Program-made: the position numbers and the translations under genes | Shown here: piece by piece, positions 1 to 64,000 of the stretch | Numbering within the stretch: position 1 is the first letter of the stretch | How the letters are laid out: the number at the start of each line of letters is the position of its first letter | Origin: a virus | IMG/VR virus record: IMGVR_UViG_3300042563_002443 | DNA length: 64,000 bases | Direction: 5' to 3' (one strand) | The notes under the pieces: model-generated | The model's input: the letters and a program-made list of their open reading frames with translations, nothing else | What the model was told of the DNA's origin: nothing | The model's database searches: none

Positions 1-2
1 TA

Positions 3-536
3 GTAGATGATCGAATTCAAGTTTGGTCTCCAATTAAAAAGAAAATGTATTCGGTTGATACTGTAATAGAAGAGTTTGGTGTTCATCCAAACAATATGGT
101 TGTGTATCGATCATTTACAGGCGATGCGTCAGATAATATTCCTGGAGTTAATGGTATAGGACCAAAAACCATTTTAAAAGTAATTCCACAACTAGTAGAA
201 TCTACGGAATATACATTGGATAATTTATTTGCATTAAGCACTGAATCAGTATCTGCAAAGTCACCTAATTACAAAACATTTACAAAAATATTAGAAAATT
301 CACATACGCTAAAACAAAATTGTGAATTAATGAATATTAAATTGTTGGACATTCCTGCGCAGACCGCCACAAAAATACGTGGGATAATGGAACAACCAAT
401 ACCTGAATTAAATAGGGCAGAATTCCAACGCATGTTTTATGAAGATAAGCTGTGGGCAATAATGAAAAATGTTCCTGAATGGATAACTAATACCTGGTTA
501 TCGTTAAATGCATTTGCAAAACAAACGCACAAATAA
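3..536 (+). CDS. 5'-3' exonuclease / flap endonuclease (T4 RNase H / PolI 5'-exo-like), 5'-partial
   Basis: H3TH motif GDASDNIPGVNGIGPKT; the frame is open from the window start (VDDRIQVWSPIKKKMYS...). Confidence 0.85.
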   Translation, partial: VDDRIQVWSPIKKKMYSVDTVIEEFGVHPNNMVVYRSFTGDASDNIPGVNGIGPKTILKVIPQLVESTEYTLDNLFALSTESVSAKSPNYKTFTKILENSHTLKQNCELMNIKLLDIPAQTATKIRGIMEQPIPELNRAEFQRMFYEDKLWAIMKNVPEWITNTWLSLNAFAKQTHK

Positions 537-538
537 AT

Positions 539-566
539 TTGAATTTACAGTAATTTTACTTATAAT
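539..566 (+). promoter_or_regulatory. early/middle-type promoter (TTGAAT...TATAAT)
   Basis: Member of a recurrent intergenic TTG(G/A)AW-N16/17-TATWWT family; just upstream of the helicase. Confidence 0.55.
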
Positions 567-572
567 TGTTAT

Positions 573-1928
573 ATGACAGATAAATTATCGGACTACGGTT
601 GGGGCTTTCAAGTTAAAGTTCTTGCTGCTATGTTTACGGATAGACTATTTTTACAGCAAATTTCAGATATTATACGTGCTGAATATTTTGAGTCTGATGC
701 AAACAGTTGGTTATTAGATATCATATTAACACATTTCCGAGAATATAAAACACCGCCTAGCAAAGATGTTTTAAAAGTAAAAATAACGGAAATTGAAAAT
801 GACATATTAAAGGCAACCGTATTAGAACAATTGAAAGATGTGTTCAGATATATGGAGTCAGATGACTTGACATTTGTAAAAGATGAAATTTTAAAATTTT
901 GCAAGAATCAGGAAATTAAACAAGCTATAATGGATTCGGTTAGTTTGTTAAAACATGGAAATTTTGACGAAATAAAAAGCAAAATTGATAGTGCCATGAA
1001 AGCTGGCGCCGATACCAATATTGGATTAGAATATGTAACGGATGTTGCTGCACGATACAATGAAGCAGCACGACATACAATAACAACCGGTTGGGATGTA
1101 ATTGATGATTTGATGGATGGTGGACTAGCCCCAGGAGAATTAGGAGTTGTAATGGCACCTGCGGGAATTGGTAAATCTTGGCTTCTTATCAATATTGGAG
1201 CAAATGCAGTAAAAGACGGAAAAACAGTTATACATTATACATTGGAACTCAATGAAAATTATGTAGGCCAACGCTATGATTCAGTATTTACAGGAATTCC
1301 AGCACAAAATTTAAAAAATTATCGAGACGACATTGAAGCAAAAATGCTAACACTTAAAGGCGATTTAATTGTAAAATATTTTCCTACCAAATCAGTAGGA
1401 GTAATGGGCTTAAAGGCTCATATAGAAAAAACAATAATGCTCGGCAAAAAACCAGATCTGGTAATTGTGGATTATGGTGATTTGCTTAAAGTTAACATTA
1501 AAAAGGACAAGCACGAAGCCTTAGAGGACTTGTACGAAGAATTACGTGGTATGGCAGGGGAATATGAAATTCCAGTATGGACCGCATCACAAGCAGGAAG
1601 AAGCGCCTTAGAAGAGGATATTATTGAAGCAGACAAAATTGCATCATCATATGGAAAAGTAATGGTTGCTGACTTTTTAATGTCGCTTTCTAGAAAGGTA
1701 GAAGACAAAATGTCAGGAACGGGTAGAGGTCACGTTATTAAAAATAGATTTGGACCAGATGGCATAACATTGCCATGCAAAATTAATACAAATAATGGAC
1801 AATTTCAATTCTTTGAACCACAAACTCAACAAGGAAAACAAACCACACAAATCATGAAAACAGGAGAAAACATGGTCAAGAAAAATTTAGCACAAAAGTT
1901 CAAAGATTTAGGCGGAACTTTAGGATAA
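573..1928 (+). CDS. replicative DnaB-like helicase (T4 gp41-like)
   Basis: Walker A APAGIGKS, YTLEL, VDYGDLL, WTASQ, KNRFG motifs. Confidence 0.92.
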   Translation: MTDKLSDYGWGFQVKVLAAMFTDRLFLQQISDIIRAEYFESDANSWLLDIILTHFREYKTPPSKDVLKVKITEIENDILKATVLEQLKDVFRYMESDDLTFVKDEILKFCKNQEIKQAIMDSVSLLKHGNFDEIKSKIDSAMKAGADTNIGLEYVTDVAARYNEAARHTITTGWDVIDDLMDGGLAPGELGVVMAPAGIGKSWLLINIGANAVKDGKTVIHYTLELNENYVGQRYDSVFTGIPAQNLKNYRDDIEAKMLTLKGDLIVKYFPTKSVGVMGLKAHIEKTIMLGKKPDLVIVDYGDLLKVNIKKDKHEALEDLYEELRGMAGEYEIPVWTASQAGRSALEEDIIEADKIASSYGKVMVADFLMSLSRKVEDKMSGTGRGHVIKNRFGPDGITLPCKINTNNGQFQFFEPQTQQGKQTTQIMKTGENMVKKNLAQKFKDLGGTLG

Positions 1929-1947
1929 AAACATATTTATATAAAAT

Positions 1948-1978
1948 GGGTTAGGAAAGTGATTTCCGCCCTTTTTTT
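1948..1978 (+). terminator. intrinsic terminator
   Basis: GGG-TTA-GGAAA-GTGA-TTTCC-G-CCC hairpin followed by T7. Confidence 0.6.
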
Positions 1979-2020
1979 ATCTAAAATCATTTACATATAC
2001 AAACAAGGAGATTACGAACA

Positions 2021-3877
2021 ATGGACATTTCAAACAAAATTTTAAGTGAAATTACGGTATACATGAAGTATGCAAAATATCTTCCAAACCTCAATAGAAG
2101 AGAATCTTGGGAAGAACTAGTTACAAGAAACAAACAAATGCATATTAAAAAATATCCGGCGTTAGTTGATGAAATCAATGCCGCATATGAATTTGTATAT
2201 GCAAAAAAAGTATTGCCATCAATGCGTAGTTTGCAATTTGGTGGGAAATCAATTGATATATCACCCAACCGAATTTACAATTGTGCATATTTGCCAATTG
2301 ATGACCACCGTGCATTTGGAGAAGCAATGTTTCTTTTATTAGGAGGCACGGGTGTTGGATATTCGGTTCAAAAACATCATGTAGAATTATTACCAGAAAT
2401 ACATAAACCAAATCCAAAAAAGATGCGTCGTTATTTGATTGCAGATTCAATTGAAGGATGGGCCGATGCAGTTAAGATGCTTGTTAAATCATATTTTGTT
2501 GGCGGATCATCTTACAATTTTGATTTTTCAGATATTCGTGCCAAAGGTGCAAGACTTGTTACTTCAGGAGGAAAGGCTCCAGGACCTCAACCATTAAAAG
2601 AATGTTTGATGAAACTGCAAGGAATTTTAGATACAAAAGAAGATGGCGACAAATTATCTCCAATTGAAGTTCATGATATGGTTTGCCATGTTGCAGATGC
2701 AGTATTAGCAGGTGGTATTCGTAGAGCAGCACTTATAGCATTATTTTCAGCAGATGATGAAGAAATGATTGCATGCAAATCAGGTAATTGGTGGGAAATC
2801 AATCCACAAAGAGGTCGTGCTAATAATTCAGCTACATTAATGAGACACAAATTAACAAAAGAATTCTTTATGGATCTTTGGAAGCGTGTTGAATTATCTG
2901 GAGCAGGAGAACCTGGTATATATCTTACAAATGATAAAGATTGGGGAACTAACCCATGTTGTGAAATTGCATTACGTCCATTTCAATTCTGTAACTTGTG
3001 TGAAGTAAATGCATCTGACATTGATTCTCAAGAAGATTTTGAAAATCGAGTTAGAGCAGCAGCATTTATTGGAACATTGCAAGCAGGATATACCAACTTT
3101 CATTACCTACGTCCAATTTGGCAACGTACAACTGAAAAAGATGCACTTATTGGAGTATCAATGACAGGCATTGGATCTGGAACAGTATTGGGATATGACA
3201 TGAAAGCTGCAGCAAAAACGGTTAAAACGGAAAATGAAAGAGTTGCTGCACTTATTGGTATTAATCGATCCGCACGAACAACCACAGTAAAGCCTGCAGG
3301 AACAACATCATTAACATTAGGCACAAGTTCAGGAATACATGCTTGGCACAATGATTATTATATTCGTAGAATCCGTGTTGGAAAAAATGAAGCAATTTAC
3401 ACGTATTTAGCAAAAAATCATCCCGAGCTAATTGAAGATGAATATTTCCGTCCACACGACACGGCAGTAATTTCTATACCACAACAGGCACCAGAAGGAG
3501 CAATTATGAGATTCGAGTCACCATTTCAATTATTAGATCGAATCAAAAAAGTTCATTTAGAATGGGTGAAGCCAGGTCATAGATCAGGAAACAATACACA
3601 CAATGTATCGGCAACAGTTTCATTGAAAGATGATGAATGGGAATTAGCAGGTGATTGGATGTGGAACAATAGAGATCATTATAACGGCCTATCAGTTTTA
3701 CCATATAATGGCGGAACCTATATTCAAGCCCCATTTGAAGATTGCACCAAAGAAACATATGAATCAATGATGAAATCTTTGAAGGGTATTGATTTGAGTC
3801 AAGTAATTGAATTGGATGATAATACAGACCTATCAGGCGAATTGGCTTGTGCAGGCGGAGCGTGTGAGATTAAATAA
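2021..3877 (+). CDS. nrdJ: class II (adenosylcobalamin-dependent) ribonucleotide reductase
   Basis: YNCAY, TNPCCEI, CNLCE, TTVKPAGT, C-terminal CAGGACEI; monomeric RTPR size. Confidence 0.92.
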   Translation: MDISNKILSEITVYMKYAKYLPNLNRRESWEELVTRNKQMHIKKYPALVDEINAAYEFVYAKKVLPSMRSLQFGGKSIDISPNRIYNCAYLPIDDHRAFGEAMFLLLGGTGVGYSVQKHHVELLPEIHKPNPKKMRRYLIADSIEGWADAVKMLVKSYFVGGSSYNFDFSDIRAKGARLVTSGGKAPGPQPLKECLMKLQGILDTKEDGDKLSPIEVHDMVCHVADAVLAGGIRRAALIALFSADDEEMIACKSGNWWEINPQRGRANNSATLMRHKLTKEFFMDLWKRVELSGAGEPGIYLTNDKDWGTNPCCEIALRPFQFCNLCEVNASDIDSQEDFENRVRAAAFIGTLQAGYTNFHYLRPIWQRTTEKDALIGVSMTGIGSGTVLGYDMKAAAKTVKTENERVAALIGINRSARTTTVKPAGTTSLTLGTSSGIHAWHNDYYIRRIRVGKNEAIYTYLAKNHPELIEDEYFRPHDTAVISIPQQAPEGAIMRFESPFQLLDRIKKVHLEWVKPGHRSGNNTHNVSATVSLKDDEWELAGDWMWNNRDHYNGLSVLPYNGGTYIQAPFEDCTKETYESMMKSLKGIDLSQVIELDDNTDLSGELACAGGACEIK

Positions 3878-4098
3878 TGATACAACCAGCATCAAAAGAT
3901 TGGATACAACAAACCTTTGTAAGGGAGTTTGGAAACAAGCTCCTGGCTACGGACTTTTACTATAATGAAGACGGATATCGTGTAATGACTGAATCATATC
4001 ATGTACGACGCGGATCATGTTGTGGTAATGGTTGTTTGCATTGTCCATACACGCCAAAACATGAGACCAATAATACCAAGTTGAATAATATTTATTAA
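3877..4098 (+). CDS. small Cys-rich protein (DUF5522-like)
   Basis: RGSCCGNGCLHCPY motif; translationally coupled to nrdJ. Confidence 0.7.
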   Translation: MIQPASKDWIQQTFVREFGNKLLATDFYYNEDGYRVMTESYHVRRGSCCGNGCLHCPYTPKHETNNTKLNNIY

Positions 4099-4099
4099 T

Positions 4100-4780
4100 A
4101 TGATTAAACTAAAAAATTTATTATTAGAAGTACATATTGATAACAAATTCCAACGTGAATTAATTGATAGGATAAATGATGAGTATAGGGAAGATTACAA
4201 ATCATTAACACCACAAGAAATTAACGATGGTTATTGTGATATGTGGGCTTCATTGTTTGTGGATCGTTTTGGCGGAGATCATCAATGGTCTTTTGATTTT
4301 CCAAATGATCCAAATGGACATTCGTGGGTAAAATTAAATAATAAATTTTATGATGCTGAAATGACTACGGGTACAACAAAATTAATAAATTTGCCGCATT
4401 TTCAACGAGCTATAAAAAAATATGGCACTGATTGGTTAGATACTAAATTCTTTAATAATATTCAAAAAACAAAATATGATGCATCAAATATCAATAAAAT
4501 TGAGGAAATAGGACCTCAAAATTTTATTGAGATGTATTTGGATTGGCTAGAAGAGTTATTAAATGATTTAGAAGATTCTAATGATATTGAAGCCATTAAA
4601 CGGTACGATACAGTATTAAATGCTAGGTTTGCATTAGAAGATGCTGATTCTACGGAAATTATACAATATCTACAACGAAAATATGGCAATGATGTCGATC
4701 AGATAATATTAAAAATAATCGGCGATACAACAAAATATGATGCATCAGGCATTGATACACCTGGCAATCCTAACATGTAA
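4100..4780 (+). CDS. late protein with MIKLKNLLLE leader (putative internal virion protein)
   Basis: ATATTTAT motif at 4088-4095; shared leader; internal TKYDAS repeat. Confidence 0.6.
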   Translation: MIKLKNLLLEVHIDNKFQRELIDRINDEYREDYKSLTPQEINDGYCDMWASLFVDRFGGDHQWSFDFPNDPNGHSWVKLNNKFYDAEMTTGTTKLINLPHFQRAIKKYGTDWLDTKFFNNIQKTKYDASNINKIEEIGPQNFIEMYLDWLEELLNDLEDSNDIEAIKRYDTVLNARFALEDADSTEIIQYLQRKYGNDVDQIILKIIGDTTKYDASGIDTPGNPNM

Positions 4781-4841
4781 TAAGTTTGCATAAAACTTTG
4801 AAATTCCAATAAAATATATTATATTAATATAAGAACAAGTT

Positions 4842-5531
4842 ATGACAAGAAAACATCTAGAAACAGTTGCCCCTGGATATGCGAACGGTATATCATTGCA
4901 ATTAGCAGTAAAGCAAACTTTAGAAGGTCCTGACGCTCAATTAACTCAGCAAGAAAAACAACAAATAATTGATAACGCTGCATATCATTACGGTTTATTT
5001 TTAACGGCACTAGGAGTATCTTGGGAATCAGATCCAAATTCATCTAATACTCCTAATCGAGTTGCAAAAGCATATGTAAACGATTTATGGAAAGGCAGAT
5101 ATGAACCAATGTCAGACATTACTTCATTTCCAAGTGATGGGTATGACGGAATTGTATTCGAAGGCGGTATTCCATTAACATCAATGTGTAGCCATCATCA
5201 CCAAACCATTTCCGGAAAAGTTCATGTTGCATATATTCCAGCAGAAAATGGAAATGTAGTTGGATTAAGTAAAATTAATCGAGTAGTAGAACATTTCGGC
5301 AGACGCGGAGCTATACAAGAACAATTAACTGTAGCAATACAACATGCAATTGATGAACTTATAGAAGATAACAAAGGTGTTGCTGTAATGATTGAAGCAA
5401 CTCATAATTGTGTATCTTGTAGGGGAGTAAAACATATAGGCGCTTCAATGAAGACCGCAAAATTATCCGGAGCCTTTTTAGATGATGGAAATGCTAGGTC
5501 TGAATTTTATCAATTTGTAAAAGGTTATTAA
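4842..5531 (+). CDS. folE: GTP cyclohydrolase I
   Basis: TPNRVAK, SMCSHH, GLSKINR, QEQLT, HNCVSCRG. Confidence 0.95.
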   Translation: MTRKHLETVAPGYANGISLQLAVKQTLEGPDAQLTQQEKQQIIDNAAYHYGLFLTALGVSWESDPNSSNTPNRVAKAYVNDLWKGRYEPMSDITSFPSDGYDGIVFEGGIPLTSMCSHHHQTISGKVHVAYIPAENGNVVGLSKINRVVEHFGRRGAIQEQLTVAIQHAIDELIEDNKGVAVMIEATHNCVSCRGVKHIGASMKTAKLSGAFLDDGNARSEFYQFVKGY

Positions 5532-5830
5532 TGAAAAGATTACACGTAAAATTAATTAAATGGATATCCAATAAATTTGGATACAAGATTGCAATGCTTA
5601 AAGCAGCAAACGGAACAACAACTGTTGAAGGAGATATTGAACTATTAAGATATGTTGATATATCCGGATATTTCTTTAAGAAAAAACCAATTTCTAGAAT
5701 ACAAGCTTCTAGAGCTCCAAGATCAGCCAAAGAAATGTTTTTAGCTGAACCAGTTCCTAATATTGATAATGTTGAACCGATAGTAAAACTTACATCGAAG
5801 CAACTTAAAGATTTACAAATAATAAAATAA
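5531..5830 (+). CDS. hypothetical protein
   Basis: ORF coupled to folE (TAATG). Confidence 0.6.
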   Translation: MKRLHVKLIKWISNKFGYKIAMLKAANGTTTVEGDIELLRYVDISGYFFKKKPISRIQASRAPRSAKEMFLAEPVPNIDNVEPIVKLTSKQLKDLQIIK

Positions 5831-5833
5831 ACT

Positions 5834-6298
5834 ATGGCAAAGTATAATTCAACAAAATTATTTGATGGTTACTCAACTTGTTTCCGGCAATGGCGAGCAG
5901 AGGATACTCATTGCAAATTCTTACATGGATATGCAGTATCTTTTAAAGTTTGGTTCGAAGGCGAATTAGATCATCGTAATTGGGTATGGGACTTTGGTGG
6001 TATGAAGCGATCTAAAACTAAAATTGCTGGAATGTCTCCTATAGAATATTTTTCATTTTTGTTAGATCATACTACAGTTGTAGCTATTGATGATCCATAT
6101 TTAGAGAAATTTCAACAAATGGATGAAGATGGTATCATACAATTACGCATACTACCGGCAACAGGATGTGAAAAATTTGCAGAACATTTATATTATATAA
6201 TCAATGCATTCTTAAAAGAAGAAACACAAAGTAGAGTAAAAGCAATAAAAGTAGAAGTTTATGAACACGAACGAAACAGCGCAAGCTACAGTGAATAA
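5834..6298 (+). CDS. queD: 6-carboxy-5,6,7,8-tetrahydropterin synthase
   Basis: HCKFLHGY, WVWDFG, LDHT, CEKFAE, VYEHERNSA. Confidence 0.88.
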   Translation: MAKYNSTKLFDGYSTCFRQWRAEDTHCKFLHGYAVSFKVWFEGELDHRNWVWDFGGMKRSKTKIAGMSPIEYFSFLLDHTTVVAIDDPYLEKFQQMDEDGIIQLRILPATGCEKFAEHLYYIINAFLKEETQSRVKAIKVEVYEHERNSASYSE

Positions 6299-6662
6299 TG
6301 ATACGTATGTATCACTTTATGAATATTTAGGTAAAGGGTCTCGAGACACCGGAGTTGGAAAACTAGTTTCGGCCGAAGCATTAAAACGTGGTATTAAACC
6401 TCAAGTTAAATTGCTGCCTAAAGAAATGCAAAGGCCAGAATTTAATTCAGTACAAGCATACCCAATGTCATTCTTAGATGAATACTTTGCTAATAATCTA
6501 GAACATGATATGACGCCATTTGTACGAAGATCTGCATTAACTATAGTACAAGCAAGAATTGATACCCTAGAAAAAAATTATGCAGAGTTAATTAAACTAC
6601 TGCCAAATGCAACAATTGAATTAACAGCAGAAGATACACAAGACGACGATTTACCATTTTAA
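6291..6662 (+). CDS. hypothetical protein with SSB-like DDDLPF C-terminus
   Basis: GTG at 6291 overlapping the queD end (alternative ATG 6261); acidic tail EDTQDDDLPF. Confidence 0.65.
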   Translation: MNNDTYVSLYEYLGKGSRDTGVGKLVSAEALKRGIKPQVKLLPKEMQRPEFNSVQAYPMSFLDEYFANNLEHDMTPFVRRSALTIVQARIDTLEKNYAELIKLLPNATIELTAEDTQDDDLPF

Positions 6663-6664
6663 TT

Positions 6665-7438
6665 ATGAATAAAAGAATAGAAGATTACAACAAGACACTA
6701 CCAATTCTAGAACTATACCGCTGTATACAGAGTGAAGGTTCAAGATTTGGACGTCCAACAATCGCAGTAAGAACTACCGGATGTACTCACCGATGCTTTT
6801 TTGGTGAAGGAGGGTGGTGCGACAGCTGGTACACAAGTATTCATCCGGAAAAAGGAACATTTACGTTCCAGGACATTATTAACATTTATGATGAGAACCC
6901 ACACATTAAAGAAATGATGTTGACGGGTGGATCACCCACAATGCATCCAGCATTGGTAAACGAACTAACACACTTTGCACATGAAAGAGATATACTCATT
7001 ACTATTGAAACTGAAGGTAGCCATTTCGTACCTACCGACTATCCTATTGGCCTTATATCTCTCAGTCCAAAGTTTGGTAATTCTGTACCCGTACTTGGTG
7101 CTGTTACGCCTCAAGGAGCGATTGTGGATCAAAGAATGATTGATCAACATAACAAGTTTAGAATGAAGCTTGCTACAATGAGCCAGATGATTCACTTCCA
7201 TACAGATTACCATTTTAAACCAGTATGGGACGGAACGGACAAGAATCTACAAGAAATTGAAAACATTCGCACTCTACTTAATATCCCAAAAGACAAAACA
7301 TATATCATGCCCGCAGGAGATACTAGAGAAACTCTTGTAGAGATGTATCCACTCGTATTCGATATGTGTGCTGAGAAGGGATATAACATGACCGGCAGAG
7401 ACCATATAATTGCATTTGACACTAAACGAGGAGTATAA
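6665..7438 (+). CDS. queE: 7-carboxy-7-deazaguanine synthase (radical SAM)
   Basis: IQSEG, RTTGCTHRC...WCDSWY, TGGSP, IETEG, SLSPK. Confidence 0.9.
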   Translation: MNKRIEDYNKTLPILELYRCIQSEGSRFGRPTIAVRTTGCTHRCFFGEGGWCDSWYTSIHPEKGTFTFQDIINIYDENPHIKEMMLTGGSPTMHPALVNELTHFAHERDILITIETEGSHFVPTDYPIGLISLSPKFGNSVPVLGAVTPQGAIVDQRMIDQHNKFRMKLATMSQMIHFHTDYHFKPVWDGTDKNLQEIENIRTLLNIPKDKTYIMPAGDTRETLVEMYPLVFDMCAEKGYNMTGRDHIIAFDTKRGV

Positions 7439-7499
7439 TGAACTACACAGTAACAACAACATTTGGAAATAACGTAAAAATTACATATATTATAACAAA

Positions 7500-7751
7500 A
7501 TGAAAAAGATACTTTATTTTACAGCAGATTGGTGCGGACCATGCAAAATGATTAAACCACAGCTTCTAGAAGCTTCTAATCAAATATCAATAACATTTAT
7601 CGATGTAGATACAAATTCATCAACCGCAGAACGATACAATGTTAAAAATATACCTTGTGCTATATTAATTGATTTAAATGGCCAAGAAAATGGAAGATTG
7701 GTTGGATCAAATATATCTAAACAATCAGTAATAAATTTATATAACAAATAA
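7500..7751 (+). CDS. thioredoxin
   Basis: WCGPC active site. Confidence 0.92.
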   Translation: MKKILYFTADWCGPCKMIKPQLLEASNQISITFIDVDTNSSTAERYNVKNIPCAILIDLNGQENGRLVGSNISKQSVINLYNK

Positions 7752-7767
7752 AAAAAAAGAATCAGTT

Positions 7768-8067
7768 ATGAATTGGAAACCAATTGGAGATCAAGTACTC
7801 CTAAAACAACTAGAAAAACAAGACAAAACAAAGAGTGGTATCATTATAATGAACTCATTGGATGATTATATTGAATGTGATGTTATGGCCGCAGGAGACG
7901 GGTTATTTACGCAAACAGGTACAAAAATACCAATGACTGTTAAAGTTGGAGATCGCATAAAAATCTATTCCGGAAATTTAGGAGCACAAAAGAAAGTGCA
8001 AGTAGAAAATAACGATTTTATTTTGGTTCGAGAACATGAAATTGCTATGATAAATACAAAACCATGA
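7768..8067 (+). CDS. groES: co-chaperonin GroES
   Basis: KPIGDQVLL, KTKSGII, PMTVKVGD. Confidence 0.88.
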   Translation: MNWKPIGDQVLLKQLEKQDKTKSGIIIMNSLDDYIECDVMAAGDGLFTQTGTKIPMTVKVGDRIKIYSGNLGAQKKVQVENNDFILVREHEIAMINTKP

Positions 8068-8300
8068 TTGAAATCTTAGGGTGGCTTAGTACAACCTTAG
8101 TTTTAGCTGGATATGTATCAAATGCTAGAGGGTGGACTAAGACAGCCATGATTACCTGGATTATAGGAGATACTGGATGGATTACGTATGACTTTTTTAT
8201 TGATAATTTTAGTCATCTTGTATTAAGTTTAGTTATTATAGCAATTAATGTTTACGGAATTTATAGATTATGGAAAAACTTATCAGTCAAGAAAAAATAG
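8064..8300 (+). CDS. small 3-TM membrane protein (PnuC/SemiSWEET-half-like)
   Basis: Hydrophobic helices IEILGWLSTTLVLAG...WIIGDTGW...INVYGIYRLW. Confidence 0.55.
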   Translation: MIEILGWLSTTLVLAGYVSNARGWTKTAMITWIIGDTGWITYDFFIDNFSHLVLSLVIIAINVYGIYRLWKNLSVKKK

Positions 8301-8776
8301 CACACCGAGTAAAACGGTTAGCAAAAGAAATTTCAAAAGATCATATACAAAGCGGTAACACGTTGCCACCAATAATGATTTGCATATTAAATGGTTCTAT
8401 ACATTTCTTTTCAGATTTAATTAGGGCAATGAAAATTGATTGTGAAATTGATTTCATTCGATTAAAATCGTACAAAGGACAAGATAATTCAGGCGGTATA
8501 CAAGTCCTTAAAGGATTGGAATTAGAATTAAAAGGTCGTCGAGCATATATTGTTGATGACATTTGCGATTCTGGCAGCACACTATTAGAAGCACTGTTTA
8601 TGTGCAATAGTAAATTAGTACAAGAAGTTAGAGTTGTTACATTGTTGAAACGCAAAGATGGTGTCGATATGACTGATTTTTGCGGATTTACTATCGACAA
8701 AGAATGGGTTGTGGGCTATGGGCTTGACAATAATGGAACACAACGAGAATTACCACACATATATAAATTAAATTAA
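8270..8776 (+). CDS. hpt: hypoxanthine/guanine phosphoribosyltransferase
   Basis: ILNGS..FFSDL, KSY, PRPP loop IVDDICDSGSTL, WVVGYGLD. Confidence 0.9.
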   Translation: MEKLISQEKIAHRVKRLAKEISKDHIQSGNTLPPIMICILNGSIHFFSDLIRAMKIDCEIDFIRLKSYKGQDNSGGIQVLKGLELELKGRRAYIVDDICDSGSTLLEALFMCNSKLVQEVRVVTLLKRKDGVDMTDFCGFTIDKEWVVGYGLDNNGTQRELPHIYKLN

Positions 8777-11295
8777 TGTATAAAGCAATCGGTTATGATA
8801 AAAAAGCGGGCATCATGCACGTTTGGGATGATGAATTAGGACATCGCAAATTTCCTTTTCAGGCATATGGATATTTACCAAATCCAAATGGAACATATCA
8901 AGCACTTGACGGAACACGATTGAATCAAGTACCTGGCAATCATCGAGATAATCCTAAATCATATGAATCTGACTTAAATGAAGAAGTTAGAACATTGATT
9001 GATTTATATTATGAATCAGATGAGCCGTCTAAAGGACATAAAGATTTCTTTTTTGATATTGAAACTGCAAAAGATGAAAATGGCTTCAGCACAATACAAG
9101 ATGTTCGCACCGCAATTACTTCGATTGCATATTATGATAAAGCAGGAAAAGATCGAAGAGTATTGATCTTAGACGAACAAGGTCGCATCAAAGAACGTGA
9201 AATACAAGGCGAAGGATATGCAATAGAAATATTCCGCAATGAAAAAGATCTATTAACTAGATTTATCAACATATTTGCACAAATACAACCAACAGTTATA
9301 ACCGGGTGGAATACAGACGGATATGATGTTCCTTATTTGTTAGGCCGATGCAAAAAAGTATTGGGTGCACAAGCAATCAAGAAATTTTCTCCTGCCGGCA
9401 TAGTAGAACAAGGCAGAACCGGTAAATGGAAGATACTTGGAGTTTCTAGTTTAGATTACATTAAATTGTATAAAAACTTTACATATACCGAACTACCTAA
9501 TTATCGATTAGACACAGTTGCTAAAAAAGAATTGGATCGAGGTAAAGTTGAATATGATGGAGACTTGGATACATTGTTTACCCAAGATATTCATAAATTT
9601 GCATATTATAATATGACGGATGTTGATCTTGTTTATGAAATGGATGAAAAGCTTCAACTTTTAAATTTAGCAAGATCGATTTGTCACAAAGGGCATGTTC
9701 CATATGAAGATGTATATTATGCATCCAAATATTTGGATGGTGCTGCCATTGTTGATTTAAAACGCAATGGATTTGTTGCACCGAACAAGCAATTTAGATT
9801 TATTGAAGAAGAAACAATGGCAGATGCATTAGCTGGTGCATATGTAATGGCACCTGTACCTGGCCTGTATAAATGGATATATGACTTAGATTTAACTTCA
9901 TTGTATCCAAGCATCATTATGACTGCAAATATATCTCCAGAAACTAAAGTAGGAGTTGTAGAAAATTGGAATCAAGAATGCATGTTAAACTCAGATTCAA
10001 TGCCGGCTACAATAACATTGGCTTCTGGTAAAACACAACAAGTTGATAATGTTAAAACATGGTTGGCACAACACAATTATAGTATTGCTAGCAACGGCGC
10101 TACATATAACAATGAACAACGAGGGTTTCTTCCAACTATTCTAGAAAAATGGTTTAATGAACGTGTTATCTTTAAAGATAAGCGTGACACATTTAAATTT
10201 GGTACAGAAGAATATAAATTTTATGATGCATTGCAATTAACACAAAAAGTATTGCTTAATTCATTTTATGGAGTTTTAGGACTTAAAACATTTCGTTTCT
10301 ATGATTTAGATAATGCCGGAGCTATTACAGCAGTAGGTCAAAGTGTAATAAAATTTTCAGCTAAGGTTATTAATAACTATTACAAAAAAGAATTGGGAGT
10401 TGACCACTTTATTAATGATAGCGGAGACAAAGCAGAATTTGCATTTTACACTGATACGGATTCAACCTTTTGTAGCAGTTTGCCATTAATTGAACACCGA
10501 TTTCCTGGATGTGACACTAACGATGAAACATTCATGATTGAACAAACTAATGCAATTGCATCTGAAATACAAACAACGGTTAATACAATGTATGACCAAT
10601 ATGCAAAAGTATTCCATAATACAACCGCACATCGATTCCAAATTAAACAAGAATATATTGCAAAATCCGGTTTATGGATTGCCAAAAAAAGATATGCCCA
10701 ATGGGTTATATTCAAAGAAGGCAAATCTACGGATAAATTGGATGTAAAAGGATTAGATGTTGTTAGATCCAGTTTCCCGGAAGATTTCAAAAAGATAATG
10801 AAAGAAACATTGTGGTATATCCTTAAAGGAAGAAACAAGCAAGATACTTCAACATTGATACATAACTTTAAAAATAACATTAAAAGTTCCAAAGTATTGA
10901 ATGTAATGAAGAATTCAAGTGTTAAAGAATTATCTAAATATATCAAAAAACGTAAACCGTTTACCGGTTATATAAAAGGATCGACAGCACACGTAAAAGC
11001 CGCAATTAATTTTAATGATTTATTGAGTACATTAACTACGGATATATTACCTATATCAGACGGCGAAAAAGTAAAGTGGGGCTATTTAGTAGGCAATCCG
11101 TACGGGTTTGAAACTATTGCATTACGAGGTTATTTAGATCCACCCGAAATAGTTGCATTTGCAGAACAATACATTGATCACAATAAAATGTTCACGGCAG
11201 ACCTAAGCAACAAATTCAATGATTTCTATGCAGCAATGAGTTGGGGTGCATTACCAGAAAATAACAATGCAAAAAAGTTTTTTAACTTTGGATAA
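8776..11295 (+). CDS. family B DNA polymerase
   Basis: Exo FDIET/GWNTDGYD; pol DLTSLYPS, KVLLNSFYG, YTDTDS, KKRY; no intein-sized insert. Confidence 0.96.
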   Translation: MYKAIGYDKKAGIMHVWDDELGHRKFPFQAYGYLPNPNGTYQALDGTRLNQVPGNHRDNPKSYESDLNEEVRTLIDLYYESDEPSKGHKDFFFDIETAKDENGFSTIQDVRTAITSIAYYDKAGKDRRVLILDEQGRIKEREIQGEGYAIEIFRNEKDLLTRFINIFAQIQPTVITGWNTDGYDVPYLLGRCKKVLGAQAIKKFSPAGIVEQGRTGKWKILGVSSLDYIKLYKNFTYTELPNYRLDTVAKKELDRGKVEYDGDLDTLFTQDIHKFAYYNMTDVDLVYEMDEKLQLLNLARSICHKGHVPYEDVYYASKYLDGAAIVDLKRNGFVAPNKQFRFIEEETMADALAGAYVMAPVPGLYKWIYDLDLTSLYPSIIMTANISPETKVGVVENWNQECMLNSDSMPATITLASGKTQQVDNVKTWLAQHNYSIASNGATYNNEQRGFLPTILEKWFNERVIFKDKRDTFKFGTEEYKFYDALQLTQKVLLNSFYGVLGLKTFRFYDLDNAGAITAVGQSVIKFSAKVINNYYKKELGVDHFINDSGDKAEFAFYTDTDSTFCSSLPLIEHRFPGCDTNDETFMIEQTNAIASEIQTTVNTMYDQYAKVFHNTTAHRFQIKQEYIAKSGLWIAKKRYAQWVIFKEGKSTDKLDVKGLDVVRSSFPEDFKKIMKETLWYILKGRNKQDTSTLIHNFKNNIKSSKVLNVMKNSSVKELSKYIKKRKPFTGYIKGSTAHVKAAINFNDLLSTLTTDILPISDGEKVKWGYLVGNPYGFETIALRGYLDPPEIVAFAEQYIDHNKMFTADLSNKFNDFYAAMSWGALPENNNAKKFFNFG

Positions 11296-11343
11296 CAAAT
11301 TGTTTTTTTTTTGTGTTATATTTATATGTAAATAAGGAAAATT

Positions 11344-11634
11344 ATGATAAAATTAAAAACCGTACTTGCAGAAAATATGCGCCGATTTGGTACGAAAAAC
11401 TTAAACGAAGGAATGTTCAGTAATTTTTTACAAAGTATATTAGGAAAAACTGATGCGATGGTTGATTTTCTTACTATTTTAGAATTTGCAAGAAAAGATA
11501 AAGACGGAGAAAACGCCGATGAAGCGGTTCAGTATTTAATGGATAAACATAATGTATCTGCAGATGAAGCGTTAAAAACTGTTACCCATGTTTATGAAAA
11601 ATTTGGTCCATGGATCGAATTAACTAGAAAATAA
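11344..11634 (+). CDS. late cassette protein with LAENMRRFGTKNLNE leader (copy 1)
   Basis: ATATTTAT at 11318; 43-bp leader identical to 18337-18379. Confidence 0.75.
   Translation: MIKLKTVLAENMRRFGTKNLNEGMFSNFLQSILGKTDAMVDFLTILEFARKDKDGENADEAVQYLMDKHNVSADEALKTVTHVYEKFGPWIELTRK
11368..11410 (+). repeat. 43-bp perfect direct repeat, copy 1 (copy 2 at 18337-18379)
   Basis: GCAGAAAATATGCGCCGATTTGGTACGAAAAACTTAAACGAAG. Confidence 0.95.
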
Positions 11635-11677
11635 ATAATTATTTATATGTAAGATAAAGAACCAAAATGACAAATTA

Positions 11678-11707
11678 AAGTACTAGCAGCAATGTTAGTA
11701 CTTTTTT
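11678..11707 (+). terminator. intrinsic terminator
   Basis: AAGTACTAGCA-GCAA-TGTTAGTACTT, 11-bp stem with GNRA loop, then T tract. Confidence 0.85.
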
Positions 11708-11720
11708 ACTGTTATAAAGG

Positions 11721-11749
11721 TTGGATAATATAAATACATTTATTATAAT
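11721..11749 (+). promoter_or_regulatory. TTGGAT-N17-TATAAT promoter of the dpdA operon
   Basis: Exact 17-nt spacer; ATG 5 nt downstream. Confidence 0.7.
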
Positions 11750-11754
11750 ATAGT

Positions 11755-12186
11755 ATGATTGGTTATAAAACACATTGGTACGGCAAAGAAATAGAAGGCC
11801 GTTACACTGATATCGAAACATTGTTTATTGCAGACATTAAAGCACTAGACAGAATTGTAGCAGGAAAAAATCCACACGTTTATTTTTGTTCCGGTGCAAC
11901 CGCCCAATTGATCGACGATGATCGATGGGCTACGGTATTCAGAATGATTTCTGATACTAGTTTCATAACAATCGAAGTTACTCCCGGTATGTTAGAAAAG
12001 ATACCACCAATGATTCGAATTCGCGCACACATCTTGTTAATGTTAAATTGTACTGATGCCGCATTGTTAAAACAATCAGACAGCATTAAGGTTGTATATG
12101 CAGATTATTCTTTGTATTGTACAACGGTACATAATATGCAACATGTTGTCCCAGATATGTATAAATTTGATAGAGATAAACAATGA
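11755..12186 (+). CDS. hypothetical protein heading the dpdA operon
   Basis: WYGKEIEG...ETLF...HVYF; overlapping operon with the next four genes. Confidence 0.7.
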   Translation: MIGYKTHWYGKEIEGRYTDIETLFIADIKALDRIVAGKNPHVYFCSGATAQLIDDDRWATVFRMISDTSFITIEVTPGMLEKIPPMIRIRAHILLMLNCTDAALLKQSDSIKVVYADYSLYCTTVHNMQHVVPDMYKFDRDKQ

Positions 12187-12584
12187 TAAGAGGAGTTATA
12201 GCAGGAAACTTTGATGTAATACATCCAGGATACATTGCCATGTTTGATGAATGCAAAAAGCACTGCGATAGATTAATAGTGTGTCTACATGAAGATCCAT
12301 CCGTTGAACGACCAGAAAAACTTAAACCAATATTACATTGGAGCGACCGAGTAAAGATACTTGATTCACTTAGGCAAGTTGATTTTGTATTTCCATATCA
12401 AACAGAAGCTGATCTATATGAAGCTCTAGTTAAAGGAGACTTTGATGTTAGGTTCTTAGGCGATGATTATGTAGGAAAAACTTATACCGGTTATGAATTA
12501 AACATTCCTATAAAATACCTAAACAGAGACCATGGATGGTCAACAACTAAATACAAACAATTAATAGCAGATTCATTAAAATGA
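12183..12584 (+). CDS. cytidylyltransferase (TagD / HIGH-family)
   Basis: GNFDVIHPGY, GDDY, RDHGWSTT. Confidence 0.85.
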   Translation: MIRGVIAGNFDVIHPGYIAMFDECKKHCDRLIVCLHEDPSVERPEKLKPILHWSDRVKILDSLRQVDFVFPYQTEADLYEALVKGDFDVRFLGDDYVGKTYTGYELNIPIKYLNRDHGWSTTKYKQLIADSLK

Positions 12585-12931
12585 AATACAGCGTAGTAGT
12601 AACATTTAACATTGAAGGATTTCATAATTGGCCTGATGCAAAAGAAATATTTCCACAAGTAGCATTCTTATCGGATAGACATAGACATATGTTTGGATTC
12701 CGTTGTTATGCAAACGTAACACATACTGATCGCGATGAGGAATTTATATTGTTAAACAGAAAAATACAAAAAGGATTGCGAATTGGATTTTCTGGATCTG
12801 AAACAAATGTATTAGAATTTGGATCAATGTCGTGTGAAATGATTGGAGAATGGTTGTTAGAATCATTTCCAACGTTGTATAAAGTAGAAGTTTGGGAAGA
12901 TTGGGAGAATGGAGCAATAATTGAAAGATAA
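12581..12931 (+). CDS. QueD-paralogue T-fold protein, DpdL-like (putative CDG decarboxylase)
   Basis: EGFHNWP, LSDRHRHMF (LxxxHRHxF), SCEM, EVWEDWENGA. Confidence 0.65.
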   Translation: MKYSVVVTFNIEGFHNWPDAKEIFPQVAFLSDRHRHMFGFRCYANVTHTDRDEEFILLNRKIQKGLRIGFSGSETNVLEFGSMSCEMIGEWLLESFPTLYKVEVWEDWENGAIIER

Positions 12932-12932
12932 T

Positions 12933-13970
12933 ATGAAAATATTTTTAGTAGACTTAGAATCAATACCGACACGATATACTTGCGAGTGGAAGACACATGT
13001 TCCACAATTATTGCGTGATAATGGATTTGATGTTCAAGTTATAGAAGGAGATCATACAATTCCAGAATCAACAACACCTGGTGCATTTTTGAACTTTGGT
13101 GGTACTAACATGTACAAAGCAACACAGCTTCACAAGTTGTCTGAATTATTTACATTAGGTAAGATTACCGCAGGAGACCATATCATTTTTACAGATGCAT
13201 GGCACCCAGCTATTATCAATGTAAAATATATGAGTGAACTTCTAAATATTCCGGTTGTAATGCACGGACTTTGGCACGCGGGTTCATATGACCCGAATGA
13301 TTTTTTAGGTCGGCTCGTAGGAGATAAACCATGGATTAGGCACGCTGAACAAGCCTTTATTGGAGCACTAGATCATAATTGGATTGCAACCGCAGCACAT
13401 TTTCAAATGATATGTAAAACATATGATGTATTTTTAAATTCAACGTTTGATCAAACAGGCTGGCCAATGGAATATACCCATAATATGATTACGCCTAAAC
13501 CATTTAATGAAAAAGAAAATATTATTGTTTTCCCGCACCGAATAGCACCTGAAAAACGATTAGATTTGTTTCAAGAATTAGCATCGCAGCCAGAATTAGC
13601 ACATTATCAATTTATTGTAGCAATGGATCTAAATTTGACTAAAACACAATATCATGAACTTCTTCAAAGAGCAAAGTTTGCAGTATCATTTGCAGATCAA
13701 GAAACATTGGGAATTTCAATGTATGAATCAGCTTGTGCAGGAGCATGTACAATTGTTCCTAATAGATTATCATATATGGAAATGTATCATCCTATGTTTA
13801 AACATGCAGATTCAGTAAATGAGGCTGTGGCTGCAATATTAAAATATGAACAACAAGACTTAACAAATGATATTGCTAAATTAACAAATTATTTACATGA
13901 CCGATTTTTTTCAGCAACAAGATTAATTAATTTACTAAAAGAATATAAAAACAATGAAAGAACAAGATAA
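12933..13970 (+). CDS. GT-B glycosyltransferase in the dpdA operon
   Basis: FPHRIAPEK, QETLGISMYE (GT4-like E-x7-E), PNRLSYMEM. Confidence 0.8.
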   Translation: MKIFLVDLESIPTRYTCEWKTHVPQLLRDNGFDVQVIEGDHTIPESTTPGAFLNFGGTNMYKATQLHKLSELFTLGKITAGDHIIFTDAWHPAIINVKYMSELLNIPVVMHGLWHAGSYDPNDFLGRLVGDKPWIRHAEQAFIGALDHNWIATAAHFQMICKTYDVFLNSTFDQTGWPMEYTHNMITPKPFNEKENIIVFPHRIAPEKRLDLFQELASQPELAHYQFIVAMDLNLTKTQYHELLQRAKFAVSFADQETLGISMYESACAGACTIVPNRLSYMEMYHPMFKHADSVNEAVAAILKYEQQDLTNDIAKLTNYLHDRFFSATRLINLLKEYKNNERTR

Positions 13971-15216
13971 GCGGTTCATATATTTTCCGTCGTTGTCTGC
14001 AGGCTCAATGGTCTCGGCATTCAAGAAAGATATGAAATTTGAAAATGGAGACCCGGTAAAGTTCTTCGACTCAAGATATCCAGATAAGTGGAGGCACCCA
14101 TATTTTCTAATCACAGCAGGACACCATTACAAGAAAATGGATTTCCGAGACACGATGGGCTTAGAAAAAGATGTTCTAGTATTTGGAGATTCAGGAGGAT
14201 ACCAAATAGCAACAGGAGCATTACCATATAGCAACGAATTGCGCGAAAAAATATTTCATTGGTTAGAAGCTAATAGTGATGTAGCAGCAAACTTAGATAT
14301 TCCACCTAAAACAAAATATCGAAATAAATTTGCAGAATGTGCTGACATTAGTTATGACAATTTTGCTTATTTTGAAAAACATCAAAGCGGTAAGACAAAA
14401 TACCTTAACATGTTGCAAGGCTCTAACACTGATGAATATACTTGGTGGTATCATAAATTTAAACATTTTGATTTTCAAGGTTGGGCAATTGGAGGTCCAC
14501 AAAAATTAGTAGACTTTATGTTTGCGGTTGCATTGATGCTCAAAGAAAAAACATTTGAAAATCCTAGACTAGAATATTTGCACTTATTGGGTATTAGCAA
14601 AATATCCGACTTTTTTATTCTAGCAACATTGCAAAAATTAATGAATAAAAATTATGGCAATAGAATCTATGTAACAACGGATTCATCATCGCCAGGACAA
14701 TATCCGGTATTTGGAACATATCTTCATTCAGCAAATTATAAAACACAAACCTTTTCGGAATTGTATTTTCCTAAAAATGCTGAATATAGAAGACAAGCTC
14801 ATATTCGTCAAGGAAAAATTGGAGAAGTATCTATTGATCTATCACAACATGTACCATGTGCATTACATTGTCCAGCATGCACCGACTTTACATATGATTT
14901 GCTAGGAGGAAAAACAGATGCTGGATTAGATCGATATTCACAAGAAGCTATGCCTAGAATGGTTGTTCACAATGTGCATTTATATGTGCAATGTGCAGAA
15001 GAAATCAATCAACTAGTAGACAGCCATGTAGAATTGCTAGAAACAGTAATACCAAGAGACTTGTATGATGTTATCTTGTCACTGCATGAAATGTTTGCCG
15101 ATCCTGACGCAGCATTACAAACATATGAAAAATATATTAAAACATATAAAAAGTTTGGTGGAAGTAGTATATCAACCACCGATGCCGAAAATTTCAATAA
15201 ATACTTTACATTTTAA
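13954..15216 (+). CDS. dpdA: DpdA-like DNA guanine transglycosylase (TGT fold)
   Basis: DSGGYQ, NLDIPP, LQG, GWAIGG, HLLG, TDSSSP, Zn site CALHCPAC...HN. Confidence 0.8.
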   Translation: MKEQDKRFIYFPSLSAGSMVSAFKKDMKFENGDPVKFFDSRYPDKWRHPYFLITAGHHYKKMDFRDTMGLEKDVLVFGDSGGYQIATGALPYSNELREKIFHWLEANSDVAANLDIPPKTKYRNKFAECADISYDNFAYFEKHQSGKTKYLNMLQGSNTDEYTWWYHKFKHFDFQGWAIGGPQKLVDFMFAVALMLKEKTFENPRLEYLHLLGISKISDFFILATLQKLMNKNYGNRIYVTTDSSSPGQYPVFGTYLHSANYKTQTFSELYFPKNAEYRRQAHIRQGKIGEVSIDLSQHVPCALHCPACTDFTYDLLGGKTDAGLDRYSQEAMPRMVVHNVHLYVQCAEEINQLVDSHVELLETVIPRDLYDVILSLHEMFADPDAALQTYEKYIKTYKKFGGSSISTTDAENFNKYFTF

Positions 15217-15230
15217 AAACAAATAAAACA

Positions 15231-15941
15231 ATGGAAAAAAGCAAATTACAATCATTTATTAATCGTTATTATTTAGCAGGAAATTGCGAGGCAGTTATCC
15301 TTAAAGAAAACGAAACAGGTGTCGGCTGTGAATTAATCGACATGGATCAAACCGTAGTTGGAAAGATTCAATGGAATACAACTCCTTTCATGAAAGGCAT
15401 GTTAGGTATCAATCATACAGGTGCATTAACTAAGATGTTAAGTGCATTAGGTGAAAAAATTGAAATTGAAGTTAAAGATGCAGCCGGCAAGAATTATGCA
15501 ATGTGTATTTCGGAAGGAAGCACCCGCGCAACATTCATGTTAGCAGATACAACGGTTATTCCAGCAGTTCCAAGCATTAATGCAGAACCAGAATATGTTG
15601 TACAAGTTGCCGTTAATGATGACTTTATTAACAAATTCATTAAAGCAAAAAATGCATTACCAGACGCAAAGAATTTTGCAGTACAAGTTAAATCAGGAGT
15701 TGTTAAATTTATTATCAATTATACAACAGTTAATTCCGATAACATTACTTTTGAAGTAGGAACAACAACGGCTGACGATATGGAGCCTGTATGCTTTTCG
15801 GCAGACAAATTAAAAGAAGTATTAGTTGCAAATAAAGGCGACGTAGGACAATTGCATGTTTCTCCCGATGGATTATCTCGAATAGATTTTGTTGGAACTG
15901 ATTTTGAATCTAGCTATTGGTTAGTAATGTTACAAAATTAA
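15231..15941 (+). CDS. sliding clamp (gp45/PCNA-like)
   Basis: 236 aa two-domain beta-rich protein upstream of the clamp loader. Confidence 0.65.
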   Translation: MEKSKLQSFINRYYLAGNCEAVILKENETGVGCELIDMDQTVVGKIQWNTTPFMKGMLGINHTGALTKMLSALGEKIEIEVKDAAGKNYAMCISEGSTRATFMLADTTVIPAVPSINAEPEYVVQVAVNDDFINKFIKAKNALPDAKNFAVQVKSGVVKFIINYTTVNSDNITFEVGTTTADDMEPVCFSADKLKEVLVANKGDVGQLHVSPDGLSRIDFVGTDFESSYWLVMLQN

Positions 15942-15942
15942 T

Positions 15943-16368
15943 ATGCAGATAGATATAGTAAATAAATCACCCAATGCGCTACCGGCATATGAAACTCCTA
16001 GTAGCGCAGGAATGGATGTTCGTTGTGTGGATAAACTTACAGTAAACCCAGGCGAACGAATATTAGCAAAAACGGGACTTTATGTAGAAATTCCAATTGG
16101 ATATGAAATACAAGTAAGACCTAGAAGCGGATTAGCATTAAAACAAGGAATAACTGTATTGAATACTCCCGGCACTATTGATGCTGACTACCGAGGAGAA
16201 ATAGGAGTAATATTAATAAATCATAGTTCAACTGTTGTTGAGTTTATGCCAGGAGACAGAATTGCACAAATTGTATTGAATAAAATTGAAATAATACAAT
16301 GGAACCAATCCAATTCATTAACTGGAACAAAACGTGGCACTGGAGGATTTGGATCAACAGGAAAATAA
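15943..16368 (+). CDS. dut: dUTPase
   Basis: AGMD, RPRSGLA, GTIDADYRGE, RIAQ, RGTGGFGSTG. Confidence 0.97.
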   Translation: MQIDIVNKSPNALPAYETPSSAGMDVRCVDKLTVNPGERILAKTGLYVEIPIGYEIQVRPRSGLALKQGITVLNTPGTIDADYRGEIGVILINHSSTVVEFMPGDRIAQIVLNKIEIIQWNQSNSLTGTKRGTGGFGSTGK

Positions 16369-16371
16369 CAT

Positions 16372-17298
16372 ATGTACGGACAACAAGAAAATACACTTTG
16401 GACAGAATCATTCCGTCCTAACACATTAGAAGGATATATCGGTAATGAACATATCATCGAAAAAGTTAAAATATTTATTGCCAATGGTGATGTGCCGCAT
16501 CTATTATTTTACGGCTCGGCAGGAACCGGTAAAACTACATTGGCAAAGATTATTGCAAATAGCGTCGATGCTGATCTAATGTATATTAATGCATCAGATG
16601 AAAACTCAGTTGATGCAGTTAGAGATAAAATTAAACGTTATGCATCAACAGTAGGATTTAAACGTTGGAAAATCATTATTCTAGATGAAGCAGATTATTT
16701 GACACCAAATGCCCAAGCAGCTCTTCGTAACTTGATGGAAACATATAGCAAAACAACACGTTTCATTTTAACATGCAATTATGTTGAAAAGATTATCGAT
16801 CCAATTCAATCACGTTGTCAAACATTTGCTATTATGCCTCCCAACAAAACAGATGTAGCAAAGCGACTAGTATCAGTATTAGAAGAAAAACAAGTGCAGT
16901 ATGACATCAAAGATATTGCAGCAATCATTAATGCATCATATCCAGATATTCGTAGAGCAATTAATACAGCTCAAAGTTGTGTAATTGAAAATCGATTAAC
17001 ATTGGATAAGGCAAGTGCAATACAAGCAAATTACATGACCGAAGTACTTGAAATGCTTAAGAATGCTAAAGACAAAAAAGTTGCATTCACTAACATTAGA
17101 CAATGCATTGCTGATAGCAAAGTTAGAGACTTTACTCCAATGTATACTTTCTTGTATGATAATTTGGATGAATTTGCTCACGGCCACATTGCTCCATGCA
17201 TTTTGATTATTGCAGAATCGCAATTTAAAGATGCTAGCGTGGTTGATAAAGAAATTAATATAATGGCAATGTTTGTAAACATACTAGGAGAAATTTAA
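16372..17298 (+). CDS. clamp loader ATPase subunit (RFC small / gp44-like)
   Basis: WTESFRP, GSAGTGKTT, NASD, LDEAD, QSRC. Confidence 0.93.
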   Translation: MYGQQENTLWTESFRPNTLEGYIGNEHIIEKVKIFIANGDVPHLLFYGSAGTGKTTLAKIIANSVDADLMYINASDENSVDAVRDKIKRYASTVGFKRWKIIILDEADYLTPNAQAALRNLMETYSKTTRFILTCNYVEKIIDPIQSRCQTFAIMPPNKTDVAKRLVSVLEEKQVQYDIKDIAAIINASYPDIRRAINTAQSCVIENRLTLDKASAIQANYMTEVLEMLKNAKDKKVAFTNIRQCIADSKVRDFTPMYTFLYDNLDEFAHGHIAPCILIIAESQFKDASVVDKEINIMAMFVNILGEI

Positions 17299-17302
17299 AA
17301 TA

Positions 17303-17518
17303 ATGTCGATATCGTATCACAAAAGCATGGTAACTGTTATATTTAAAACATCTAATAGAGCTAATGCTAAAACAAAAATAAAAACGTTTCGCAACAAATC
17401 AATTGATGATATTTTATCGGCTAAACGAATAATAGGAATTCCAGAGACTTCAATTATTTTGGAATTAGGAATCGGCAAAGAATTAGAATATCAATACAGA
17501 AAACGATATAAATTATAA
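17303..17518 (+). CDS. hypothetical protein
   Basis: Basic ORF inside the clamp-loader operon. Confidence 0.6.
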   Translation: MSISYHKSMVTVIFKTSNRANAKTKIKTFRNKSIDDILSAKRIIGIPETSIILELGIGKELEYQYRKRYKL

Positions 17519-17991
17519 TGGCAAAGCAAAAAGTTATTAAATCAGCTAATACTATTAAAGCGGCAACATTGTTTGATTTTATTGATGGTGTTACTCATAA
17601 AAAGAAAGAATGGTCTGCCTGGACTGATATGGATCAAAAAGCATTTAGTCCATTCATGACAAATCGATTCTTATCAATGCGTATGGAGCTTACGGAACTT
17701 ATTAATGAGTTTCAAACATATACAATTGGATTATTACGGCCACAAGAAACTTATCGATTGTATTATGATTTATTGCCTACTAACAAAACATATGCAAAAT
17801 ACATAAAAGGCAAATCCGAAGATAAATTCGATAAAGCATTAGTTGCTCAAATTGCAGAACATTATCAAATTAGTTTGTATGAAGCTGCAGATTACGTGGA
17901 ATTAATGGATACGGCTGAATGTGAACGAATCTTAACGTTATATGGATATAGTGATGGCGACAAGAAAAAATTATTAAAAGGAATCAAATGA
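17518..17991 (+). CDS. clamp loader subunit (T4 gp62-like)
   Basis: LFDFI, FSPFMTNRFLS, AEHYQIS..EAADY pattern; position. Confidence 0.7.
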   Translation: MAKQKVIKSANTIKAATLFDFIDGVTHKKKEWSAWTDMDQKAFSPFMTNRFLSMRMELTELINEFQTYTIGLLRPQETYRLYYDLLPTNKTYAKYIKGKSEDKFDKALVAQIAEHYQISLYEAADYVELMDTAECERILTLYGYSDGDKKKLLKGIK

Positions 17992-18257
17992 GCAATATAC
18001 ATACACAATCACATTACAGAGGTAAAGACAGCCTTTATAAATTTGCTGAAGAGTGGGCATTAAACGCCTATGAATTTGATATCATTAAACGTGTTGTAAG
18101 ATGTCGACACAAAGGTTCCTTTACGGAAGACTTAACAAAGACTCAAGACTTAATTGACATTTATCTACAAGAGCAACAACATAAATATATCAAGGTAACG
18201 CCAGATTACCTAGAGCTCGATGATCCATTTATTTCTACAGATGTAATGCCGTTATAG
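17988..18257 (+). CDS. DUF3310-like protein
   Basis: SHY...IIK...R..HKG...EDL.K pattern. Confidence 0.65.
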   Translation: MSNIHTQSHYRGKDSLYKFAEEWALNAYEFDIIKRVVRCRHKGSFTEDLTKTQDLIDIYLQEQQHKYIKVTPDYLELDDPFISTDVMPL

Positions 18258-18285
18258 GTTTGAATATGCAATAAAATTTTATATA
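18252..18285 (+). repeat. 34-bp perfect direct repeat, left copy (duplicated promoter; right copy 18809-18842)
   Basis: TTATAGGTTTGAATATGCAATAAAATTTTATATA flanks gene 18319-18741. Confidence 0.95.
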
Positions 18286-18318
18286 CTATATTTATATAAA
18301 AATTTAAAGGATAGTATT

Positions 18319-18741
18319 ATGAAAAAAAACATCTTAGCAGAAAATATGCGCCGATTTGGTACGAAAAACTTAAACGAAGATGAAGATCAAAATAACAATG
18401 GATACCCAGATGATTCCGAATCAGTCCTTAAAGGCGGAACTGGAATTGATGGTATTAAACGATCCACCGGGAATAAAGTAAAACAATTTATTAAACTAAT
18501 AGGTAAAGATTCTGTAGATTGGTTTGATAACTTAGATGTTAATTATCTCCCATCACAATATGCGTCAGCATTAAAAAAATTAGGAATTAATCAACATACT
18601 GCATTAGTAGCACCATATGAGCTTCGAGGTAATGATATTAGCGATATTATCAATGCAGCAAATCAATCTAATATACGCTATATTGAAATTTTAGACAGAG
18701 CCGGAGGCGGGCGACTAATTATATTTACATCAAGACAATAA
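18319..18741 (+). CDS. late cassette protein with LAENMRRFGTKNLNE leader (copy 2)
   Basis: ATATTTAT at 18288; shared 43-bp leader; C-terminus unrelated to copy 1. Confidence 0.75.
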   Translation: MKKNILAENMRRFGTKNLNEDEDQNNNGYPDDSESVLKGGTGIDGIKRSTGNKVKQFIKLIGKDSVDWFDNLDVNYLPSQYASALKKLGINQHTALVAPYELRGNDISDIINAANQSNIRYIEILDRAGGGRLIIFTSRQ

Positions 18742-18774
18742 GTTAAAATTAATACTTTTTAAAACTAAGATACG

Positions 18775-18802
18775 GTGCAATCATTAACGGTTGCACTTTT
18801 TT
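18775..18802 (+). terminator. intrinsic terminator
   Basis: GTGCAATC-ATTAAC-GGTTGCAC then T6; followed by the same ACTGTT as the 11678 terminator. Confidence 0.75.
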
Positions 18803-18808
18803 ACTGTT

Positions 18809-18842
18809 TTATAGGTTTGAATATGCAATAAAATTTTATATA
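18809..18842 (+). repeat. 34-bp direct repeat, right copy; overlaps a TTTGAA-N17-TATATT promoter
   Basis: Identical to 18252-18285. Confidence 0.95.
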
Positions 18843-18857
18843 TTATATAAAAAAGTT

Positions 18858-19424
18858 ATGGCAAATCATGTTTATACTCAATTAGACATTGAATTTATAA
18901 ATCAGCAAGATACAGCAAAATTTTCGGAATGGATTGGACATACTCCTACTATTGAAAATACAACGTTTGGTGCACGCATTGAAGCATGTTGCAATATCAT
19001 GTTAGATAATTTATATCCAGACAAACAAGATACCAATGCATACTACATTGAAAATTTAGGTGCTAAATGGATTTATTTTGATGATGTAGATCAGTCTGAA
19101 ACTACTATGCATATTTCATGGACAACTGCATGGGACTTCCCAGAAAAATTATTTTGGAAATTATCTGATTTTCTTCGTATTGAATACCCAGGTGCAAAAA
19201 TACAAGGAACATTTGAAGATGAAGGATTTGGCTTTGTAGGTGCATGTGCATCAAATCAACAATCACGCAATATTGAATATTTTAATCCAGATGAAGAATT
19301 TTTTGAAGGCTCCGAATATAAAGATGAGGATGATTGTTTTACTGATGAATTCTATAATGATATAATTAGCAAAAAACAAGAATTGTTAGATACATGTATT
19401 AACAATATTATTCCAACCATATGA
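18858..19424 (+). CDS. DUF1281/YubB ferredoxin-like-domain protein
   Basis: MANHV...GAKW...WTTAWDFP...FEDEG. Confidence 0.6.
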   Translation: MANHVYTQLDIEFINQQDTAKFSEWIGHTPTIENTTFGARIEACCNIMLDNLYPDKQDTNAYYIENLGAKWIYFDDVDQSETTMHISWTTAWDFPEKLFWKLSDFLRIEYPGAKIQGTFEDEGFGFVGACASNQQSRNIEYFNPDEEFFEGSEYKDEDDCFTDEFYNDIISKKQELLDTCINNIIPTI

Positions 19425-20377
19425 AATCCGGAAATTATTTAGCTCCTATATATCGTTTATCAATACGAGATGCAGCAACCGTACCTAGAAAGATATCATA
19501 TTCTCAATGGTCCATGTATGAACGATGTCCCCTATCCTGGAAGTTGGCATACATTGATGGACTAGCCCCATTCCAAGCATCAATTGATACATGTTTTGGA
19601 ACTGCCTTTCACGAAACATTTCAACACTTTCTAACGGTATTGTATACAGATTCAGTTAAGAAAGCAGAAAACATAAATTTTCAAGAAGTATTGACAAATA
19701 AACTTCGCGAAGAATATGCTCGATGTGTTGCAGAGTCAGGAGGAGTTCATTTTTCAACTGCCTTGCAAATGGCAGAATATTTAGAAGATGGCGTTGCCAT
19801 TTTTGATTGGTTTGCAAAAAGACGTTCACAATATTTTTCTAGCAAAAATTATGAATTAGTAGCAATTGAAATGGAACTATGTACTCCAGCATCAAAAGCA
19901 AATCCATCTGTATTTTGGTATGGGTTTATTGATGTTGTTATTAGACACGTTCCTACCGGCAACATTGAAATATATGATATAAAAACATCCCGACAAGGTT
20001 GGAACAAATATCAAAAAGCAGACAATTTAAAAGCAGCACAGCTAATTGCATATAAAAATTACTTTGCACAACAATTTGGTACGCCTATAGAAAAAATTGA
20101 TGTTGAATTCTTTATTGTGAAACGAAAGATGATTGAAGAATCAATGTTTCCACAAAAGCGAGTGCAAAACTTTAAACCTGCATCAGGAACAGTAACACAA
20201 CGCAAAGTACAAAAACAAATTGATGCATTTGTTGAATCATGTTTTGATTTGGACGGAAATCGCAATGCCGAAAAAAAATATATGGCAATATCAGGTAAAG
20301 GCGATAAAAATTGCAAGTATTGTGCATTCAAAACAGATTATGAAAATTGTCCTAAAGATGCTAGGATTCGTGAATAA
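19421..20377 (+). CDS. PD-(D/E)XK nuclease (RecB/Cas4-like)
   Basis: ISYSQ, CP, GTAFHE, GFIDV, DIKTS, QLIAY, CKYC...CP. Confidence 0.88.
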   Translation: MKSGNYLAPIYRLSIRDAATVPRKISYSQWSMYERCPLSWKLAYIDGLAPFQASIDTCFGTAFHETFQHFLTVLYTDSVKKAENINFQEVLTNKLREEYARCVAESGGVHFSTALQMAEYLEDGVAIFDWFAKRRSQYFSSKNYELVAIEMELCTPASKANPSVFWYGFIDVVIRHVPTGNIEIYDIKTSRQGWNKYQKADNLKAAQLIAYKNYFAQQFGTPIEKIDVEFFIVKRKMIEESMFPQKRVQNFKPASGTVTQRKVQKQIDAFVESCFDLDGNRNAEKKYMAISGKGDKNCKYCAFKTDYENCPKDARIRE

Positions 20378-20395
20378 AATTCATTATAATAATAT

Positions 20396-20608
20396 ATGTA
20401 CAAGCACCAACATGTTTATGTTTATCAATTTGAAATGAATAATCATAGTACCTGGCCAGGCAAACATACATGCAATATGAATTATGTATTATGCACAAAC
20501 ATAACTGATCCGAATCACAAAGAAAATAAAACATTGTTGGAACACATGTTACGTACAATTTATGGGTTTATGCCAAAGTATGTTAAATTTTTATATGAAA
20601 AGAAATGA
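20396..20608 (+). CDS. hypothetical protein
   Basis: ORF after a TAGGAT-N17-TATAAT promoter (20362-20390). Confidence 0.6.
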   Translation: MYKHQHVYVYQFEMNNHSTWPGKHTCNMNYVLCTNITDPNHKENKTLLEHMLRTIYGFMPKYVKFLYEKK

Positions 20609-21009
20609 CACAAATTGCAATAATTGGAAATACAGATTGGCAAAACAAACGCAAAGTACAACAAACACTTCAGGAACTAAAAAAACGATTTAACGAAGAT
20701 TTAATAGTTGTTGGTGCAGGAGGCACTGAAGGAGCAAATAGTATGGTTAGAAAATATTCATTAGAGTTTGGGATACAATACAAAGAATATAATCCATCAT
20801 TTTCAGGACGCAACATGTATTCAGCAATGCCTGATTCATATTATGGAAAGCCATATCATTTTTCTCAGTTGCATCACCGCATGAAACTTATTGCAGAGCA
20901 ATGTGATCATATGTTGATACTAACAAATGAAGATACATTGGATCCAGTATTAAAAACAGCATTCAACAACATAAATAAACTAAAAAAACCGGTTGTTATA
21001 TTGGGTTGA
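20605..21009 (+). CDS. SLOG-superfamily protein (DUF2493/YspA-like)
   Basis: IAIIG, VVGAGGTEGA, R..LIAEQCD. Confidence 0.65.
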   Translation: MTQIAIIGNTDWQNKRKVQQTLQELKKRFNEDLIVVGAGGTEGANSMVRKYSLEFGIQYKEYNPSFSGRNMYSAMPDSYYGKPYHFSQLHHRMKLIAEQCDHMLILTNEDTLDPVLKTAFNNINKLKKPVVILG

Positions 21010-21051
21010 TATATTTATATAAAAGTTATAATAAAAAAGGAATAGTTACAA

Positions 21052-22545
21052 ATGGAATTACCGAAATTACAAAAGTTCGATCCGAACAAACCAACAAAAA
21101 AGAAAATTTTATTGTTAGGCGATGATTTTCGTTTACCATCCGGTATCGGAACAATCAGCAAAGAAATTATTTTTAATACAGTTAAAGAATTTGATTGGGT
21201 TCAATTAGGAGCCGCAATGCAACATCCTGATGCAGGGCAAGCATTTGACCTTTCTGCTGAAGTCGTCAAAGAAACAGGCATTGAAGATGCATCTGTTAAA
21301 TTGATTCCATGGAACGGTTATGGAGATCGAAATATTCTTTTTGCAATTATCAATCGAGAACAACCAGACGCAATCCTACACTTTACAGATCCTCGTTATT
21401 GGACATGGTTATATGCAATCGAACATGAAATAAAAACAACATTCAATATTCCAATTACATATTATTCTATTTGGGATGATTTACCATATCCTATGTGGAA
21501 TGCTCCTTTTTACGGTAGCTGCGATATGATTATGGGAATAAGCAAACAATCAGATAATATACATAGAGAAGTTCTTAAACAGAACGGATTTGGGGTGATT
21601 AATTATGATGAATCAGACGATTTACCGGCAATAAAAAAATGGAACTCTGTTTTAACCGGATATGTACCTCACGGATTGAATCATAACATGTTTAAACCAT
21701 TAGATTCAAACGATGCCGGATATATTGCAATGCACAAACAAATTAAAGATGCAAACAAAGTTGATTTTGTTGTAATGTGGAATAATCGAAACATAAGAAG
21801 AAAACAACCAGGCGATGTTATTTTAGCATTCAAAACATTTGTAGATTTGTTACCAACCGATCAACAAAGCAAAGTAGCATTATTAATGCATACACAACCG
21901 GTTGATGAAAATGGAACAGACCTTAAGGCTGTTTGGAAAGCTATAGCTCCTAATTGTAAAGTAATTTTTTCAGAACAAAAATTATCAACACCTGATCTTA
22001 ATGCAATGTATAATGTTGCAGATGTAGTAATAAACATTGGGTCTAATGAGGGATGGGGACTTAGTTCAACTGAAGCAATGTTGTCAGGAACACCGATTAT
22101 TAACAATGTAACAGGAGGATTGCAGGATCAATGTGGATTTGAAGATGAAAACGGAGAATGGCTTCGATTCGATGGCGATTTTGCAACTAACCATACCGGC
22201 AAATACAAGAAACATGGTATATGGGTTAAACCAGTATTTCCTAGCAATAGAAGTTTGCAAGGATCACCGCAAACACCATATATCTTTGATGACCGCGCAA
22301 AATATGAAGATGTTGCAGACGCAATTGCATATTGGTACGAACTTTCTCAAGAAAAACGTGCAGCGTGTGGGTTCGAAGGAAGAACATGGGCATTAGCTAA
22401 TGGTTTAACGGCAGAACAAATGGGACAAAAAATGATTTCAATGTATCGCGATTTATTTGCAATGAATAGAGAATTTAGACCGTTATACACTGTAACTAAA
22501 ACACAAACAATTAAATATGAACGAACAGGAATAGTAGCACAATGA
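21052..22545 (+). CDS. GT4-like glycosyltransferase
   Basis: NRNIRRKQ, NEGWGLSSTEA, TGGLQDQ. Confidence 0.88.
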   Translation: MELPKLQKFDPNKPTKKKILLLGDDFRLPSGIGTISKEIIFNTVKEFDWVQLGAAMQHPDAGQAFDLSAEVVKETGIEDASVKLIPWNGYGDRNILFAIINREQPDAILHFTDPRYWTWLYAIEHEIKTTFNIPITYYSIWDDLPYPMWNAPFYGSCDMIMGISKQSDNIHREVLKQNGFGVINYDESDDLPAIKKWNSVLTGYVPHGLNHNMFKPLDSNDAGYIAMHKQIKDANKVDFVVMWNNRNIRRKQPGDVILAFKTFVDLLPTDQQSKVALLMHTQPVDENGTDLKAVWKAIAPNCKVIFSEQKLSTPDLNAMYNVADVVINIGSNEGWGLSSTEAMLSGTPIINNVTGGLQDQCGFEDENGEWLRFDGDFATNHTGKYKKHGIWVKPVFPSNRSLQGSPQTPYIFDDRAKYEDVADAIAYWYELSQEKRAACGFEGRTWALANGLTAEQMGQKMISMYRDLFAMNREFRPLYTVTKTQTIKYERTGIVAQ

Positions 22546-23777
22546 GAAAAGTAGTTATAGCGTCGCCAGTAGCGACACAATCAGGTTATGGACATCACGC
22601 GCGTGAAATTATAACAAATATTATTGAACAACGAGGATCTGAATGGGACGTAAAACTAGTTTCATTGCCATGGGGACATACTCCAATGACATATCCAATT
22701 TCCGTAGATTTACAATTACGTATAATTGCATTGCCATTAAATGAACAGCCTGAAGTTTGGATTCAAGTATCAGTGCCAAATGAATTTCAACCGGTTGGAA
22801 AATATAATATTGGAGTTACTGCCGGCACCGAAGGAGATATTTGTCCAGAAGCATGGATCGATAATCTTAATGCAATGCAGTTAATTATTGTACCGTCTGA
22901 ATTTACTAAAGCAGTATTTGAAAACACAGCAAAACAAAAGAACAAATTAATTACGACGCCTATAGAAGTAGTCCCAGAATATTTTGATGAAACCATATAC
23001 AACAACAAATCAATTACAGCTTCTATACCAGACTTAAATTCAATTGAAGAATCATTTGCATTCCTATCGGTAGGACATTGGTTGCAAGGTGATGCTGGAG
23101 AAGACCGCAAAAATATTAGTGGTATGTTGCATTGTTTCTTCAATACATTTAAAGATACTAAAAATCCACCTGCTTTAATCATGAAAACTAGTGGCGCAAC
23201 ATATAGTATTATGGACAAAATGGATATTGAAAATAGAATCAATCAATTCCGTGATATGTTTCCTAATGCAAAATTACCAAATGTATACTTAGTTCATGGA
23301 GAATTAACAGATGAAGAAATGAATGCATTGTATAATCATCCAAAAGTTAAAGCAATGGTTTCTTTTACAAAAGCAGAAGGATTTGGAAGACCATTATTAG
23401 AGTTTTCAACTACCAGCAAGCCAATCATTGCTCCACATTATTCCGGCCAAGCAGACTTTTTGAAAAAAGATTTTATATGTGCCTTACCGGGACAATTGAC
23501 ACCAATTCATCCGTCTGCTGCAAATGAATTTTTAATTGCTGAAGCAAAATGGTTTACTCCTGATTACGGGCAAGCCATGGCTATGATGCAAGATGTACAA
23601 AAAAATTATAAAAAATGGTGTGAATTAGCAAAACGTCAACGATATTTTGTTAATACTACATTTACTCGTACAGCTGTTGCTAAAACATATGAAACTGTGT
23701 TGAGTGTTATTGATGACGGCGTTAACAAGATTCCAAAGGCTATTGAATTAAAATTACCTAAATTGCAAAAGATATGA
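22542..23777 (+). CDS. GT4-like glycosyltransferase
   Basis: SGYG, DRKNI, EGFGRPLLE. Confidence 0.85.
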   Translation: MRKVVIASPVATQSGYGHHAREIITNIIEQRGSEWDVKLVSLPWGHTPMTYPISVDLQLRIIALPLNEQPEVWIQVSVPNEFQPVGKYNIGVTAGTEGDICPEAWIDNLNAMQLIIVPSEFTKAVFENTAKQKNKLITTPIEVVPEYFDETIYNNKSITASIPDLNSIEESFAFLSVGHWLQGDAGEDRKNISGMLHCFFNTFKDTKNPPALIMKTSGATYSIMDKMDIENRINQFRDMFPNAKLPNVYLVHGELTDEEMNALYNHPKVKAMVSFTKAEGFGRPLLEFSTTSKPIIAPHYSGQADFLKKDFICALPGQLTPIHPSAANEFLIAEAKWFTPDYGQAMAMMQDVQKNYKKWCELAKRQRYFVNTTFTRTAVAKTYETVLSVIDDGVNKIPKAIELKLPKLQKI

Positions 23778-24397
23778 AAATAACATATGCCGTTACGGTA
23801 TGTAATGAGTTTATTGAAATTCAAAGACTTGTGCATCACTTACTTAAGAATAAACGAGCACAGGATGACATTGTTATCTTATATGACTCTAAAAACGGAA
23901 ATGCTGATATTGAAACATTTCTCCGGTCACATAGCGTAAATGGAGAATTTATGTGGCACAAGAGTGAGTTTGAAGGCCATTTTGCTAATTGGAAAAATAA
24001 ACTAACTAGCTACTGTACAGGAGATTATATTTTTCAAATAGATGCAGATGAACTACCTACTAAAACATTACTAGAATATTTACCTGATATTATTGAGGGT
24101 AACCCAACAGTAGATGTGTTATTAGTACCTCGAATTAACACAGTAGAAGGATTAACAGATAAACATATTCAACAATGGGGATGGAATGTTAATTCAAATG
24201 GATGGGTAAATTTCCCCGACTATCAATGGCGCATATGGCAAAATAAACCAGAAATTAAATGGAAAAATAAAGTACATGAGGTGTTAGCCGGTTATAAAAT
24301 AATGTCTACATTACCTTCGAAAGAAGAGTATTGTTTACATCACCCGAAAACAATAGATAAACAAGAAAAACAAAATAACTATTACGATACGTTATAG
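23774..24397 (+). CDS. GT2-family glycosyltransferase
   Basis: IDADE, PDYQWRI, VHE. Confidence 0.85.
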   Translation: MKITYAVTVCNEFIEIQRLVHHLLKNKRAQDDIVILYDSKNGNADIETFLRSHSVNGEFMWHKSEFEGHFANWKNKLTSYCTGDYIFQIDADELPTKTLLEYLPDIIEGNPTVDVLLVPRINTVEGLTDKHIQQWGWNVNSNGWVNFPDYQWRIWQNKPEIKWKNKVHEVLAGYKIMSTLPSKEEYCLHHPKTIDKQEKQNNYYDTL

Positions 24398-24402
24398 ATG
24401 AT

Positions 24403-25203
24403 ATGAAAATGATTACTTCGAAATTAATGGGTGGTTTAGGCAATATGCTATTCCAAATTGCAGCAGGATATGCATTATCAAAAAGAACAGAATCTGAATA
24501 TTTAATCAATACACAATATACAAAAATTGGCCATGGACATTCAAGACCAAAACCACCGAGTGATTATCTAGATACAATTTTTAATAAACTTATCCCATAT
24601 ACTCATAACCATAATCTAATTAAATTTCACGAACCAAGTTTTCGATATACGCCAATTGTCAATATTGCATCTAATATTATATTACATGGATATTATCAAT
24701 CTTATAAATATTTTGATGATTTTGATAATGAAATACAAAAATTATTTGCACCAAATGATATTATATTAACTAAATTAAATAACAAATATCCAGTATTACA
24801 AGAAAACACCGTTTCATTGCATATACGTCGAGGCGACTATTTAACATTATCGGATTTTCATCATAATTTATCTATTTCGTATTACTTAAATGCGATTAAA
24901 CAATTTCCTGCAGGAACAAGGTATTTAGTATTTAGTGATGATATTGATTGGTGTAAAACTGTGTTTGTTGGAAATGATTATATATTCATAGAATCAGAAT
25001 CTGATATAAAAGATTTATACTTGATGTCTTTATGCAAACATAATATTATAGCAAATTCCACTTTTAGTTGGTGGGGTGCATGGCTTAATTGTAATCCAAC
25101 TAAAACAGTAATATATCCCAATCGATGGTTTGGGCCTATAACTATTAATAATTTATCAACAATAGATATGTTCCCAGAAAATTGGGTATGTATTAATGAA
25201 TAA
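24403..25203 (+). CDS. GT11 alpha-1,2-fucosyl/colitosyltransferase
   Basis: GGLGNMLFQ, GYYQS, HIRRGDY, FSDD, NSTFSWWGA. Confidence 0.92.
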   Translation: MKMITSKLMGGLGNMLFQIAAGYALSKRTESEYLINTQYTKIGHGHSRPKPPSDYLDTIFNKLIPYTHNHNLIKFHEPSFRYTPIVNIASNIILHGYYQSYKYFDDFDNEIQKLFAPNDIILTKLNNKYPVLQENTVSLHIRRGDYLTLSDFHHNLSISYYLNAIKQFPAGTRYLVFSDDIDWCKTVFVGNDYIFIESESDIKDLYLMSLCKHNIIANSTFSWWGAWLNCNPTKTVIYPNRWFGPITINNLSTIDMFPENWVCINE

Positions 25204-26050
25204 CATAATTATGGAAATTAACTTATTTGATACGGCATTTGATCATTTAGTAACAGCTGATGGCAAATATTCACACGTTTTCTCTAAAAGCACAAACTAT
25301 ACAACATATGTAAAAAATCAAAGTAATTGGCAAGGAATTACATTGTTTACTGATAGTTTTATAAATTCAGGCACTGCTACCAGAATTAATAGTAAATACA
25401 AGATTGGTTGGTTAATGGAGTCTCGAGAATTACATCCTCATTTTTATAATACGTTTGATCAATATAAAGATCATTATGATTTTGTACTAACCCATGATCC
25501 TGACTTATTAAAAACCTATCCGGAGAAAACTAAAATGTACCCAATTGGCGGCTGTTGGATTAATGAATCCAATTGGAAAATTCATGACAAAACAAAGTTA
25601 GTTTCGATGATATACTCGGGACGACAACAATTAACTGGACATCGATTACGACACGTAATTGCAAATAGATTTCAATCATCTGGGATTGATTATTATGGAC
25701 ATGGATCTGCCAGACCATTAGTCAACAAAGAAGATGGATTACAAGATTATCAGTTTTCAATAATAATAGAAAATTCGAATCAATTAAATTATTTTACCGA
25801 AAAAATTGTAGATTGTTTAGTTGTAGGAACAATACCAATATATTGGGGCTGTCCCAATATATCAGAATTTTTTAATACCGATGGTTTTATTTGTTTTACC
25901 TCAACTGATGAACTAGATGATATTTTGGCATCACTTACTCCAGAATTATATGAATTAAAATTAAAATATGCATATGAAAATTTAGAATTAGCAAAACAAT
26001 ATGCAGTGACAGAAGATTGGTTGTTTAAAAATATATTTACTACGTTATGA
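25196..26050 (+). CDS. GT10-like fucosyltransferase
   Basis: YQFSIIIENS..NYFTEKIVD...GTIPIYWG. Confidence 0.85.
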   Translation: MNNIIMEINLFDTAFDHLVTADGKYSHVFSKSTNYTTYVKNQSNWQGITLFTDSFINSGTATRINSKYKIGWLMESRELHPHFYNTFDQYKDHYDFVLTHDPDLLKTYPEKTKMYPIGGCWINESNWKIHDKTKLVSMIYSGRQQLTGHRLRHVIANRFQSSGIDYYGHGSARPLVNKEDGLQDYQFSIIIENSNQLNYFTEKIVDCLVVGTIPIYWGCPNISEFFNTDGFICFTSTDELDDILASLTPELYELKLKYAYENLELAKQYAVTEDWLFKNIFTTL

Positions 26051-26544
26051 TATTTCCAGAAGTTACCGTATATCAGCCAGATATTTTTACTGATTTTAGG
26101 GGCGATTTATTAACTATTTGGAATCAGGATGACTTTGAACCAAAACTAAATTTTAAACATGATAAAATATCATCATCTAGACAAAATGTAATAAGAGGAT
26201 TACACGGAGATAATAAATCGTGGAAACTAACTAGTTGTTTGTCTGGAGAATTATATTTTATCGTAGTAGACAATCGTTGCGATTCTGTAAACTATCTAAA
26301 GTGGGATTGGATAATATTAGATGACAAAAGCAGAAAACAAGTATTAACTCCCCCTGGGTTTGCAATTGGATTCTTAGTATTAAGCAAACAAGCATTACTT
26401 CATTATAAATGGGCATATGACGGAGCATATGCAGATGTAGATGATCAGTTTACATTAAAATGGAATGATCCTAACATTAATATTTATTGGCCTATTGTTT
26501 CGCCGATATTATCACAACGAGATACAAAAACTAAACTAATATAA
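26047..26544 (+). CDS. rmlC: dTDP-4-dehydrorhamnose 3,5-epimerase family
   Basis: DFRG, IRGLHG, PPGFA, WNDP..NIYWP, LSQRD. Confidence 0.85.
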   Translation: MIFPEVTVYQPDIFTDFRGDLLTIWNQDDFEPKLNFKHDKISSSRQNVIRGLHGDNKSWKLTSCLSGELYFIVVDNRCDSVNYLKWDWIILDDKSRKQVLTPPGFAIGFLVLSKQALLHYKWAYDGAYADVDDQFTLKWNDPNINIYWPIVSPILSQRDTKTKLI

Positions 26545-26548
26545 ATTT

Positions 26549-27292
26549 ATGGAAAAAGAAATTAGAAAATTAATTGTAGACGCAGCATTTCATGCTAAGC
26601 ATGGCCATATGCCTAGCGCGTTATCAATTGTAGATATCATGTGTGCATTACATGAAATCATGACGATAGACGATATTTTTATTTTAAGTAAAGGGCACGG
26701 ATGCTTAGCATATTATGCATACTTGGTTATGTGTGGTGAGTTAACAATTGATGAACTTCGTAACTTCGGTAAGACCGGCAGCAAACTAGGAGGACATCCA
26801 GATAAAAATAAAATTAGCAAAGTATATACATCAACTGGATCGTTAGGCCAAGGCTTACCAACAGCAATTGGGGCAGCATTGTCAAGAAAAATATTAAATA
26901 AACCAGGAAAATTTTATTGTATAGTTGGCGATGGCGAATGTAATGAGGGGAGTATATGGGAAGCTGTGATGTTAGCAGTTGAACATAAATTAGATAATTT
27001 AGTTTGTATTGTCGATTACAATCAATCTCAAATTCGTTCACTACCCGTATCTAATTTGAAAAATAAATTTCAATCATTTGGATGTAACTCAATTGAAACA
27101 AATGGTCACAACATAAAAGAAATTATACAATCATTAATAAATACAAAGGAAAATATGCCTACATTTGTTATTGCGAATACTATAAAAGGAAAAGGAATCA
27201 GCCAGTTAGAATCAAATATGTTTACTTGGCATCATAAAGCTCCTACATTAGAAGAATATACACAATTTATACAAGAAATATATGAGAACTAA
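26549..27292 (+). CDS. transketolase-like, N-terminal (TPP-binding) subunit
   Basis: LSKGHG, GHP, TGSLGQG, GDGECNEG. Confidence 0.92.
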   Translation: MEKEIRKLIVDAAFHAKHGHMPSALSIVDIMCALHEIMTIDDIFILSKGHGCLAYYAYLVMCGELTIDELRNFGKTGSKLGGHPDKNKISKVYTSTGSLGQGLPTAIGAALSRKILNKPGKFYCIVGDGECNEGSIWEAVMLAVEHKLDNLVCIVDYNQSQIRSLPVSNLKNKFQSFGCNSIETNGHNIKEIIQSLINTKENMPTFVIANTIKGKGISQLESNMFTWHHKAPTLEEYTQFIQEIYEN

Positions 27293-28151
27293 ATTCGCGG
27301 AAATTTGTAAAAATATTATACAAGCTGATGACAAATCTGTGATATTAATCGGAGATATTAGTCACTACTTATTACGGGATGCACAAGAATGCGCCCCCGC
27401 AAGATTTTTTAATATAGGAATCTGCGAACAATCGACAGTTAATGTTGCTGCTGGAATGGCACTAGAAGGAATGCGACCAATCATACATACAATTGCGCCA
27501 TTTGTTGTAGAACGAGCATATGAACAAATAAAAATTGGTCTAGGATACCAAAAAACCGATGTAACAATTATTACAGTTGGCGGAACATATGACTATGCCG
27601 ATTTAGGTTGCACACATCATTGTTATAGTGATATTGCATTGATGAGATGCATTCCGGGCATGCATGTATATGAGCCCGGTACCGCTTCTGAATTTGAACA
27701 ATTATTTACTCAATCTTGGTCCAATGGCAATCCTAAGTATTTTCGATTATCAAACCATTCTCATACTCAGAATTTTACAGTTAACTCTGATGAAATTAAT
27801 ATTATTAGAAAGTCTAAAAATAATAAGTACGTTTTTGTATCAGGCCACTTATTAGATGATGTATTACAAGACGACGAAATTGGAATATTATATGTTTCTA
27901 CATTGTCAAATATATCATTAACTTCTATCAATGAAATTTCAAAATTATTTAACAATGAGAGTAAAATATTTTCAGTGGAGAATCATTTTATAACTGGCGG
28001 CTTAGGTGATTTAATAAGTTCTACATTTAATATACCTGTAACTAGAATTGGTATACAAAATAAATTTATTACTGAATACGGGACGTATGATGACTTAAGG
28101 ATTGCTTCAGGTATAGATACTGCCACAATATTAAACAAATTAAAATCATGA
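27282..28151 (+). CDS. transketolase-like, C-terminal subunit
   Basis: NIGICEQ, RAYEQI, GCTHH, VENH..GGLG. Confidence 0.9.
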   Translation: MRTKFAEICKNIIQADDKSVILIGDISHYLLRDAQECAPARFFNIGICEQSTVNVAAGMALEGMRPIIHTIAPFVVERAYEQIKIGLGYQKTDVTIITVGGTYDYADLGCTHHCYSDIALMRCIPGMHVYEPGTASEFEQLFTQSWSNGNPKYFRLSNHSHTQNFTVNSDEINIIRKSKNNKYVFVSGHLLDDVLQDDEIGILYVSTLSNISLTSINEISKLFNNESKIFSVENHFITGGLGDLISSTFNIPVTRIGIQNKFITEYGTYDDLRIASGIDTATILNKLKS

Positions 28152-29164
28152 AACCAGACTACGAAAAAATTATATCACAAATAGATTTATCAAATTTAAT
28201 TAATTCTAATATTTTAATTACGGGTGCTAATGGACTCATTGGAGGTTTTTTGGCAGATTTGTTTGCATATCTAAATGATACATATGACTATAATATTAAA
28301 CTAACATTAACAAGTTTATCGAAGATACCAATCAGGATAAAACATTTATTAATTAGAAATGATGTTACTTATATAAGTACCGATTTATCAGTTGAGGCTA
28401 TAACGATCAAGGATGTTGACTTTTGTTTTTATTGCGCCGGGTATGCACAACCATCAAAGTTTTTATCCCAATCAATGACTACCTTATTACTTAATTCATA
28501 CGGCGTAGCTAATACATTTGATAACATTTTTTTGAGTAATCCAAAAGCAACGTGTATATATTTAAGTAGTTCAGAAATATATTCAGCATCTGATAAACAA
28601 ACAGCCCATACCGAATTAGATAATATCAATATTGATATGAACAATAAACGAAACTTTTATATCTTGGGAAAAGTTAATGGCGAATTAATTGTTAATAATT
28701 TACGGAATCAAGGATATAATGCAATATCTGCCAGAGTTTCATTATGTTACGGCCCAGGAGTGTTAGAAGATGATTCTAGAGTGTTAAGCGAATTAGCACA
28801 GAAAGCACACAGTTTAGATGATGTAATACAATTATTTGATGATGGCAGTGCTAAACGAAGATATTTACATGTTACTGATTTTACATTAATGTTATTGAAT
28901 ATTGCATTGCGTGGCACTCAAAACGTATATAACATATGCGGAGAAGAAGAATGTACTATTTATGATTTAGCTAAAATTATCGGATCTGCTACAAACAAAA
29001 AAATTGTAAAGGGTACATTGAATAATGTAGTAGCTACTTCGGCGCCGAATGTTGTATGGAACTCATTAGATCGATACACCTCAGAATTTGGTAAGTTTCA
29101 ATTTAAATCATTAAATACTGGAGTTATTGAATTTATAACATGGTATAATACAATACTAAAATAA
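28148..29164 (+). CDS. NAD-dependent epimerase/dehydratase (SDR)
   Basis: TGANGLIG, SSSEIY, YILGK. Confidence 0.88.
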   Translation: MKPDYEKIISQIDLSNLINSNILITGANGLIGGFLADLFAYLNDTYDYNIKLTLTSLSKIPIRIKHLLIRNDVTYISTDLSVEAITIKDVDFCFYCAGYAQPSKFLSQSMTTLLLNSYGVANTFDNIFLSNPKATCIYLSSSEIYSASDKQTAHTELDNINIDMNNKRNFYILGKVNGELIVNNLRNQGYNAISARVSLCYGPGVLEDDSRVLSELAQKAHSLDDVIQLFDDGSAKRRYLHVTDFTLMLLNIALRGTQNVYNICGEEECTIYDLAKIIGSATNKKIVKGTLNNVVATSAPNVVWNSLDRYTSEFGKFQFKSLNTGVIEFITWYNTILK

Positions 29165-29176
29165 AAATACAAAAAT

Positions 29177-29794
29177 ATGAAATTTTACGTACCATTCGAT
29201 GTCAATGTATATAATAATTTTGTTCATGACAATAACACACGCGGATTACAAACATTATATAATTTAAACTCGGAGTCACTTGTTATAGATGCTGGAGGAT
29301 ATAATGGAGAATTTACAGAAACAATACATGCAAAATATAATTGTTCGGTGCATATATTTGAGCCAATAAAATCAATGTTTGATGCATTAGAATCTAAATT
29401 TAGTTCAAATCCAAAAATTATCGTTAATCAACTAGGATTATCAAATTCAACTAGAGATGATATAATTTATCTAGATAATGATGGATCTTCGTTGTATGGT
29501 ACTGGTGATTCTGAAACAATTCAGTGTATTGACGTTTCTAAATATTTACAGTTAAATAAAATACAGTTAGTCGATTTATTTAAGTTAAATATAGAAGGCG
29601 CTGAATATGATGTAATAGAGCGATTAATTGATCAAAAGCAACTAACGACTATAAAAAACTTGCAAGTGCAGTTTCACAGATTTATCCCAGATTGCGACAT
29701 ACGTAGAGCAAATATTCATAAACAACTATCTAAGACACATACACTAACATGGAATCATGATTGGATTTGGGAAAGCTGGGCAATAATTGAATAG
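29177..29794 (+). CDS. FkbM-family methyltransferase
   Basis: DAGGYNG, FEP, KLNIEGAE, QFH. Confidence 0.85.
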   Translation: MKFYVPFDVNVYNNFVHDNNTRGLQTLYNLNSESLVIDAGGYNGEFTETIHAKYNCSVHIFEPIKSMFDALESKFSSNPKIIVNQLGLSNSTRDDIIYLDNDGSSLYGTGDSETIQCIDVSKYLQLNKIQLVDLFKLNIEGAEYDVIERLIDQKQLTTIKNLQVQFHRFIPDCDIRRANIHKQLSKTHTLTWNHDWIWESWAIIE

Positions 29795-29847
29795 AGGTTA
29801 ATTTGGATTAATCAAATAATTTAATTATATTAATAAAAAGAATTACT

Positions 29848-31011
29848 ATGGATAATACAAATATACAACTAGTAAGTGATACAATCGACCGCGCCGATAT
29901 CGATAGTTTAATCGAATGGCTAAAACAAGATCCGATACCTAGATTAACAAAAGGAGAACTTACAGTTGAATTAGAAAAAAAATGGGCTAGTAAATTAGGA
30001 ACAAAATATTCAGTATTTGTTAATTCAGGGTCATCAGCAATACTATTAACATTAGCAGCATTGAAACATGCATCTGGCTTAAAAAATAATAAAATTGTTA
30101 TTCCTGCATTAAGTTGGGCTACAGATGTATCGTCGCCAATATTATTAGGATATGACCCAATACTATGTGATTGTAACTTAACTGATTTATCGTGTGATTT
30201 AGAACATCTAGAGACATTATTTAATAATGAATCACCTGCAGTATTAATACTAGTTTCTGTTTTAGGCCTAGTTCCACAAATGGATCAGATTATACAATTG
30301 TGCAATAAATATGATGTTATTTTATTAGAAGATGTATGTGAAAGTATGGGTTCTAAGTTTAATGATAAATATTTAGGTACCTTTGGGCTAGCTTCATTTT
30401 TTTCAATGTATTTTGGCCATCATTTAAGTACAATTGAAGGTGGATTTATTAATACCAACGACGAAGATTTATATTATGCTTTGGTGATGATGCGTAGTCA
30501 TGGCTGGGCAAGAGATTTGCCAGAACATAAACAAACTGAATTCAAAGAAAAATATAATTTAACTCATTTTGATAATTTATATAATTTTTACTTACCCGGA
30601 ATGAATCTTAGGTCGACAGATTTACAAGCTCATATAGGTATTAGATCGATTGATAAACTAGATAAATATTCTATTACACGCAATGCAAACTTTAATTATT
30701 ATGTATCTAACATTAAAAATACCGATTTAGATATACATATATCTACTAGAAATTTTATATCAAATTTTGCAATGCCAATTGTATGTAAAAATAAAGATAC
30801 AATTGTAAATACATTGGCTAAACATAATATCGAATGTCGTCCATTAATAGCAGGAAACTTAGCTAATAAACCATTTTGGTATGAACAATTCCCAAAACCA
30901 AAACTAAAAAATTGTGAACTAATAGACCAATACGGATTTTATATTCCAAATCACCAAAATTTAACTAACATCGATTTAGATCGAATAATACAAATAATTA
31001 ATAATGATTAA
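29848..31011 (+). CDS. PLP-dependent GDP-4-keto-6-deoxymannose 3-dehydratase (ColD-like, DegT family)
   Basis: NSGSSA, EDVCES, FGHHLSTIEGG with His at the usual catalytic Lys; adjacent to gmd. Confidence 0.8.
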   Translation: MDNTNIQLVSDTIDRADIDSLIEWLKQDPIPRLTKGELTVELEKKWASKLGTKYSVFVNSGSSAILLTLAALKHASGLKNNKIVIPALSWATDVSSPILLGYDPILCDCNLTDLSCDLEHLETLFNNESPAVLILVSVLGLVPQMDQIIQLCNKYDVILLEDVCESMGSKFNDKYLGTFGLASFFSMYFGHHLSTIEGGFINTNDEDLYYALVMMRSHGWARDLPEHKQTEFKEKYNLTHFDNLYNFYLPGMNLRSTDLQAHIGIRSIDKLDKYSITRNANFNYYVSNIKNTDLDIHISTRNFISNFAMPIVCKNKDTIVNTLAKHNIECRPLIAGNLANKPFWYEQFPKPKLKNCELIDQYGFYIPNHQNLTNIDLDRIIQIINND

Positions 31012-31984
31012 AAAAGCATTAATAACAGGAATTAACGGCCAAGATGGATCGTATTTAGCTGAATTATTATTATCTAAAGGATATGAAGTAACGGGCACAT
31101 TAAAACGAAATTCAGTAGCAGAAAATCAAACATTTCGATTAGATTCAGTATTCGATTGCATACAATTGGAATATGCAGATTTAACTGATATGGCTTCATT
31201 AGTAAGAGTTATCACAAAAGTTATGCCCGATGAAGTATATAATTTAGCAGCACAATCACACGTAGGTATATCATTCGATCAACCAGTATATACCGCACAA
31301 GCAACTGGAGTTGGAACATTAAATTTATTAGAAGCTATTCGATTGATAAAACTAGATACTAAAATATACCAAGCATCTTCTTCTGAAATGTTTGGCAATA
31401 ATATAGATAGCGACGGATATCAGCGAGAAACAACTTCCATGCATCCGGTATCTCCATATGGCTGTGCAAAAGTATATGCTTATAACATATGTAGGAATTA
31501 CCGACATTCATATAATATGTTTATTTCAAATGGGATATTATTTAATCATGAATCACCTAGACGTGGCACTAACTTTGTGACTAATAAAGTTTGTAAAGAA
31601 GCAGTTAGAATTAAATTGGGACTATCTGATAAACTAAAATTAGGTAATCTAGATGCAACTAGAGATTGGGGCCACGCAAAAGATTATGTAGAAGCTATGT
31701 GGTCAATGTTACAAATGGATGAACCTGATGATTATGTTTGTGCTACTGGTATATCTCACTCAGTAAAAGATTTATGTAATTATGTGTTTTCATATCTAGA
31801 TCTAGATTGGAAAGATTATGTAATCACTGATAATCGATATTTACGTCCAGAGGAACTACATAATCTTAAGGGAGATCCAACTAAATTAATACAAAAAATT
31901 GGTTGGACACACACATACACGTTTGAAACACTGTTAGATGAAATGATAGAATATTGGTTAACTACGTATAACAAAGGCCTTTAA
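31004..31984 (+). CDS. gmd: GDP-mannose 4,6-dehydratase
   Basis: TGINGQDGSYL, LAAQSHV, SPYGCAK, NHESPRRG, RDWGHA. Confidence 0.96.
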   Translation: MIKKALITGINGQDGSYLAELLLSKGYEVTGTLKRNSVAENQTFRLDSVFDCIQLEYADLTDMASLVRVITKVMPDEVYNLAAQSHVGISFDQPVYTAQATGVGTLNLLEAIRLIKLDTKIYQASSSEMFGNNIDSDGYQRETTSMHPVSPYGCAKVYAYNICRNYRHSYNMFISNGILFNHESPRRGTNFVTNKVCKEAVRIKLGLSDKLKLGNLDATRDWGHAKDYVEAMWSMLQMDEPDDYVCATGISHSVKDLCNYVFSYLDLDWKDYVITDNRYLRPEELHNLKGDPTKLIQKIGWTHTYTFETLLDEMIEYWLTTYNKGL

Positions 31985-32571
31985 TGATACCTACATACAT
32001 AATAAATTTAAAAGAACGAGTTGATAGAAAATCATATATTCTCGAAGAAATAAAAAAACTCCCGGGACTATCATATGAAATTGTCGAGGCAATTCGTGAT
32101 GAAACAAATACATGTTTTGCATCGCATATTAAATGCATACAACAAGCTAAAGATAATAGTTTACCATATGTATTAATTTTAGAAGATGATGCCATGTTTA
32201 CAGATGATTCCATTGCAGTATTTAATTCAGCATTTTCTAAAATTCATTCACAACAATGGGATATGTTATATCTAGGCGCGAACTTAAATTCTCCAGCGTA
32301 TAGTATTACTTCGTCACTACTTAAATTATCAGGCGCATATACAACACACGCATACATGGTTCATGAACGATTTTATGATACTATTTTAAATTTGAAATTA
32401 GATTTTGAAATAGATGTGTGTTATTCAAAATTAATGAATAAAAATAACGTATATATGTGTGATCCAATAATTGCATATCAACTACCATCACATTCCGATA
32501 TACAACACGGATTCAGAGATTATAATTCAGCAATACATAATAACTATTTAAAACATAAAAAACTAATATGA
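31984..32571 (+). CDS. GT25-family glycosyltransferase
   Basis: YIINL..RVDR, CFASH, ILEDDA, THAY. Confidence 0.85.
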   Translation: MIPTYIINLKERVDRKSYILEEIKKLPGLSYEIVEAIRDETNTCFASHIKCIQQAKDNSLPYVLILEDDAMFTDDSIAVFNSAFSKIHSQQWDMLYLGANLNSPAYSITSSLLKLSGAYTTHAYMVHERFYDTILNLKLDFEIDVCYSKLMNKNNVYMCDPIIAYQLPSHSDIQHGFRDYNSAIHNNYLKHKKLI

Positions 32572-33194
32572 ATAAAGAATTAGAACAAACGTTTACTACT
32601 ATATATAGTACGAGAGCATGGCATAGTAAAGAAAGTATTTCCGGTAATGGGTCAGAATTAATTCAAACCAAACAAATTATCGAGGAACTACCTTTTTTAT
32701 TTAAAAAATACAATATTCAGTCTGTATTGGATATTCCGTGTGGCGATTATAATTGGATGCGCTACGTTGACAAAACTAATATTAAATATATTGGAGCTGA
32801 CATAGTAGAAGAATTAATAAATTCAAATACTGCGAAATACCCAGATGTTAACTTTATGCATTTAGATTTAACAAAATCTGAGTTACCAACCGTTGATTTA
32901 ATATTAGCCCGGGACGTATTTGTGCATATGACATATGAAACAATTGTAAGTGCATTAGAAAATATTATTAAAAGTGGAGCTAAATATTTATTAACAACAT
33001 CATTTACTGGCTTAAATCTAAATACTGATTTGCATCAAAATGGTGATTGGAGATGTTTGAACTTACTAGCAGCCCCATTTAGATTTAAACCAGTATATTT
33101 GATTAATGAAGATTGTACCGAAGGAGTTGACAATCAACATAATGATAAATGTTTGATATTATTTGAAGTTTCTGGATTATATATTGGAAGTTAA
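32568..33194 (+). CDS. class I SAM-dependent methyltransferase
   Basis: SGNGS, LDIPCGD, GADIV, RDVFVH. Confidence 0.85.
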   Translation: MNKELEQTFTTIYSTRAWHSKESISGNGSELIQTKQIIEELPFLFKKYNIQSVLDIPCGDYNWMRYVDKTNIKYIGADIVEELINSNTAKYPDVNFMHLDLTKSELPTVDLILARDVFVHMTYETIVSALENIIKSGAKYLLTTSFTGLNLNTDLHQNGDWRCLNLLAAPFRFKPVYLINEDCTEGVDNQHNDKCLILFEVSGLYIGS

Positions 33195-33195
33195 T

Positions 33196-34065
33196 ATGAA
33201 AATACTCTTAGCATGTATCAATGCCAATGGATGTGGTGGCAGCGAAATGTATCATTACGAATTAGCTCGAGAATTAGATCAATCCGGACATGATGTGACA
33301 TTATTTACATTACGTCAAATTGATTGGACAGATCAAGTTCGATTAAAATTAAAACATATAAGACAATTGGATACTACAAATTTGGATACTACTGAGAATT
33401 TTGATATAATAGTAGCAAGTCAGCCAGAAGTCAATTTGTTTGTATTGGAACACTTTAAAGAAACGCCGATTGTTAGTATTATACATTCAGAAATTAGATC
33501 TGAGGATCCAATATTGAATCCTAGGATATTACATTACATTGCAATTAGAAAACCAATATTGGATATGCTGATTAATGAATATAAAATTCCAGCAAATAAA
33601 GTAAGTTTAATTTATAATCCAATTGATCAGAATAGATTTAATTCAGCTGAAACTAAAAAGTTGGAACGACATTCTGGAATATTTGTTGGGGAAGTATTAG
33701 ATCCAATAAGATTTAATGCAGTTCAACATATTGTACAACAATGTGTAAAAAATGATTGGGATTTATACTTAATGAGTGAAAGTAGATTTAATTTCAATCA
33801 CCCTAATATTAAATACGTAGATAAACGTTGGGATACTGAAAACTTTGTTCAAATGATGAATTTTACTGCAGGAATTTTATTAGGACGAACTACATTGGAA
33901 GGTTGGTGTTGTGACGTTCTTGGCTACATGTATATTATTGATATACATGGCGCCATTCATTCAATTGAAACTGACGCACCTATTAATATCAAACAACTTT
34001 GCAATAGTACATATGTTGCTGCAAAACATGTTGAATTATATAAATCTATTATAGATACAATATGA
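33196..34065 (+). CDS. glycosyltransferase (GT-B, degenerate)
   Basis: GGSEMY..ELA..L...GHDV, IYNPID, GRTTLEG. Confidence 0.75.
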   Translation: MKILLACINANGCGGSEMYHYELARELDQSGHDVTLFTLRQIDWTDQVRLKLKHIRQLDTTNLDTTENFDIIVASQPEVNLFVLEHFKETPIVSIIHSEIRSEDPILNPRILHYIAIRKPILDMLINEYKIPANKVSLIYNPIDQNRFNSAETKKLERHSGIFVGEVLDPIRFNAVQHIVQQCVKNDWDLYLMSESRFNFNHPNIKYVDKRWDTENFVQMMNFTAGILLGRTTLEGWCCDVLGYMYIIDIHGAIHSIETDAPINIKQLCNSTYVAAKHVELYKSIIDTI

Positions 34066-34757
34066 AACATTGCATTATTTTACATTTGTATTATCAGGAT
34101 CTTTGGCCTGAATTCAAAGAAAAACTGATTCCGATAATAAACAAAAATATAGATTTATATGTATCGGTAACTACTTTAGAATCCAAATTTATATCAGATA
34201 TAGAAACATATGCAACCAAAGTTTTTTTAGTAGAAAATCGAGGAGCAGATATTGGACCATTTATTTTTGTATATGACAAAATAAAACATAATGATTATGC
34301 TACTTATTTAAAATTGCATGGAAAAAAAACAATGCATAATCCAAAATTCGGAAAAGCATGGCGACAGGAATTATATTTTGGAATCGTAGATCATTATGAA
34401 ACTATTCTTAAACACGTATCGACGATATTGGGTCATTGGATGTTAGGAAATGGATATCATTTAATGGATATGAATAGTGAATCTAATGATCATATTAATA
34501 GAATTCAATCATTAGAATTCATAAAACAAGCAGCAGCATATTTAAACGTTACATATGAGGGAGCATTTTTTGCTGGGACAATGTGGCTAACAAATAAAGA
34601 ATATCTAGAAAAATTGTTTGATAATATCAATTTAGATGACTTATATAAACAATTTCAACCAGGTCATTTAACAAATTCTCTTGCACATGGAATGGAACGA
34701 GTACTTTGTTATGGTGTTGAACATCATGGCGGTCAATATATTAAAATCGGAAATTAA
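34062..34757 (+). CDS. rhamnan synthesis F (RgpF)-like protein
   Basis: HLYYQDLW, NRGADIGPF, KLHGKK, FFAGTMW, HGMER. Confidence 0.85.
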   Translation: MKHCIILHLYYQDLWPEFKEKLIPIINKNIDLYVSVTTLESKFISDIETYATKVFLVENRGADIGPFIFVYDKIKHNDYATYLKLHGKKTMHNPKFGKAWRQELYFGIVDHYETILKHVSTILGHWMLGNGYHLMDMNSESNDHINRIQSLEFIKQAAAYLNVTYEGAFFAGTMWLTNKEYLEKLFDNINLDDLYKQFQPGHLTNSLAHGMERVLCYGVEHHGGQYIKIGN

Positions 34758-34760
34758 CTT

Positions 34761-35909
34761 ATGTCAAACATTTCACTCTTAGTAGGCCTTAAAAATAATT
34801 TAGACTACAATAAGAATTTTTATCAAACAACCCGAGAACTTTATCCAGAAGTTGAATTGTGTTTTGTAAGTTTTGGATCAACAGATGGGACTCATGAATG
34901 GTTAGAAACATTAGCAGACAACAATGTTAAGTATTTTTATTCAGAAGAACAAAAAACATTTTCTGATACATTTAATAAGGCAGCAGAATTAGCAACAAAG
35001 GATTATGTAGCATATCTTCACAATGATATTGTGCTAGCACCTAGATTCCTAGAAAACTTGGAAAAACATGTAGCACCAACCAATGTAGTGTCATATACCA
35101 CAATAGAACCGCCTATATTCGCAGATCATGAGCGCCCTGGTAAATTGATTCATGATTTAGGTTCATCGTTAGAGACGTTTGATACGGGGGCTTTATATGA
35201 ATATGTAAAACATAAAGAATTAGAATATTCCAATAAAACAGAACCTGGAATTACGTTTTTTATGTGTATGCCTCGCATTGCATTATTAGATATAGGCGGA
35301 ATGGATAATTTATTCAATCCAATGTTTTGCGAAGATGATGATTTGATTCGCCGTTGGAAATTGCTAGGGATGACATGTTTTACGACACTAGATGCAATAT
35401 GTTATCACTTTGTAAGTAAAACGTCTAGATTTTCAGAAGAATATCAAAACAGAACTCAACAAATAGAAATTGCATCTAATAGAAATTATATTAGAAAATG
35501 GGGAACTAAATCTAACGCTCCTAAATATAACATTGCATTTCAAGTTACAAATTGTAATATAAATTTATTACAAACATTGGAGCCATGGTGTGATCGAATC
35601 TATATAGACGATGCAATGCAAGTATTAACTGATTCATACATTGAAACAGAACAACCAAATACCAAATTTGATTTAACTAAACGTGTATTTTGTATTGGAT
35701 ATAACGATCCTGCAGGAGAAAATGATATAGTTGTGGCAATTGATGGAAACACCTTTACGCAAACAGATTTTCAATACATACAACAACTATCAGAAATACT
35801 GCAAGACTCCGGGCAACCAGGAACATTTCGATTAGGAAATTGTCAAATAACAATTGTTAGTTTAATTGCTATGGAATCTGAATTAATTGTATGTAATCGC
35901 GGAATTTAA
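34761..35909 (+). CDS. GT2-family glycosyltransferase
   Basis: STDGT, LHND, EDDDL, YHF. Confidence 0.85.
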   Translation: MSNISLLVGLKNNLDYNKNFYQTTRELYPEVELCFVSFGSTDGTHEWLETLADNNVKYFYSEEQKTFSDTFNKAAELATKDYVAYLHNDIVLAPRFLENLEKHVAPTNVVSYTTIEPPIFADHERPGKLIHDLGSSLETFDTGALYEYVKHKELEYSNKTEPGITFFMCMPRIALLDIGGMDNLFNPMFCEDDDLIRRWKLLGMTCFTTLDAICYHFVSKTSRFSEEYQNRTQQIEIASNRNYIRKWGTKSNAPKYNIAFQVTNCNINLLQTLEPWCDRIYIDDAMQVLTDSYIETEQPNTKFDLTKRVFCIGYNDPAGENDIVVAIDGNTFTQTDFQYIQQLSEILQDSGQPGTFRLGNCQITIVSLIAMESELIVCNRGI

Positions 35910-35949
35910 TCCAAATATTTTTCAATAAAATTATAGTCCTTGTTATTTG

Positions 35950-35982
35950 ATATTGTCCCATATTTATCTTAAAGGGCAATAT
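35950..35982 (+). promoter_or_regulatory. hairpin enclosing the late promoter motif and occluding the holin-like start codon
   Basis: ATATTGTCC (35950-58) pairs with GGGCAATAT (35974-82, includes the AT of ATG); loop holds ATATTTAT. Confidence 0.6.
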
Positions 35983-36202
35983 GAACAATCTATTAAATGA
36001 CGAGTCAGGCAACGCATCATCAAAACGAATATCCGGTTTACTATGTGTTATTTTTTTAAATGTTACATTGTTAGCTAATTCATTTTCACACGGCGACATA
36101 AAACCATCAGACATACTAGTGCAAACCGTTGGTATGTTGGCGTTTGGCTGTTTAGGATTAACAAGTTTAGACAAATACACAAAAAATAAGATTAACAAAT
36201 AG
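35981..36202 (+). CDS. small 2-TM holin-like protein
   Basis: SSKR followed by two TM helices, basic C-terminus. Confidence 0.55.
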   Translation: MNNLLNDESGNASSKRISGLLCVIFLNVTLLANSFSHGDIKPSDILVQTVGMLAFGCLGLTSLDKYTKNKINK

Positions 36203-36207
36203 TTTAG

Positions 36208-36609
36208 ATGGATGATTTAGGAAAATTTATACCGTTATTTATTGGCGGAGGATGGATTGTATTAGTGATCGGAGCTGCAGGAATGTTGGCCCGAGTCGCT
36301 ACAAGCAAAAATCCCGAAGAGAAAACAATCTTACAAATTATTAATAACATGGTCGCTGCCATGTTAGCATCTTTGATATCATGGTTTATCCTAGAACAGT
36401 TTGAAATTGCAGCTATATGGAAAGCATTAGTTTACGGTTTAGTAGGATTAAATTCTCCAGAATTATTATCTGGTATTATTAAAATATCAACCAAATTTTC
36501 AGAAAATCCAGGTGAATTTATTTCAAATGCGAGAGCAGGCAAGATTACATCAATAAAAAAAGCGCCAACTAGAACAACTAGAAAGCCTACAACAAGAAAA
36601 ACAAAATGA
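36208..36609 (+). CDS. 3-TM membrane protein (holin-like) with basic K/T/R tail
   Basis: Hydrophobic helices; tail KKAPTRTTRKPTTRKTK. Confidence 0.55.
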   Translation: MDDLGKFIPLFIGGGWIVLVIGAAGMLARVATSKNPEEKTILQIINNMVAAMLASLISWFILEQFEIAAIWKALVYGLVGLNSPELLSGIIKISTKFSENPGEFISNARAGKITSIKKAPTRTTRKPTTRKTK

Positions 36610-37322
36610 AACAAACAACGTTAATGGTTATTTTAACTGGTATTATTATTGTTATAGCCAGTTTCGGAAAATATGTCGAGTCTAATATCACTACATCAGC
36701 AACAAGTATATTAGAGAATCGATTAAAGCCTGTCCCGGCGCTATCTCGCATTTTTGACTATTACGGCACGACTGTACAAGATGCAATAACAACTTCCAAT
36801 ATTAACATACAAAACATTCAACAGCATCGCGACGCTATACTTGAAGAGAAAATAAAAAGAGATACTTTATGGAATCAATACACCAACACATATTTAGTAG
36901 ATTCGGAATCTAAAATGGTTGATAAAGTTAAAATTGAAATGAATGAATTGGATAATACTATTGATTTTATCCTAACATCACCCGATACAATAAAAGTAAA
37001 ATCAATTATAACTTCAGATAGATTCAACGCTGATATGAATACAACCATGAATGATATAAATTGGCTACTTGATTTACAAACTCAAGTTGGACAAGAAGAG
37101 ACAATGAAAATGATAGCGTTACTAGAAAGATTCTCTCATTTTATGGTTGGGGCAATTGCTTTAGCATTTATAATGCTTGGTTCTATAATATACCCAAAAA
37201 TATTTAATAAAGAAAAATTACCTATTAAGCCAGTTAGAAGAACAAAAACAACACCGGCTAAAAAATCAACAACCCGCAAACCAGTTGCAAAAAAACCTGC
37301 AGCTAAACCTAGAAAAGCATAA
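36606..37322 (+). CDS. membrane protein with chemoreceptor-type four-helix-bundle sensor domain and H1-like tail
   Basis: TM1-(SILENRLKPVPALSRI...LWNQYTNT...LLDLQ)-TM2, no signalling domain, PAKK repeats. Confidence 0.6.
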   Translation: MKQTTLMVILTGIIIVIASFGKYVESNITTSATSILENRLKPVPALSRIFDYYGTTVQDAITTSNINIQNIQQHRDAILEEKIKRDTLWNQYTNTYLVDSESKMVDKVKIEMNELDNTIDFILTSPDTIKVKSIITSDRFNADMNTTMNDINWLLDLQTQVGQEETMKMIALLERFSHFMVGAIALAFIMLGSIIYPKIFNKEKLPIKPVRRTKTTPAKKSTTRKPVAKKPAAKPRKA

Positions 37323-37756
37323 TGAAAAAACTAATCACAATCTTATTTTTATGTTTTAGCACAGTTGCTATTGCACAGGCATCCTACTACGTAATGGTTG
37401 CCCCAAATGTTGCATTTGATACAAAAGTTAGTGATCCAAAAAACTTATTGGGTGCTACTGTTGAGATAGGTAAATATTTTGGAGATATTGCTGTTGGTAT
37501 TAATACTGGTCTATTTTCTTTAGACATAAAAGATTTGTATTCAGAGTTAATGATTACATCTCCTATATATGGCCCATTTTCAGTTTCTGTTGCTGGTGGT
37601 TGGTTTTTTTATAAAAAAGATATTACCATGGAATATGATATTAATTATAATTTTCCAAGAATAAAAGGATATACTCCAGTATTTTCATATTCTTTACAAA
37701 CTGCGTTTGGCACTTCGTATAAATCATTTTCAATTGGCATTAACAAAGATTTTTAA
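37322..37756 (+). CDS. secreted / outer-membrane beta-barrel-like protein
   Basis: Signal peptide MKKLITILFLCFSTVAIA-Q; amphipathic strands; terminal Phe. Confidence 0.55.
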   Translation: MKKLITILFLCFSTVAIAQASYYVMVAPNVAFDTKVSDPKNLLGATVEIGKYFGDIAVGINTGLFSLDIKDLYSELMITSPIYGPFSVSVAGGWFFYKKDITMEYDINYNFPRIKGYTPVFSYSLQTAFGTSYKSFSIGINKDF

Positions 37757-37823
37757 CAAAAAAATTAAAAAAGATATTTATAATAAATTAGAAACCAATT
37801 AAAAAGAAAGCACCAATAAAAAA

Positions 37824-38426
37824 ATGAGCCTTAAGGAACAAAGATTACAAGAATTAACTAACATTGCTCCAACAGTATCAGTCAAAATGGATATGGAGTG
37901 GTTAGGTGCAACAACAAACACTGCAGACTTTCAGATACGTTTAACAAGCACTGGTACAACAGCAGTTAAATTCAACGCATTGATTATTCGTGGAGTTCAT
38001 TCTCCAAAGATAACAACAGGAACAATAACTTGGAAAGCATTAAATGAAAATGCGCATTCGTTATTGTTAGGCTGGCCTAATAAAGGAACTACTAATTTAC
38101 CATATATCTCAGGTGCAAGAAAATTAAACTTCTCTTCAGCAACAAACATCTTTACCAATGAAACAGCTCCTATTATACCAACTGGAGATGGGGCAGTTAT
38201 GGGTACATTTAGAGTTTCAACATCAACAACATGGAACCCAAATACCGATTTTGGTTTTGTATGGGAAATGACAACAGGTGGAGTTGTTGGTTATGTAAAT
38301 TTTGACAAACCGTCTTCAACTACATCACTACCAGTTGGGTTTTTACATTACGGACCAATAACAAATACAGCAATAGGAAAATGTTTAACAGTAACAGCAC
38401 CAAGTGCACAAATATTAAATAAATAA
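37824..38426 (+). CDS. hypothetical beta-sandwich, Thr-rich protein
   Basis: ORF between the membrane genes and the endolysin. Confidence 0.6.
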   Translation: MSLKEQRLQELTNIAPTVSVKMDMEWLGATTNTADFQIRLTSTGTTAVKFNALIIRGVHSPKITTGTITWKALNENAHSLLLGWPNKGTTNLPYISGARKLNFSSATNIFTNETAPIIPTGDGAVMGTFRVSTSTTWNPNTDFGFVWEMTTGGVVGYVNFDKPSSTTSLPVGFLHYGPITNTAIGKCLTVTAPSAQILNK

Positions 38427-38432
38427 AATAAA

Positions 38433-39026
38433 ATGGCAAAGTACACAAAAGAACAAGTAGAAGCAGCAGTAAAATCAAAAGGATATGTTTGGTTTGAAGG
38501 AGCAAAAGATTATGACGTAAACATCGTAGGTGTTAGAAACGCAGCAACTGGACAAACAGTAACAAATGTATTTGATGACGTTATTACAGTATCCTATAAA
38601 GTAGGAGGTGAATGGCAATACAAAGAATGGACAAACACAACTGACCCAGGTAAAAAAGGTGTTCAACAATTCCACAATGCAAAAGGAGTTGCACGTTTAG
38701 TAGAAGGCCAATACAGAGGATCTCATACAATTAGATTACATCAAGGAAAATACGAGGCTTTAGGTCAAGCAAAAAACGTTAAAGTATATCGTGATGCTAA
38801 TAAAGATTTAAAGTTTGATGAAACAAAAATTGATGAAGGTGTATTTGGAATCAACATCCACAAAGCAGGAGTTGATTCTACTTATGTAGAAAATTGGTCA
38901 GAAGGATGTCAAGTATTTAAAAGATCTAAAGACTTTGAAGAGTTTATGACAATTTGTCGCAAAGCAAAAGACATTCACGGAAATTCATTCACATATACAT
39001 TAATTGAGTCAACGGATATCATATGA
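38433..39026 (+). CDS. putative endolysin (L,D-transpeptidase/YkuD-like)
   Basis: NIVGVR, TTDPG, GINIHKAG...WSEGCQV (HxxxxSxGC-type); followed by a holin. Confidence 0.72.
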   Translation: MAKYTKEQVEAAVKSKGYVWFEGAKDYDVNIVGVRNAATGQTVTNVFDDVITVSYKVGGEWQYKEWTNTTDPGKKGVQQFHNAKGVARLVEGQYRGSHTIRLHQGKYEALGQAKNVKVYRDANKDLKFDETKIDEGVFGINIHKAGVDSTYVENWSEGCQVFKRSKDFEEFMTICRKAKDIHGNSFTYTLIESTDII

Positions 39027-39439
39027 AAACATCAGCACTAGCATTTACATTATCAATATCAACAACCATGTCATTTATTTGCACATACTTTTTTAATTTA
39101 ACAATGACATATTCAGAACAATATTTGGCATTAATTGCCGTAGTTTTTTTAGATGGGTTTTTTGGTGTAATTGCTGGAGCTAAACGTGAAGGATTCAAAA
39201 CATTTAAAGCATTAAGTGTTATTCGAACAGCAGCTGTTTGGTGCATGTTTTTAACTGTAATCTTATTGGTTGAACAAGGGTTTAAAGGCACCACGTGGTT
39301 AAGTGAAACAATACTAATACCATTTGTTATTTTCCAATTAATTAGTGCATTAAAAAATGCATCAATGTGCGGTTTTATTAAAGCCGACGTGTTAAATCAA
39401 ATTCTAGATCGCATCGACAATCATAAAGGTATTCGATAA
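39023..39439 (+). CDS. phage holin (holin_4_1 / toxin-secretion family)
   Basis: VFLDGFFGVIAG, QLISALKNA..G pattern, overlaps the endolysin. Confidence 0.75.
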   Translation: MKTSALAFTLSISTTMSFICTYFFNLTMTYSEQYLALIAVVFLDGFFGVIAGAKREGFKTFKALSVIRTAAVWCMFLTVILLVEQGFKGTTWLSETILIPFVIFQLISALKNASMCGFIKADVLNQILDRIDNHKGIR

Positions 39440-39485
39440 ACGGTTTTAATCTTTGAAACAACAACATAATTCATTATATTATAAT

Positions 39486-39836
39486 ATGAATTATCGATAC
39501 ATTGTAATGTCATATCTCATGTTTATGTTTGGACAAGCAATAGTTTGGATACAAACAAATGGGCCTATCATATGGCCATGGGCAAGACAATATAAATTTC
39601 CATTAATGCTCTTAGGAGTCCCCATTACCTGGTTATTCATGGAGGCAACTAGCCTAGTTGTACAAGGATTTAATGGAGAATTCTGGCCCGGTAGATTCAT
39701 GTCATTTACGGCAGGGATCATTATTTTTACGGCTATGACTTACTTATTTAAATCAGAAGGTATTAATATTAAGACTACAATCTCACTTGCATTAGCATTT
39801 GCACTTATATTAGTGCAACTCTTTTGGAAATCCTGA
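39486..39836 (+). CDS. 4-TM small membrane protein
   Basis: SMR/DMT-like size and hydrophobicity; own promoter at 39452-39480. Confidence 0.6.
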   Translation: MNYRYIVMSYLMFMFGQAIVWIQTNGPIIWPWARQYKFPLMLLGVPITWLFMEATSLVVQGFNGEFWPGRFMSFTAGIIIFTAMTYLFKSEGINIKTTISLALAFALILVQLFWKS

Positions 39837-39859
39837 TATTTATATTAAAAGAAATTAAT

Positions 39860-41671
39860 ATGAATAGATCGTTCATTAAACAAATTGTTTTAAATGAAAT
39901 ATATAATGTTCAACAATCACAAATAGTGTTGTTAGAATCAGTATCATCTTGGCCCGAAATACAAAAAATATTTGCATCAAATAATATTAGCCCATGGACT
40001 TTTAGGGGACTAGAAGCATATTCGTACGATGATGCTATATTAGGACGATTAGCTATATATAGTGATGGAAATGCAGACATAAAAGCTACAAATAAGACTG
40101 TACCATGGGAGTTCAAAAATAATTCAATTTATATAGATGGACAACCAATCAAAATAGAGCAAATTACACAATCAATTCAAAAAATAAAAGATACACAAAA
40201 AACTCGTGCAGCACAAAAAGCTCAAGGCAAAGCTATTCAATATAACAAGCTAGAAACTATTGATAAAATACAAACAGCATTAGATTGGTTAGGATTTATT
40301 CCTGGTTATGGTGATATCTTAGATGCAATCAATGCAATCATGTATTTTGCTCGTGGAAAGTATTTAGATGGCGCACTTTCATTGGTAGCAATTATTCCAG
40401 TAATAGGATCAGGCATTAAACTTGGACTTAAAGGAACAATAGATGCTGCCGGAGGCACGTTTACGGCTGCTAGGATTTGGAAAAAAGCTGCAAAAGGAAA
40501 TACAACTGAATTAGTTGATTTTTATAAATTAGCTATTCAATCAGGAAAACTAAATAAAATACAATTACAAGCAATTGCTAAGAAAGGCGATGCTGTTGCG
40601 CAGCTGCTTCTTAAAGGTAAACGCGCATTAAAAAACTATGCTCCTGGCACATCCATGGATGCTGTAATGAAACAAATAGATGAAATATCAGCATTAATTC
40701 GTAATACAACAAGCGTACCAATTAAGCAATCAATGCTTTCAAAAATAAGAGCTGCAATTAAAGCATCTAAAATTGCTAGCAAAACTGCCGGTGCTGGTAA
40801 ACTTGCATTTAAACTAGGCGCAAATGCAGTAACTTTTGGTGGATATGGAATTGCCGTTAATTTGATTAAAAAATTAGGTATTGGCAAACGCGAAATGATG
40901 TATCTTAAAGATGCAATGGATTTTAGATTCATGAAAAAGATTACCTCTAATTCAACATTAACTACAGCAATGTTTAAATCAAACAAAAAACTTACAGCTC
41001 GCGAGTTAGCTTCTTTAGGAATTCCTCCATGGATTTATGCTAGGCCAACCAAAGAAATGTATAACTGGTTTAATACATTACAAAAAACTAATCCACTGAA
41101 ATGGAAACAAATTAGTAATACGATTGGAAAACAGTCAGCTGATGCAAATAATCCATATTATGCAAAATTTGTTGAGAATGCATTTTCACAAGCATCTAAC
41201 ATATTTAGACCCGGCACGGTTTTGAAAGCAGGTTATCCAGAAATGTTTGCAAAGGTATTTAAATTGGATTCATATCGATTATCTAATCCTAAAAATTTAG
41301 ATATTGTAAAAAATGAAATTGAAGATTTAGCAGAGAAGTTAGGTCTAGACCCGCAAGATGATCCACAAGCTGTAATAATGCCTGCCATCTTTATGGTGTT
41401 CAATAAATTTTTGATAGAGTCAAAAGAAGCTGTTATGGGAACTGCAATAGGAGGCGCAGCTATATCAGCATTAGGCGGCGAAGATTCAACATCAAATGCA
41501 GAAACAAGTATACCAGGCGGTACGGTAGTTGATACGTCTTTAGAGAATTCAATTGAAACTGAATTTAAACAAGCACCAGGAACAACTACAGAAAAATTGC
41601 AAACGCTAGTAGATAAAGGATTTGAAGAAGCTCAAATATATGCGTTAAAAAAGGCATTGGATATAGAATGA
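39860..41671 (+). CDS. large late protein with pre-toxin TG-like domain
   Basis: LDWLGFIPGYGDILDAINA...ARGKYLDGALSLVAIIPVIG; ATATTTAT at 39836; leader KQIVLNE. Confidence 0.65.
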   Translation: MNRSFIKQIVLNEIYNVQQSQIVLLESVSSWPEIQKIFASNNISPWTFRGLEAYSYDDAILGRLAIYSDGNADIKATNKTVPWEFKNNSIYIDGQPIKIEQITQSIQKIKDTQKTRAAQKAQGKAIQYNKLETIDKIQTALDWLGFIPGYGDILDAINAIMYFARGKYLDGALSLVAIIPVIGSGIKLGLKGTIDAAGGTFTAARIWKKAAKGNTTELVDFYKLAIQSGKLNKIQLQAIAKKGDAVAQLLLKGKRALKNYAPGTSMDAVMKQIDEISALIRNTTSVPIKQSMLSKIRAAIKASKIASKTAGAGKLAFKLGANAVTFGGYGIAVNLIKKLGIGKREMMYLKDAMDFRFMKKITSNSTLTTAMFKSNKKLTARELASLGIPPWIYARPTKEMYNWFNTLQKTNPLKWKQISNTIGKQSADANNPYYAKFVENAFSQASNIFRPGTVLKAGYPEMFAKVFKLDSYRLSNPKNLDIVKNEIEDLAEKLGLDPQDDPQAVIMPAIFMVFNKFLIESKEAVMGTAIGGAAISALGGEDSTSNAETSIPGGTVVDTSLENSIETEFKQAPGTTTEKLQTLVDKGFEEAQIYALKKALDIE

Positions 41672-43023
41672 TAACAGAATATGAATCACAACATGAATTG
41701 AATCCATCTCTTTGGATAGGACATGAATTACGTCCTAAGGTTCGTATTGGTCTTATAAAAATAGCAAAAGCATTCTATGATTTTTTAGAAGTTGATGTTG
41801 ATATATTAGATGTTATTTTAATTGGTAGCAATGCTAATTATAATTGGACACGGTGGAGTGACATTGATTTACATGTTGTAATTAATTATATGAATGTCGG
41901 CGACAATATGCATATTGTAAGTAATTACATGCACGCTAAAAAAAGTGTATGGAACGTAAATTATCCATTACAATATCAGGGAATGAATATTGAATTGTAT
42001 GCACAAGATTCAAATCAAGAACTTCATTCATCAGTAGGAATATTTTCGCTTATGAACAACAAATGGTTGAATCAACCAAATGCAGAACAAATTTCAATTG
42101 ATGATGCGGCTATTCAAAATAAAACAGAACCATATGAATTTGAAATTGATTCTTTAAAAGATACAGACCCGCAAGCCGACAAAAAAATTGCTAGCATAAA
42201 ACAAAGATTGCGTCATTTACGACAAACAGGTTTAGATACAGAAGGCGAATATTCAATTGAGAATATGGCATATAAACATCTACGTAATCACGGCTATTTA
42301 GAACGTTTAAAACAATTAGAACAAAAAATAAAAAGAGGGCGTCTGTCATTAGAACATGCAGTAAATGAACTCAATGTGCCGGCTATGGCTAACAATGCAA
42401 AAGATCAAGTAAAAAAGTTTGTTGGCGCCATAAAGACAGAGACATCTGAGACAAAACAGGCCATGACCATGCTTCTTCAACATCTTAATGGCGACAAACT
42501 AACGCCAGAACAATGGAAATGGGTTCGCAATCAAATGAAGGATGTTATTAAACTACTAGGCTTAACTACAATGGCAATAGCCCCAGGCGGAGCTTTAGTA
42601 GCAATGTTAGCAAAAGTACTTAAAGCTGATAAATACATGTTGCCATCTTCAATGCAACCCGATGATCATAAAGAAATTACCGAAGAATTAATAATGCACA
42701 TCACAGGTAAAAAGAAATTAGAAAAATCAGGTTGGGACAACATAATAAAAAAAACTAGTGCAGTAGTTGATCCTATGGGCCAATGGAATCACCCAGGTAA
42801 ATGCACAATGATACAAACACCAAATGGTGGAATTACAATGCGCAATGTTCCGCATCCTGTACTAGGAATTGATGACACCGGTCACATGTTAATGATGCAA
42901 CCAGAACATGATTATAAATTTCCAGGACATGATGTTTTTGAAATTCCACACACAGCACAATATCAAACAATGATTATGCAACTAACAAATACAGCTAACA
43001 ACGGAAGTATATATGCAAAGTAA
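41668..43023 (+). CDS. multidomain protein: Pol-beta-type nucleotidyltransferase plus two further modules
   Basis: GSNANYNWTRWSDIDLHV (GS-x-DxD), IELYAQD; helical module; C-terminal DPMGQW...MMQP..DYKFPG module. Confidence 0.72.
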   Translation: MITEYESQHELNPSLWIGHELRPKVRIGLIKIAKAFYDFLEVDVDILDVILIGSNANYNWTRWSDIDLHVVINYMNVGDNMHIVSNYMHAKKSVWNVNYPLQYQGMNIELYAQDSNQELHSSVGIFSLMNNKWLNQPNAEQISIDDAAIQNKTEPYEFEIDSLKDTDPQADKKIASIKQRLRHLRQTGLDTEGEYSIENMAYKHLRNHGYLERLKQLEQKIKRGRLSLEHAVNELNVPAMANNAKDQVKKFVGAIKTETSETKQAMTMLLQHLNGDKLTPEQWKWVRNQMKDVIKLLGLTTMAIAPGGALVAMLAKVLKADKYMLPSSMQPDDHKEITEELIMHITGKKKLEKSGWDNIIKKTSAVVDPMGQWNHPGKCTMIQTPNGGITMRNVPHPVLGIDDTGHMLMMQPEHDYKFPGHDVFEIPHTAQYQTMIMQLTNTANNGSIYAK

Positions 43024-43195
43024 AGGATTAGGCGACGATATTAAAAAAATAACATCAGCAACAAGATTAGATCAAATTGCAAAAAAAATTGCACAATTAT
43101 TAAATGAAGATTGTGGTTGTGATGATCGACAACAATGGATCAATGAAAAAACAAAAAATTGGCCAATGTACAAAAACAAAGAATCGAACAAGTAA
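43013..43195 (+). CDS. small phage protein (KGLGD...DCGC type)
   Basis: SKGLGDDIKKIT...EDCGCDDR. Confidence 0.6.
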   Translation: MQSKGLGDDIKKITSATRLDQIAKKIAQLLNEDCGCDDRQQWINEKTKNWPMYKNKESNK

Positions 43196-43223
43196 TATAT
43201 TTATATAAAAAAAAGGAATAAAA

Positions 43224-43394
43224 ATGAAATTGACAAAAGAACAACTTTTAGGTATTGTAAGACATACTTTAACGTTTATCGGTGGTATAGTTATAGCAAG
43301 AGGACTTGTTGACGAAACTCTTGTAACAGAGTGTATTGGTGGTGTTTTAACATTAACTGGTGCTATTTGGTCTATTATCAATAAAAACAAATAA
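43224..43394 (+). CDS. 56-aa 2-TM holin-like protein (not in the ORF track)
   Basis: MKLTKEQLLGIVRHTLTFIGGIVIARG...GAIWSIINKNK; AAGGA upstream; ATATTTAT at 43197. Confidence 0.7.
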   Translation: MKLTKEQLLGIVRHTLTFIGGIVIARGLVDETLVTECIGGVLTLTGAIWSIINKNK

Positions 43395-43398
43395 GATC

Positions 43399-43845
43399 AT
43401 GAGTCATTGTAATTGCCCTAGCACTTGCACATGTAATTCTAAAGACGGCAACTACATGTTCTTTGGTAATTTAAAAATTATTAAAAAACATGTAGATGCA
43501 ATGTTACAAATGGATCCAGAACATGTACAGGAAATATTAAGTAATGGACATGATTGGGCAGCAGACCATATTGCAACATCAAAAGACGATGTAGAAGAAG
43601 TTGCCGGATTCTTAATGAATGAAGTTGGACAAGACAATGATGATTATAATATGCAGCAACCACAGTTTGTTCCTGCAGGGTTTAAAAATCATCTCAAACA
43701 AATGATGCCAGAACGCATTGAAAAGACTAAAGCTGGATATTTTGCTACTACTAAAACAGGTAGACGATTATCTCAACAAGCTAAAACTAAAAGGGCAGCA
43801 TTGTCTCAATTAGCAGCAATTGAAATTGCAAAACATAAAAAGTAA
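43399..43845 (+). CDS. hypothetical late protein
   Basis: ATG at 43399; NGHDWAADHIATSKDD; internal LKQMMPE before a basic module. Confidence 0.65.
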   Translation: MSHCNCPSTCTCNSKDGNYMFFGNLKIIKKHVDAMLQMDPEHVQEILSNGHDWAADHIATSKDDVEEVAGFLMNEVGQDNDDYNMQQPQFVPAGFKNHLKQMMPERIEKTKAGYFATTKTGRRLSQQAKTKRAALSQLAAIEIAKHKK

Positions 43846-44252
43846 TGGAAAAACTAAAACATTTACTCGTAGAAGCAAAAACAGGTTGCCCAATTGCAAC
43901 ACAAGATATTCATGTTAATTTGAAGAATCGTCAACATGGAATTGATGAATATCATTACGGACCAGCAAACCCAGATAAGCCAGGCAAATATTGGAAAGAT
44001 GCAGCTAAGCGTTGGAAAACTGATGAAGCTACTGCTAAAACAATGCGTTGTGCCAATTGTGCCGCATTTGATATATCGGATAAGATGTACGATTGTATGA
44101 CTAAAGGAATTGAAGGCGATGAAAAAAACATCGATGCATTAGCTACGATCGAAATGGGTGATTTAGGTTATTGTAACTTTCTTCACTTTAAATGTGCTGG
44201 GTCAAGAAGTTGTGCAGCATGGGTAACGGGCGGACCAATATTTAAAAAATAA
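43845..44252 (+). CDS. Cys-rich late protein with MEKLKHLLVE leader
   Basis: CPIATQD, CANCAAF, GYC..HFKC...RSC. Confidence 0.7.
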   Translation: MEKLKHLLVEAKTGCPIATQDIHVNLKNRQHGIDEYHYGPANPDKPGKYWKDAAKRWKTDEATAKTMRCANCAAFDISDKMYDCMTKGIEGDEKNIDALATIEMGDLGYCNFLHFKCAGSRSCAAWVTGGPIFKK

Positions 44253-44255
44253 AAT

Positions 44256-44882
44256 ATGAATATAGAAAATACAACATTTAATCCAAATCCATATTGGAAT
44301 ATAAAATTAGAAAATGTTGATATTTTAAATGATACACATTGTACCAATTTATTTGATCAAAATGGATATCATTTAACTACAATCGAACAACAATATGCAG
44401 ATATCAACGGTTATCCAAAAAACGTGCGGCGACATGAAACTGTAATACGACAACCATGGATTGTATGGGATAAGTTTGACGGCGCACACATCAATCATTC
44501 GGACTTATTCGAACGAAAAGCATATACTGATTCTGCCTTAGAACAATTAACGCAGTATGCATCATCTAATCCTATGTTATATAAAATTATCAAAATGAAA
44601 CCCAAATGGGGCATTGATATTTCTATAGATTATGTATCTAAAAATTCAGTATTTGAAGTATTTCATTATGAATGGGATTCATTTGATTATGAATTAATAC
44701 ATGAAAAGAAATTAGAAATTGAAAATTTTGTAATAAATAATGATTGGGATGATGTTGCAAAACGATTATGGCAATTAAAAGATGACTGGTTTTATTTAGA
44801 TTTCTTTGAACAAACAAAATGGAGAACTAATTACTTTGGACTATCTCCAGAAAAATTTAAAAATGTTATTTGGAACAATTGA
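44256..44882 (+). CDS. hypothetical protein
   Basis: FDQNGY, HINHS, KWGIDISIDY. Confidence 0.7.
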   Translation: MNIENTTFNPNPYWNIKLENVDILNDTHCTNLFDQNGYHLTTIEQQYADINGYPKNVRRHETVIRQPWIVWDKFDGAHINHSDLFERKAYTDSALEQLTQYASSNPMLYKIIKMKPKWGIDISIDYVSKNSVFEVFHYEWDSFDYELIHEKKLEIENFVINNDWDDVAKRLWQLKDDWFYLDFFEQTKWRTNYFGLSPEKFKNVIWNN

Positions 44883-44893
44883 TATTTATTAAT

Positions 44894-45226
44894 ATGAAAC
44901 TATATAATTTATTATTTGAATCCAAACAAACTAACGATAAGTTTGAGGAATTTGCAGAGACTCGAGGCAAAGGCGCTGCTAAGATAGCTACAACTGCTGA
45001 AGAAAAAGGCGGTCTGGCGCTATTAACATGGCATCACTTTAAAGTGAAAGCTGCATATTATCGCCGAGCTACTGCAGGTAAATTTGATATTAATTCTGCA
45101 AAAAAAGAATTCGCTGAAACACTTAAAAAGATTTCATTGGGTATGACAGCAATTGAATTTCAACGTGAAGTGGGTCGATTGGAAGTATTAGGCGAATTAA
45201 TTATACGTGATCAAAAAGGCAAATAA
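44894..45226 (+). CDS. late protein with MKLYNLLFE leader
   Basis: GATATTTATTAATATG start context. Confidence 0.7.
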   Translation: MKLYNLLFESKQTNDKFEEFAETRGKGAAKIATTAEEKGGLALLTWHHFKVKAAYYRRATAGKFDINSAKKEFAETLKKISLGMTAIEFQREVGRLEVLGELIIRDQKGK

Positions 45227-46023
45227 TGATTCGCTTAAAACATTTATTAACTGAAACTACTATTGACACAGCAATTTATTGGGCAAAAACATTTCAGGCT
45301 GATTTAGGATTAACACCTGAAGCAGCATCAGCTATGGCTGCTAACATACAACATGAAAGTGAATTCCTCCCACATAGAATTCAGGGTTCGGGAGTTAAAA
45401 CAGGAACATTGTCTGACTCTGGAGATTTAGGATATAGTTGGGCACAATGGACATATCCTGCTAGAAAACAAGCATACCGCGATCATGTTTTAAACAAATT
45501 TAAAGTAGACATAAAAAAAAATCCGGCAACTAACATGCACGCATATTCATTTTTAAAAAATGAAATAAATAATCATCCTGGGTTTGATTTTGATGTATTT
45601 AAAAAATCAAAAGATATAAATGCTGCTACAGAAGATTTTGTAACTAATTATGAACAAGCAGGTAAGCCTATGTTAAAACAACGGCAAGCAATTGCTCGAG
45701 AAATTTTAAATAAAATAAAACCAAAATCAAAAAAACCTATCGACACATGGAAATCTACAGTACGTAGTGCAGTCAATATGGCTACCGATATAAATAAGTC
45801 AGTTACACATACAGTTAAATCAGGCGACACATTATCAGAATTAGCAGCAAAATATAAAATTACGGTTCAACAATTAAAACAAATCAACGGATTAACTTCA
45901 GACAACATAAAAATTGGTCAAAAACTGTATGTTCAATTAACTAAACCAACTCCCAATAAAAAATCTAATACAACGGTTCCTAAACAAACTATTAAAGATA
46001 CTCCATGGGACGATATGTTTTAA
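45226..46023 (+). CDS. phage-tail-lysozyme-like domain + LysM, with MIRLKHLLTE leader
   Basis: ANIQHES, GYSWAQWT..RK, F..NYEQ; LysM HTVKSGDTLSELA...N..IKIGQKL. Confidence 0.82.
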   Translation: MIRLKHLLTETTIDTAIYWAKTFQADLGLTPEAASAMAANIQHESEFLPHRIQGSGVKTGTLSDSGDLGYSWAQWTYPARKQAYRDHVLNKFKVDIKKNPATNMHAYSFLKNEINNHPGFDFDVFKKSKDINAATEDFVTNYEQAGKPMLKQRQAIAREILNKIKPKSKKPIDTWKSTVRSAVNMATDINKSVTHTVKSGDTLSELAAKYKITVQQLKQINGLTSDNIKIGQKLYVQLTKPTPNKKSNTTVPKQTIKDTPWDDMF

Positions 46024-46074
46024 AACAAATAACATGATTCTTGGATTATTTAATTTATTTATATATTATAAATT

Positions 46075-46272
46075 ATGGAAGAGAACTTTATCGACAAGTT
46101 GTTAATCACAGCTATAAATCATATGTCGACTAATAAGTGGGAATGGCCTAAAACGTGGGATAAATTTAAAAAGAAACAGTTTCTTCATCAATGTTTAGCG
46201 TATGCTGAACAAAATGAGTATTACGAACAATGTGCAATAATTAGAGATGTTGAAAAAACAATTATTAAATAA
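46075..46272 (+). CDS. hypothetical protein (UVR-like C-terminus)
   Basis: EYYEQCAIIRD; promoter at 46041-46069. Confidence 0.55.
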   Translation: MEENFIDKLLITAINHMSTNKWEWPKTWDKFKKKQFLHQCLAYAEQNEYYEQCAIIRDVEKTIIK

Positions 46273-46516
46273 ACGGGGCACCTGGCTAGTAATATTACAT
46301 AATGATGATCAAAATACATTTGATCATGTTGTAAATTGCTTAATGGATATATGTCAACATGGTTATATACAAGCAGCGCAATGTGCACACGTTGTACATA
46401 CGGCGTTACGTTGTGATATTTTTATAGATTCATATGAAGAATGTTTAATAGTACGAGATGAATTAAAAGAGCAAGGTTTGTCAGTTACACTTACAAAATA
46501 TAAAAAACATGATTAA
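46247..46516 (+). CDS. clpS: ClpS-like Clp protease adaptor
   Basis: VILHNDDQNTFDHVV..L, VH..., L...GL. Confidence 0.8.
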   Translation: MLKKQLLNKRGTWLVILHNDDQNTFDHVVNCLMDICQHGYIQAAQCAHVVHTALRCDIFIDSYEECLIVRDELKEQGLSVTLTKYKKHD

Positions 46517-46688
46517 TTGGATAACAAATATTAAAATTGGGTTGCTTCATGCAACATATCATAGAAATATAAAAAAAGCAGATATGGCCCGGGAATCATT
46601 CAATGTTATTGAATTTAAAAAATATATTTACCGAGCAGAAGATGCTTGGAGAAAACTAGTTATATTACAAGAAAAAATAAAAAAATAA
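46509..46688 (+). CDS. 59-aa hypothetical protein (not in the ORF track)
   Basis: MINWITNIKIGLLHATYHRN...QEKIKK; fills the gap, overlapping the clpS stop. Confidence 0.55.
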   Translation: MINWITNIKIGLLHATYHRNIKKADMARESFNVIEFKKYIYRAEDAWRKLVILQEKIKK

Positions 46689-46691
46689 GTT

Positions 46692-47078
46692 ATGGGAAAA
46701 AAATCAGCACACACAGGAATGTCTCCAAAAGACCGTTCAATCAATTTAATGGATAAGTTTATATCCAGAAACCAAAAACGCCAAGAAGGAAATCCATTCC
46801 TTTCTGCAATACGAAAAGATCCAAATATCTCGGTTGATATGTGGCCATTGAAAGATCAAATTGAATATTGGGAAAATAGAACCGATGCAGATCGTTTCAA
46901 TGATAAATTTACATCATATTCAACATGGTATTCAGATGTAAGAACGCAAAGTGGAATCTACAAAGAAACATTTATGGATTATACTTCAAAGTTAACAGTA
47001 GAACTTCATGAAATGTTTAACAAGAAATTGTTTCCAAAACAAGCAGTATTAGAACTAAGAAAACTAGGCGTATATTAA
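46692..47078 (+). CDS. hypothetical protein
   Basis: ORF in operon. Confidence 0.65.
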   Translation: MGKKSAHTGMSPKDRSINLMDKFISRNQKRQEGNPFLSAIRKDPNISVDMWPLKDQIEYWENRTDADRFNDKFTSYSTWYSDVRTQSGIYKETFMDYTSKLTVELHEMFNKKLFPKQAVLELRKLGVY

Positions 47079-47636
47079 ATGGGTGACGAACCACAATATA
47101 AGTATGTTTATGGACGTGGTAGATCGTCACTAGATTTACCTGAAACTGATATTCGATATGCTATGGCCAATACAAAGTCAAATGCAGAGGCATCACGTTT
47201 CTTAAAGGTATCATTTACTACATATAAAAAATATGCTAAGCTGTATATTGATAGAGAGACAGATAAAACTCTTTATGATATGCATACCAATCAAGCCGGG
47301 GTAGGTATTGCTAAAGATACAGTTAAAGCAACCGCCGGCGCATATAGTATAGATACAATTCTAGAAGGACATCATCCAAATTATCCAACATGGAAGATTC
47401 GTAACAGGCTATTGGCTTTAGGTATTATGAAAGAATGTTGTGATAGCTGCGGATATGAAGAACGACGAATAACAGATGATACGGTACCATTGCTTTTAGA
47501 TCATGTTGACGGAGATGAAACCAATCATCATATTGATAATTTGCAAATGCTTTGTCTCAATTGTTATTATCAGCAAACCGGAAATCCTTTCAACAAAGAC
47601 AAAGAAACTTGGTGGAACTATAATTTACTAGATTGA
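47079..47636 (+). CDS. HTH + HNH-type zinc-finger nuclease-domain protein
   Basis: SNAEASRFLKVSFTTYKKY; CDSCG...LDHVDGDETNH..NLQMLCLNC. Confidence 0.75.
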   Translation: MGDEPQYKYVYGRGRSSLDLPETDIRYAMANTKSNAEASRFLKVSFTTYKKYAKLYIDRETDKTLYDMHTNQAGVGIAKDTVKATAGAYSIDTILEGHHPNYPTWKIRNRLLALGIMKECCDSCGYEERRITDDTVPLLLDHVDGDETNHHIDNLQMLCLNCYYQQTGNPFNKDKETWWNYNLLD

Positions 47637-47647
47637 TATTTATTAAT

Positions 47648-48397
47648 ATGATATCAATGAAATCACTTATTATTGAAGGTCGTTATGATAGTTTAGTAAC
47701 TACATTATCAAACAAGCTATTACAAGTAATAAAAGACAGTTATGCTGCAACAACCGATCCAGATGGAAAATTTGCTGGAGAAAAAATATATTTTAAACGA
47801 GGCGAAACTTTAGCAGATATTAATGACGATGCCGAACAAGATAAAATATATTTTGAGGAAATTGAAAATGATACAATACCTGTAGAATTTTATTTATCAC
47901 TCAAAGTTCAATGGATTGAAGATCTACCTGATTTTAGCTCCGGAGGTGATATTTTTAATCAAACAACAAAACATGCAGATCAGCCGCCATTAATAGAAAT
48001 ACGATTTAAAATTAATCCTGCAGAATATCCTAGAATATTATCTGAAATTGCTATGCAACTAAGAGATACATTGCGTCACGAAATTGAACATGCTACTCAA
48101 AGTGGATGGAACATGATTGACAGCAAATTTATTTATTCTGATCAAGCAATGAGAACCAGGATTGAATCTGGTAATTTACCTGCTGCTCGCTATTTTACGT
48201 TGCCCAAAGAAATACCAGCAATGATTCAAGGCCTGTATTTTAAAGCAAAAAAATCAAAAACTCCCCTTAAGGATGTTGTTAATGACTATTTAGATATTTG
48301 GGTATCTGACAATACTATTACATTGCAAGACAAAGAATTTATATTAAAAACTTGGAGATCATATCTTCCAAAGCTAGGAATAAGACAGGAACTATAA
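47648..48397 (+). CDS. late protein with MISMKSLIIE leader and HExxH (zincin-like) motif
   Basis: LRHEIEHATQ, EIPA; GATATTTATTAATATG start context. Confidence 0.68.
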   Translation: MISMKSLIIEGRYDSLVTTLSNKLLQVIKDSYAATTDPDGKFAGEKIYFKRGETLADINDDAEQDKIYFEEIENDTIPVEFYLSLKVQWIEDLPDFSSGGDIFNQTTKHADQPPLIEIRFKINPAEYPRILSEIAMQLRDTLRHEIEHATQSGWNMIDSKFIYSDQAMRTRIESGNLPAARYFTLPKEIPAMIQGLYFKAKKSKTPLKDVVNDYLDIWVSDNTITLQDKEFILKTWRSYLPKLGIRQEL

Positions 48398-49260
48398 TGA
48401 TTCGATTACAAGACTTGTTAAATGAAGATTTACGCCGTTGGGTTAAAGAAAAATGGGTAGATCAGAATGGCAGGCCATGTGGCAACGATAAAACAAAAGG
48501 CGTAAAGAAATGTCGTCCTAGTAAAAAAGTTTCTGCAGATACACCAAAACCATGGAGTTCATTCAATAAAAAAGAAAAAGAATCGTTGGTAGCACAAAAG
48601 CGTAAGGTTGGTATGGGTAAACGTACTCCAAAGGCTGAAGCAGTAGTAGACGATCGTATTGAATGTGACAAATGTGATCATGGTTGGCCGAAATCTACCG
48701 GCGGCGCTGATTTATACATTTGCCATGAATGTGATCATGACAATACTCCAATTGAAATGATTGACGAGAAAAAGAAACCAAAACGAGATGCTTGTTATTA
48801 TAAAGTAAAAGCCAGTTACACCCGAGATGGTGGCACATGGCCATCAGCATATGGATCATTAGCATTATCAGCTTGTCGCAAAAAAGGTGCAAAGAATTGG
48901 GGTAAAAAATCTAAGAATGAAGAAATAGAAAAGGATGTTATGGAAGAAATGTCAGTTTGTACGGAATGTGCAATAGCAATGATGGAAGACATCAAGGCAG
49001 GTAAGTTTGATGTAATATCAGAAGCCGAATATCAAGGACGTAAAGTTAACTTAGGCAAACCAATGCAAGGTGATGTAAAGAAATTTAAAGTCTACGTTAA
49101 AAACCCAAAAGGCAACGTTGTTAAGGTCAACTTCGGCGATCCTAATATGAGAATCCGCAAGAGCAATCCTGCTCGTAGGCGTTCATTTAGAGCTAGGCAT
49201 CGATGTCATACTGCAAAGGATAGAACCTCTGCTAGATACTGGTCCTGCCGTAACTGGTAA
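48397..49260 (+). CDS. modular basic late protein with MIRLQDLLNE leader
   Basis: Modules LRRWVKEKWVD, CDKC/CHEC, WPSAYGS, AEYQGRKV...RARHRC...ARYWSC separated by acidic xxE linkers. Confidence 0.7.
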   Translation: MIRLQDLLNEDLRRWVKEKWVDQNGRPCGNDKTKGVKKCRPSKKVSADTPKPWSSFNKKEKESLVAQKRKVGMGKRTPKAEAVVDDRIECDKCDHGWPKSTGGADLYICHECDHDNTPIEMIDEKKKPKRDACYYKVKASYTRDGGTWPSAYGSLALSACRKKGAKNWGKKSKNEEIEKDVMEEMSVCTECAIAMMEDIKAGKFDVISEAEYQGRKVNLGKPMQGDVKKFKVYVKNPKGNVVKVNFGDPNMRIRKSNPARRRSFRARHRCHTAKDRTSARYWSCRNW

Positions 49261-49332
49261 CATTATCATAAAAAACTATTAGATAGGTTGGATACTGGTT
49301 CATTATTTCATATTATATAGAAAATAAGAAAT

Positions 49333-50490
49333 ATGAAAAAGAGAATAGGAATACCAGTAACAACATCGGGAGTAACTTCAATAATTGAAGTAGGTACAAA
49401 CAATGATATTACAAATTTGTTCCGGCCAATCATGATACAACATGCAGTGTCAAACAACGAAGCATTATTATTTGATGAAATCACCGGCCGAGCAAAGCGT
49501 ATTAATAGAAATGAATTAACTGAGCCGGCAACTCAACAAGAAGAAATAATTGTGGAACAAAAAGATATCGATCCTATATTGCATCTTATCAATAACGCTC
49601 ATAAAATAAAACCTGAGTCGTTAGAAATGTCGGATATCAAATGGAAATATCTAGTACGCTCAGCAGTAAGAGGCAAAAATATAATGATGGTTGGGCCTGC
49701 AGGTTGCGGTAAGACACAAGCCGCAAAAGATTTACCTAGGGCAACTAATCGTCCTTTCTTTTATTTTAATTTGGGAGCAACACAAGATCCTAGATCAACA
49801 CTCATTGGAAATACACATTTCAAAGATGGACAAACAATATTTGATTCGTCAGCATTTGTAACGGCCATACAAACTAAAAACGCAGTTATTTTGTTGGATG
49901 AACTTTCAAGGGCGCATCCAGAAGCCTGGAATATCTTGATGTCAGTGTTAGATGAAGGTCAACGCTATTTGCGATTAGATGAAGATGTTGATTCACCAAC
50001 CATAATGGTAGCTCCGGGAGTTTCATTTATTGCAACAGCCAATATTGGTACCGAATATACATCGACTCGAGTATTGGATCGTGCGCTATTAGATCGATTC
50101 GAAATAATTGAAGTTGATATTTTATCATTATCACAAGAAGAACTTTTATTAACAAAACGTTTTCCTAAATCAGTTTCTCCAAATTTAATTCATTCAGTAG
50201 CAGATATAGCCGACGCAACTCGCAAAGAATGGAGAGCGGAAGATGGCAAGTTATCGACTATGGTATCAACACGTATGACAGTTAGAGTATGTGAATTGCT
50301 AGCAGATGGATTTTCTTTATCGGAGGCCGCGGAAGTAGCAATATTACCATTCTTTGATGCATCAGGAGGCACCGATTCAGAAAGGACATTTGTTAAACAA
50401 ATTATCCAAAAACATATGGCAACGGAAATAAAAGATATTTTTAATGCTGAAGATGAGCCGTATGATCCAATAATGCAAAAACCAGCATAA
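49333..50490 (+). CDS. MoxR/CbbQ/NirQ-family AAA+ ATPase
   Basis: GPAGCGKT, LLDELSR, ATAN, DRALLDRF, STR. Confidence 0.9.
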   Translation: MKKRIGIPVTTSGVTSIIEVGTNNDITNLFRPIMIQHAVSNNEALLFDEITGRAKRINRNELTEPATQQEEIIVEQKDIDPILHLINNAHKIKPESLEMSDIKWKYLVRSAVRGKNIMMVGPAGCGKTQAAKDLPRATNRPFFYFNLGATQDPRSTLIGNTHFKDGQTIFDSSAFVTAIQTKNAVILLDELSRAHPEAWNILMSVLDEGQRYLRLDEDVDSPTIMVAPGVSFIATANIGTEYTSTRVLDRALLDRFEIIEVDILSLSQEELLLTKRFPKSVSPNLIHSVADIADATRKEWRAEDGKLSTMVSTRMTVRVCELLADGFSLSEAAEVAILPFFDASGGTDSERTFVKQIIQKHMATEIKDIFNAEDEPYDPIMQKPA

Positions 50491-50559
50491 TTTGTAGTTT
50501 TTATTAATAGTCTGGTTGGAAATTACTGATCAATTTCATATTATATATAAAAAAAAGAG

Positions 50560-52590
50560 ATGAGCCTATCAAAACGATTTTCAGAATACAAACCAACTCA
50601 AGCATCAAGCTTTTGGTTGGACCGAGATTTTGATTCCAATTGGACTAATACTAATACAAATACGTTAGATATTACAAAATTAGCGGCAGCACAACGAGCA
50701 ATTGCTAATTTTGTTAATATTGTTACCGGAAAAACTATACCTGTAAAATTTCAAAGTAATGATTCAAGTTTTACCGATGGTACCACTGTTACTATTGGAA
50801 CCAAATTAGATGGCAAAAACTTTGATCCTGCCGTTGGGCTTGCACTTCATGAAGGGTCGCATATTGCGCATACCGATTTTTCTTTGTTTAAAGGAGCTAA
50901 TGGCAAGTCAACTAGCAATATCAGCGAAACACTATTTGCTAAATTAATTAGATATCAAGGATTAGATCCAAATTTGGATTTACCTATACGCGAATTTAAA
51001 ATTATTAAAGATTTGCTTAATTGGGTTGAAGATAGACGTATTGATTATAAAATTTATACAACAGCTCCTGGCTATCGAATGTATTATGAATCAATGTATG
51101 ATAAATTCTTTAATGATAAAATTATCGATAAAGCATTGTTGTCTGGAGCAAAGAATCAAGAAACAATAGACGATTACATGTTTCATATTATTAATTTTAC
51201 TAATTCTAATCGCAAATTAAATACATTAAAACATTTGCGGTTGATATGGAATATCATTGATCTTAAAAATATACAAAGATTAAATTCAACCCAAGATGCA
51301 TTAATTGTTGCGTGTGATATATTTAAAATACTTAAACAAGTCATAAATAATAACACTGCTGAGTCAGAAGACAAATCAAATGAAAGCGATGCCGGTGATG
51401 AAGATGGTGAAGAGAATGAGTCAACGCAGGAAGAATCGTCTGAAAGCAATTCTGAACCGCAACTTTCTTCTCAGGACACTGAAAAATTAAAAAAAGCAAT
51501 ATTAAAACAACAAGATTTTTTAGATGGTTATCCAATAAAAAAAGGTAAATTATCTTCAAAGATAGCAAAAACAGTTGATGCACTTAAGGAAGCAGGATGT
51601 GAGACACGTGAGGTTTCTACAAGTATAACCGGCGCCTCAGATTTTGTTGAAACAATTGTTATAAAAAAATTGACTCCTGGAATAATATCTTCAATGCCTG
51701 AATTATTTGGAACAAATTCAGATGACTATGTTACCGGGCAACGTAACTATGATAATGATGTTCGAGATCATAAATATAGCGCAGTTCGACTTAATAATAA
51801 ACAAGAAGCTGTGAATGCTGGCATTGTTTTAGGTAAGCAGTTAGGTAGAAAACTTCAACTTAGAAACTCGGATCGCTCACTAAAATCAACAAGACTTCAG
51901 ACCGGCAAAATTGATAAACGATTAATATCTCAGTTAGGATACAATAATATAAATGTATTTCATAGAATTGTAACAGACAGATTTAAAAATTATTTTATTC
52001 ATATATCAATTGACGCATCTGGATCAATGTCAGGCGATAAATTTGCTAATGCTCTAACTTCAGCAATAGCAGTTGCTCAGGCAGCTGCAATGACAACCGG
52101 TATACGAGTACAAATTTCATTGCGAGGGACATATTACTTGAATAATTCTAGAGTAGAAAGATCCGTAACGATATATGCATATGACTCAGCTGTTGATAAA
52201 ATACATAAAATAAAAAACATGTTTAAATACCTAGATGTATTTGGATGTACACCTGAAGGTATTGCATTTAAAAGTATTGAAAAAGATATTTTAAAAGATG
52301 CAAAAGGAGATGAATGCATTTTTGTTAATTATTCAGATGGTGGGCCAACCGATATATCAGGAGTTGCCCGTAGTTATGATGGCGTTGCATATACAAAAAA
52401 TGCTATCAATTGTTTTCGATCTTATGGGATCAATATTATTTCATATTTTATTTGTAGTTTGTATGGTAGTGATTACGAACAAAGACAATTTAAAACCATG
52501 TATGGACCAGATGCATGTTTTATAAAACCAACAAATATGATTGATGTATCTAAAACTTTAAATCAAAAGTTCTTGGAAATTGCCAAGTAA
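50560..52590 (+). CDS. VWA-domain partner protein with N-terminal HExxH (CobT-like)
   Basis: HEGSH, EDRRID, acidic linker, MIDAS DASGSMS, TPE, SDG. Confidence 0.85.
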   Translation: MSLSKRFSEYKPTQASSFWLDRDFDSNWTNTNTNTLDITKLAAAQRAIANFVNIVTGKTIPVKFQSNDSSFTDGTTVTIGTKLDGKNFDPAVGLALHEGSHIAHTDFSLFKGANGKSTSNISETLFAKLIRYQGLDPNLDLPIREFKIIKDLLNWVEDRRIDYKIYTTAPGYRMYYESMYDKFFNDKIIDKALLSGAKNQETIDDYMFHIINFTNSNRKLNTLKHLRLIWNIIDLKNIQRLNSTQDALIVACDIFKILKQVINNNTAESEDKSNESDAGDEDGEENESTQEESSESNSEPQLSSQDTEKLKKAILKQQDFLDGYPIKKGKLSSKIAKTVDALKEAGCETREVSTSITGASDFVETIVIKKLTPGIISSMPELFGTNSDDYVTGQRNYDNDVRDHKYSAVRLNNKQEAVNAGIVLGKQLGRKLQLRNSDRSLKSTRLQTGKIDKRLISQLGYNNINVFHRIVTDRFKNYFIHISIDASGSMSGDKFANALTSAIAVAQAAAMTTGIRVQISLRGTYYLNNSRVERSVTIYAYDSAVDKIHKIKNMFKYLDVFGCTPEGIAFKSIEKDILKDAKGDECIFVNYSDGGPTDISGVARSYDGVAYTKNAINCFRSYGINIISYFICSLYGSDYEQRQFKTMYGPDACFIKPTNMIDVSKTLNQKFLEIAK

Positions 52591-52616
52591 ATATTTATAT
52601 TAAATAAACGTTATAA

Positions 52617-54247
<1,631 letters not shown>

Positions 54248-54248
<1 letters not shown>

Positions 54249-54460
54249 TGAAATCGATATACATGCATGGCGATGCTGCATACCATGTAGTAGCACAAAA
54301 ACCTATACATCATTTTGCTAAAATATTTGGAGATAATCCTAATATGGAATATGTGCAAATGTATATGAATTGGCTGCGATGTGATCATGTATTAAATAAT
54401 CAAACTCATTTCATGTTTTGCGAAACAATTCCAGATGTTGACTTTGAAATTGTAGAATAA
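54248..54460 (+). CDS. hypothetical protein
   Basis: TAATG-coupled to groEL. Confidence 0.6.
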
Positions 54461-54482
54461 TTTCTTATAATAAAAGAAAACA

Positions 54483-55004
54483 ATGTCACAGGTTCGATTT
54501 ATAGCAGATTTACACTTTGGCCATAGCTTCATGGCAAAGCATCGAGGATTCGAAAGCATTGAAGCACACGATGCCCATGTTATTGAGCAATGGAATAGTG
54601 TTGTACAAAAGCGTGATATTACTTATATTTTAGGCGATATAACAATGGAAAAGACTGATTCATATCCACTGTTAAACCGTCTCAATGGCATCAAAAAAGT
54701 AGTGTTAGGCAACCACGATAGACCAAAGCACATCCCGGAATTACTTAAATATGTTCAAGAAGTATCCGGGATGGTGCAATACAAAGGTATTTTCCTAACA
54801 CATTGTCCAATACATACAATGGAAATGGATTATCGAGTTCAACACAATATTCACGGACACATACACAGCAAACTAGTAACATATCCAGTTACCTTGTTTG
54901 GGTTTAAATTGTTTGATCGTGTTGATAGGCGATATCATTGTGTATCGTGTGAGCATGTAGACTTTAAACCAAAAACATTGGAAGAACTAGGAATCACCCG
55001 GTAA
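54483..55004 (+). CDS. calcineurin-like metallophosphoesterase
   Basis: DLHFGH, LGD, GNHD, THCP, HGHIH. Confidence 0.9.
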   Translation: MSQVRFIADLHFGHSFMAKHRGFESIEAHDAHVIEQWNSVVQKRDITYILGDITMEKTDSYPLLNRLNGIKKVVLGNHDRPKHIPELLKYVQEVSGMVQYKGIFLTHCPIHTMEMDYRVQHNIHGHIHSKLVTYPVTLFGFKLFDRVDRRYHCVSCEHVDFKPKTLEELGITR

Positions 55005-55016
55005 GGAAACAATTCT

Positions 55017-55349
55017 ATGATAGACGATATTAAAATAATACATCTCAAAAGCAATGCACAACAACTAGAGACTTGGATTGCCATGTTGAATGGAGACATT
55101 GTAGGACATATCTACATGGAGCGAGAAGAAAGCAACAAGATCAAATTCTTAGATGCTTGGGTGCACGAAGAGCACAGACTTAAGGGCATATTCAGAAAGC
55201 TGTGGGATACTAGATGGCAATATGTAACAGATAGGTACAAAGGATATGTTGTTTATGCTTGGTGCAAACCAGGATCGTTGCCATTGCTCATAGAAAAAGG
55301 ATTTGTCGAAGGTGAAACTTGCACATATGTTGAAAAGGTAATAGAATGA
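55017..55349 (+). CDS. GNAT acetyltransferase
   Basis: VHEEHRLKGI motif A, KGF. Confidence 0.75.
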   Translation: MIDDIKIIHLKSNAQQLETWIAMLNGDIVGHIYMEREESNKIKFLDAWVHEEHRLKGIFRKLWDTRWQYVTDRYKGYVVYAWCKPGSLPLLIEKGFVEGETCTYVEKVIE

Positions 55350-55440
55350 TGTATAAACTAAGGTACACTATATTAAAATACATTTTAAGAAAGATTGGAT
55401 ATTCATCATAATTTTCTTATATTATATAAAAAAAAGATAT

Positions 55441-55602
55441 ATGGAAATTGTAAACCTAGTTAATGACAAATGCCAAGTAATTGATTCAGCAACAGGACAG
55501 ATCATGTTCGAAGGATCGTATGATGATTGTTTCATGTGTTTAGCTACATATGAAGATGAAGATGCATTGTATCGAAACCATTTGTTGATGTCAGGAATTT
55601 AA
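55441..55602 (+). CDS. 53-aa hypothetical protein (not in the ORF track)
   Basis: After promoter 55395-55423; MEIVNLVNDKCQVID...LMSGI. Confidence 0.55.
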   Translation: MEIVNLVNDKCQVIDSATGQIMFEGSYDDCFMCLATYEDEDALYRNHLLMSGI

Positions 55603-55609
55603 TGGTTCT

Positions 55610-55681
55610 GGTCCTATCGACTATCGGTTAGGTCGTCAGGTTTTCATCCTGGAAAGCGGGGTTCGATTCCCCGTAGGACTA
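55610..55681 (+). tRNA. tRNA-Glu(TTC), CCA not encoded
   Basis: Acceptor GGTCCTA/TAGGACT, anticodon arm TCAGG-TTTTCAT-CCTGG, T arm CGGGG-TTCGATT-CCCCG. Confidence 0.92.
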
Positions 55682-55684
55682 CAA

Positions 55685-55748
55685 CAGCCTGTACCCTTGA
55701 GAAACTCGTATTTAAAGATAAGCAGGTTGGCTTCGAAATAAAAGGGTA
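55685..55748 (+). ncRNA. candidate pseudoknotted RNA in the tRNA spacer
   Basis: CAGCCTG/CAGGTTG and TACCCTT/AAGGGTA crossing helices. Confidence 0.35.
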
Positions 55749-55767
55749 GGAGAATAAGAAGCAATAT

Positions 55768-55869
55768 AGTCAGGTGGCGGAATTGGTATACGCTAGCTAA
55801 GAATCGGCAGGTGTACAACTGTTATTAAGCTTTATACGATTCATACAGGTTCGAATCCTGTCCTGACTA
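55768..55869 (+). ncRNA. tRNA-like RNA (Leu-type acceptor, D and T arms; no canonical anticodon arm)
   Basis: AGTCAGG/CCTGACT-A, GCG-GAATTGGTATA-CGC, ACAGG-TTCGAAT-CCTGT; 51-nt non-canonical middle. Confidence 0.7.
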
Positions 55870-55870
55870 C

Positions 55871-56322
55871 AAGTACAAGAGTTCTTTGACATATTAAAAT
55901 TAAGGAAAAACATGATAGAAATAACATCATATGTTTTAGGTATGCTTACGATTGCAGCAGCATTATTATTGATTGCTTTAGTTGTAGGTATGGTTAAGAT
56001 AAACAAAACAAACAAACAATTATTACAGATTGAAAAACAAATAGACGAAATTCATCATATGACGTCTCATGAGCATGAACATTTTCAACAACAACTTGAA
56101 AGAACATGTCGCGACATCAATATGGTTGAAAAAACCGTAATGAATCAAATTGAAAAAGTTGATCGAGATCATCATTCAATAGAAGATGCAATTCATCGAG
56201 AAATTGATCAAACAAAATCATACATTGATTCAAGAATTGATAAGGTAGTCCTACAAGGCTCCATTATAGGAAAAAAAGAAATAATTAAAGGTTAAATTAA
56301 TCCGTTAAAGACCCTTGTACTT
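55871..56322 (+). repeat. imperfect inverted repeat bracketing ORF 55912-56295
   Basis: AAGTACAAGAGTTCTTTGAC (55871-90) complementary to GTTAAAGACCCTTGTACTT (56304-22). Confidence 0.7.
55912..56295 (+). CDS. membrane-anchored coiled-coil protein
   Basis: N-terminal TM, heptad-rich region, SYIDSRIDK. Confidence 0.7.
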   Translation: MIEITSYVLGMLTIAAALLLIALVVGMVKINKTNKQLLQIEKQIDEIHHMTSHEHEHFQQQLERTCRDINMVEKTVMNQIEKVDRDHHSIEDAIHREIDQTKSYIDSRIDKVVLQGSIIGKKEIIKG

Positions 56323-56372
56323 TTATTTGGGTTATTGAATTATTTTTCTTATATTTTAATAAAATTGAATCA

Positions 56373-57083
56373 ATGAAAGTTACACTAATTTCAGATACAC
56401 ATTCAAAGCATAAGCAATTGGATGCAGATTTACCTGGAGGTGAACTATTGATCCATGCAGGCGATTTCATGAACTCGGGTTATGGCGCATACGAAGCAGA
56501 AGACTTCTTTACTTGGTTTGATAACATAAACAACTACGATACAAAGGTACTAATTGCAGGTAACCATGATCGTTGGATGCAGGATAGGTCAGATGATGCA
56601 CACGGCATCTTAACTGGATACAAGACTATTGAATATCTCCTAGATGACGATTTAACACTATACTATGACGGACACAATGGAGATTTTCCAGAAGACAATG
56701 TTCGCATATATGGTTCACCATGGCAACCGGAATTTTGTGATTGGGCTTTCAATTTGCCTCGCAACGGTGAAGAGATGAAAGCAAAGTGGGATGCTATTCC
56801 ACACAATACAGATATCTTAATTACACATGGACCTCCCTTTGGATATCTAGATATTCCAGGTGGACAAAGTATCCGGGTTGGATGTGAAATGTTACGTTAT
56901 CGAGTAGATGAGATTAAGCCAAAGATTCATGTGTTTGGCCATATTCATGGAGGACATGGATATTACTTTAACGGACATACGCATTTTTTCAATGCATCAG
57001 TATTGAATGAACGATATAGTTATGCAAATAAGCCATTCCACTTTGACTGGGATCAAGCAACAAATGAAATAAAATGGCCATGA
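56373..57083 (+). CDS. metallophosphoesterase (MPPED/239FB-like)
   Basis: SDTH, HAGD, AGNHD, YGSPWQP, THGPP, FGHIH. Confidence 0.92.
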   Translation: MKVTLISDTHSKHKQLDADLPGGELLIHAGDFMNSGYGAYEAEDFFTWFDNINNYDTKVLIAGNHDRWMQDRSDDAHGILTGYKTIEYLLDDDLTLYYDGHNGDFPEDNVRIYGSPWQPEFCDWAFNLPRNGEEMKAKWDAIPHNTDILITHGPPFGYLDIPGGQSIRVGCEMLRYRVDEIKPKIHVFGHIHGGHGYYFNGHTHFFNASVLNERYSYANKPFHFDWDQATNEIKWP

Positions 57084-57427
57084 AACAAAATAAAATACCA
57101 ATGACATTAACGGAAGATAATATATTGAAGGTTGCTGTTGAACAAGGAGTAATAGAAAACGAATTCAATTGGAAATTGGTTCGTGCCCGGGATGGATTAA
57201 CTAACCAATCAAAGGATATTATGTGGATTGAGTGGAACGAAGATGGTACCTTAAAGGAAAAGCATGACACATTTGCGATTGGTCGATCACTGCTTATGTC
57301 ACCATTCAATCAATTTTTTACTTGGCAAACAACTCCAATAACAGAAATTGTTGATGAACAAGACGACTATATTAAATTTAAGACACAAAATAGTAATTAC
57401 GAGTTATGGAAACTAAAAAATAATTAA
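57074..57427 (+). CDS. hypothetical protein
   Basis: ORF; FTWQTT..TEI, FKTQNSNY. Confidence 0.65.
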   Translation: MAMKQNKIPMTLTEDNILKVAVEQGVIENEFNWKLVRARDGLTNQSKDIMWIEWNEDGTLKEKHDTFAIGRSLLMSPFNQFFTWQTTPITEIVDEQDDYIKFKTQNSNYELWKLKNN

Positions 57428-57432
57428 AACAT

Positions 57433-57672
57433 ATGGGAAAGATAATATTGGAGTTTGACTCTATTGAAGAACAAAATGATGCAAGAATGGCATTGGATGG
57501 TATTAAATGGAAGAATGCGATGTGGGAATTAGATCAATTACTTCGAAGTGCAGTAAAATATGGTTCTTTTGATGGAAGAGAAGCTACAGGAGCCGAACAA
57601 GACATGGCTGATAAAGTAAGAGACTCTATCAGAGATATATTAAATGAATACAATTTAAACTTAGATGATTAA
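57433..57672 (+). CDS. hypothetical protein
   Basis: ORF with A-rich start context. Confidence 0.65.
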   Translation: MGKIILEFDSIEEQNDARMALDGIKWKNAMWELDQLLRSAVKYGSFDGREATGAEQDMADKVRDSIRDILNEYNLNLDD

Positions 57673-57737
57673 TATAATATCAAACATTATACTTGGGTTT
57701 TGGGTACTTTTTACGATATGGTTAATTTACTTTTGGA

Positions 57738-58157
57738 ATGAAAATGAAAAAAAATAACGAAAAAGATTCATATTGTCATTATAGTGATTTACCATCACCT
57801 ATGGCTTATGTTCAAAAAAAAGAAGAAAAAAACATTAAAAATATGAATAAATGGTATAACTATGGTAAGTGGAGACATCCTGAAAAACGTAAAGAACTAA
57901 TGAAAGATAGAGAAGAAAAAATAACGGCAGATACTCGATTAAATAGACTAAAAGATGACATTCGAACCGAGTTTGATAAGATAAAGTGGATGCTTGATGA
58001 ATATACACAAGTACAACATAAACAAATTAAATTTAGAGATGAATTAATTGAATTACTAACTAATCAAGTAGTAGATCTAACCATGATGTCCAAAATTGAA
58101 TTGGGAGATGATGTGATATCAGAAATTAAACGACTAAAAGATATTATCAATGGATAA
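57738..58157 (+). CDS. hypothetical protein (start uncertain)
   Basis: ORF overlapping the thyA start. Confidence 0.5.
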   Translation: MKMKKNNEKDSYCHYSDLPSPMAYVQKKEEKNIKNMNKWYNYGKWRHPEKRKELMKDREEKITADTRLNRLKDDIRTEFDKIKWMLDEYTQVQHKQIKFRDELIELLTNQVVDLTMMSKIELGDDVISEIKRLKDIING

Positions 58158-59286
58158 CCTAGATAAACAATATATAACTTTACTCCAATCTATTTTAGAT
58201 TACGGAGTTGAAAAACAAGACCGAACAGGTACAGGAACTAAAAGTATTTTTGGTTATACCATTCGTCATAATATGAAAGATGGTTTTCCATTGCTTACAA
58301 CTAAGAAAATGCCATTCAGACTTATCGCAACAGAATTAATATGGTTCTTGCGTGGTGATACAAACATCAAATACCTTGTTGATAATAATTGTCATATTTG
58401 GGATGGTGATGCTTATAAGAATTACTTAAACGAAACTCAACATGAAGCAGCTTATACTAAAGAAGAATTTATTAATTTAATTAAAACAGATCATGATTGG
58501 GCTAAAGTGTGGGGTGATTTAGGCCCTGTGTATGGTAAGCAATGGAGAGATTGGGGAAGTAAAAAAAGATACGGTGACTATGAACCTCCAATGTATGGTG
58601 GTATAGACCAAATTCAAAATCTAATCAATGACCTTAAAACAAACCCAGACTCAAGACGATTAATGGTTTCAGCTTGGAATGTTGGAGAATTAGACCAAAT
58701 GGTTCTCCCACCTTGTCATTATGGATTTCAAGTTTATACAAGAGAGTTGAGTAGAGCAGAAAGAGTGGACGATTATAACTCTAAGTTTGAAAATAAAATA
58801 GAAGTACCATTTATAAAAGTAAACTTAGGAGATGCCATAGAAAATACTATTGATACATCTTTGACCCAAGCAAACATCCCAACCAGAGCAATCTCTTTAA
58901 TGTGGAATCAACGCTCAGCAGATGCATTCTTAGGTTTACCATTCAATATCGCATCTTATGGACTACTACTTGAAATTATTGCTAAAGCAGTTAATATGGT
59001 ACCCGATGAATTGATTGGTAACTTAGGTGATACACATTTGTATTTGAATCATATTGAACAAGCAAAAGAACAACTAACAAGAGAACCATATCCATTACCA
59101 ACCTTAAACATCAACACAGAGTGGTGGCCAACTGAATCCGGAGGTTGTGGAGTAAGCCCTATAGACGCCGTAGCAGTGGTTGAAGGTTTCAGCAATGATA
59201 ACTTCTGCAAGTGTCTACTTGAGTCAGATTTACAACTAAGTAACTATCAATCACACCCACATATTAAAGCACAATTATCAAATTAA
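58150..59286 (+). CDS. thyA: thymidylate synthase
   Basis: DRTGTGT, FPLLTTKK, GPVYGKQWR, SRR, LPPCH, QRSAD..LG.PFN, DTHLY. Confidence 0.96.
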   Translation: MDNLDKQYITLLQSILDYGVEKQDRTGTGTKSIFGYTIRHNMKDGFPLLTTKKMPFRLIATELIWFLRGDTNIKYLVDNNCHIWDGDAYKNYLNETQHEAAYTKEEFINLIKTDHDWAKVWGDLGPVYGKQWRDWGSKKRYGDYEPPMYGGIDQIQNLINDLKTNPDSRRLMVSAWNVGELDQMVLPPCHYGFQVYTRELSRAERVDDYNSKFENKIEVPFIKVNLGDAIENTIDTSLTQANIPTRAISLMWNQRSADAFLGLPFNIASYGLLLEIIAKAVNMVPDELIGNLGDTHLYLNHIEQAKEQLTREPYPLPTLNINTEWWPTESGGCGVSPIDAVAVVEGFSNDNFCKCLLESDLQLSNYQSHPHIKAQLSN

Positions 59287-59428
59287 AACAATATGAACAG
59301 AATAATTTATTACTCAATACTACATTTACTAGCGGGAATTACGTTAGGATATTTAATGTTTTCATAATTAATCAAATAATTTCTTTGGATTTAATAATAT
59401 TTTTCATATAATTTATAAAAAAAAAGAT

Positions 59429-59662
59429 ATGAAACGAAATTTTAAATTTAAAATGTGTCGAGTATTGCGTAACCTAGGATTGTTATGTAAGCCAACGTTA
59501 CCTAGAAGAAAAGGTCTACGTATTTCTAGAACAATTATGCCTAATGGGCAAGTTATTGAGCATGATGGGTTTGTAGAAAAAGCTCCATTAAATAATCAAT
59601 CGTTTTTATCTGAATTACATGTATATCATGAAATTAAAAACTCTGTAAAATTAAAAAAATAG
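59429..59662 (+). CDS. hypothetical protein
   Basis: Follows promoter 59385-59412. Confidence 0.55.
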   Translation: MKRNFKFKMCRVLRNLGLLCKPTLPRRKGLRISRTIMPNGQVIEHDGFVEKAPLNNQSFLSELHVYHEIKNSVKLKK

Positions 59663-59833
59663 TGTTTATAACTCCATTAACAATAACATGCTTTATTAGA
59701 TTAATTAATGGCTTGCATCAACCGAAAATAACATTTGAATCCGAATCAATTACTTTTATTGCAACATTGCTACAAATGTATACATTATGGGTTATAATGC
59801 ATTTAATAATAAATTTTTAAACTAAATAATACA

Positions 59834-60145
59834 ATGAACGACACACAATTAGCAGAAGCAACAACCGAAGATCAGCAAAAGGAACTTTTACAACAATTGA
59901 TAAACTCATTCAATCCAAAAGATTTTATGACACCATCGCAACTTGAAATTGCAGAATTAAGTCCAGAAGCACTTAATGATGAATATGCATTAGTGCAATC
60001 CAAATCTAACATCCGAAGCCGCAGCCAAAGAGATTTGATTGTGTCACGTTGGATGTATGAACAATCTAAGACAGTTGTAAATGAGGCACCAGTTAAAACA
60101 AAAAGCAAAAAAAAGACAGCTGATAAAGTGTCTGCAAAAGCATGA
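59834..60145 (+). CDS. hypothetical protein
   Basis: EYALVQSK..SRSQRD. Confidence 0.6.
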   Translation: MNDTQLAEATTEDQQKELLQQLINSFNPKDFMTPSQLEIAELSPEALNDEYALVQSKSNIRSRSQRDLIVSRWMYEQSKTVVNEAPVKTKSKKKTADKVSAKA

Positions 60146-60537
60146 AAGATAGAATCCAACTAGATGGAATATGGTATGTTAAAGAAACACCACTTCCAGT
60201 ATTAGAAATTGATATGCTAAATATTACAAATTGTTTGAGTTGTATTTATGAGCCAAACAATTGGTGTTTTGAAGCATCAATATTATTAAAAGATGATGCA
60301 GTACTTGTTAAAGATGTTTACGGCGATCCATGGATTGAAGTAACAGATAAACGACCTGCAAATAGAGCGGATTGGGTTATTGAAAACCTAGACAATCCAC
60401 ATTGGTTTCTTGGTGTTTTAGAAGGAAGTTCGGAAAGTATGGAAGAAGCAAATAAAATGTTTGATGAACAAGGCTTAAAGGAATTTAGATCATTTATTAA
60501 ACATTTAATTGATAAATGTTGGTTAAAGATTGGTTAA
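60142..60537 (+). CDS. hypothetical protein
   Basis: ATGA-coupled ORF. Confidence 0.65.
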   Translation: MKDRIQLDGIWYVKETPLPVLEIDMLNITNCLSCIYEPNNWCFEASILLKDDAVLVKDVYGDPWIEVTDKRPANRADWVIENLDNPHWFLGVLEGSSESMEEANKMFDEQGLKEFRSFIKHLIDKCWLKIG

Positions 60538-60553
60538 TGAATATTAAAGAAAA

Positions 60554-60757
60554 ATGATTATGAAAAAGTTAAAGCAAATTGGCAAAGAATTAATAGCACT
60601 TACTATAGTTGCAATTGGAGTAAAACTAATATCGGTATATTTAACAACCGAATTTGATTTTTTATCTATCCTGTCTGGTATAACCGGATTCACAATATTG
60701 TTGCCGGCAATATTAGCATATGTTGATATGATTGATGAAATCTTAAAAAAGGATTGA
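60554..60757 (+). CDS. small 2-TM membrane protein
   Basis: Hydrophobic ORF. Confidence 0.5.
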   Translation: MIMKKLKQIGKELIALTIVAIGVKLISVYLTTEFDFLSILSGITGFTILLPAILAYVDMIDEILKKD

Positions 60758-61005
60758 TGAAAACAGTAGTTTGTATCAATGATAGAAAGCTCCCGGAAGG
60801 AGCTGAAGTTGTTAATGGACGAGAATATCAGATACTTGAAGAATTTGTTAATAATTTTGAGCAACGCGTGTTTATCCTTAAAGGCATAAAAAATGAAGGA
60901 ACCACCACAATGGGTTTACGGTGGGTAGGATATGATGCAACACGATTTGCTGATTTAGATGCAATTTCAATTGAATCATATGAACATGTATATGCAACAA
61001 ATTGA
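60754..61005 (+). CDS. hypothetical protein
   Basis: VVCIND...YDATRF. Confidence 0.65.
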   Translation: MMKTVVCINDRKLPEGAEVVNGREYQILEEFVNNFEQRVFILKGIKNEGTTTMGLRWVGYDATRFADLDAISIESYEHVYATN

Positions 61006-61048
61006 TTAATTTGGTTGGATATTATATATGAATTTCTTATTATAATGT

Positions 61049-62437
61049 ATGACAATTAAGCAAATATTTGACGAAATAACAAATGAGCCAGGTACCAATC
61101 AAAAAATGGTTATCTTGGACAAGTATAAAGGCAACATGCTCTTAAAACAAGTATTATACTTGGCTAATTCAAAGCGTGTTAAATTTTATATCAAACAAAT
61201 TCCTACATATACTAGTAGCAATACAGCCGCATCAACTCTAGAAGATGCATGCAAATCATTAACTAGATTATCAGATCGACTAGTAACAGGTCATGCAGCA
61301 ATTGCTGAGTTAATTAACATATGTGAATCATTAACTGCAGATGATGCCTACATCATTGAGCGCATCATCGAAAAGGATTGTCGCCTAGGAATGGGTACAA
61401 CAAACATCAACAAAATATTTAAAGGCCTCATTGAAGACACTCCTTACATGGGAGCAATTTCATTTGATGAAAAGAAGGCACGTACCATATTTGTGGGCAG
61501 GACAAGTGCTTATTCGCAGATCAAAATGGATGGACGTTATTGCAATGCAATTATCCGTAACGGTGACGTTGAATTAGAATCTCGTCAAGGCGAAGCAACC
61601 GTAGTAACAGGAGCCACTTTCCTAGAAGAATTAACAAGATTTCCTGATTGTGTATTGAATGGTGAATTAACAATGGATGGCGTATCACGATATGAATCTA
61701 ATGGAATTATTGCATCTATCATTAGCATCTTAAGCAAAAAGGAATCGCGAGGATTTGATGAGATATTAAAACATATTGCCAAGTTCCAACAAAAACATGG
61801 AGATTTTGCATCAGCATTACAATCAATTCGATTCACTGTTTGGGATATGATTACAACGGATGAATACTTTGATCAAAAATCATTTGTGCCTTATGAGGAT
61901 AGAGTAGCTAATTATTCAATGTTATTGAATAGGTTACAACCTACAATGATATCTGCAGTTAAAATGCAAACGGTTGCTAACTATGAAGAAGCAATCAAAC
62001 ATTTTCAAAAAGCATTAGCTGACGGGCAAGAAGGAACTATCCTTAAAGCAATCGACGGTGGTTGGAAAGATGGAAAACCAAATTGGCAAATTAAAATGAA
62101 ACTTGAAATGGATGTGGATCTTCGCATTACAGGTTTTAATTATGGCACCGGAAAGAATATCAATGTAATATCATCAGTCAATGCTGAATCAAGTGATGGC
62201 AAAGTTGTTACTCGTCCAACAGGAATCAATGAAGCAATGATGCAACATGTTACCGACAATCAGCAACAACTGCTAGGAACCATATTGGAATGCAAATGCT
62301 CTGGATTGTCAAAAGATTCAGATGGCAACTATTCATTGTTGCACCCGGTATTTAAACAGTTACGGGATGATAAAGATACATGTGATGATTTACAATCAAT
62401 CATTGCAATTGAAAATATGGTTAAAGGATTAAATTAA
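61049..62437 (+). CDS. ATP-dependent DNA ligase (T4 gp30-like)
   Basis: KMDG, LNGEL, WD, EGTILK, KMK, HPVF..RDDK. Confidence 0.92.
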   Translation: MTIKQIFDEITNEPGTNQKMVILDKYKGNMLLKQVLYLANSKRVKFYIKQIPTYTSSNTAASTLEDACKSLTRLSDRLVTGHAAIAELINICESLTADDAYIIERIIEKDCRLGMGTTNINKIFKGLIEDTPYMGAISFDEKKARTIFVGRTSAYSQIKMDGRYCNAIIRNGDVELESRQGEATVVTGATFLEELTRFPDCVLNGELTMDGVSRYESNGIIASIISILSKKESRGFDEILKHIAKFQQKHGDFASALQSIRFTVWDMITTDEYFDQKSFVPYEDRVANYSMLLNRLQPTMISAVKMQTVANYEEAIKHFQKALADGQEGTILKAIDGGWKDGKPNWQIKMKLEMDVDLRITGFNYGTGKNINVISSVNAESSDGKVVTRPTGINEAMMQHVTDNQQQLLGTILECKCSGLSKDSDGNYSLLHPVFKQLRDDKDTCDDLQSIIAIENMVKGLN

Positions 62438-62625
62438 TGCACCCATCACTTAAAGCAATAAAACCTAATTTGAATTTTGATAAACAAGTTCAAGTTATTA
62501 GGCCACTTAGGGAAACAACTCAACCGGTAACAGACATTCCAATTACCGTTACGGCAAACAAGAAAAAAAATAAATCCAAGACAATTGAAACAAATGTTAC
62601 TGTATTTAATAAATGGTTTAAATAA
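62437..62625 (+). CDS. hypothetical protein
   Basis: TAATG-coupled to the ligase. Confidence 0.5.
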   Translation: MHPSLKAIKPNLNFDKQVQVIRPLRETTQPVTDIPITVTANKKKNKSKTIETNVTVFNKWFK

Positions 62626-62631
62626 ACTAGT

Positions 62632-62775
62632 ATGAATCAACGAACAATTGCAATACATATCACAGCATTTACAGCGCTGATACTATGTTTAATACTAATA
62701 CCCAATCCCATAATGTATCTAATAGGATGTTGGCAATTAGGATCATGGATCGGCTATTTAACAGAAAAATTATGA
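62632..62775 (+). CDS. 47-aa membrane protein (not in the ORF track)
   Basis: MNQRTIAIHITAFTALILCLILIP...; ATGA overlap with the next gene. Confidence 0.5.
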   Translation: MNQRTIAIHITAFTALILCLILIPNPIMYLIGCWQLGSWIGYLTEKL

Positions 62776-63149
62776 AACTAGAAGTATTTACAGAAATCCT
62801 AAATAGACTTAGGAAACAATCAGACAAGGAACATGCATTGTATGTATTAGATATAGACACTATTAATTTCTCAGATAATTATACCTCAGTGATAAACATT
62901 TTATTAGAGGTGTACTATGGTAAGGAGGGAACAGATTGGATTTATTGGTATCTATATGAGAGAGACCCTGTTGGAACAATTGACCAAGCAACAGACAAAG
63001 ATGGTAATGCAATTTGTTATGATGACAAATCTTTGTGGGAAGAAGTAGAGCAGTGCAGGTTGGAGAACAATGATGAGTATGAGCTACCTGTTAAACTAAC
63101 AGATGAAGAAAGACAAGAAGTATTAAACATGATAAAAAATGGAATGTAA
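62772..63149 (+). CDS. hypothetical protein
   Basis: Likely start at ATG 62772; GTDWIYWYLYE, DKDGNAIC. Confidence 0.65.
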   Translation: MKLEVFTEILNRLRKQSDKEHALYVLDIDTINFSDNYTSVINILLEVYYGKEGTDWIYWYLYERDPVGTIDQATDKDGNAICYDDKSLWEEVEQCRLENNDEYELPVKLTDEERQEVLNMIKNGM

Positions 63150-63226
63150 CTAATATGTTAGCTATTAATACCTATTTGTCACAAATTTAGCTAATATATG
63201 GGACAGTTTAATTAAATAAAAAAGAT

Positions 63227-63412
63227 ATGAAACAAACAGCAGTAGAATGGTTGGTTGAGCAAATGAAATTAGATGAATTATTTAATGCAGATTATTTTAT
63301 TGAACAAGCAAAAGAAATGGAGAAGGAGCAGATAATGGATGCTTTTAATGGTGAGCCACATTGTGATGGAGATGGTGATAGATACTACAACGAAACCTTT
63401 AAATCAGAATAA
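63227..63412 (+). CDS. TAVEWL-array mini-gene 1
   Basis: MKQTAVEWL-V1-EQAKEMEKEQI-V2-YYNETFKSE. Confidence 0.85.
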   Translation: MKQTAVEWLVEQMKLDELFNADYFIEQAKEMEKEQIMDAFNGEPHCDGDGDRYYNETFKSE

Positions 63413-63413
63413 G

Positions 63414-63635
63414 ATGACAGCAGTAGAATGGTTGATAGAAGAATTAAGAGGAGCTCATGTCAAAGGAGATTTTATCTTTAATGGAGTTATAACTTCTGAA
63501 TTGATTGAACAAGCCAAAGAAATGGAGAAGGAGCAGATTACTGAAGCACACACATTTGGCTATGTTATAGGAGGTGGTAAGGGAGATTTATATAATCCTG
63601 AGCAATACTACAATGAAACCTTTAAATCAGAATAA
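63414..63635 (+). CDS. TAVEWL-array mini-gene 2
   Basis: True start ATG 63414 (MTAVEWL), 1 nt after the previous stop. Confidence 0.85.
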   Translation: MTAVEWLIEELRGAHVKGDFIFNGVITSELIEQAKEMEKEQITEAHTFGYVIGGGKGDLYNPEQYYNETFKSE

Positions 63636-63636
63636 G

Positions 63637-63885
63637 ATGAAACAAACAGCAGTAGAATGGTTGGAAGAACAACAAGCACATCTATTTAATCAATTAGAAA
63701 TAAATGAAATTGAAATATCTGAGTATAAATATTATTTAGATTTAATACTTAATCAAGCCAAAGAAATGGAAAAGGAGCAGATGAAAGATGCATTTGTAGA
63801 ATGTTGGAAATCAAATGTGCCTGATGGAATAGAGTGTAAATTAGATGCTGAACAATACTACAACGAAACCTTTAAATCAGAATAA
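63637..63885 (+). CDS. TAVEWL-array mini-gene 3
   Basis: True start ATG 63637 (MKQTAVEWL). Confidence 0.85.
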   Translation: MKQTAVEWLEEQQAHLFNQLEINEIEISEYKYYLDLILNQAKEMEKEQMKDAFVECWKSNVPDGIECKLDAEQYYNETFKSE

Positions 63886-63886
63886 G

Positions 63887-64000
63887 ATGAAAAAAACAGC
63901 AGTAGAATGGTTGATTGGTAGATTTCATTATGAAGGATTTATTGGTACTTATTGCAGTGAAGAGCAAATAAAATCTAAAAGACAAATAATGATTGAAATA
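63887..64000 (+). CDS. TAVEWL-array mini-gene 4, 3'-partial
   Basis: MKKTAVEWLIGRFHYEG... runs off the window. Confidence 0.8.
   Translation, partial: MKKTAVEWLIGRFHYEGFIGTYCSEEQIKSKRQIMIEI

Follow-up and report, generated by a model that had tools for sequence, protein, structure and literature searches.

Leader-bearing gene cassettes with swapped cargo at two promoter sites of an uncultured T4-like phage

Two genes of an uncultured freshwater T4-like phage have an identical stretch of DNA near their start and differ beyond it. Are they parts of units that move between promoters, and what would the common leader do? We addressed these questions in a 64,000-nt stretch of IMGVR_UViG_3300042563_002443 (hereafter, the window). 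A sequence-only reading had proposed self-contained units of promoter, leader, cargo, and terminator that spread within the genome and exchange cargo by recombination at their conserved ends; each repeat that it described was found at its place. The isolate phages in INPHARED yielded no DNA match to 9 kb of the window, and their protein matches to either cassette gene were at noise level only. The exact 43-mer common to the two genes was not found in IMG/VR, nor was the leader motif found in the literature searched. An assembly artefact or chimera was ruled out, as the listed independent assemblies spanning both sites (L314, L315, and L318) carry both cassettes.

Results

Two unrelated genes with one leader

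The repeat lies near the 5′ end of each gene.

11368..11410, plus strand: 43-bp perfect repeat, copy 1, inside the leader and ending 1 base past the codon for its last Glu
18337..18379, plus strand: 43-bp perfect repeat, copy 2, from the repeat search

No copy of such a block was expected by chance, and the similarity around it reached 56 nt at 91%. The BLASTP alignment of the two proteins spanned 18 leader residues only, in agreement with the claim that the genes are otherwise unrelated; full-length diverged paralogues were thereby ruled out. Pfam and PHROG searches found nothing for either protein. The structure model of the cassette 1 protein was a small helical bundle (pLDDT 68) with no significant fold match in the PDB, and that of the cassette 2 protein was unusable (pLDDT 39).

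Among 87 leader ORFs, 67 distinct 30-mers were counted, and the codon set of the 43-bp block was unique to this genome. Because identical 30-mers were so rare between contigs (0.7% of pairs), the exceptional identity of the two copies points to a recent conversion between the two cassettes. Leader codons varied freely; therefore, selection acts on the peptide, and a leader serving as an RNA or DNA element was ruled out.

Cassette 1 at the PolB junction

Site 1 lies between the DNA polymerase gene and a deazaguanine/glycosyltransferase operon that begins at 11755.

8776..11295, plus strand: family B DNA polymerase (PolB), with Pfam DNA_pol_B and exonuclease domains
11296..11343, plus strand: constant 5′ end of cassette 1, with T-run, late-type box ATATTTATAT (11318-11327), and Shine-Dalgarno sequence; also precedes different cargo in L154, L156, L158, and L167
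11344..11634, plus strand: cassette 1 gene, 96 aa; leader codons 11344-11409, then a 74-aa helical cargo
11640..11678, plus strand: second late-type box, then a three-codon mini-ORF (11667-11678) running directly into the terminator, read from the sequence
11677..11713, plus strand: terminator hairpin type A and TTTTTTACTGTT tail; in relatives, also ends cassettes with other cargo at site 1, and cassettes at site 2
11721..11754, plus strand: right TTGGATAA as −35 box, spacer, and TATAAT, the promoter-like site of the deazaguanine/glycosyltransferase operon (10/12 consensus match; aligned with empty sites)

As the sequence-only reading had noted, TTGGATAA stands on both sides of cassette 1 (11288 and 11721) and the late-type box is duplicated. 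The PolB stop codon sits within the left TTGGATAA (11288-11295), and in relatives with an empty site it overlaps the −35 box of the next operon. Empty alleles, which had been suggested as a check, were the rule here: 63 of the 72 scored syntenic relatives had a gap of 26-36 bp after PolB, including L155 and L157, in which the PolB C-terminus is >99% identical to that of the window. Loci with at least 98.8% identical PolB comprised two empty ones, one with a 161-aa gene (same leader, other cargo), one with a 401-aa gene (short leader), and two with a cassette pair. Other genes stood between the constant ends in L154, L156, L158/L159, and L167, which is the cargo swap that had been proposed, and all occupied alleles compared had the same 5′ T-run, late box, 3′ hairpin, tail, and promoter. 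Of the homologues of the cassette 1 cargo (64-78% identity), the ones with a retrieved contig lay at the same site downstream of PolB. In L151-L153, a duplication of about 50 bp, comprising the PolB 3′ end and the late box, flanks the cassette. Judging from its layout, the segment at 11640-11678 is probably a vestige of the 5′ end of a second cassette; two-cassette alleles occur at this site in L158/L159.

Cassette 2 and its duplicated promoter

For site 2, 80 loci were compared with the DUF3310-like gene as the anchor.

17988..18257, plus strand: DUF3310-like gene (PHROG 25460), left anchor of site 2
18252..18291, plus strand: duplicated promoter, left copy, from the repeat search; empty alleles have one copy
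18288..18318, plus strand: late-type box and Shine-Dalgarno sequence of cassette 2, from the motif search
18319..18741, plus strand: cassette 2 gene, 140 aa; leader codons 18319-18378, then an acidic Asn-rich linker module and cargo
18774..18808, plus strand: terminator hairpin type B and TTTTTTACTGTT tail; the same hairpin type ends the cassette at site 2 in L282
18809..18848, plus strand: duplicated promoter, right copy, preceding the next two genes, from the repeat and the alignment
18858-19424, plus strand: 188-aa gene, predicted to be driven by the right promoter copy
19421-20377, plus strand: PD-(D/E)XK nuclease gene (domain search), also predicted to be driven by the right promoter copy

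The promoter duplication, described earlier as a perfect 34 bp, extended to 40 nt at 98% (18252-18291 and 18809-18848, 557 bp apart). Five contigs (L234-L238) had an empty site with a single promoter copy. In L234, the contig measured, the flanks were 97.1-97.5% identical to the window at the DNA level; BLASTN left exactly the 557-bp unit unaligned, and the aligned blocks overlapped by 40 bp in L234. Empty, filled, and refilled alleles were seen even where PolB was at least 98.8% and the PD-(D/E)XK protein at least 99.4% identical.

The cassette 2 gene has also changed its place among relatives. Full-length homologues (76-93% identity) were found in close relatives at another locus, upstream of gp32, where the homology begins within the leader and ends about 12 nt past the stop codon. 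The cargo was 93% and 78% identical to those of two such relatives and the core genes were 83-92% identical; therefore, the gene occupies a different locus within the same clade. At the gp32 site of the window's own genome type, two other genes with the leader are present. Furthermore, the frame with the type A hairpin was found at site 2 in L259, L273, and L308, so that it occurs at more than one site, as proposed; type A is thus common to the two sites, but in different genomes. Through empty sites, swapped cargo, and a common frame at two sites, the population data support the mobility reading, with cassettes that are present, absent, or refilled among near-identical relatives.

Predicted expression signals of the cassette frame

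Both cassettes end in hairpins (folding z-score about −3.7 each) followed by the same 13-mer tail, at 11701 and 18796. Behind each hairpin, the U-tract leads into a −35-like box, giving a predicted terminator plus sigma-70-like promoter at 11677-11749 and 18774-18848. These were the only two composites of cassette form in the window (similar over about 29 nt), and relatives' loci had the same composite. The shared terminator end stood insofar as the tail follows both cassettes. It is not cassette-specific, since terminators of this phage lineage generally take the form of a hairpin plus TTTTTTACTG, which in relatives also lies behind the major capsid gene. Similarly, the proposed TTG-N17-TATA promoters held as one promoter-like site before each core operon, but as a class they were no commoner than chance: 49 sigma-70-type consensus matches were found in the AT-rich window and 49.3 were expected.

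The late-type box occurs at 11318, 11640, and 18288. It is biased to the sense strand and stands upstream of structural genes in relatives, among them the gene for the portal and further large genes in the virion-gene region. It lay at most 70 nt upstream of 69% of leader ORFs versus 14% of background ORFs. Elsewhere, only 39% of leader genes had the terminator tail within 160 nt; many leader genes are members of operons, and the full frame is thus not found throughout.

The leader as a putative capsid-targeting propeptide

The leader consists of L-x-E, a 9-residue basic core, and (L/I)-x-E. A profile search placed it at the N-terminus of 901 protein clusters, nearly always from residue 1-3; this number is a lower bound for clusters at 50% identity. 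The leader is thus a family-wide peptide and not special to this genome. Eleven positions were invariant in 51 sequences. Leu occupied P3 of the first site in 80 of the 81 unique ORFs, and (L/I)xE followed the core directly in 77 and 2-7 residues later in the other four; this second motif was absent from the search pattern. A cargo homologue with a different leader still kept both Glu positions, and the cargo diverged right after the second Glu.

Although short, (L/I)xE is the rule of the T4 prohead protease, and a motif of the kind present in their T4 counterparts stands at the N-terminus of head proteins in the relatives G1 and G2. A gene for the S77 protease co-occurs with the leader in nine of the ten leader-bearing contigs of at least 43 kb, including G001 and G002 (PolB 84% identical); within the 64-kb window, no Peptidase_S77 prohead protease (gp21-family) was found, and the head module of this genome likewise falls outside the window. 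The capsid-targeting sequence of T4 and its processing by gp21 have been described (PMC9026906, PMC3012670). By analogy, the leader is most likely a capsid-targeting propeptide. Because the leader is twice as long as those of T4 (about 10 residues in IPII/IPIII, as read from the T4 record) and its core lacks a T4 counterpart, the basic core could be a functional part of the mature protein.

Discussion

Proposed mechanism

Here, we propose a two-layer account, a recombining cassette frame combined with a capsid-targeting leader, to which we assign a joint probability of about 0.65. The order of the frame would be a late-type promoter box (behind a T-run in cassette 1 and in cassettes of relatives), a leader-opened gene, and an intrinsic terminator with a U-tract that leads into the −35 box of the promoter of the next operon. 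The short conserved regulatory stretches and the leader codons would serve as homology patches; on these, the general recombination system of the phage probably acts, between copies of its genome or in co-infected cells. This system would include gp32, a 5′-3′ exonuclease, and a RecA/UvsX-like recombinase, whose genes all lie nearby. No dedicated recombinase would be involved; as had been claimed, none adjoins the cassettes, and the eight proteins scanned in and around them had no recombinase or endonuclease domain. By this route, a cassette would be gained at a promoter, lost, transferred to a different promoter site, or given new cargo, with direct repeats of the target promoter left on its flanks.

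From the alleles compared, we infer actual movement through recombination events or circles, and the empty versus filled difference at each site may be a gain or a loss in either direction. At site 2, both promoter copies nearly match the target promoter, so that simple circle integration would need a donor already carrying it; allelic exchange or unequal crossing-over appears as likely there as true transposition. In the second layer, late-made cargo would be docked by its leader at the prohead core, and the T4-type prohead protease (S77) would then remove the leader; the cargo thus matured would be enclosed in the head and enter the cell together with the DNA, in the manner of T4 internal proteins.

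Several other explanations were weighed. The cassettes could be mobile while the leader stays on the mature protein as a functional N-terminal peptide. Possible binding partners of its basic core would be DNA, a host factor, and a phage chaperone; alternatively, the leader might act as a tag for stability or translation. A conserved basic core between two Glu residues without an equivalent in T4 leaders favors this, as does the invariance of 11 positions, which exceeds the known requirement of a docking helix. We nevertheless consider it unlikely, given that the two (L/I)xE positions survive even leader replacement, that divergence of the cargo begins immediately past the second Glu, that the S77 protease and the late-type box accompany the leader, and that codon variation excludes an RNA-level role.

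Concerning the frame, the cassettes might be ancestral and never inserted, with the empty sites arising by repeated deletions between short direct repeats and the polymorphism reflecting decay. Direct repeats at both cassettes (8 bp and 40 bp) would permit clean deletion, and the possible vestigial cassette start at 11640-11678 would fit. However, empty sites dominate the whole depth of the clade (71% to 99.6% PolB identity) and occupied ones are sporadic with unrelated cargo; the cassette 2 gene has a different locus in relatives, two sites share one frame, and loss alone cannot put different cargo in one frame, which makes this quite improbable. We give about as little credence to movement driven by nearby homing endonucleases, whose double-strand breaks would lead to co-conversion of flanking cassettes. 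An HNH-like 195-aa gene does occur at site 1 in L223/L224, and NUMOD3 and SegE-like genes adjoin the cassette 2 homologue in L119, but both window cassettes are without an endonuclease gene inside or adjoining them, and the breakpoints coincide with promoter, terminator, and leader rather than with the neighborhood of a cleavage site.

Comparison with known systems

The mechanism in the two-layer account has precedents in PeSL cassettes and in the T-even internal-protein (IP) loci. PeSL (promoter-early stem-loop) cassettes were described in the T4-type phages RB49/phi1, PST, and nt-1 (Arbiol et al. 2010, PMC2839356; Comeau et al. 2014, PMC4122927), including their recombination and mini-circles (PMC2839356, PMC4122927). 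As in the present case, composite terminator-plus-promoter elements between genes flank small orphan genes, which are inserted, deleted, or replaced between close relatives; each cassette carries its own expression signals (predicted here), and recombination at regulatory repeats proceeds without a dedicated recombinase (as would apply here). In contrast, the elements are not homologous in sequence, the 5′ end here is a late-type box plus a coding leader instead of an early promoter, and the present sites lie between core replication genes.

The polymorphic IP loci of T-even phages (Repoila et al. 1994, as cited in PMC2839356 and PMC3012670) and the conserved capsid-targeting sequence of their products (Mullaney and Black 1996, as cited in PMC9026906) are the closest parallel for the leader. 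According to these secondary accounts, unrelated small proteins have only an N-terminal leader in common, ending in a prohead-protease site (predicted here); their genes are highly variable between relatives and flanked by promoter/stem-loop elements, and the cargo is thought to consist of injected counter-defence proteins. The present leader differs in having about 20 residues, two (L/I)xE motifs, and a basic core, versus about 10 residues in T4 IPII/IPIII. Moreover, 901 clusters stand against the roughly 30 IP variants of those accounts, and the cassettes are dispersed at several promoter sites whereas IPs are there confined to two loci.

Morons of lambdoid phages are single genes with their own promoter and terminator inserted between core genes, as are the present cassettes, but conserved, exchange-mediating flanks are not part of their definition, and they lack a common leader. 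Integron cassettes depend on a tyrosine-recombinase integrase and attI/attC sites. They resemble the present ones in the fixed insertion point beside a promoter and the many interchangeable single-gene cassettes, and a circular intermediate is a plausible step. Unlike integrons, the present system is without integrase and attC/attI: the eight scanned proteins included no recombinase and the flanks are promoter duplications, not attC-like. In addition, each cassette has its own promoter, and recombination is presumably homologous.

Implications

Host defences meet injected proteins before any other phage product, and those of T4 include a restriction-enzyme inhibitor. To our knowledge, very few injected proteins are known, because they have no common fold. 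With a little less than even confidence, we suggest that the leader marks a very large new repertoire, no fewer than 901 clusters at 50% identity, of head-loaded, injected proteins in T4-like phages of fresh and marine waters, spread by integrase-free, integron-like cassettes that target promoters between core genes. With their empty, filled, and refilled forms, the alleles record with unusual clarity how accessory genes of T4-like phages are exchanged in nature at short repeats of regulatory DNA, a process so far documented, as far as we know, mainly in pairs of coliphages. If the suggestion is true, the conserved leader, being easy to search for, would point to hundreds of candidates for injection among the proteins of uncultured phages and allow metagenomes to be mined for injected counter-defence proteins directly by sequence.

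Two cassettes in the replication module of a T4-like phage

The cassette region lies in a phage-like genome (G+C content 32.8%), within its replication module. Its row of replication genes is interrupted at two points by cassette genes, as listed here in gene order.

8776-11295: family B DNA polymerase (PolB), first in the row
11344-11634: cassette 1 gene, 96 aa
from 11755: operon downstream of PolB
between this operon and the DUF3310-like gene: sliding clamp and clamp-loader subunits
17988-18257: DUF3310-like gene
18319-18741: cassette 2 gene, 140 aa
end of the row: 188-aa gene, then PD-(D/E)XK nuclease

No isolate phage matched the 9 kb of the window used in a DNA search. Two complete IMG/VR contigs, G001 (159.6 kb) and G002 (169.3 kb), show gene-for-gene synteny with it, with PolB identities of 74% and 84%, respectively, to the window protein. 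Distant homologues of T4 head proteins, namely the portal, the prohead protease, and the major capsid protein, are encoded in both contigs, which places the window lineage in a distant T4-like myovirus group of lakes and sea. The haplotype with both cassettes was found again in the independent assemblies L314, L315, and L318, and is therefore a real genotype.

The sequence-only reading had proposed mobile late-gene units with common ends and exchangeable cargo, and all the features that it listed were confirmed. The cassette genes have a perfect 43-bp block in common, and each is preceded by the late-type box ATATTTAT. TTGGATAA flanks the cassette 1 gene on either side, and cassette 2 is flanked by a duplicated promoter (18252-18291 and 18809-18848, 557 bp apart). 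The two proteins are otherwise unrelated: their BLASTP alignment was restricted to 18 residues of the leader, the approximately 20-residue N-terminal peptide that they have in common. The 13-nt tail TTTTTTACTG, which had been regarded as part of the cassette ends, is indeed present at both of them after good hairpins (type A in cassette 1 and type B in cassette 2), but it is not cassette-specific. It is the usual terminator ending in this lineage, and in G001 and G002 it is also present 3' of the gene for the major capsid protein; hence, the tail alone is no cassette marker. The conserved 3' element, consisting of hairpin, tail, and -35 box, is longer than previously noted. The sigma-70-type promoters are supported by position and conservation and not by the scan, because consensus matches, taken as a class, were no more frequent than expected by chance in this AT-rich sequence. 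At 11640, there is another late box, and the three-codon ORF behind it runs into the terminator; this is probably what remains of a lost second cassette.

Allelic variation at the two cassette sites

For site 1, downstream of PolB, 80 loci were gathered using the PolB C-terminus, and 72 were scorable. In 63 of these, the gap was only 26-36 bp, with the PolB stop overlapping the -35 box of the next operon. Among loci with PolB at least 98.8% identical, site 1 was empty in L155 and L157. In L156 it held a 161-aa gene that combines this leader with different cargo, in L154 a 401-aa gene with the short leader, and in L158 and L159 two cassettes. All occupied alleles compared were alike at both ends, with a stop codon, T-run, and late box on the 5' side and a type A hairpin, tail, -35 box, and promoter on the 3' side. 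In L151-L153, the cassette was flanked by a duplication of approximately 50 bp comprising the PolB 3' end and the late box. Homologues of the cassette 1 cargo (64-78% identical) occupied the same site in the metagenome contigs fetched. An HNH-like 195-aa gene lies at this site in L223/L224, indicating that it also takes homing-endonuclease-type inserts.

For site 2, after the DUF3310-like gene, 80 loci were gathered using the PD-(D/E)XK gene. The five closest (99.4-100% protein identity) had the DUF3310-like gene, a single promoter copy, and the 188-aa gene, within an interval of 606 bp versus 1163 bp in the window; these are empty sites of the kind that the sequence-only reading had asked for. 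In a BLASTN alignment of the window with one of them, L234, the flanks were approximately 97% identical, a unit of exactly 557 bp was unaligned, and the two aligned blocks overlapped by the 40-bp promoter. In more distant relatives, the site was empty or carried another gene opening with this leader; the content of other loci was unrelated. At least six different leader cargos were observed at site 2 (L247, L249, L259, L273/L281, L282, and L308/L310/L312/L313). The frame is common to both sites: the site-2 cassettes of L259, L273, and L308 likewise lie between this 5' end and a type A hairpin, and the one in L282 has the type B hairpin of the window.

Full-length homologues of the cassette 2 gene (93% and 78% identity) were located immediately before gp32; the core genes of the contigs concerned are 83-92% identical. 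Homology to these loci extended only from inside the leader to approximately 12 nt beyond the stop codon. In the window's own genome type, the gp32 site is occupied by two other leader genes.

The leader peptide family and its cargos

A degenerate DNA pattern covering ten residues of the leader matched more than 114 IMG/VR contigs. The 81 unique ORFs had one architecture, namely a few residues, L-x-E, a nine-residue basic core, and (L/I)-x-E, and diverged completely after the second Glu motif. This second motif, which was not part of the search pattern, directly followed the core in 77 ORFs and came 2-7 residues later in the other four; its middle residue and the residue following Glu were unconstrained. 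A 34-position profile detected 901 cluster representatives at E <= 0.001 among 1.84 billion proteins, with the match nearly always beginning at residue 1-3, and the 150 best matches were 31-288 residues long. The leader motif was not found in the searchable literature.

The leader codons varied freely (67 distinct 30-mers in 87 ORFs), indicating that selection acts on the peptide. Identity over the ten core codons occurred in only 0.7% of between-contig pairs, the codon set of the window was found nowhere else in the sample, and the 43-bp identity ends one base past the last Glu codon. From this pattern, we read the 43-bp identity as a probable sign that, within this genome line, one cassette was recently converted by the other or exchanged sequence with it.

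Neither cassette protein matched Pfam or PHROG. The cassette 1 cargo was predicted to be a small helical bundle with no fold match, and the model of the cassette 2 protein was unusable. An acidic Asn-rich module (D-Q-N-N-N-G-Y-P-D type) directly follows the leader in many unrelated cargos (18379-18420 in the window) and is also internal in a 219-aa leader protein (L320:6571). This module and a second one that likewise recurs behind the leader (L-E-N-K-L-G-F-D-S-G type) may each be a linker or a further exchange point. Some proteins have the leader twice, at the N-terminus and at approximately residue 135-150 (L002/L025, L091, P0130, P0136, and P0160), and look like two cassettes fused in one reading frame, which a protease could separate. 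A 506-aa protein (L142:7353-8870; G002 87353, + strand), encoded on the strand opposite to most genes, opens with a leader variant with no Glu motif directly after it and had no Pfam match.

The leader as a probable capsid-targeting propeptide

The T4 internal proteins have in common only an N-terminal capsid-targeting sequence of approximately 10 residues. This sequence mediates their docking to the prohead core, and gp21 cleaves it off (PMC9026906, PMC3012670). In the T4 record, the leaders of IPII/IPIII, gp24, and Alt each end in (L/I/F)-x-E, and the first ten residues of the two cassette proteins take this form too. A protease of the Peptidase_S77 family is encoded in nine of ten leader-bearing contigs of at least 43 kb, mostly fragments, and the protease, scaffold-like, and capsid proteins of G001 and G002 open with such motifs at the positions of their T4 counterparts. 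Both Glu positions are retained in a homologue of the cassette 1 cargo whose N-terminus is quite different, with the cargo directly after the second Glu. For 69% of leader ORFs versus 14% of background ORFs, a late-type box is present in the 70 nt upstream. The box is strongly biased to the sense strand (53 vs 13 antisense in G001; 50 vs 9 in G002) and is found in front of the portal gene as well as other large genes in the virion-gene region. On these grounds, we read the leader as a capsid-targeting propeptide, with the proteins presumably cleaved, packaged, and injected.

Many further genes of the window, G001, and G002 begin with a shorter leader in the same style. A 265-aa protein (45226-46023) with a phage tail lysozyme domain, LysM, and a short MIRLK..LL.E-type leader is a plausible candidate for a head-loaded or virion peptidoglycan hydrolase. 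At 4088-4100, 44882-44894, and 47636-47648, the box lies only 12 nt before ATG (ATATTTATTAAT, then ATG) with no Shine-Dalgarno sequence, and three short-leader genes follow; the same arrangement is present in G001 and G002. It suggests that a subset of late genes has leaderless mRNAs or very short 5' UTRs. The short-leader gene at 4100-4780 is polymorphic for presence or absence, being 94% identical in L120, partially matched in G001, and absent from G002, L116, and L119. The window further encodes a Cpn10/GroES-like protein (7768-8067; Pfam match, from the identical locus L314) and, behind a late box, a GroEL-like protein, judged by its N-terminal sequence (52635-54248). A small basic protein resembling bS21 is encoded inside the head module of G001 (86990-86754) and G002 (47620-47375).

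Proposed recombination at the cassette ends and its precedents

Recombination at short repeated regulatory sequences would leave the pattern seen here, namely fixed regulatory ends, duplications of the target promoter, clean empty sites, and swapped cargo within one frame. No endonuclease or recombinase gene lies within or adjoins either cassette, and the lack of an adjacent recombinase had been noted from the sequence alone; the general machinery needed (gp32, a RecA/UvsX-like protein, and a 5'-3' exonuclease) is encoded next door in the window's genome type. At site 2, both promoter copies are nearly identical to the target, so that allelic exchange or unequal crossing-over would fit the footprint as well as integration of a circle. 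Individual events can be read as gain or loss alike.

Arbiol et al. showed PeSL-element recombination experimentally in RB49 and phi1, including excised mini-circles (PMC2839356), a finding that Comeau et al. broadened to distant T4-likes (PMC4122927). The former paper, citing Repoila et al. 1994, also mentions PeSL-like elements at polymorphic loci for internal proteins in T-even phages (PMC2839356). As both the cassette shuffling and the leader thus have described precedents in T-even and T4-type coliphages, the cassettes are not a new kind of system. What is new is the longer, two-site leader, in which a basic core is conserved, the cargo repertoire of this leader, which is very large and uncharted, the 5' end of the cassette frame formed by late box plus leader, and the clarity of the population evidence.

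Follow-up and report, generated by a model that had tools for sequence, protein, structure and literature searches.

The DNA analysed here, a window of 64,000 nt from IMG/VR virus record IMGVR_UViG_3300042563_002443, comes from an uncultured T4-like phage. It encodes a DpdL protein, a glycosyltransferase (GT) and a long enzyme of the tRNA-guanine transglycosylase (TGT) fold, and these three form a conserved triad. On balance, we lean towards the interpretation that the DNA of this phage carries a sugar-decorated 7-deazaguanine. The chances seem to us about even for the broader proposal that a glycosylated 7-deazapurine occurs in the DNA of at least seven phage lineages, including an abundant uncultured T4-like clade, and of some alphaproteobacteria, made by a GT4 enzyme together with DpdL and a long DpdA-type exchanger, with the sugar being diversified by GT allele swaps and optional donor-supply genes. 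If true, this would to our knowledge be the first example from natural DNA of a purine that bears a sugar; our literature search found no report of a sugar-bearing purine or deazaguanine in DNA. Accessory genes for the donor, of which the cytidylyltransferase discussed below would be one, would then broaden the choice of sugar.

An earlier note on this DNA had described five successive genes, and an ORF check found all of them in place on the + strand, with overlaps of 4, 4, 11 and 17 bases between neighbours. The GT among these (12921..13970, + strand, 349 aa) is no passenger but a conserved member of the module. A GT-B gene lies between DpdL and the TGT in 55/55 IMG/VR relatives that cover the region. 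At three of these 55 loci DpdL shows 91% identity but the GT just 25%, which indicates that the GT allele has been swapped at a fixed position. The GT also adjoins DpdL and/or a long TGT in cultured phages of six lineages, with the gene order DpdA-GT-DpdL-QueE in ACP17, TGT-GT-DpdL in PA5oct-like phages, DpdL-GT in Phosso, GT-TGT in BUDD (of the BUDD/X1 lineage) and BCSR5, and TGT-DpdL-GT in BUCT-ZZ01. When bacterial and MAG contigs were searched with a GT profile, the GT was found to adjoin a TGT of this type in 15/17 loci; these 15 are all the loci with a flank on both sides, the remaining two being too short to reveal a neighbour. Eight alphaproteobacterial chromosomal loci present a YhhQ-like transporter, then the GT, then the TGT, and six of these eight islands also hold an unknown protein of ~585 aa. 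No homologue of this GT was found in the DpdL phages that have a short DpdA3 (phiST, MA9V-3, D479 and Ahp1). Co-location of this kind shows a functional linkage, not a substrate.

The GT scores 28.0 bits with PF00534, for which the cut-off is 26.4, and is assigned to the retaining GT4-type enzymes. Its AF2 model (pLDDT 86, pTM 0.85) has the two-Rossmann GT-B fold, and Foldseek matched this to BshA, MshA, glycogen synthase and PimA, all with a probability of 1.00, and also to the tetrahydrobiopterin (BH4) glucosyltransferase (5zes, 9v0l). The EX7E motif is intact (E261-TLGISMY-E269), and residues E269, R207 and K212 are invariant; in GT4 enzymes, such Arg and Lys residues usually bind the donor diphosphate. 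As most homologues start at the methionine of MKIFLVD, the true start of the gene is probably the ATG at 12933. The GT family is acidic (pI 5.4–6.2), and there are no T4 DNA glucosyltransferases among the Foldseek matches listed for the GT. With an acidic protein and no special likeness to those enzymes, action on DNA itself is not indicated.

These same properties are compatible with a rival explanation, in which the phage DNA carries a plain known base, whether dDG as in phiST or dCDG, and the GT glycosylates some side product or intermediate of the pterin or deazapurine kind that stays out of DNA, or else a protein or host target. We regard this as unlikely, though a serious possibility. 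The GTs are acidic, the solved structures closest to them in fold belong to enzymes for small molecules, among them tetrahydrobiopterin in the case of 5zes and 9v0l, and phiST obtains dDG with DpdL and DpdA alone (PMC10516641). However, the GT stays beside DpdL and the TGT despite many changes of gene order, in phages and bacteria alike, and its alleles are exchanged without a change of position. The bacterial arrangement, with the GT flanked by a base transporter and the TGT, would be hard to explain if the GT product never meets the TGT. In addition, an E. coli expression experiment with dpdL and dpdA of ACP17, for which no GT is listed, yielded no dDG, and the authors considered that further enzymes were possibly needed (PMC10516641). 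A point against the sugar-bearing base is that a separate 15-kb glycan island is found in the window, meaning that genes concerned with sugars are nothing unusual for this phage.

One of the closest points of comparison is phiST, whose DNA has been measured to carry plain dDG, and whose system comprises FolE, QueD, QueE, DpdL and DpdA3 (Cui, Hutinet et al., NAR 2023, PMC10516641). The two share FolE/QueD/QueE without QueC, a DpdL with the LxxxHRHxF motif, a TGT-superfamily base exchanger, and the placement of the module next to replication and nucleotide genes. They differ in that phiST has no GT homologue and no cytidylyltransferase gene in its cluster, and in that its short DpdA3 (259 aa) lacks a literal DSGG and any BLAST similarity to the enzyme of the window. 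A phiST-type DpdA3 identity was accordingly rejected for the latter, which is 420 aa long and gave no BLAST alignment to CGPG_00065 at E 0.01. The Acidovorax phage ACP17 and the PA5oct-type jumbo phages resemble the window in having DpdL, the GT and a long DSGG-type TGT, the GT being 39–41% and DpdL 31–33% identical. The TGT of the Pseudomonas phage PA5oct belongs to the same subfamily as that of the window (E 4e-20), whereas that of ACP17 is DpdA2-like, with 34% identity to those of VH7D and nt-1 and just 22% to that of the window. The cytidylyltransferase and the 143-aa protein are missing from both clusters, and the PA5oct-like clusters have an additional short SDR-like protein and a phosphoribosyltransferase (PRTase). 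PA5oct DNA resists enzymes that have G in their sites, and is cut by nucleases that sense hypermodified DNA (PMC12191111).

Two other known systems can be compared. The glucosyl-hydroxymethylcytosine of T-even phages is similar in that a phage GT-B enzyme is tied to DNA base modification and in that the GT allele varies among related phages, which is likely an answer to host defences. Yet the T-even alpha- and beta-glucosyltransferases target a pyrimidine hydroxymethyl group that is installed before replication, whereas the partners of the GT here are deazapurine genes. We see no sign of a hydroxymethyl-pyrimidine route here, and a complete relative encodes a ThyA homologue that is a normal thymidylate synthase (TIGR03284, 314.6 bits). 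The bacterial Dpd system, in which DpdA, DpdB and DpdC place preQ0 and ADG in DNA, likewise uses a TGT-superfamily enzyme that acts on DNA and resides in chromosomal islands, but the GT-TGT islands hold the YhhQ-like transporter, GT and TGT and no dpdB-K. The PADLOC Dpd models matched neither the five proteins of the window nor the proteins of the bacterial GT-TGT islands.

The genes for the deazaguanine precursor lie upstream of the operon, and their assignment in the earlier note is borne out by Pfam and PHROG matches. folE encodes GTP cyclohydrolase I (4842..5531, + strand; PF01227, E 1.9e-44; phrog_2197, 5.4e-61), the first step towards 7-carboxy-7-deazaguanine (CDG). queD encodes a CPH4 synthase of the PTPS family (5834..6298, + strand; PF01242, E 4.9e-13; phrog_2389, 2.1e-35) with a conserved C..HGY motif (alignment A6), and queE encodes a radical-SAM CDG synthase (6665..7438, + strand; phrog_2076, 7e-47; TIGR03365, 8e-15, under the cut-off). 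Together, FolE, QueD and QueE convert GTP to CDG. The reported absence of queC also stands: QueC sequences of E. coli and phages, used as tblastn queries that would detect the QueC part of gat-queC as well, gave no match in the 64-kb window, and neither QueC (PF06508) nor QueF (PF14489) is present in two complete relatives with terminal repeats, of 159.6 and 158.3 kb. Lacking QueC, the pathway cannot proceed to preQ0. The suspected set of folE/queD/queE, DpdL and a TGT-fold transglycosylase, with neither queC nor queF, is real.

DpdL itself (12581..12931, + strand, 116 aa) is a QueD-like T-fold paralogue, singled out earlier by its LxxxHRHxF motif and now recognisable as DpdL. The motif, LSDRHRHMF (L30-SDR-H34-R-H36-M-F38), stands in place of the CxxxHGH of QueD, and L30, H34, H36 and F38 are invariant across 15 sequences; the invariant residues of the protein comprise H15, H34, H36, E54, S84, C85, E86 and E106. 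It shows 40% identity to phiST CGPG_00067 (E 4e-15), and an hhalign comparison with phage QueD, which aligned just the C-terminal 45 columns, gave a probability of 86% (E 4.8e-6). As in the set above, DpdL co-occurs here with FolE, QueD, QueE and a DpdA-like TGT, and no QueC. The role of DpdL as a CDG decarboxylase is a proposal only (PMC10516641).

An hpt-like PRTase gene (8270..8776, + strand; PF00156, E 5.1e-23) is coupled to polB here and kept upstream of polB in relatives, and PRTases also adjoin QueE in PA5oct-like phages and BUCT-ZZ01. The enzyme possibly belongs to the pathway, where it would salvage released guanine or synthesise a deazapurine nucleotide. Pathways to deazapurine nucleoside antibiotics are known to include PRTases specific for CDG. 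These observations, and the position of the whole deazaguanine module among replication genes, would suit a pre-replicative route in which the PRTase makes a deazapurine nucleotide that is then reduced, phosphorylated and polymerised, with the GT acting on the nucleotide or on DNA and the TGT-like protein having a secondary or proofreading role. We find this route improbable, as all the catalytic residues of the TGT are strongly conserved, which fits an active base exchanger, and no PRTase is present in the stretches inspected of ACP17, BUDD and BCSR5. A role in recycling guanine set free during base exchange would explain the PRTase equally well.

The base exchanger (13954..15216, + strand, 420 aa) is a DpdA-like enzyme of the long PA5oct/Phosso-type subfamily. 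Its AF2 model (pLDDT 91.8) has the TIM-barrel TGT fold, and the best 50 Foldseek matches are all tRNA-guanine transglycosylases (E ~1e-10, TM ~0.5). In a profile search of the PDB the significant matches were TGTs only, the best being the archaeosine TGT 1iq8 (4.4e-5), with which the DSGGFQ and C..C..C...HN stretch is aligned. Residues D79, D115, D243 and N340 are invariant in 46 diverse relatives, and H339 nearly so, while C302, C306 and C309 of the Cys3-His zinc site are invariant within the clade; D79, D115 and D243, read as the catalytic and base-binding aspartates (DSGG Asp, second Asp and nucleophile), presumably correspond to D102, D156 and D280 of the Z. mobilis enzyme. The protein has no Pfam match at E 0.01, but a 72%-identical relative passes PF01702 (28.5 vs 26.3), and many relatives at ~70% identity have a precomputed PF01702 annotation. 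BLAST matches were to the PA5oct-type protein (4e-20), ACP17 DpdA (1e-7) and Ps15 DpdA (1e-4), whereas E. coli Tgt gave no tblastn match and the NCBIfam tRNA-TGT models scored 15.9 bits where 350 are needed. Judged by sequence, the enzyme is nearer to phage DpdA than to tRNA TGT, so that the TGT-fold DpdA named in the earlier note can be retained as DpdA-like.

In animals, a GT4-family enzyme mannosylates queuosine. By analogy with such glycosylated queuosine of eukaryotic tRNA, the TGT-fold enzyme might act on tRNA and the GT decorate a tRNA base, as its structural and PDB profile matches could suggest, but we hold this to be very improbable given these sequence comparisons, the absence of QueC, QueF and later queuosine genes, without which neither preQ1 nor queuosine would be available for decoration, the sole tRNA in the window being tRNA-Glu(UUC), which is no queuosine tRNA, and the restriction-resistant DNA of PA5oct, whose TGT is of the same subfamily (PMC12191111).

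For the sugar-bearing deazaguanine that we favour, we propose that the phage synthesises a base of the 7-deazaguanine type and exchanges guanine in its own DNA for a base that bears or gains a sugar. DpdL, without the catalytic Cys of QueD, would act on CDG, or on an intermediate close to it, to yield the base that the phage uses; the GT, as a retaining GT4-type enzyme, would transfer a sugar from a nucleotide sugar onto the deazapurine; and the long TGT-fold enzyme would swap guanine in DNA for the modified base. Plain 7-deazaguanine offers no hydroxyl or amine group as an evident point of attachment, so the proposal has to assume that the sugar is joined as a C- or N-glycoside or that the acceptor is a compound different from DG. 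Glycosylation of the free base before insertion may be slightly favoured, as weakly suggested by the acidic GT family, by closest folds that act on small molecules, and by the bacterial loci, in which the gene is flanked by those for the YhhQ-like base transporter and the TGT; glycosylation after insertion would also be possible. The modification would probably serve to protect the phage DNA from restriction, and a swap of the GT allele would alter the sugar.

In this phage, the activated donor may be provided by a cytidylyltransferase-like protein (12183..12584, + strand, 133 aa), a TagD/RfaE-II-like nucleotidyltransferase with matches to PF01467 (E 7.9e-11, 42.7 bits against a cut-off of 21) and phrog_7878 (1.5e-34). 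Scores against TIGR02199 and TIGR01518 are both far under the cut-offs, the equivalog models for glycerol-3-phosphate cytidylyltransferase and heptose-1-phosphate adenylyltransferase giving 56.9 vs 165.4 bits and 59.6 vs 181.5 bits, which supports neither identity. Its nearest phage relative is a fusion with a GHMP kinase. The view of this protein as a HIGH-type, conserved partner did not hold. The signature reads GNFDVIHPGY, thus HPGY rather than HxGH, with Tyr in place of the second His in 29/29 relatives and in the GHMP-fused homologue. The gene is found in 29/50 close relatives, DpdL directly abutting the upstream gene in the other 21, and there is none in the clusters of ACP17, PA5oct-like phages, BUDD, BCSR5, BUCT-ZZ01 and Phosso. 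A CDP-activated polyol or sugar is, given this lack of conservation, a mere option for this phage, and the protein may be an optional accessory that activates a sugar or polyol phosphate.

The 143-aa protein encoded first in the operon (11755-12186, + strand), with WYGKEIEG at residues 8-15, is also an optional accessory, found in 40/44 relatives and missing from 4/44. It has no match in Pfam, PHROG, NCBIfam, PDB or Atlas. Its invariant residues W8, G10, E12, E14, G15, R16, D19, H41, Y43, E74, H92 and D109 (alignment A1) include acidic and histidine residues, which suggests an enzyme.

A single promoter had been proposed to drive these genes. There is indeed a sigma-70-like site, TGGATA-16-TATAAT (11722-11749, + strand), which follows a terminator-like hairpin and T-run (11677-11704, + strand) ahead of the operon. 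However, such promoter-like sites are no commoner than chance in this AT-rich DNA (25 found against 27.8 expected from shuffles), and the site by itself thus proves nothing. In relatives without the orf96 cassette, the first gene of the operon begins 30 bases past polB. No terminator was found 3' of 15216 and a clamp gene begins 14 bases further on, so that the transcription unit probably continues beyond the five genes into replisome genes.

The case for a sugar-decorated 7-deazaguanine in this phage's DNA draws its main weight, as we read the sequences, from comparison between genomes. From 305 IMG/VR relatives, 80 loci were inspected, and in all 55 that hold both DpdL and the TGT-fold DpdA-like enzyme (TGT), a GT-B gene lies between the two. 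In three of these (L085, L086 and L087:4788-6002), that position is occupied by a 404-aa GT-B protein only 25% identical to the window glycosyltransferase (GT), with DpdL and TGT 91% and 72% identical, respectively. This looks like a GT allele swapped at a fixed position, and the swap may change the sugar.

Cultured phages show linkage too. Of the 13 lineages that have DpdL, six (ACP17, PA5oct-like, Sinorhizobium phage Phosso, Xanthomonas phages BUDD/X1, Burkholderia phage BCSR5 and Synechococcus phage BUCT-ZZ01) carry a GT beside DpdL and/or a DSGG-type TGT of the long kind (416-540 aa), and four gene orders are seen among them. No homologue of the window GT was found in the other seven lineages. 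In four of these (the phiST group, MA9V-3, D479 and Ahp1) the neighbour of DpdL is a short protein of DpdA3 type; the DpdL-neighbour proteins of Bakedbeans, RHph_I1_18 and Roos show no BLAST similarity to any DpdA compared. The Stenotrophomonas phage Ps15 carries QueC-DpdA-QueE (L097:4252-7143) in the same place where ACP17 carries DpdA-GT-DpdL-QueE (L002:6715-10211), the two DpdA proteins being 32.8% identical, and so the QueC (preQ0) route and the DpdL plus GT route look like exchangeable alternative cassettes.

A profile search with the GT returned 17 loci in bacterial and MAG contigs, and a TGT of the window/PA5oct type adjoins the GT in all 15 that have enough flanking sequence. Eight loci lie on alphaproteobacterial chromosomal contigs (L106-L113, about 6400-11300 of each), and include the isolates Methylobacterium sp. 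NFXW15, Pseudooctadecabacter jejudonensis CECT 8397 and Thalassobius sp. I31.1. All eight comprise a membrane protein of about 200 aa ahead of the GT, the GT itself and a TGT-like protein, with an uncharacterised protein of about 585 aa next in six. The membrane protein is distant kin of the queuosine-precursor transporter YhhQ, with both scores below cut-off (26.4 bits against 27.2 for PF02592, and 24.2 against 50.95 for TIGR00697). None of the bacterial-island proteins matched a PADLOC Dpd model. In Methylobacterium sp. NFXW15 the module has DpdL as an immediate neighbour, with a VapE-like primase nearby; in a Lentilitoribacter MAG DpdL is at a distance of 3.5 kb, and the P. jejudonensis module has a Dcm-type methylase in its vicinity. 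The constant position of the GT between DpdL and TGT, with its linkage in six phage lineages and in bacteria, supports the proposal in the earlier note that this enzyme decorates the modified base. A genome of plain dDG or dCDG, with the GT serving another end, is possible but doubtful: phiST DNA does contain plain dDG (PMC10516641), and phiST belongs to the lineages in which DpdL occurs beside a short DpdA3-type protein and with no homologue of the window GT.

The GT clears the PF00534 cut-off, and its structural model (pLDDT 86) has a GT-B fold, for which the closest solved structures are retaining GT4 enzymes (BshA, MshA, glycogen synthase, PglA, SenB and tetrahydrobiopterin glucosyltransferase), whose acceptors are mostly small molecules. 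The EX7E motif is found at E261-E269, and R207 and K212 are invariant. Only two viral models are close to it, namely the ACP17 homologue (TM 0.87) and a 370-aa protein (TM 0.81) that is probably the BCSR5 homologue. An acidic pI is common to all homologues. Glucosylation of a hydroxymethyl-pyrimidine by this enzyme was considered but is unsupported: in a complete relative, the ThyA homologue is an ordinary thymidylate synthase.

The 116-aa protein contains the sequence LSDRHRHMF, a motif of the type that defines DpdL (PMC10516641), is 40% identical to CGPG_00067 of phiST and, like the rest of the DpdL family, resembles phage QueD over a C-terminal block (hhalign probability 86%). The proposed role of DpdL is decarboxylation of 7-carboxy-7-deazaguanine (CDG). 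No dDG was formed when the phiST and ACP17 genes were expressed in E. coli, and the authors of that work noted that further enzymes might be required (PMC10516641). Several phage-like contigs have, immediately ahead of DpdL, a recurring protein of about 132-150 aa, homologous to ASD50402.1 of ACP17 (L002:6320-6718) and found at L099:1077-1523, L101:665-1099, L102:5850-6278, L103:5995-6420 and L114:866-1321. It is a second uncharacterised accessory of the module and is unrelated by BLAST to the 143-aa protein of the window.

Enzymes of the FolE, QueD and QueE families produce CDG, and a pathway that lacks QueC ends before preQ0. The genes folE, queD and queE were confirmed upstream of the block, at 4842-7438, and the lack of QueC and QueF that the earlier note had reported for the window extends to two complete relatives, from which both are absent. 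In the route that we propose, DpdL would reshape CDG, the GT would add a sugar to the deazapurine, and the TGT would swap guanine in DNA for the sugar-bearing product. Weak hints favour glycosylation of the free base, before insertion, namely the acidic pI of the GT, the small-molecule acceptors of its nearest folds and the transporter-GT-TGT gene order in bacteria. Plain 7-deazaguanine (DG) has none of the usual chemical handles. Candidate attachment sites are C7 and C8, in the electron-rich pyrrole ring, and N2; alternatively, DpdL may yield a product other than DG, which would then be the acceptor. Nucleases able to sense hypermodified DNA attack PA5oct DNA, among them one that targets phages with modified G; the base was not identified in that study (PMC12191111).

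An hpt-like phosphoribosyltransferase gene at 8270-8776, whose stop overlaps the start of polB, is kept in relatives, and phosphoribosyltransferases also adjoin QueE in PA5oct-like phages and BUCT-ZZ01. The enzyme could salvage guanine freed by base exchange, or could take part in deazapurine nucleotide synthesis. The second role would suit a pre-replicative route in which the modified nucleotide is made by the phosphoribosyltransferase, and the first would suit exchange by the TGT in DNA; we consider the pre-replicative route improbable.

The 420-aa TGT itself has no Pfam match, but relatives at about 70% identity carry PF01702. Single-sequence PDB searches with TGT, DpdL and GT gave no matches, and a shallow TGT profile found nothing relevant; TGTs in the PDB were reached only with a profile of 46 diverse sequences, all significant matches then being TGTs, with the archaeosine TGT 1iq8 the best (E 4.4e-5). 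Across these 46 members D79 (in DSGG), D115, D243 and N340 are invariant, and H339 nearly so; within the clade there is no variation at C302, C306 and C309. We take the three Asp residues to be the general acid/base, the base-binding residue and the nucleophile, respectively, and the Cys/His set to be a zinc site. The AF2 model (pLDDT 91.8) has TGTs exclusively among its top 50 structural matches. By sequence, the nearest protein is the PA5oct-type 540-aa protein (E 4e-20), followed by the DpdA of ACP17 (E 1e-7) and of Ps15 (E 1e-4). Modification of tRNA by this enzyme is very improbable, as the nearest relatives are the PA5oct-type protein and phage DpdAs and E. coli Tgt gave no match. Sequence comparison ruled out a phiST-type DpdA3 for the window TGT, and the same assignment was rejected for the ACP17 transglycosylase, which is DpdA2-like; DpdL is thus coupled to several DpdA subfamilies.

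To our knowledge, described 7-deazaguanine DNA bases bear only small groups at C7 (H, carboxy, cyano, amido and aminomethyl, with methyl and formyl forms), and the sugar-bearing DNA bases known so far are pyrimidines. We found no description of a glycosylated deazaguanine in the literature covered, which takes in few subscription journals. Such a glycosylated deazapurine, if confirmed, would be a new DNA-base chemistry requiring a new enzyme reaction, would explain the lack of product from ACP17 dpdL and dpdA in E. coli, and would identify how guanine is modified in the PA5oct-type phages, which are relevant to therapy. Bases of this kind affect restriction, CRISPR and sequencing, and are tools for DNA labelling. 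The TGT family is common in nature, with 926 representative metagenomic clusters at E <=0.001 in a search of 1.84 billion proteins, and the module, present in six lineages of cultured phages and in at least three bacterial isolates, is amenable to bench test now.

The cytidylyltransferase, which the earlier note had read together with the GT as pointing to a sugar or polyol decoration, is not supported as a conserved partner, being present in only 29 of the 50 IMG/VR loci that cover its position. Where it is missing, DpdL begins 0-30 bases after the upstream gene, except at a single locus, where the gap is 634 bases. The protein belongs to PF01467 and falls equally far below the TagD and RfaE-II equivalog cut-offs, and its HIGH motif reads HPGY throughout relatives; a homologue with canonical HAGH lies a few kilobases from the triad in L102, a jumbo-phage-like contig. 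The closest phage homologue (61% identity) is in the uncultured 595-kb phage LR756511.1 (L003:7035-8411), where it makes up the C-terminal end of a 458-aa protein that also contains a GHMP kinase; this fusion suggests a kinase-plus-nucleotidyltransferase route to an activated sugar. The family is widely distributed among phages, Streptomyces phages and cyanophages for example, that show no sign of deazaguanine genes in their records. The enzyme may be an accessory that widens donor supply; its client could equally be a 15-kb glycan-biosynthesis island at 21052-35909. This island encodes glycosyltransferases (two GT1, two GT2, GT11, GT10, GT25, GT4 and an RgpF-like protein), an RmlC-like epimerase, a split transketolase, an SDR epimerase, a DegT aminotransferase, a GDP-mannose 4,6-dehydratase, and FkbM and another methyltransferase. 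The island proteins scanned included neither a flippase nor a polymerase, and the island may serve virion or host-surface glycosylation.

The 143-aa gene is absent from four of 44 loci. Its product had no match in Pfam, PHROG, NCBIfam, PADLOC or a PDB profile search, scored at most 0.81 against the Atlas, which is chance level, and showed no BLAST similarity to the small DpdL-flanking proteins of phiST, MA9V-3, BUDD, BCSR5, ACP17, Phosso or the PA5oct-like phages.

The window, at about 33% G+C and with nearly all genes on the + strand, is from a T4-like phage genome, and the operon DNA matched none of 50,697 phage records, so the phage is new at the DNA level. The five ORFs were recovered at 11755-15216 exactly as first placed, overlapping or abutting. 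A sigma-70-like site (11722-11749) and, before it, a hairpin with a T-run (11677-11704) precede the first gene; promoter-like sites of this kind are no more frequent in the window than in shuffled sequence. Clamp, dUTPase and clamp-loader genes follow 15216 with no terminator between, and in many relatives the first gene begins 30 bases past polB; the five genes are therefore a block within the replication module, not a closed operon. A T4-type late promoter TATAAATA at 11729-11736 was given no weight: the motif occurs 14 times in the window, against 16.6 expected, and so shows no enrichment.

The folE, queD and queE genes are interspersed with ORFs of 99 aa (5531-5830) and 133 aa (6261-6662). 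NCBIfam gave no match for either ORF, nor did Pfam or PHROG for the second. A 96-aa gene (MIKLKTVL...; orf96) at 11344-11634, followed by a hairpin, is flanked by copies of TATTTATATGTAA at 11319-11331 and 11640-11652. The orf96 cassette is missing from those many relatives, in which polB runs directly to the 143-aa gene. One relative, L020, has ORFs with weak Pfam similarity to HNH/GmrSD_C at 2917-3504 and 4373-4957, inserted at the polB/143-aa gene and DpdL/GT junctions, respectively, and these look like homing endonucleases entering the module.

Follow-up and report, generated by a model that had tools for sequence, protein, structure and literature searches.

A phage array of head-to-tail small acidic genes, probably shuffled by homologous recombination at three constant coding blocks

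The end of the 64,000-nucleotide viral sequence analysed here (hereafter the window) raises the question of how small genes that are nearly identical in some stretches and unrelated in others came to stand in a row. Four open reading frames (ORFs) lie head-to-tail on the + strand at 63227-64000, as read both from the sequence and from the ORF list, and at the unit joints the motif TAAGATG provides a stop codon, a single G and the next ATG. The first unit, U1 (63227-63412; 61 aa, net charge -10), consists of an N block, a variable segment V1a, a middle block, a second variable segment V2a and a C block. U2 (63414-63635; 73 aa, net charge -8) carries V1b and V2b, and U3 (63637-63885; 82 aa, net charge -11) carries V1c and V2c. 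U4 (63887-64000) is cut by the window end, and its 38 visible aa comprise the N block and V1d. All four units are on the + strand.

The constant parts recur as DNA, always on the + strand. The 18-nt N block (handle 1) is present in four exact copies (63236-63253, 63417-63434, 63646-63663 and 63896-63913), against 0.03 expected in shuffled sequences. U2 begins with M-T-A-V, with no K-Q, and its N block accordingly stands about three codons earlier relative to the ATG. A direct-repeat search placed the middle block (handle 2) at 63299-63333 in U1, 63504-63538 in U2 and 63754-63782 in U3. The C block forms, with the stop, the one-base spacer and the next start, a junction cassette (handle 3) at 63383-63416, 63606-63639 and 63856-63889. 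The repeat search of the array returned four copies of the junction/N-block family and three of the middle-block family, and detected no similarity over the V1 and V2 stretches between the repeat blocks. ORF list and TAAGATG joints thus agree with the original prediction of at least four head-to-tail genes spaced by one nucleotide, and the repeat search, with the four exact N blocks, agrees with its description of near-identical DNA blocks around two unrelated variable segments.

The array had also been predicted to run off the window, and here the outcome was mixed. U4 is indeed cut at the window edge, but a long continuation is improbable by analogy with a related contig, L198. There, a U4-type unit of 91 aa, identical to the window's U4 fragment at 113 of 114 nt, is followed by non-coding DNA with a hairpin. 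Because this U4-type unit precedes non-coding DNA, the window array probably ends at four units, with little beyond. A pattern specific to U4 matched 11 other viral contigs, and the U3-to-U4 junction pattern itself had no match among metagenome contigs.

Reading frame and substitution pattern both indicate that the units are protein-coding. Intervals from an N block to the next C block were located by DNA pattern alone, without ORF calling. The length was a multiple of three and the corresponding frame free of stops in 123 of 124 distinct intervals, and the other two frames were open in none of the 124. Selection on the encoded protein was visible even in the variable segments, where pN/pS was 0.37 over 55 independent pairs of diverged recurrent segments. 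These comparisons uphold the predicted protein-coding nature of the repeat units.

AlphaFold, used with a family alignment, predicted three-helix bundles for U1 (pLDDT 87.7, pTM 0.72) and for U3 (pLDDT 88.4, pTM 0.74). In these models helix 1 starts with the N block, helix 2 contains the middle block and helix 3 is made of the C block. The hairpin of helices 1 and 2 owes its turn and its distal part to V1, and is lengthened by the long V1 of U3; V2 makes up the end of helix 2 and the loop ahead of helix 3. The earlier idea of a helical scaffold displaying variable loops is borne out at the level of the models, in which the blocks fall in helices and V1 and V2 at the hairpin tip and loop; a constant scaffold with variable tips therefore holds as a predicted architecture. 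Foldseek searches against the PDB gave no match, VIA-align wide gave a best Z of 4.8, corresponding to generic helical similarity, and the ESM Atlas returned uncharacterised viral clusters only.

To what family the units belong was examined with a profile built from 60 of them. The profile search retrieved 9,745 representatives of clusters at 50% identity; the E-value was 1e-10 or better for 2,574. At 90% identity the family comprises at least 7,995 clusters, nearly all of which are singletons, unnamed and without a Pfam domain. With the window units as queries, nothing reached the cut-off in Pfam and nothing significant was found in PHROGs (best E-value 0.006). Precomputed Pfam annotation was blank for all 120 relatives listed, and a literature search for the unit motifs found nothing relevant. 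With about 10,000 clusters at 50% identity, this is among the larger unnamed small-protein families of freshwater phages.

Members of the family are acidic, with a median pI of 4.7. On 81 viral contigs fetched by the junction pattern there were one to five members per locus, arrays of two to five being common, and some family ORFs in this sample were fused two-domain forms. Among prokaryote assemblies the family occurred on only 15 contigs of metagenome-assembled genomes (MAGs), assigned among others to Flavobacteriia, Sphingobacteriales, Chitinophagia, Sediminibacterium and Emticicia; it was otherwise found in uncultured freshwater viruses. Since these MAG contigs are mostly from freshwater Bacteroidota, their distribution suggests Bacteroidota as the host phylum.

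Every large ORF of the window lies on the + strand; recognised among their products are a DnaB-type helicase, ribonucleotide reductase, a family-B DNA polymerase, a clamp loader and an exonuclease, together with GTP cyclohydrolase, QueE, an endolysin, GroEL, thymidylate synthase and DNA ligase. By virtue of this set of replication, nucleotide and lysis genes, the window is part of a large phage; a complete relative genome measures 122 kb. Megablast, blastn and tblastn of the region against deposited phages gave no match.

The array is preceded on the + strand by a 125-aa gene (62772-63149) with no assigned function and no Pfam match, which occupies the same place in L061, L012 and L200/L201. 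A 77-nt leader (63150-63226, + strand), containing a 12-nt inverted repeat (63153-63164 / 63188-63199), lies upstream of U1. It is 100% conserved in L012 and may regulate the array or contain its promoter. A scan of the region for sigma-70-like sites, which does not cover Bacteroidota-type promoters, gave 6 sites against 9.4 +/- 3.4 in shuffles, none of them at the junctions, and no terminator-like site was detected in the region. Recurrent neighbours in array loci were a DnaA_C HTH protein, DUF7695 and uncharacterised proteins. CpG counts showed this dinucleotide to be absent from both the array and the 125-aa gene.

If the blocks serve as DNA, their synonymous positions should vary less than the protein requires. 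Among 90 distinct units of a first sample, synonymous positions in the blocks hardly varied. Since this sample had been chosen by exact match to the C block, the test was repeated on a codon-unbiased sample of 85 new units recovered with degenerate peptide patterns. The result was the same: threonine was encoded by ACA in 82/85 new units (background 0.41), alanine by GCA in 79/82 and valine by GTA in 76/82. In the middle block, alanine was GCC in 68/83 (background 0.11, p about 2e-49), glutamine CAG in 64/81 (background 0.30) and lysine AAG in 54/80 (background 0.33). In several places the fixed codons are thus locally rare ones (GCC 0.11, CAG 0.30, AAG 0.33, ACC 0.15). Identity at third positions was 0.80 in blocks versus 0.48 in the other aligned columns.

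Two control families from the same loci, a DnaA_C-type HTH protein (29 genes) and a 61-aa protein (10 genes), had top-codon shares of 0.58 and 0.70 at conserved residues, with no column at or above 0.9, compared with a mean share of 0.84 and 7/18 columns at or above 0.9 in the unit family. Even where V1 and V2 were both unrelated, units had an exact word in common, with a median length of 19 nt (interquartile range 15-24, maximum 40). The peptide-pattern sample mitigates the selection bias of the exact-pattern sample without removing it, and the sampled loci are related. Synonymous-site conservation, proposed earlier as a check on the constant blocks, was thus found in both samples and in neither control family, supporting the view that block DNA is conserved beyond the needs of the protein. 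Part of this freeze may have other causes, since a gene's first codons are covered by the N block and the C block stands just ahead of the following start codon.

If the blocks are sites of exchange, variable segments should be found with more than one partner. The 175 distinct units pooled, which are not phylogenetically independent, fell into 153 V1 and 139 V2 clusters. Variable segments had a median pairwise nucleotide identity of 0.56, which is background for this composition, and ranged from 12 to 37 aa for V1 and from 13 to 40 aa for V2. More than one V1 partner was found for 17/20 recurrent V2 clusters (up to six partners), and more than one V2 partner for 13/19 recurrent V1 clusters. 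Each complete unit of the window had one half recombined elsewhere. V2a of U1 is joined to V1a in the window, to another V1 in L061 and to V1d in L184, and V1a is joined to V2b in L198. V2b of U2 has five different V1 partners and V1b three different V2 partners, while V2c of U3 occurs with three different V1s, including other V1s in L024 and L030. V1d of U4 was present in 12 other contigs with six different V2s, one of them the window's own V2a.

Close relatives differ in unit content, and recurrent halves change partners, which is the reassortment that the original prediction called for; variable segments at background identity are likewise not what ordinary diverged paralogues would show. 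Arrays could in principle have arisen by tandem duplication of one unit. This origin was ruled out: none of 61 within-array unit pairs shared a variable segment. Because no such pair does so, the arrays are collections of different cassettes and not recent duplications.

Comparison with close relatives located the breakpoints. L061 was 100% identical to the window from the middle block of U1 through the end of U3, only about 65% identical over V1a, and diverged after the last junction. In L062, 100% identity began exactly at the middle block of U2, and L012 was 100% identical through U1, with divergence right after TAAGATG. Since the gene upstream of the array in L061 and L062 is only about 85-95% identical to that of the window, the cassettes appear to have been exchanged after divergence of the backbones. 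In nine neighbourhoods, taken from different samples, the U3 cassette differed at 0/249 nt; one of the nine is a 208 kb contig with unrelated flanking genes.

A crossover within a gene was resolved most finely in L198. The unit before U3 in this contig is a chimera of the first 83 nt of U1 and the last 132 nt of U2. The crossover can be placed within 11 nt (63299-63309 / 63504-63514) where the middle block begins; an interval this short is below the usual minimal homology, yet it lies inside a 35-nt block with a single mismatch. Such a chimera is what unequal exchange would be expected to yield when two neighbouring units pair at their middle blocks. Crossovers between relatives thus map to the blocks and reassort V1, V2 and whole units, in line with the proposed role of the blocks as recombination handles. 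This evidence is wholly comparative and comes from metagenome assemblies. Assembly chimeras are an unlikely source of the identical cassettes, because typical reads extend beyond repeats of 20-35 nt and because the cassettes are identical in many independent samples.

The junction is not specific to the unit family. Its 19-nt sequence was present in 117 copies in the first sample, and at 63 of these a family member was followed by an unrelated gene starting at the junction ATG. Among the products of these unrelated genes are zinc-ribbon proteins of DUF7695, small membrane proteins and HTH proteins of the DnaA_C type. About 20 copies end non-family ORFs or sit in frames that stay open for no more than 2-5 codons. 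RNA folding of three junctions and one middle block gave z-scores of -0.3 to 0.2 relative to shuffles, and no attC-like inverted repeats were detected at the junctions. The junction therefore behaves as a DNA-level joint and start context common to a region of small genes.

Taken together, these results make it probable that the locus is an operon-like array of coupled acidic three-helix-bundle genes, shuffled by homologous recombination at three blocks. The units would be co-transcribed from the 77-nt leader and, given the coupling of stop, one base and start, would be translated by re-initiation at TAAGATG. The blocks would serve both as code for helices and as stretches of identity, typically 15-25 and up to 40 nt long, between otherwise unrelated units. 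Within these stretches, phages that are related or infect the same cell would recombine homologously, as would neighbouring units of a single array. Crossovers in the junction and N block would swap, delete or insert whole units and those in the middle block would yield chimeric genes, and the same exchange would keep the blocks homogeneous. The population would thereby hold a combinatorial pool of V1 and V2 segments, from which each phage carries one to five units. The pathway may be general homology-dependent recombination, of host or phage, acting on 15-40 nt of identity. Identity of this length (median 19 nt) is near the minimal homology for RecA or phage-annealase exchange.

Other explanations of the same pattern have to be set against this one. 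The most serious, though improbable, is that the blocks are constant mainly for another nucleic-acid function, such as a start cassette, a constraint on initiation or a site for a regulator or the ribosome, and that exchange is a by-product. It would explain why 63 unrelated genes follow the junction, why some copies sit in frames with only 2-5 open codons, and why junction RNA is unstructured (z about 0), as expected of an initiation region; moreover, the purine-rich middle block holds AAGGAG, which is Shine-Dalgarno-like and is followed by an in-frame ATG in U1 and U3. That ATG, however, is not conserved, the family consensus being isoleucine, and Bacteroidota largely do without Shine-Dalgarno pairing. 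A nucleic-acid function would also account for the freeze and not for pervasive reassortment, and it is compatible with the blocks acting as crossover sites as well. Very unlikely, in turn, is the view that the units are ordinary diverged paralogues, whose motifs are the protein core and whose nucleotide identity comes from codon preference or recent ancestry. It is true that the helix segments encoded by the blocks carry hydrophobic residues of core type, and the product looks like a normal small helical protein under purifying selection. Yet several of the frozen codons are locally rare, and similarly diverged control families in the same loci show no freeze. Segments of variable length and background identity between near-identical blocks are impossible by uniform point divergence. 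Recurrent halves mostly change partners, and tracts of 100% identity end at blocks; the paralogue view fits such chimeras poorly.

Two dedicated mechanisms of diversification can be judged on the same data. A dedicated system of site-specific cassettes (integron-like, or a mobile mini-element), with the blocks as recognition sites of a specialised recombinase, would suit the promoterless-looking cassettes, the conserved junction of about 35 nt and the recurrence of the same cassette in many backbones. Its probability is slight all the same: the junctions lack attC-like inverted repeats, the recurrent neighbours examined include no integrase or recombinase, and three different blocks, all direct and coding and one of them mid-gene, are all used. 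Targeted hypermutation of the variable segments, for instance by a diversity-generating retroelement (DGR), is all but excluded; what speaks for it is the constant/variable/constant layout in a phage. A DGR leaves adenine-specific substitutions, whereas the V segments here are unalignable and of unequal length; identical V segments recur in different phages, and the array contains no template repeat.

Shuffling by homologous recombination at the three blocks can be compared with known systems, of which the nearest described is that of the promoter-early stem-loops (PeSLs) of T4-type phages, where modular shuffling takes place in hyperplastic regions (Arbiol et al. 2010, PMC2839356; Comeau et al. 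2014, PMC4122927). As these papers present the PeSLs, the likeness is threefold. Short conserved repeats stand among small, mostly uncharacterised, non-essential-looking genes; close relatives differ by indels and replacements whose ends lie at the motif, as is the case here for L061, L062, L012 and L198; and homologous recombination exchanges otherwise unrelated sequences. By the same accounts, PeSLs are intergenic motifs of promoter plus terminator, whereas the handles described here lie inside ORFs and the junction has a single non-coding base. Three of four defining PeSL features, namely intergenic location, a sigma-70-like promoter and a stem-loop or terminator, were accordingly not found at the handles. 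Recombination at the middle handle would also yield chimeric proteins, which is not the outcome given for PeSLs, and the phage lineage and likely host phylum of the published cases differ from those here.

A more general precedent is the short conserved boundary sequence, or linker, model of phage mosaicism, in which, according to the summary in PMC3029335, the boundary sequences are usually invisible. The array shares with that model, as summarised there, general homologous recombination at short sequences shared by module boundaries. It departs from it in that the boundaries are explicit, family-wide, synonymously frozen and found within genes as well.

Integrons are alike in having tandem small cassettes, a conserved junction element and content that varies among relatives. 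The array differs in its lack of attC inverted repeats, in its coding handles and in exchange that takes place also within a gene. A tyrosine-recombinase integrase was not detected in ten scanned neighbour proteins or in Pfam marks around U3 in ten contexts. Internal-protein (ip) genes of T4-type phages have a conserved N-terminal capsid-targeting sequence, which the prohead protease cleaves in proteins destined for the head, and hypervariable bodies; they lie in plastic regions, and at least one of their members, IPI*, is an anti-restriction protein. The resemblance to our units is one of gene architecture: in both, a small phage gene is constant in a 5' coding segment and variable elsewhere. 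The units have three constant blocks in place of one, and their fold and sequence are unrelated to those of ip proteins. In Borrelia vls and Neisseria pilS, segmental gene conversion moves sequence from silent donors to one expression site in a single genome. Constant and variable segments alternate there too, and recombination in the constant ones yields mosaics; each unit of the array, in contrast, is a complete, apparently expressed gene, and exchange is between phage genomes. Modular shuffling itself is thus known, and what is new here is its coding, three-handle and intragenic form in a very large unnamed family. The analogy with a repeat-spacer array, also part of the original prediction, is geometric only.

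What the products do can be addressed only by way of conjecture. Because they are small, acidic, helical and hypervariable proteins encoded in a plastic region beside replication genes, our guess, offered tentatively, is that they interact with the host and that the variable hairpin tip and loop set target specificity. In the units sampled, V1 and V2 segments already number more than 100 each. It is conceivable, if rather doubtful, that second-order selection keeps the blocks as handles and that the pool is a population-level library, on an acidic scaffold, for neutralising variable host factors such as defence proteins, much as had been suggested for this array. From the assemblies compared, diversification is apparent between phage genomes of a population and not as a mechanism within one genome. 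Were the library reading true, the family would be a homologous-recombination counterpart of DGRs and of antigenic-variation cassettes, operating inside genes and across phages.

The boundary sequences in this family are explicit, short, synonymously frozen and used both between and within genes, and public metagenomes contain thousands of natural recombinants, so that the boundary-sequence model can be put to direct test. Viewed as a rapidly reshuffled, modular set of helical acidic proteins, the family is also a natural place to seek host-takeover or counter-defence functions in Bacteroidota phages. Finally, the constant blocks are conserved DNA targets across many phages and could as such matter for CRISPR targeting and for probe design.

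Detection of the 19-nt junction cassette, which includes the stop codon, a one-base spacer and the next start, was not confined to genes of the array family. It also terminated unrelated small ORFs, providing them with a short common C-terminal tail, and some copies lay in frames open for just 2-5 codons (unrelated ORFs and short frames together: loci L005, L013, L028, L034, L043, L065, L067, L037 and L052). Since such copies occur on unrelated ORFs and in frames this short, the sequences suggest that the junction has been copied from gene to gene as DNA. Junctions may also be lost as boundaries: two family domains were found fused in single proteins at L075 (146 aa), at L030 and L045 (140 aa) and in P0121 (225 aa), and these two-domain proteins may have arisen via stop loss at a junction.

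The array and the gene preceding it (62772-64000) were nearly free of CpG, with only two in 1,229 nt, both within the C block. The observed/expected ratio was 0.07, against 0.84 in the window, and GATC was absent, against 3.05 per kb. The CpG depletion was family-wide. In 175 pooled units from loci L001-L181, 336 CpGs were observed, whereas the same proteins written with background codon usage would contain 854 ± 24; TpG and CpA were over-represented across these units. The scarcity of CpG may be the signature of a shared cassette pool, or that of restriction avoidance.

Within the genes, the middle block carries AAGGAG, a Shine-Dalgarno-like run (within 63318-63338 in U1, the first gene of the array, and within 63770-63785 in U3, the third). 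An in-frame ATG follows 3-6 nt later in U1 and U3 but is absent from U2, and this ATG was not conserved across the family. Upstream of U1, the 77-nt leader contains a 12-nt inverted repeat (63153-63164 and 63188-63199), with arms 92% complementary and spaced 23 nt, which might act as an operator or fold into a regulatory hairpin; the leader was 100% conserved at the related locus L012.

A second type of array end was identified at loci L182-L192, L032, L195 and L198, where the C-terminal tail of the units differs and an ATGA overlap joins them to the following gene. The product of that gene is often 118-135 aa long and carries a Bac_DnaA_C helix-turn-helix domain (39.2 bits, against a cut-off of 31.5). 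At L198, a more G+C-rich stretch follows the U4-type unit (979-1100) and begins with a short hairpin; neither a called gene, for ∼700 nt past the array, nor a tRNA was found in this stretch. In G001, a complete 122 kb relative, a second cluster of N-block matches (17120-17932) lies ∼6.5 kb from the main array, indicating that a single genome can carry more than one array.

Elsewhere in the window, the phage encodes two genes of the 7-deazaguanine pathway, a GTP cyclohydrolase (4842-5531) and a QueE-like radical SAM enzyme (6665-7438), whose presence suggests that its DNA is modified. It also encodes a full-length GroEL (52635-54248; PHROG E-value 3.5e-176).
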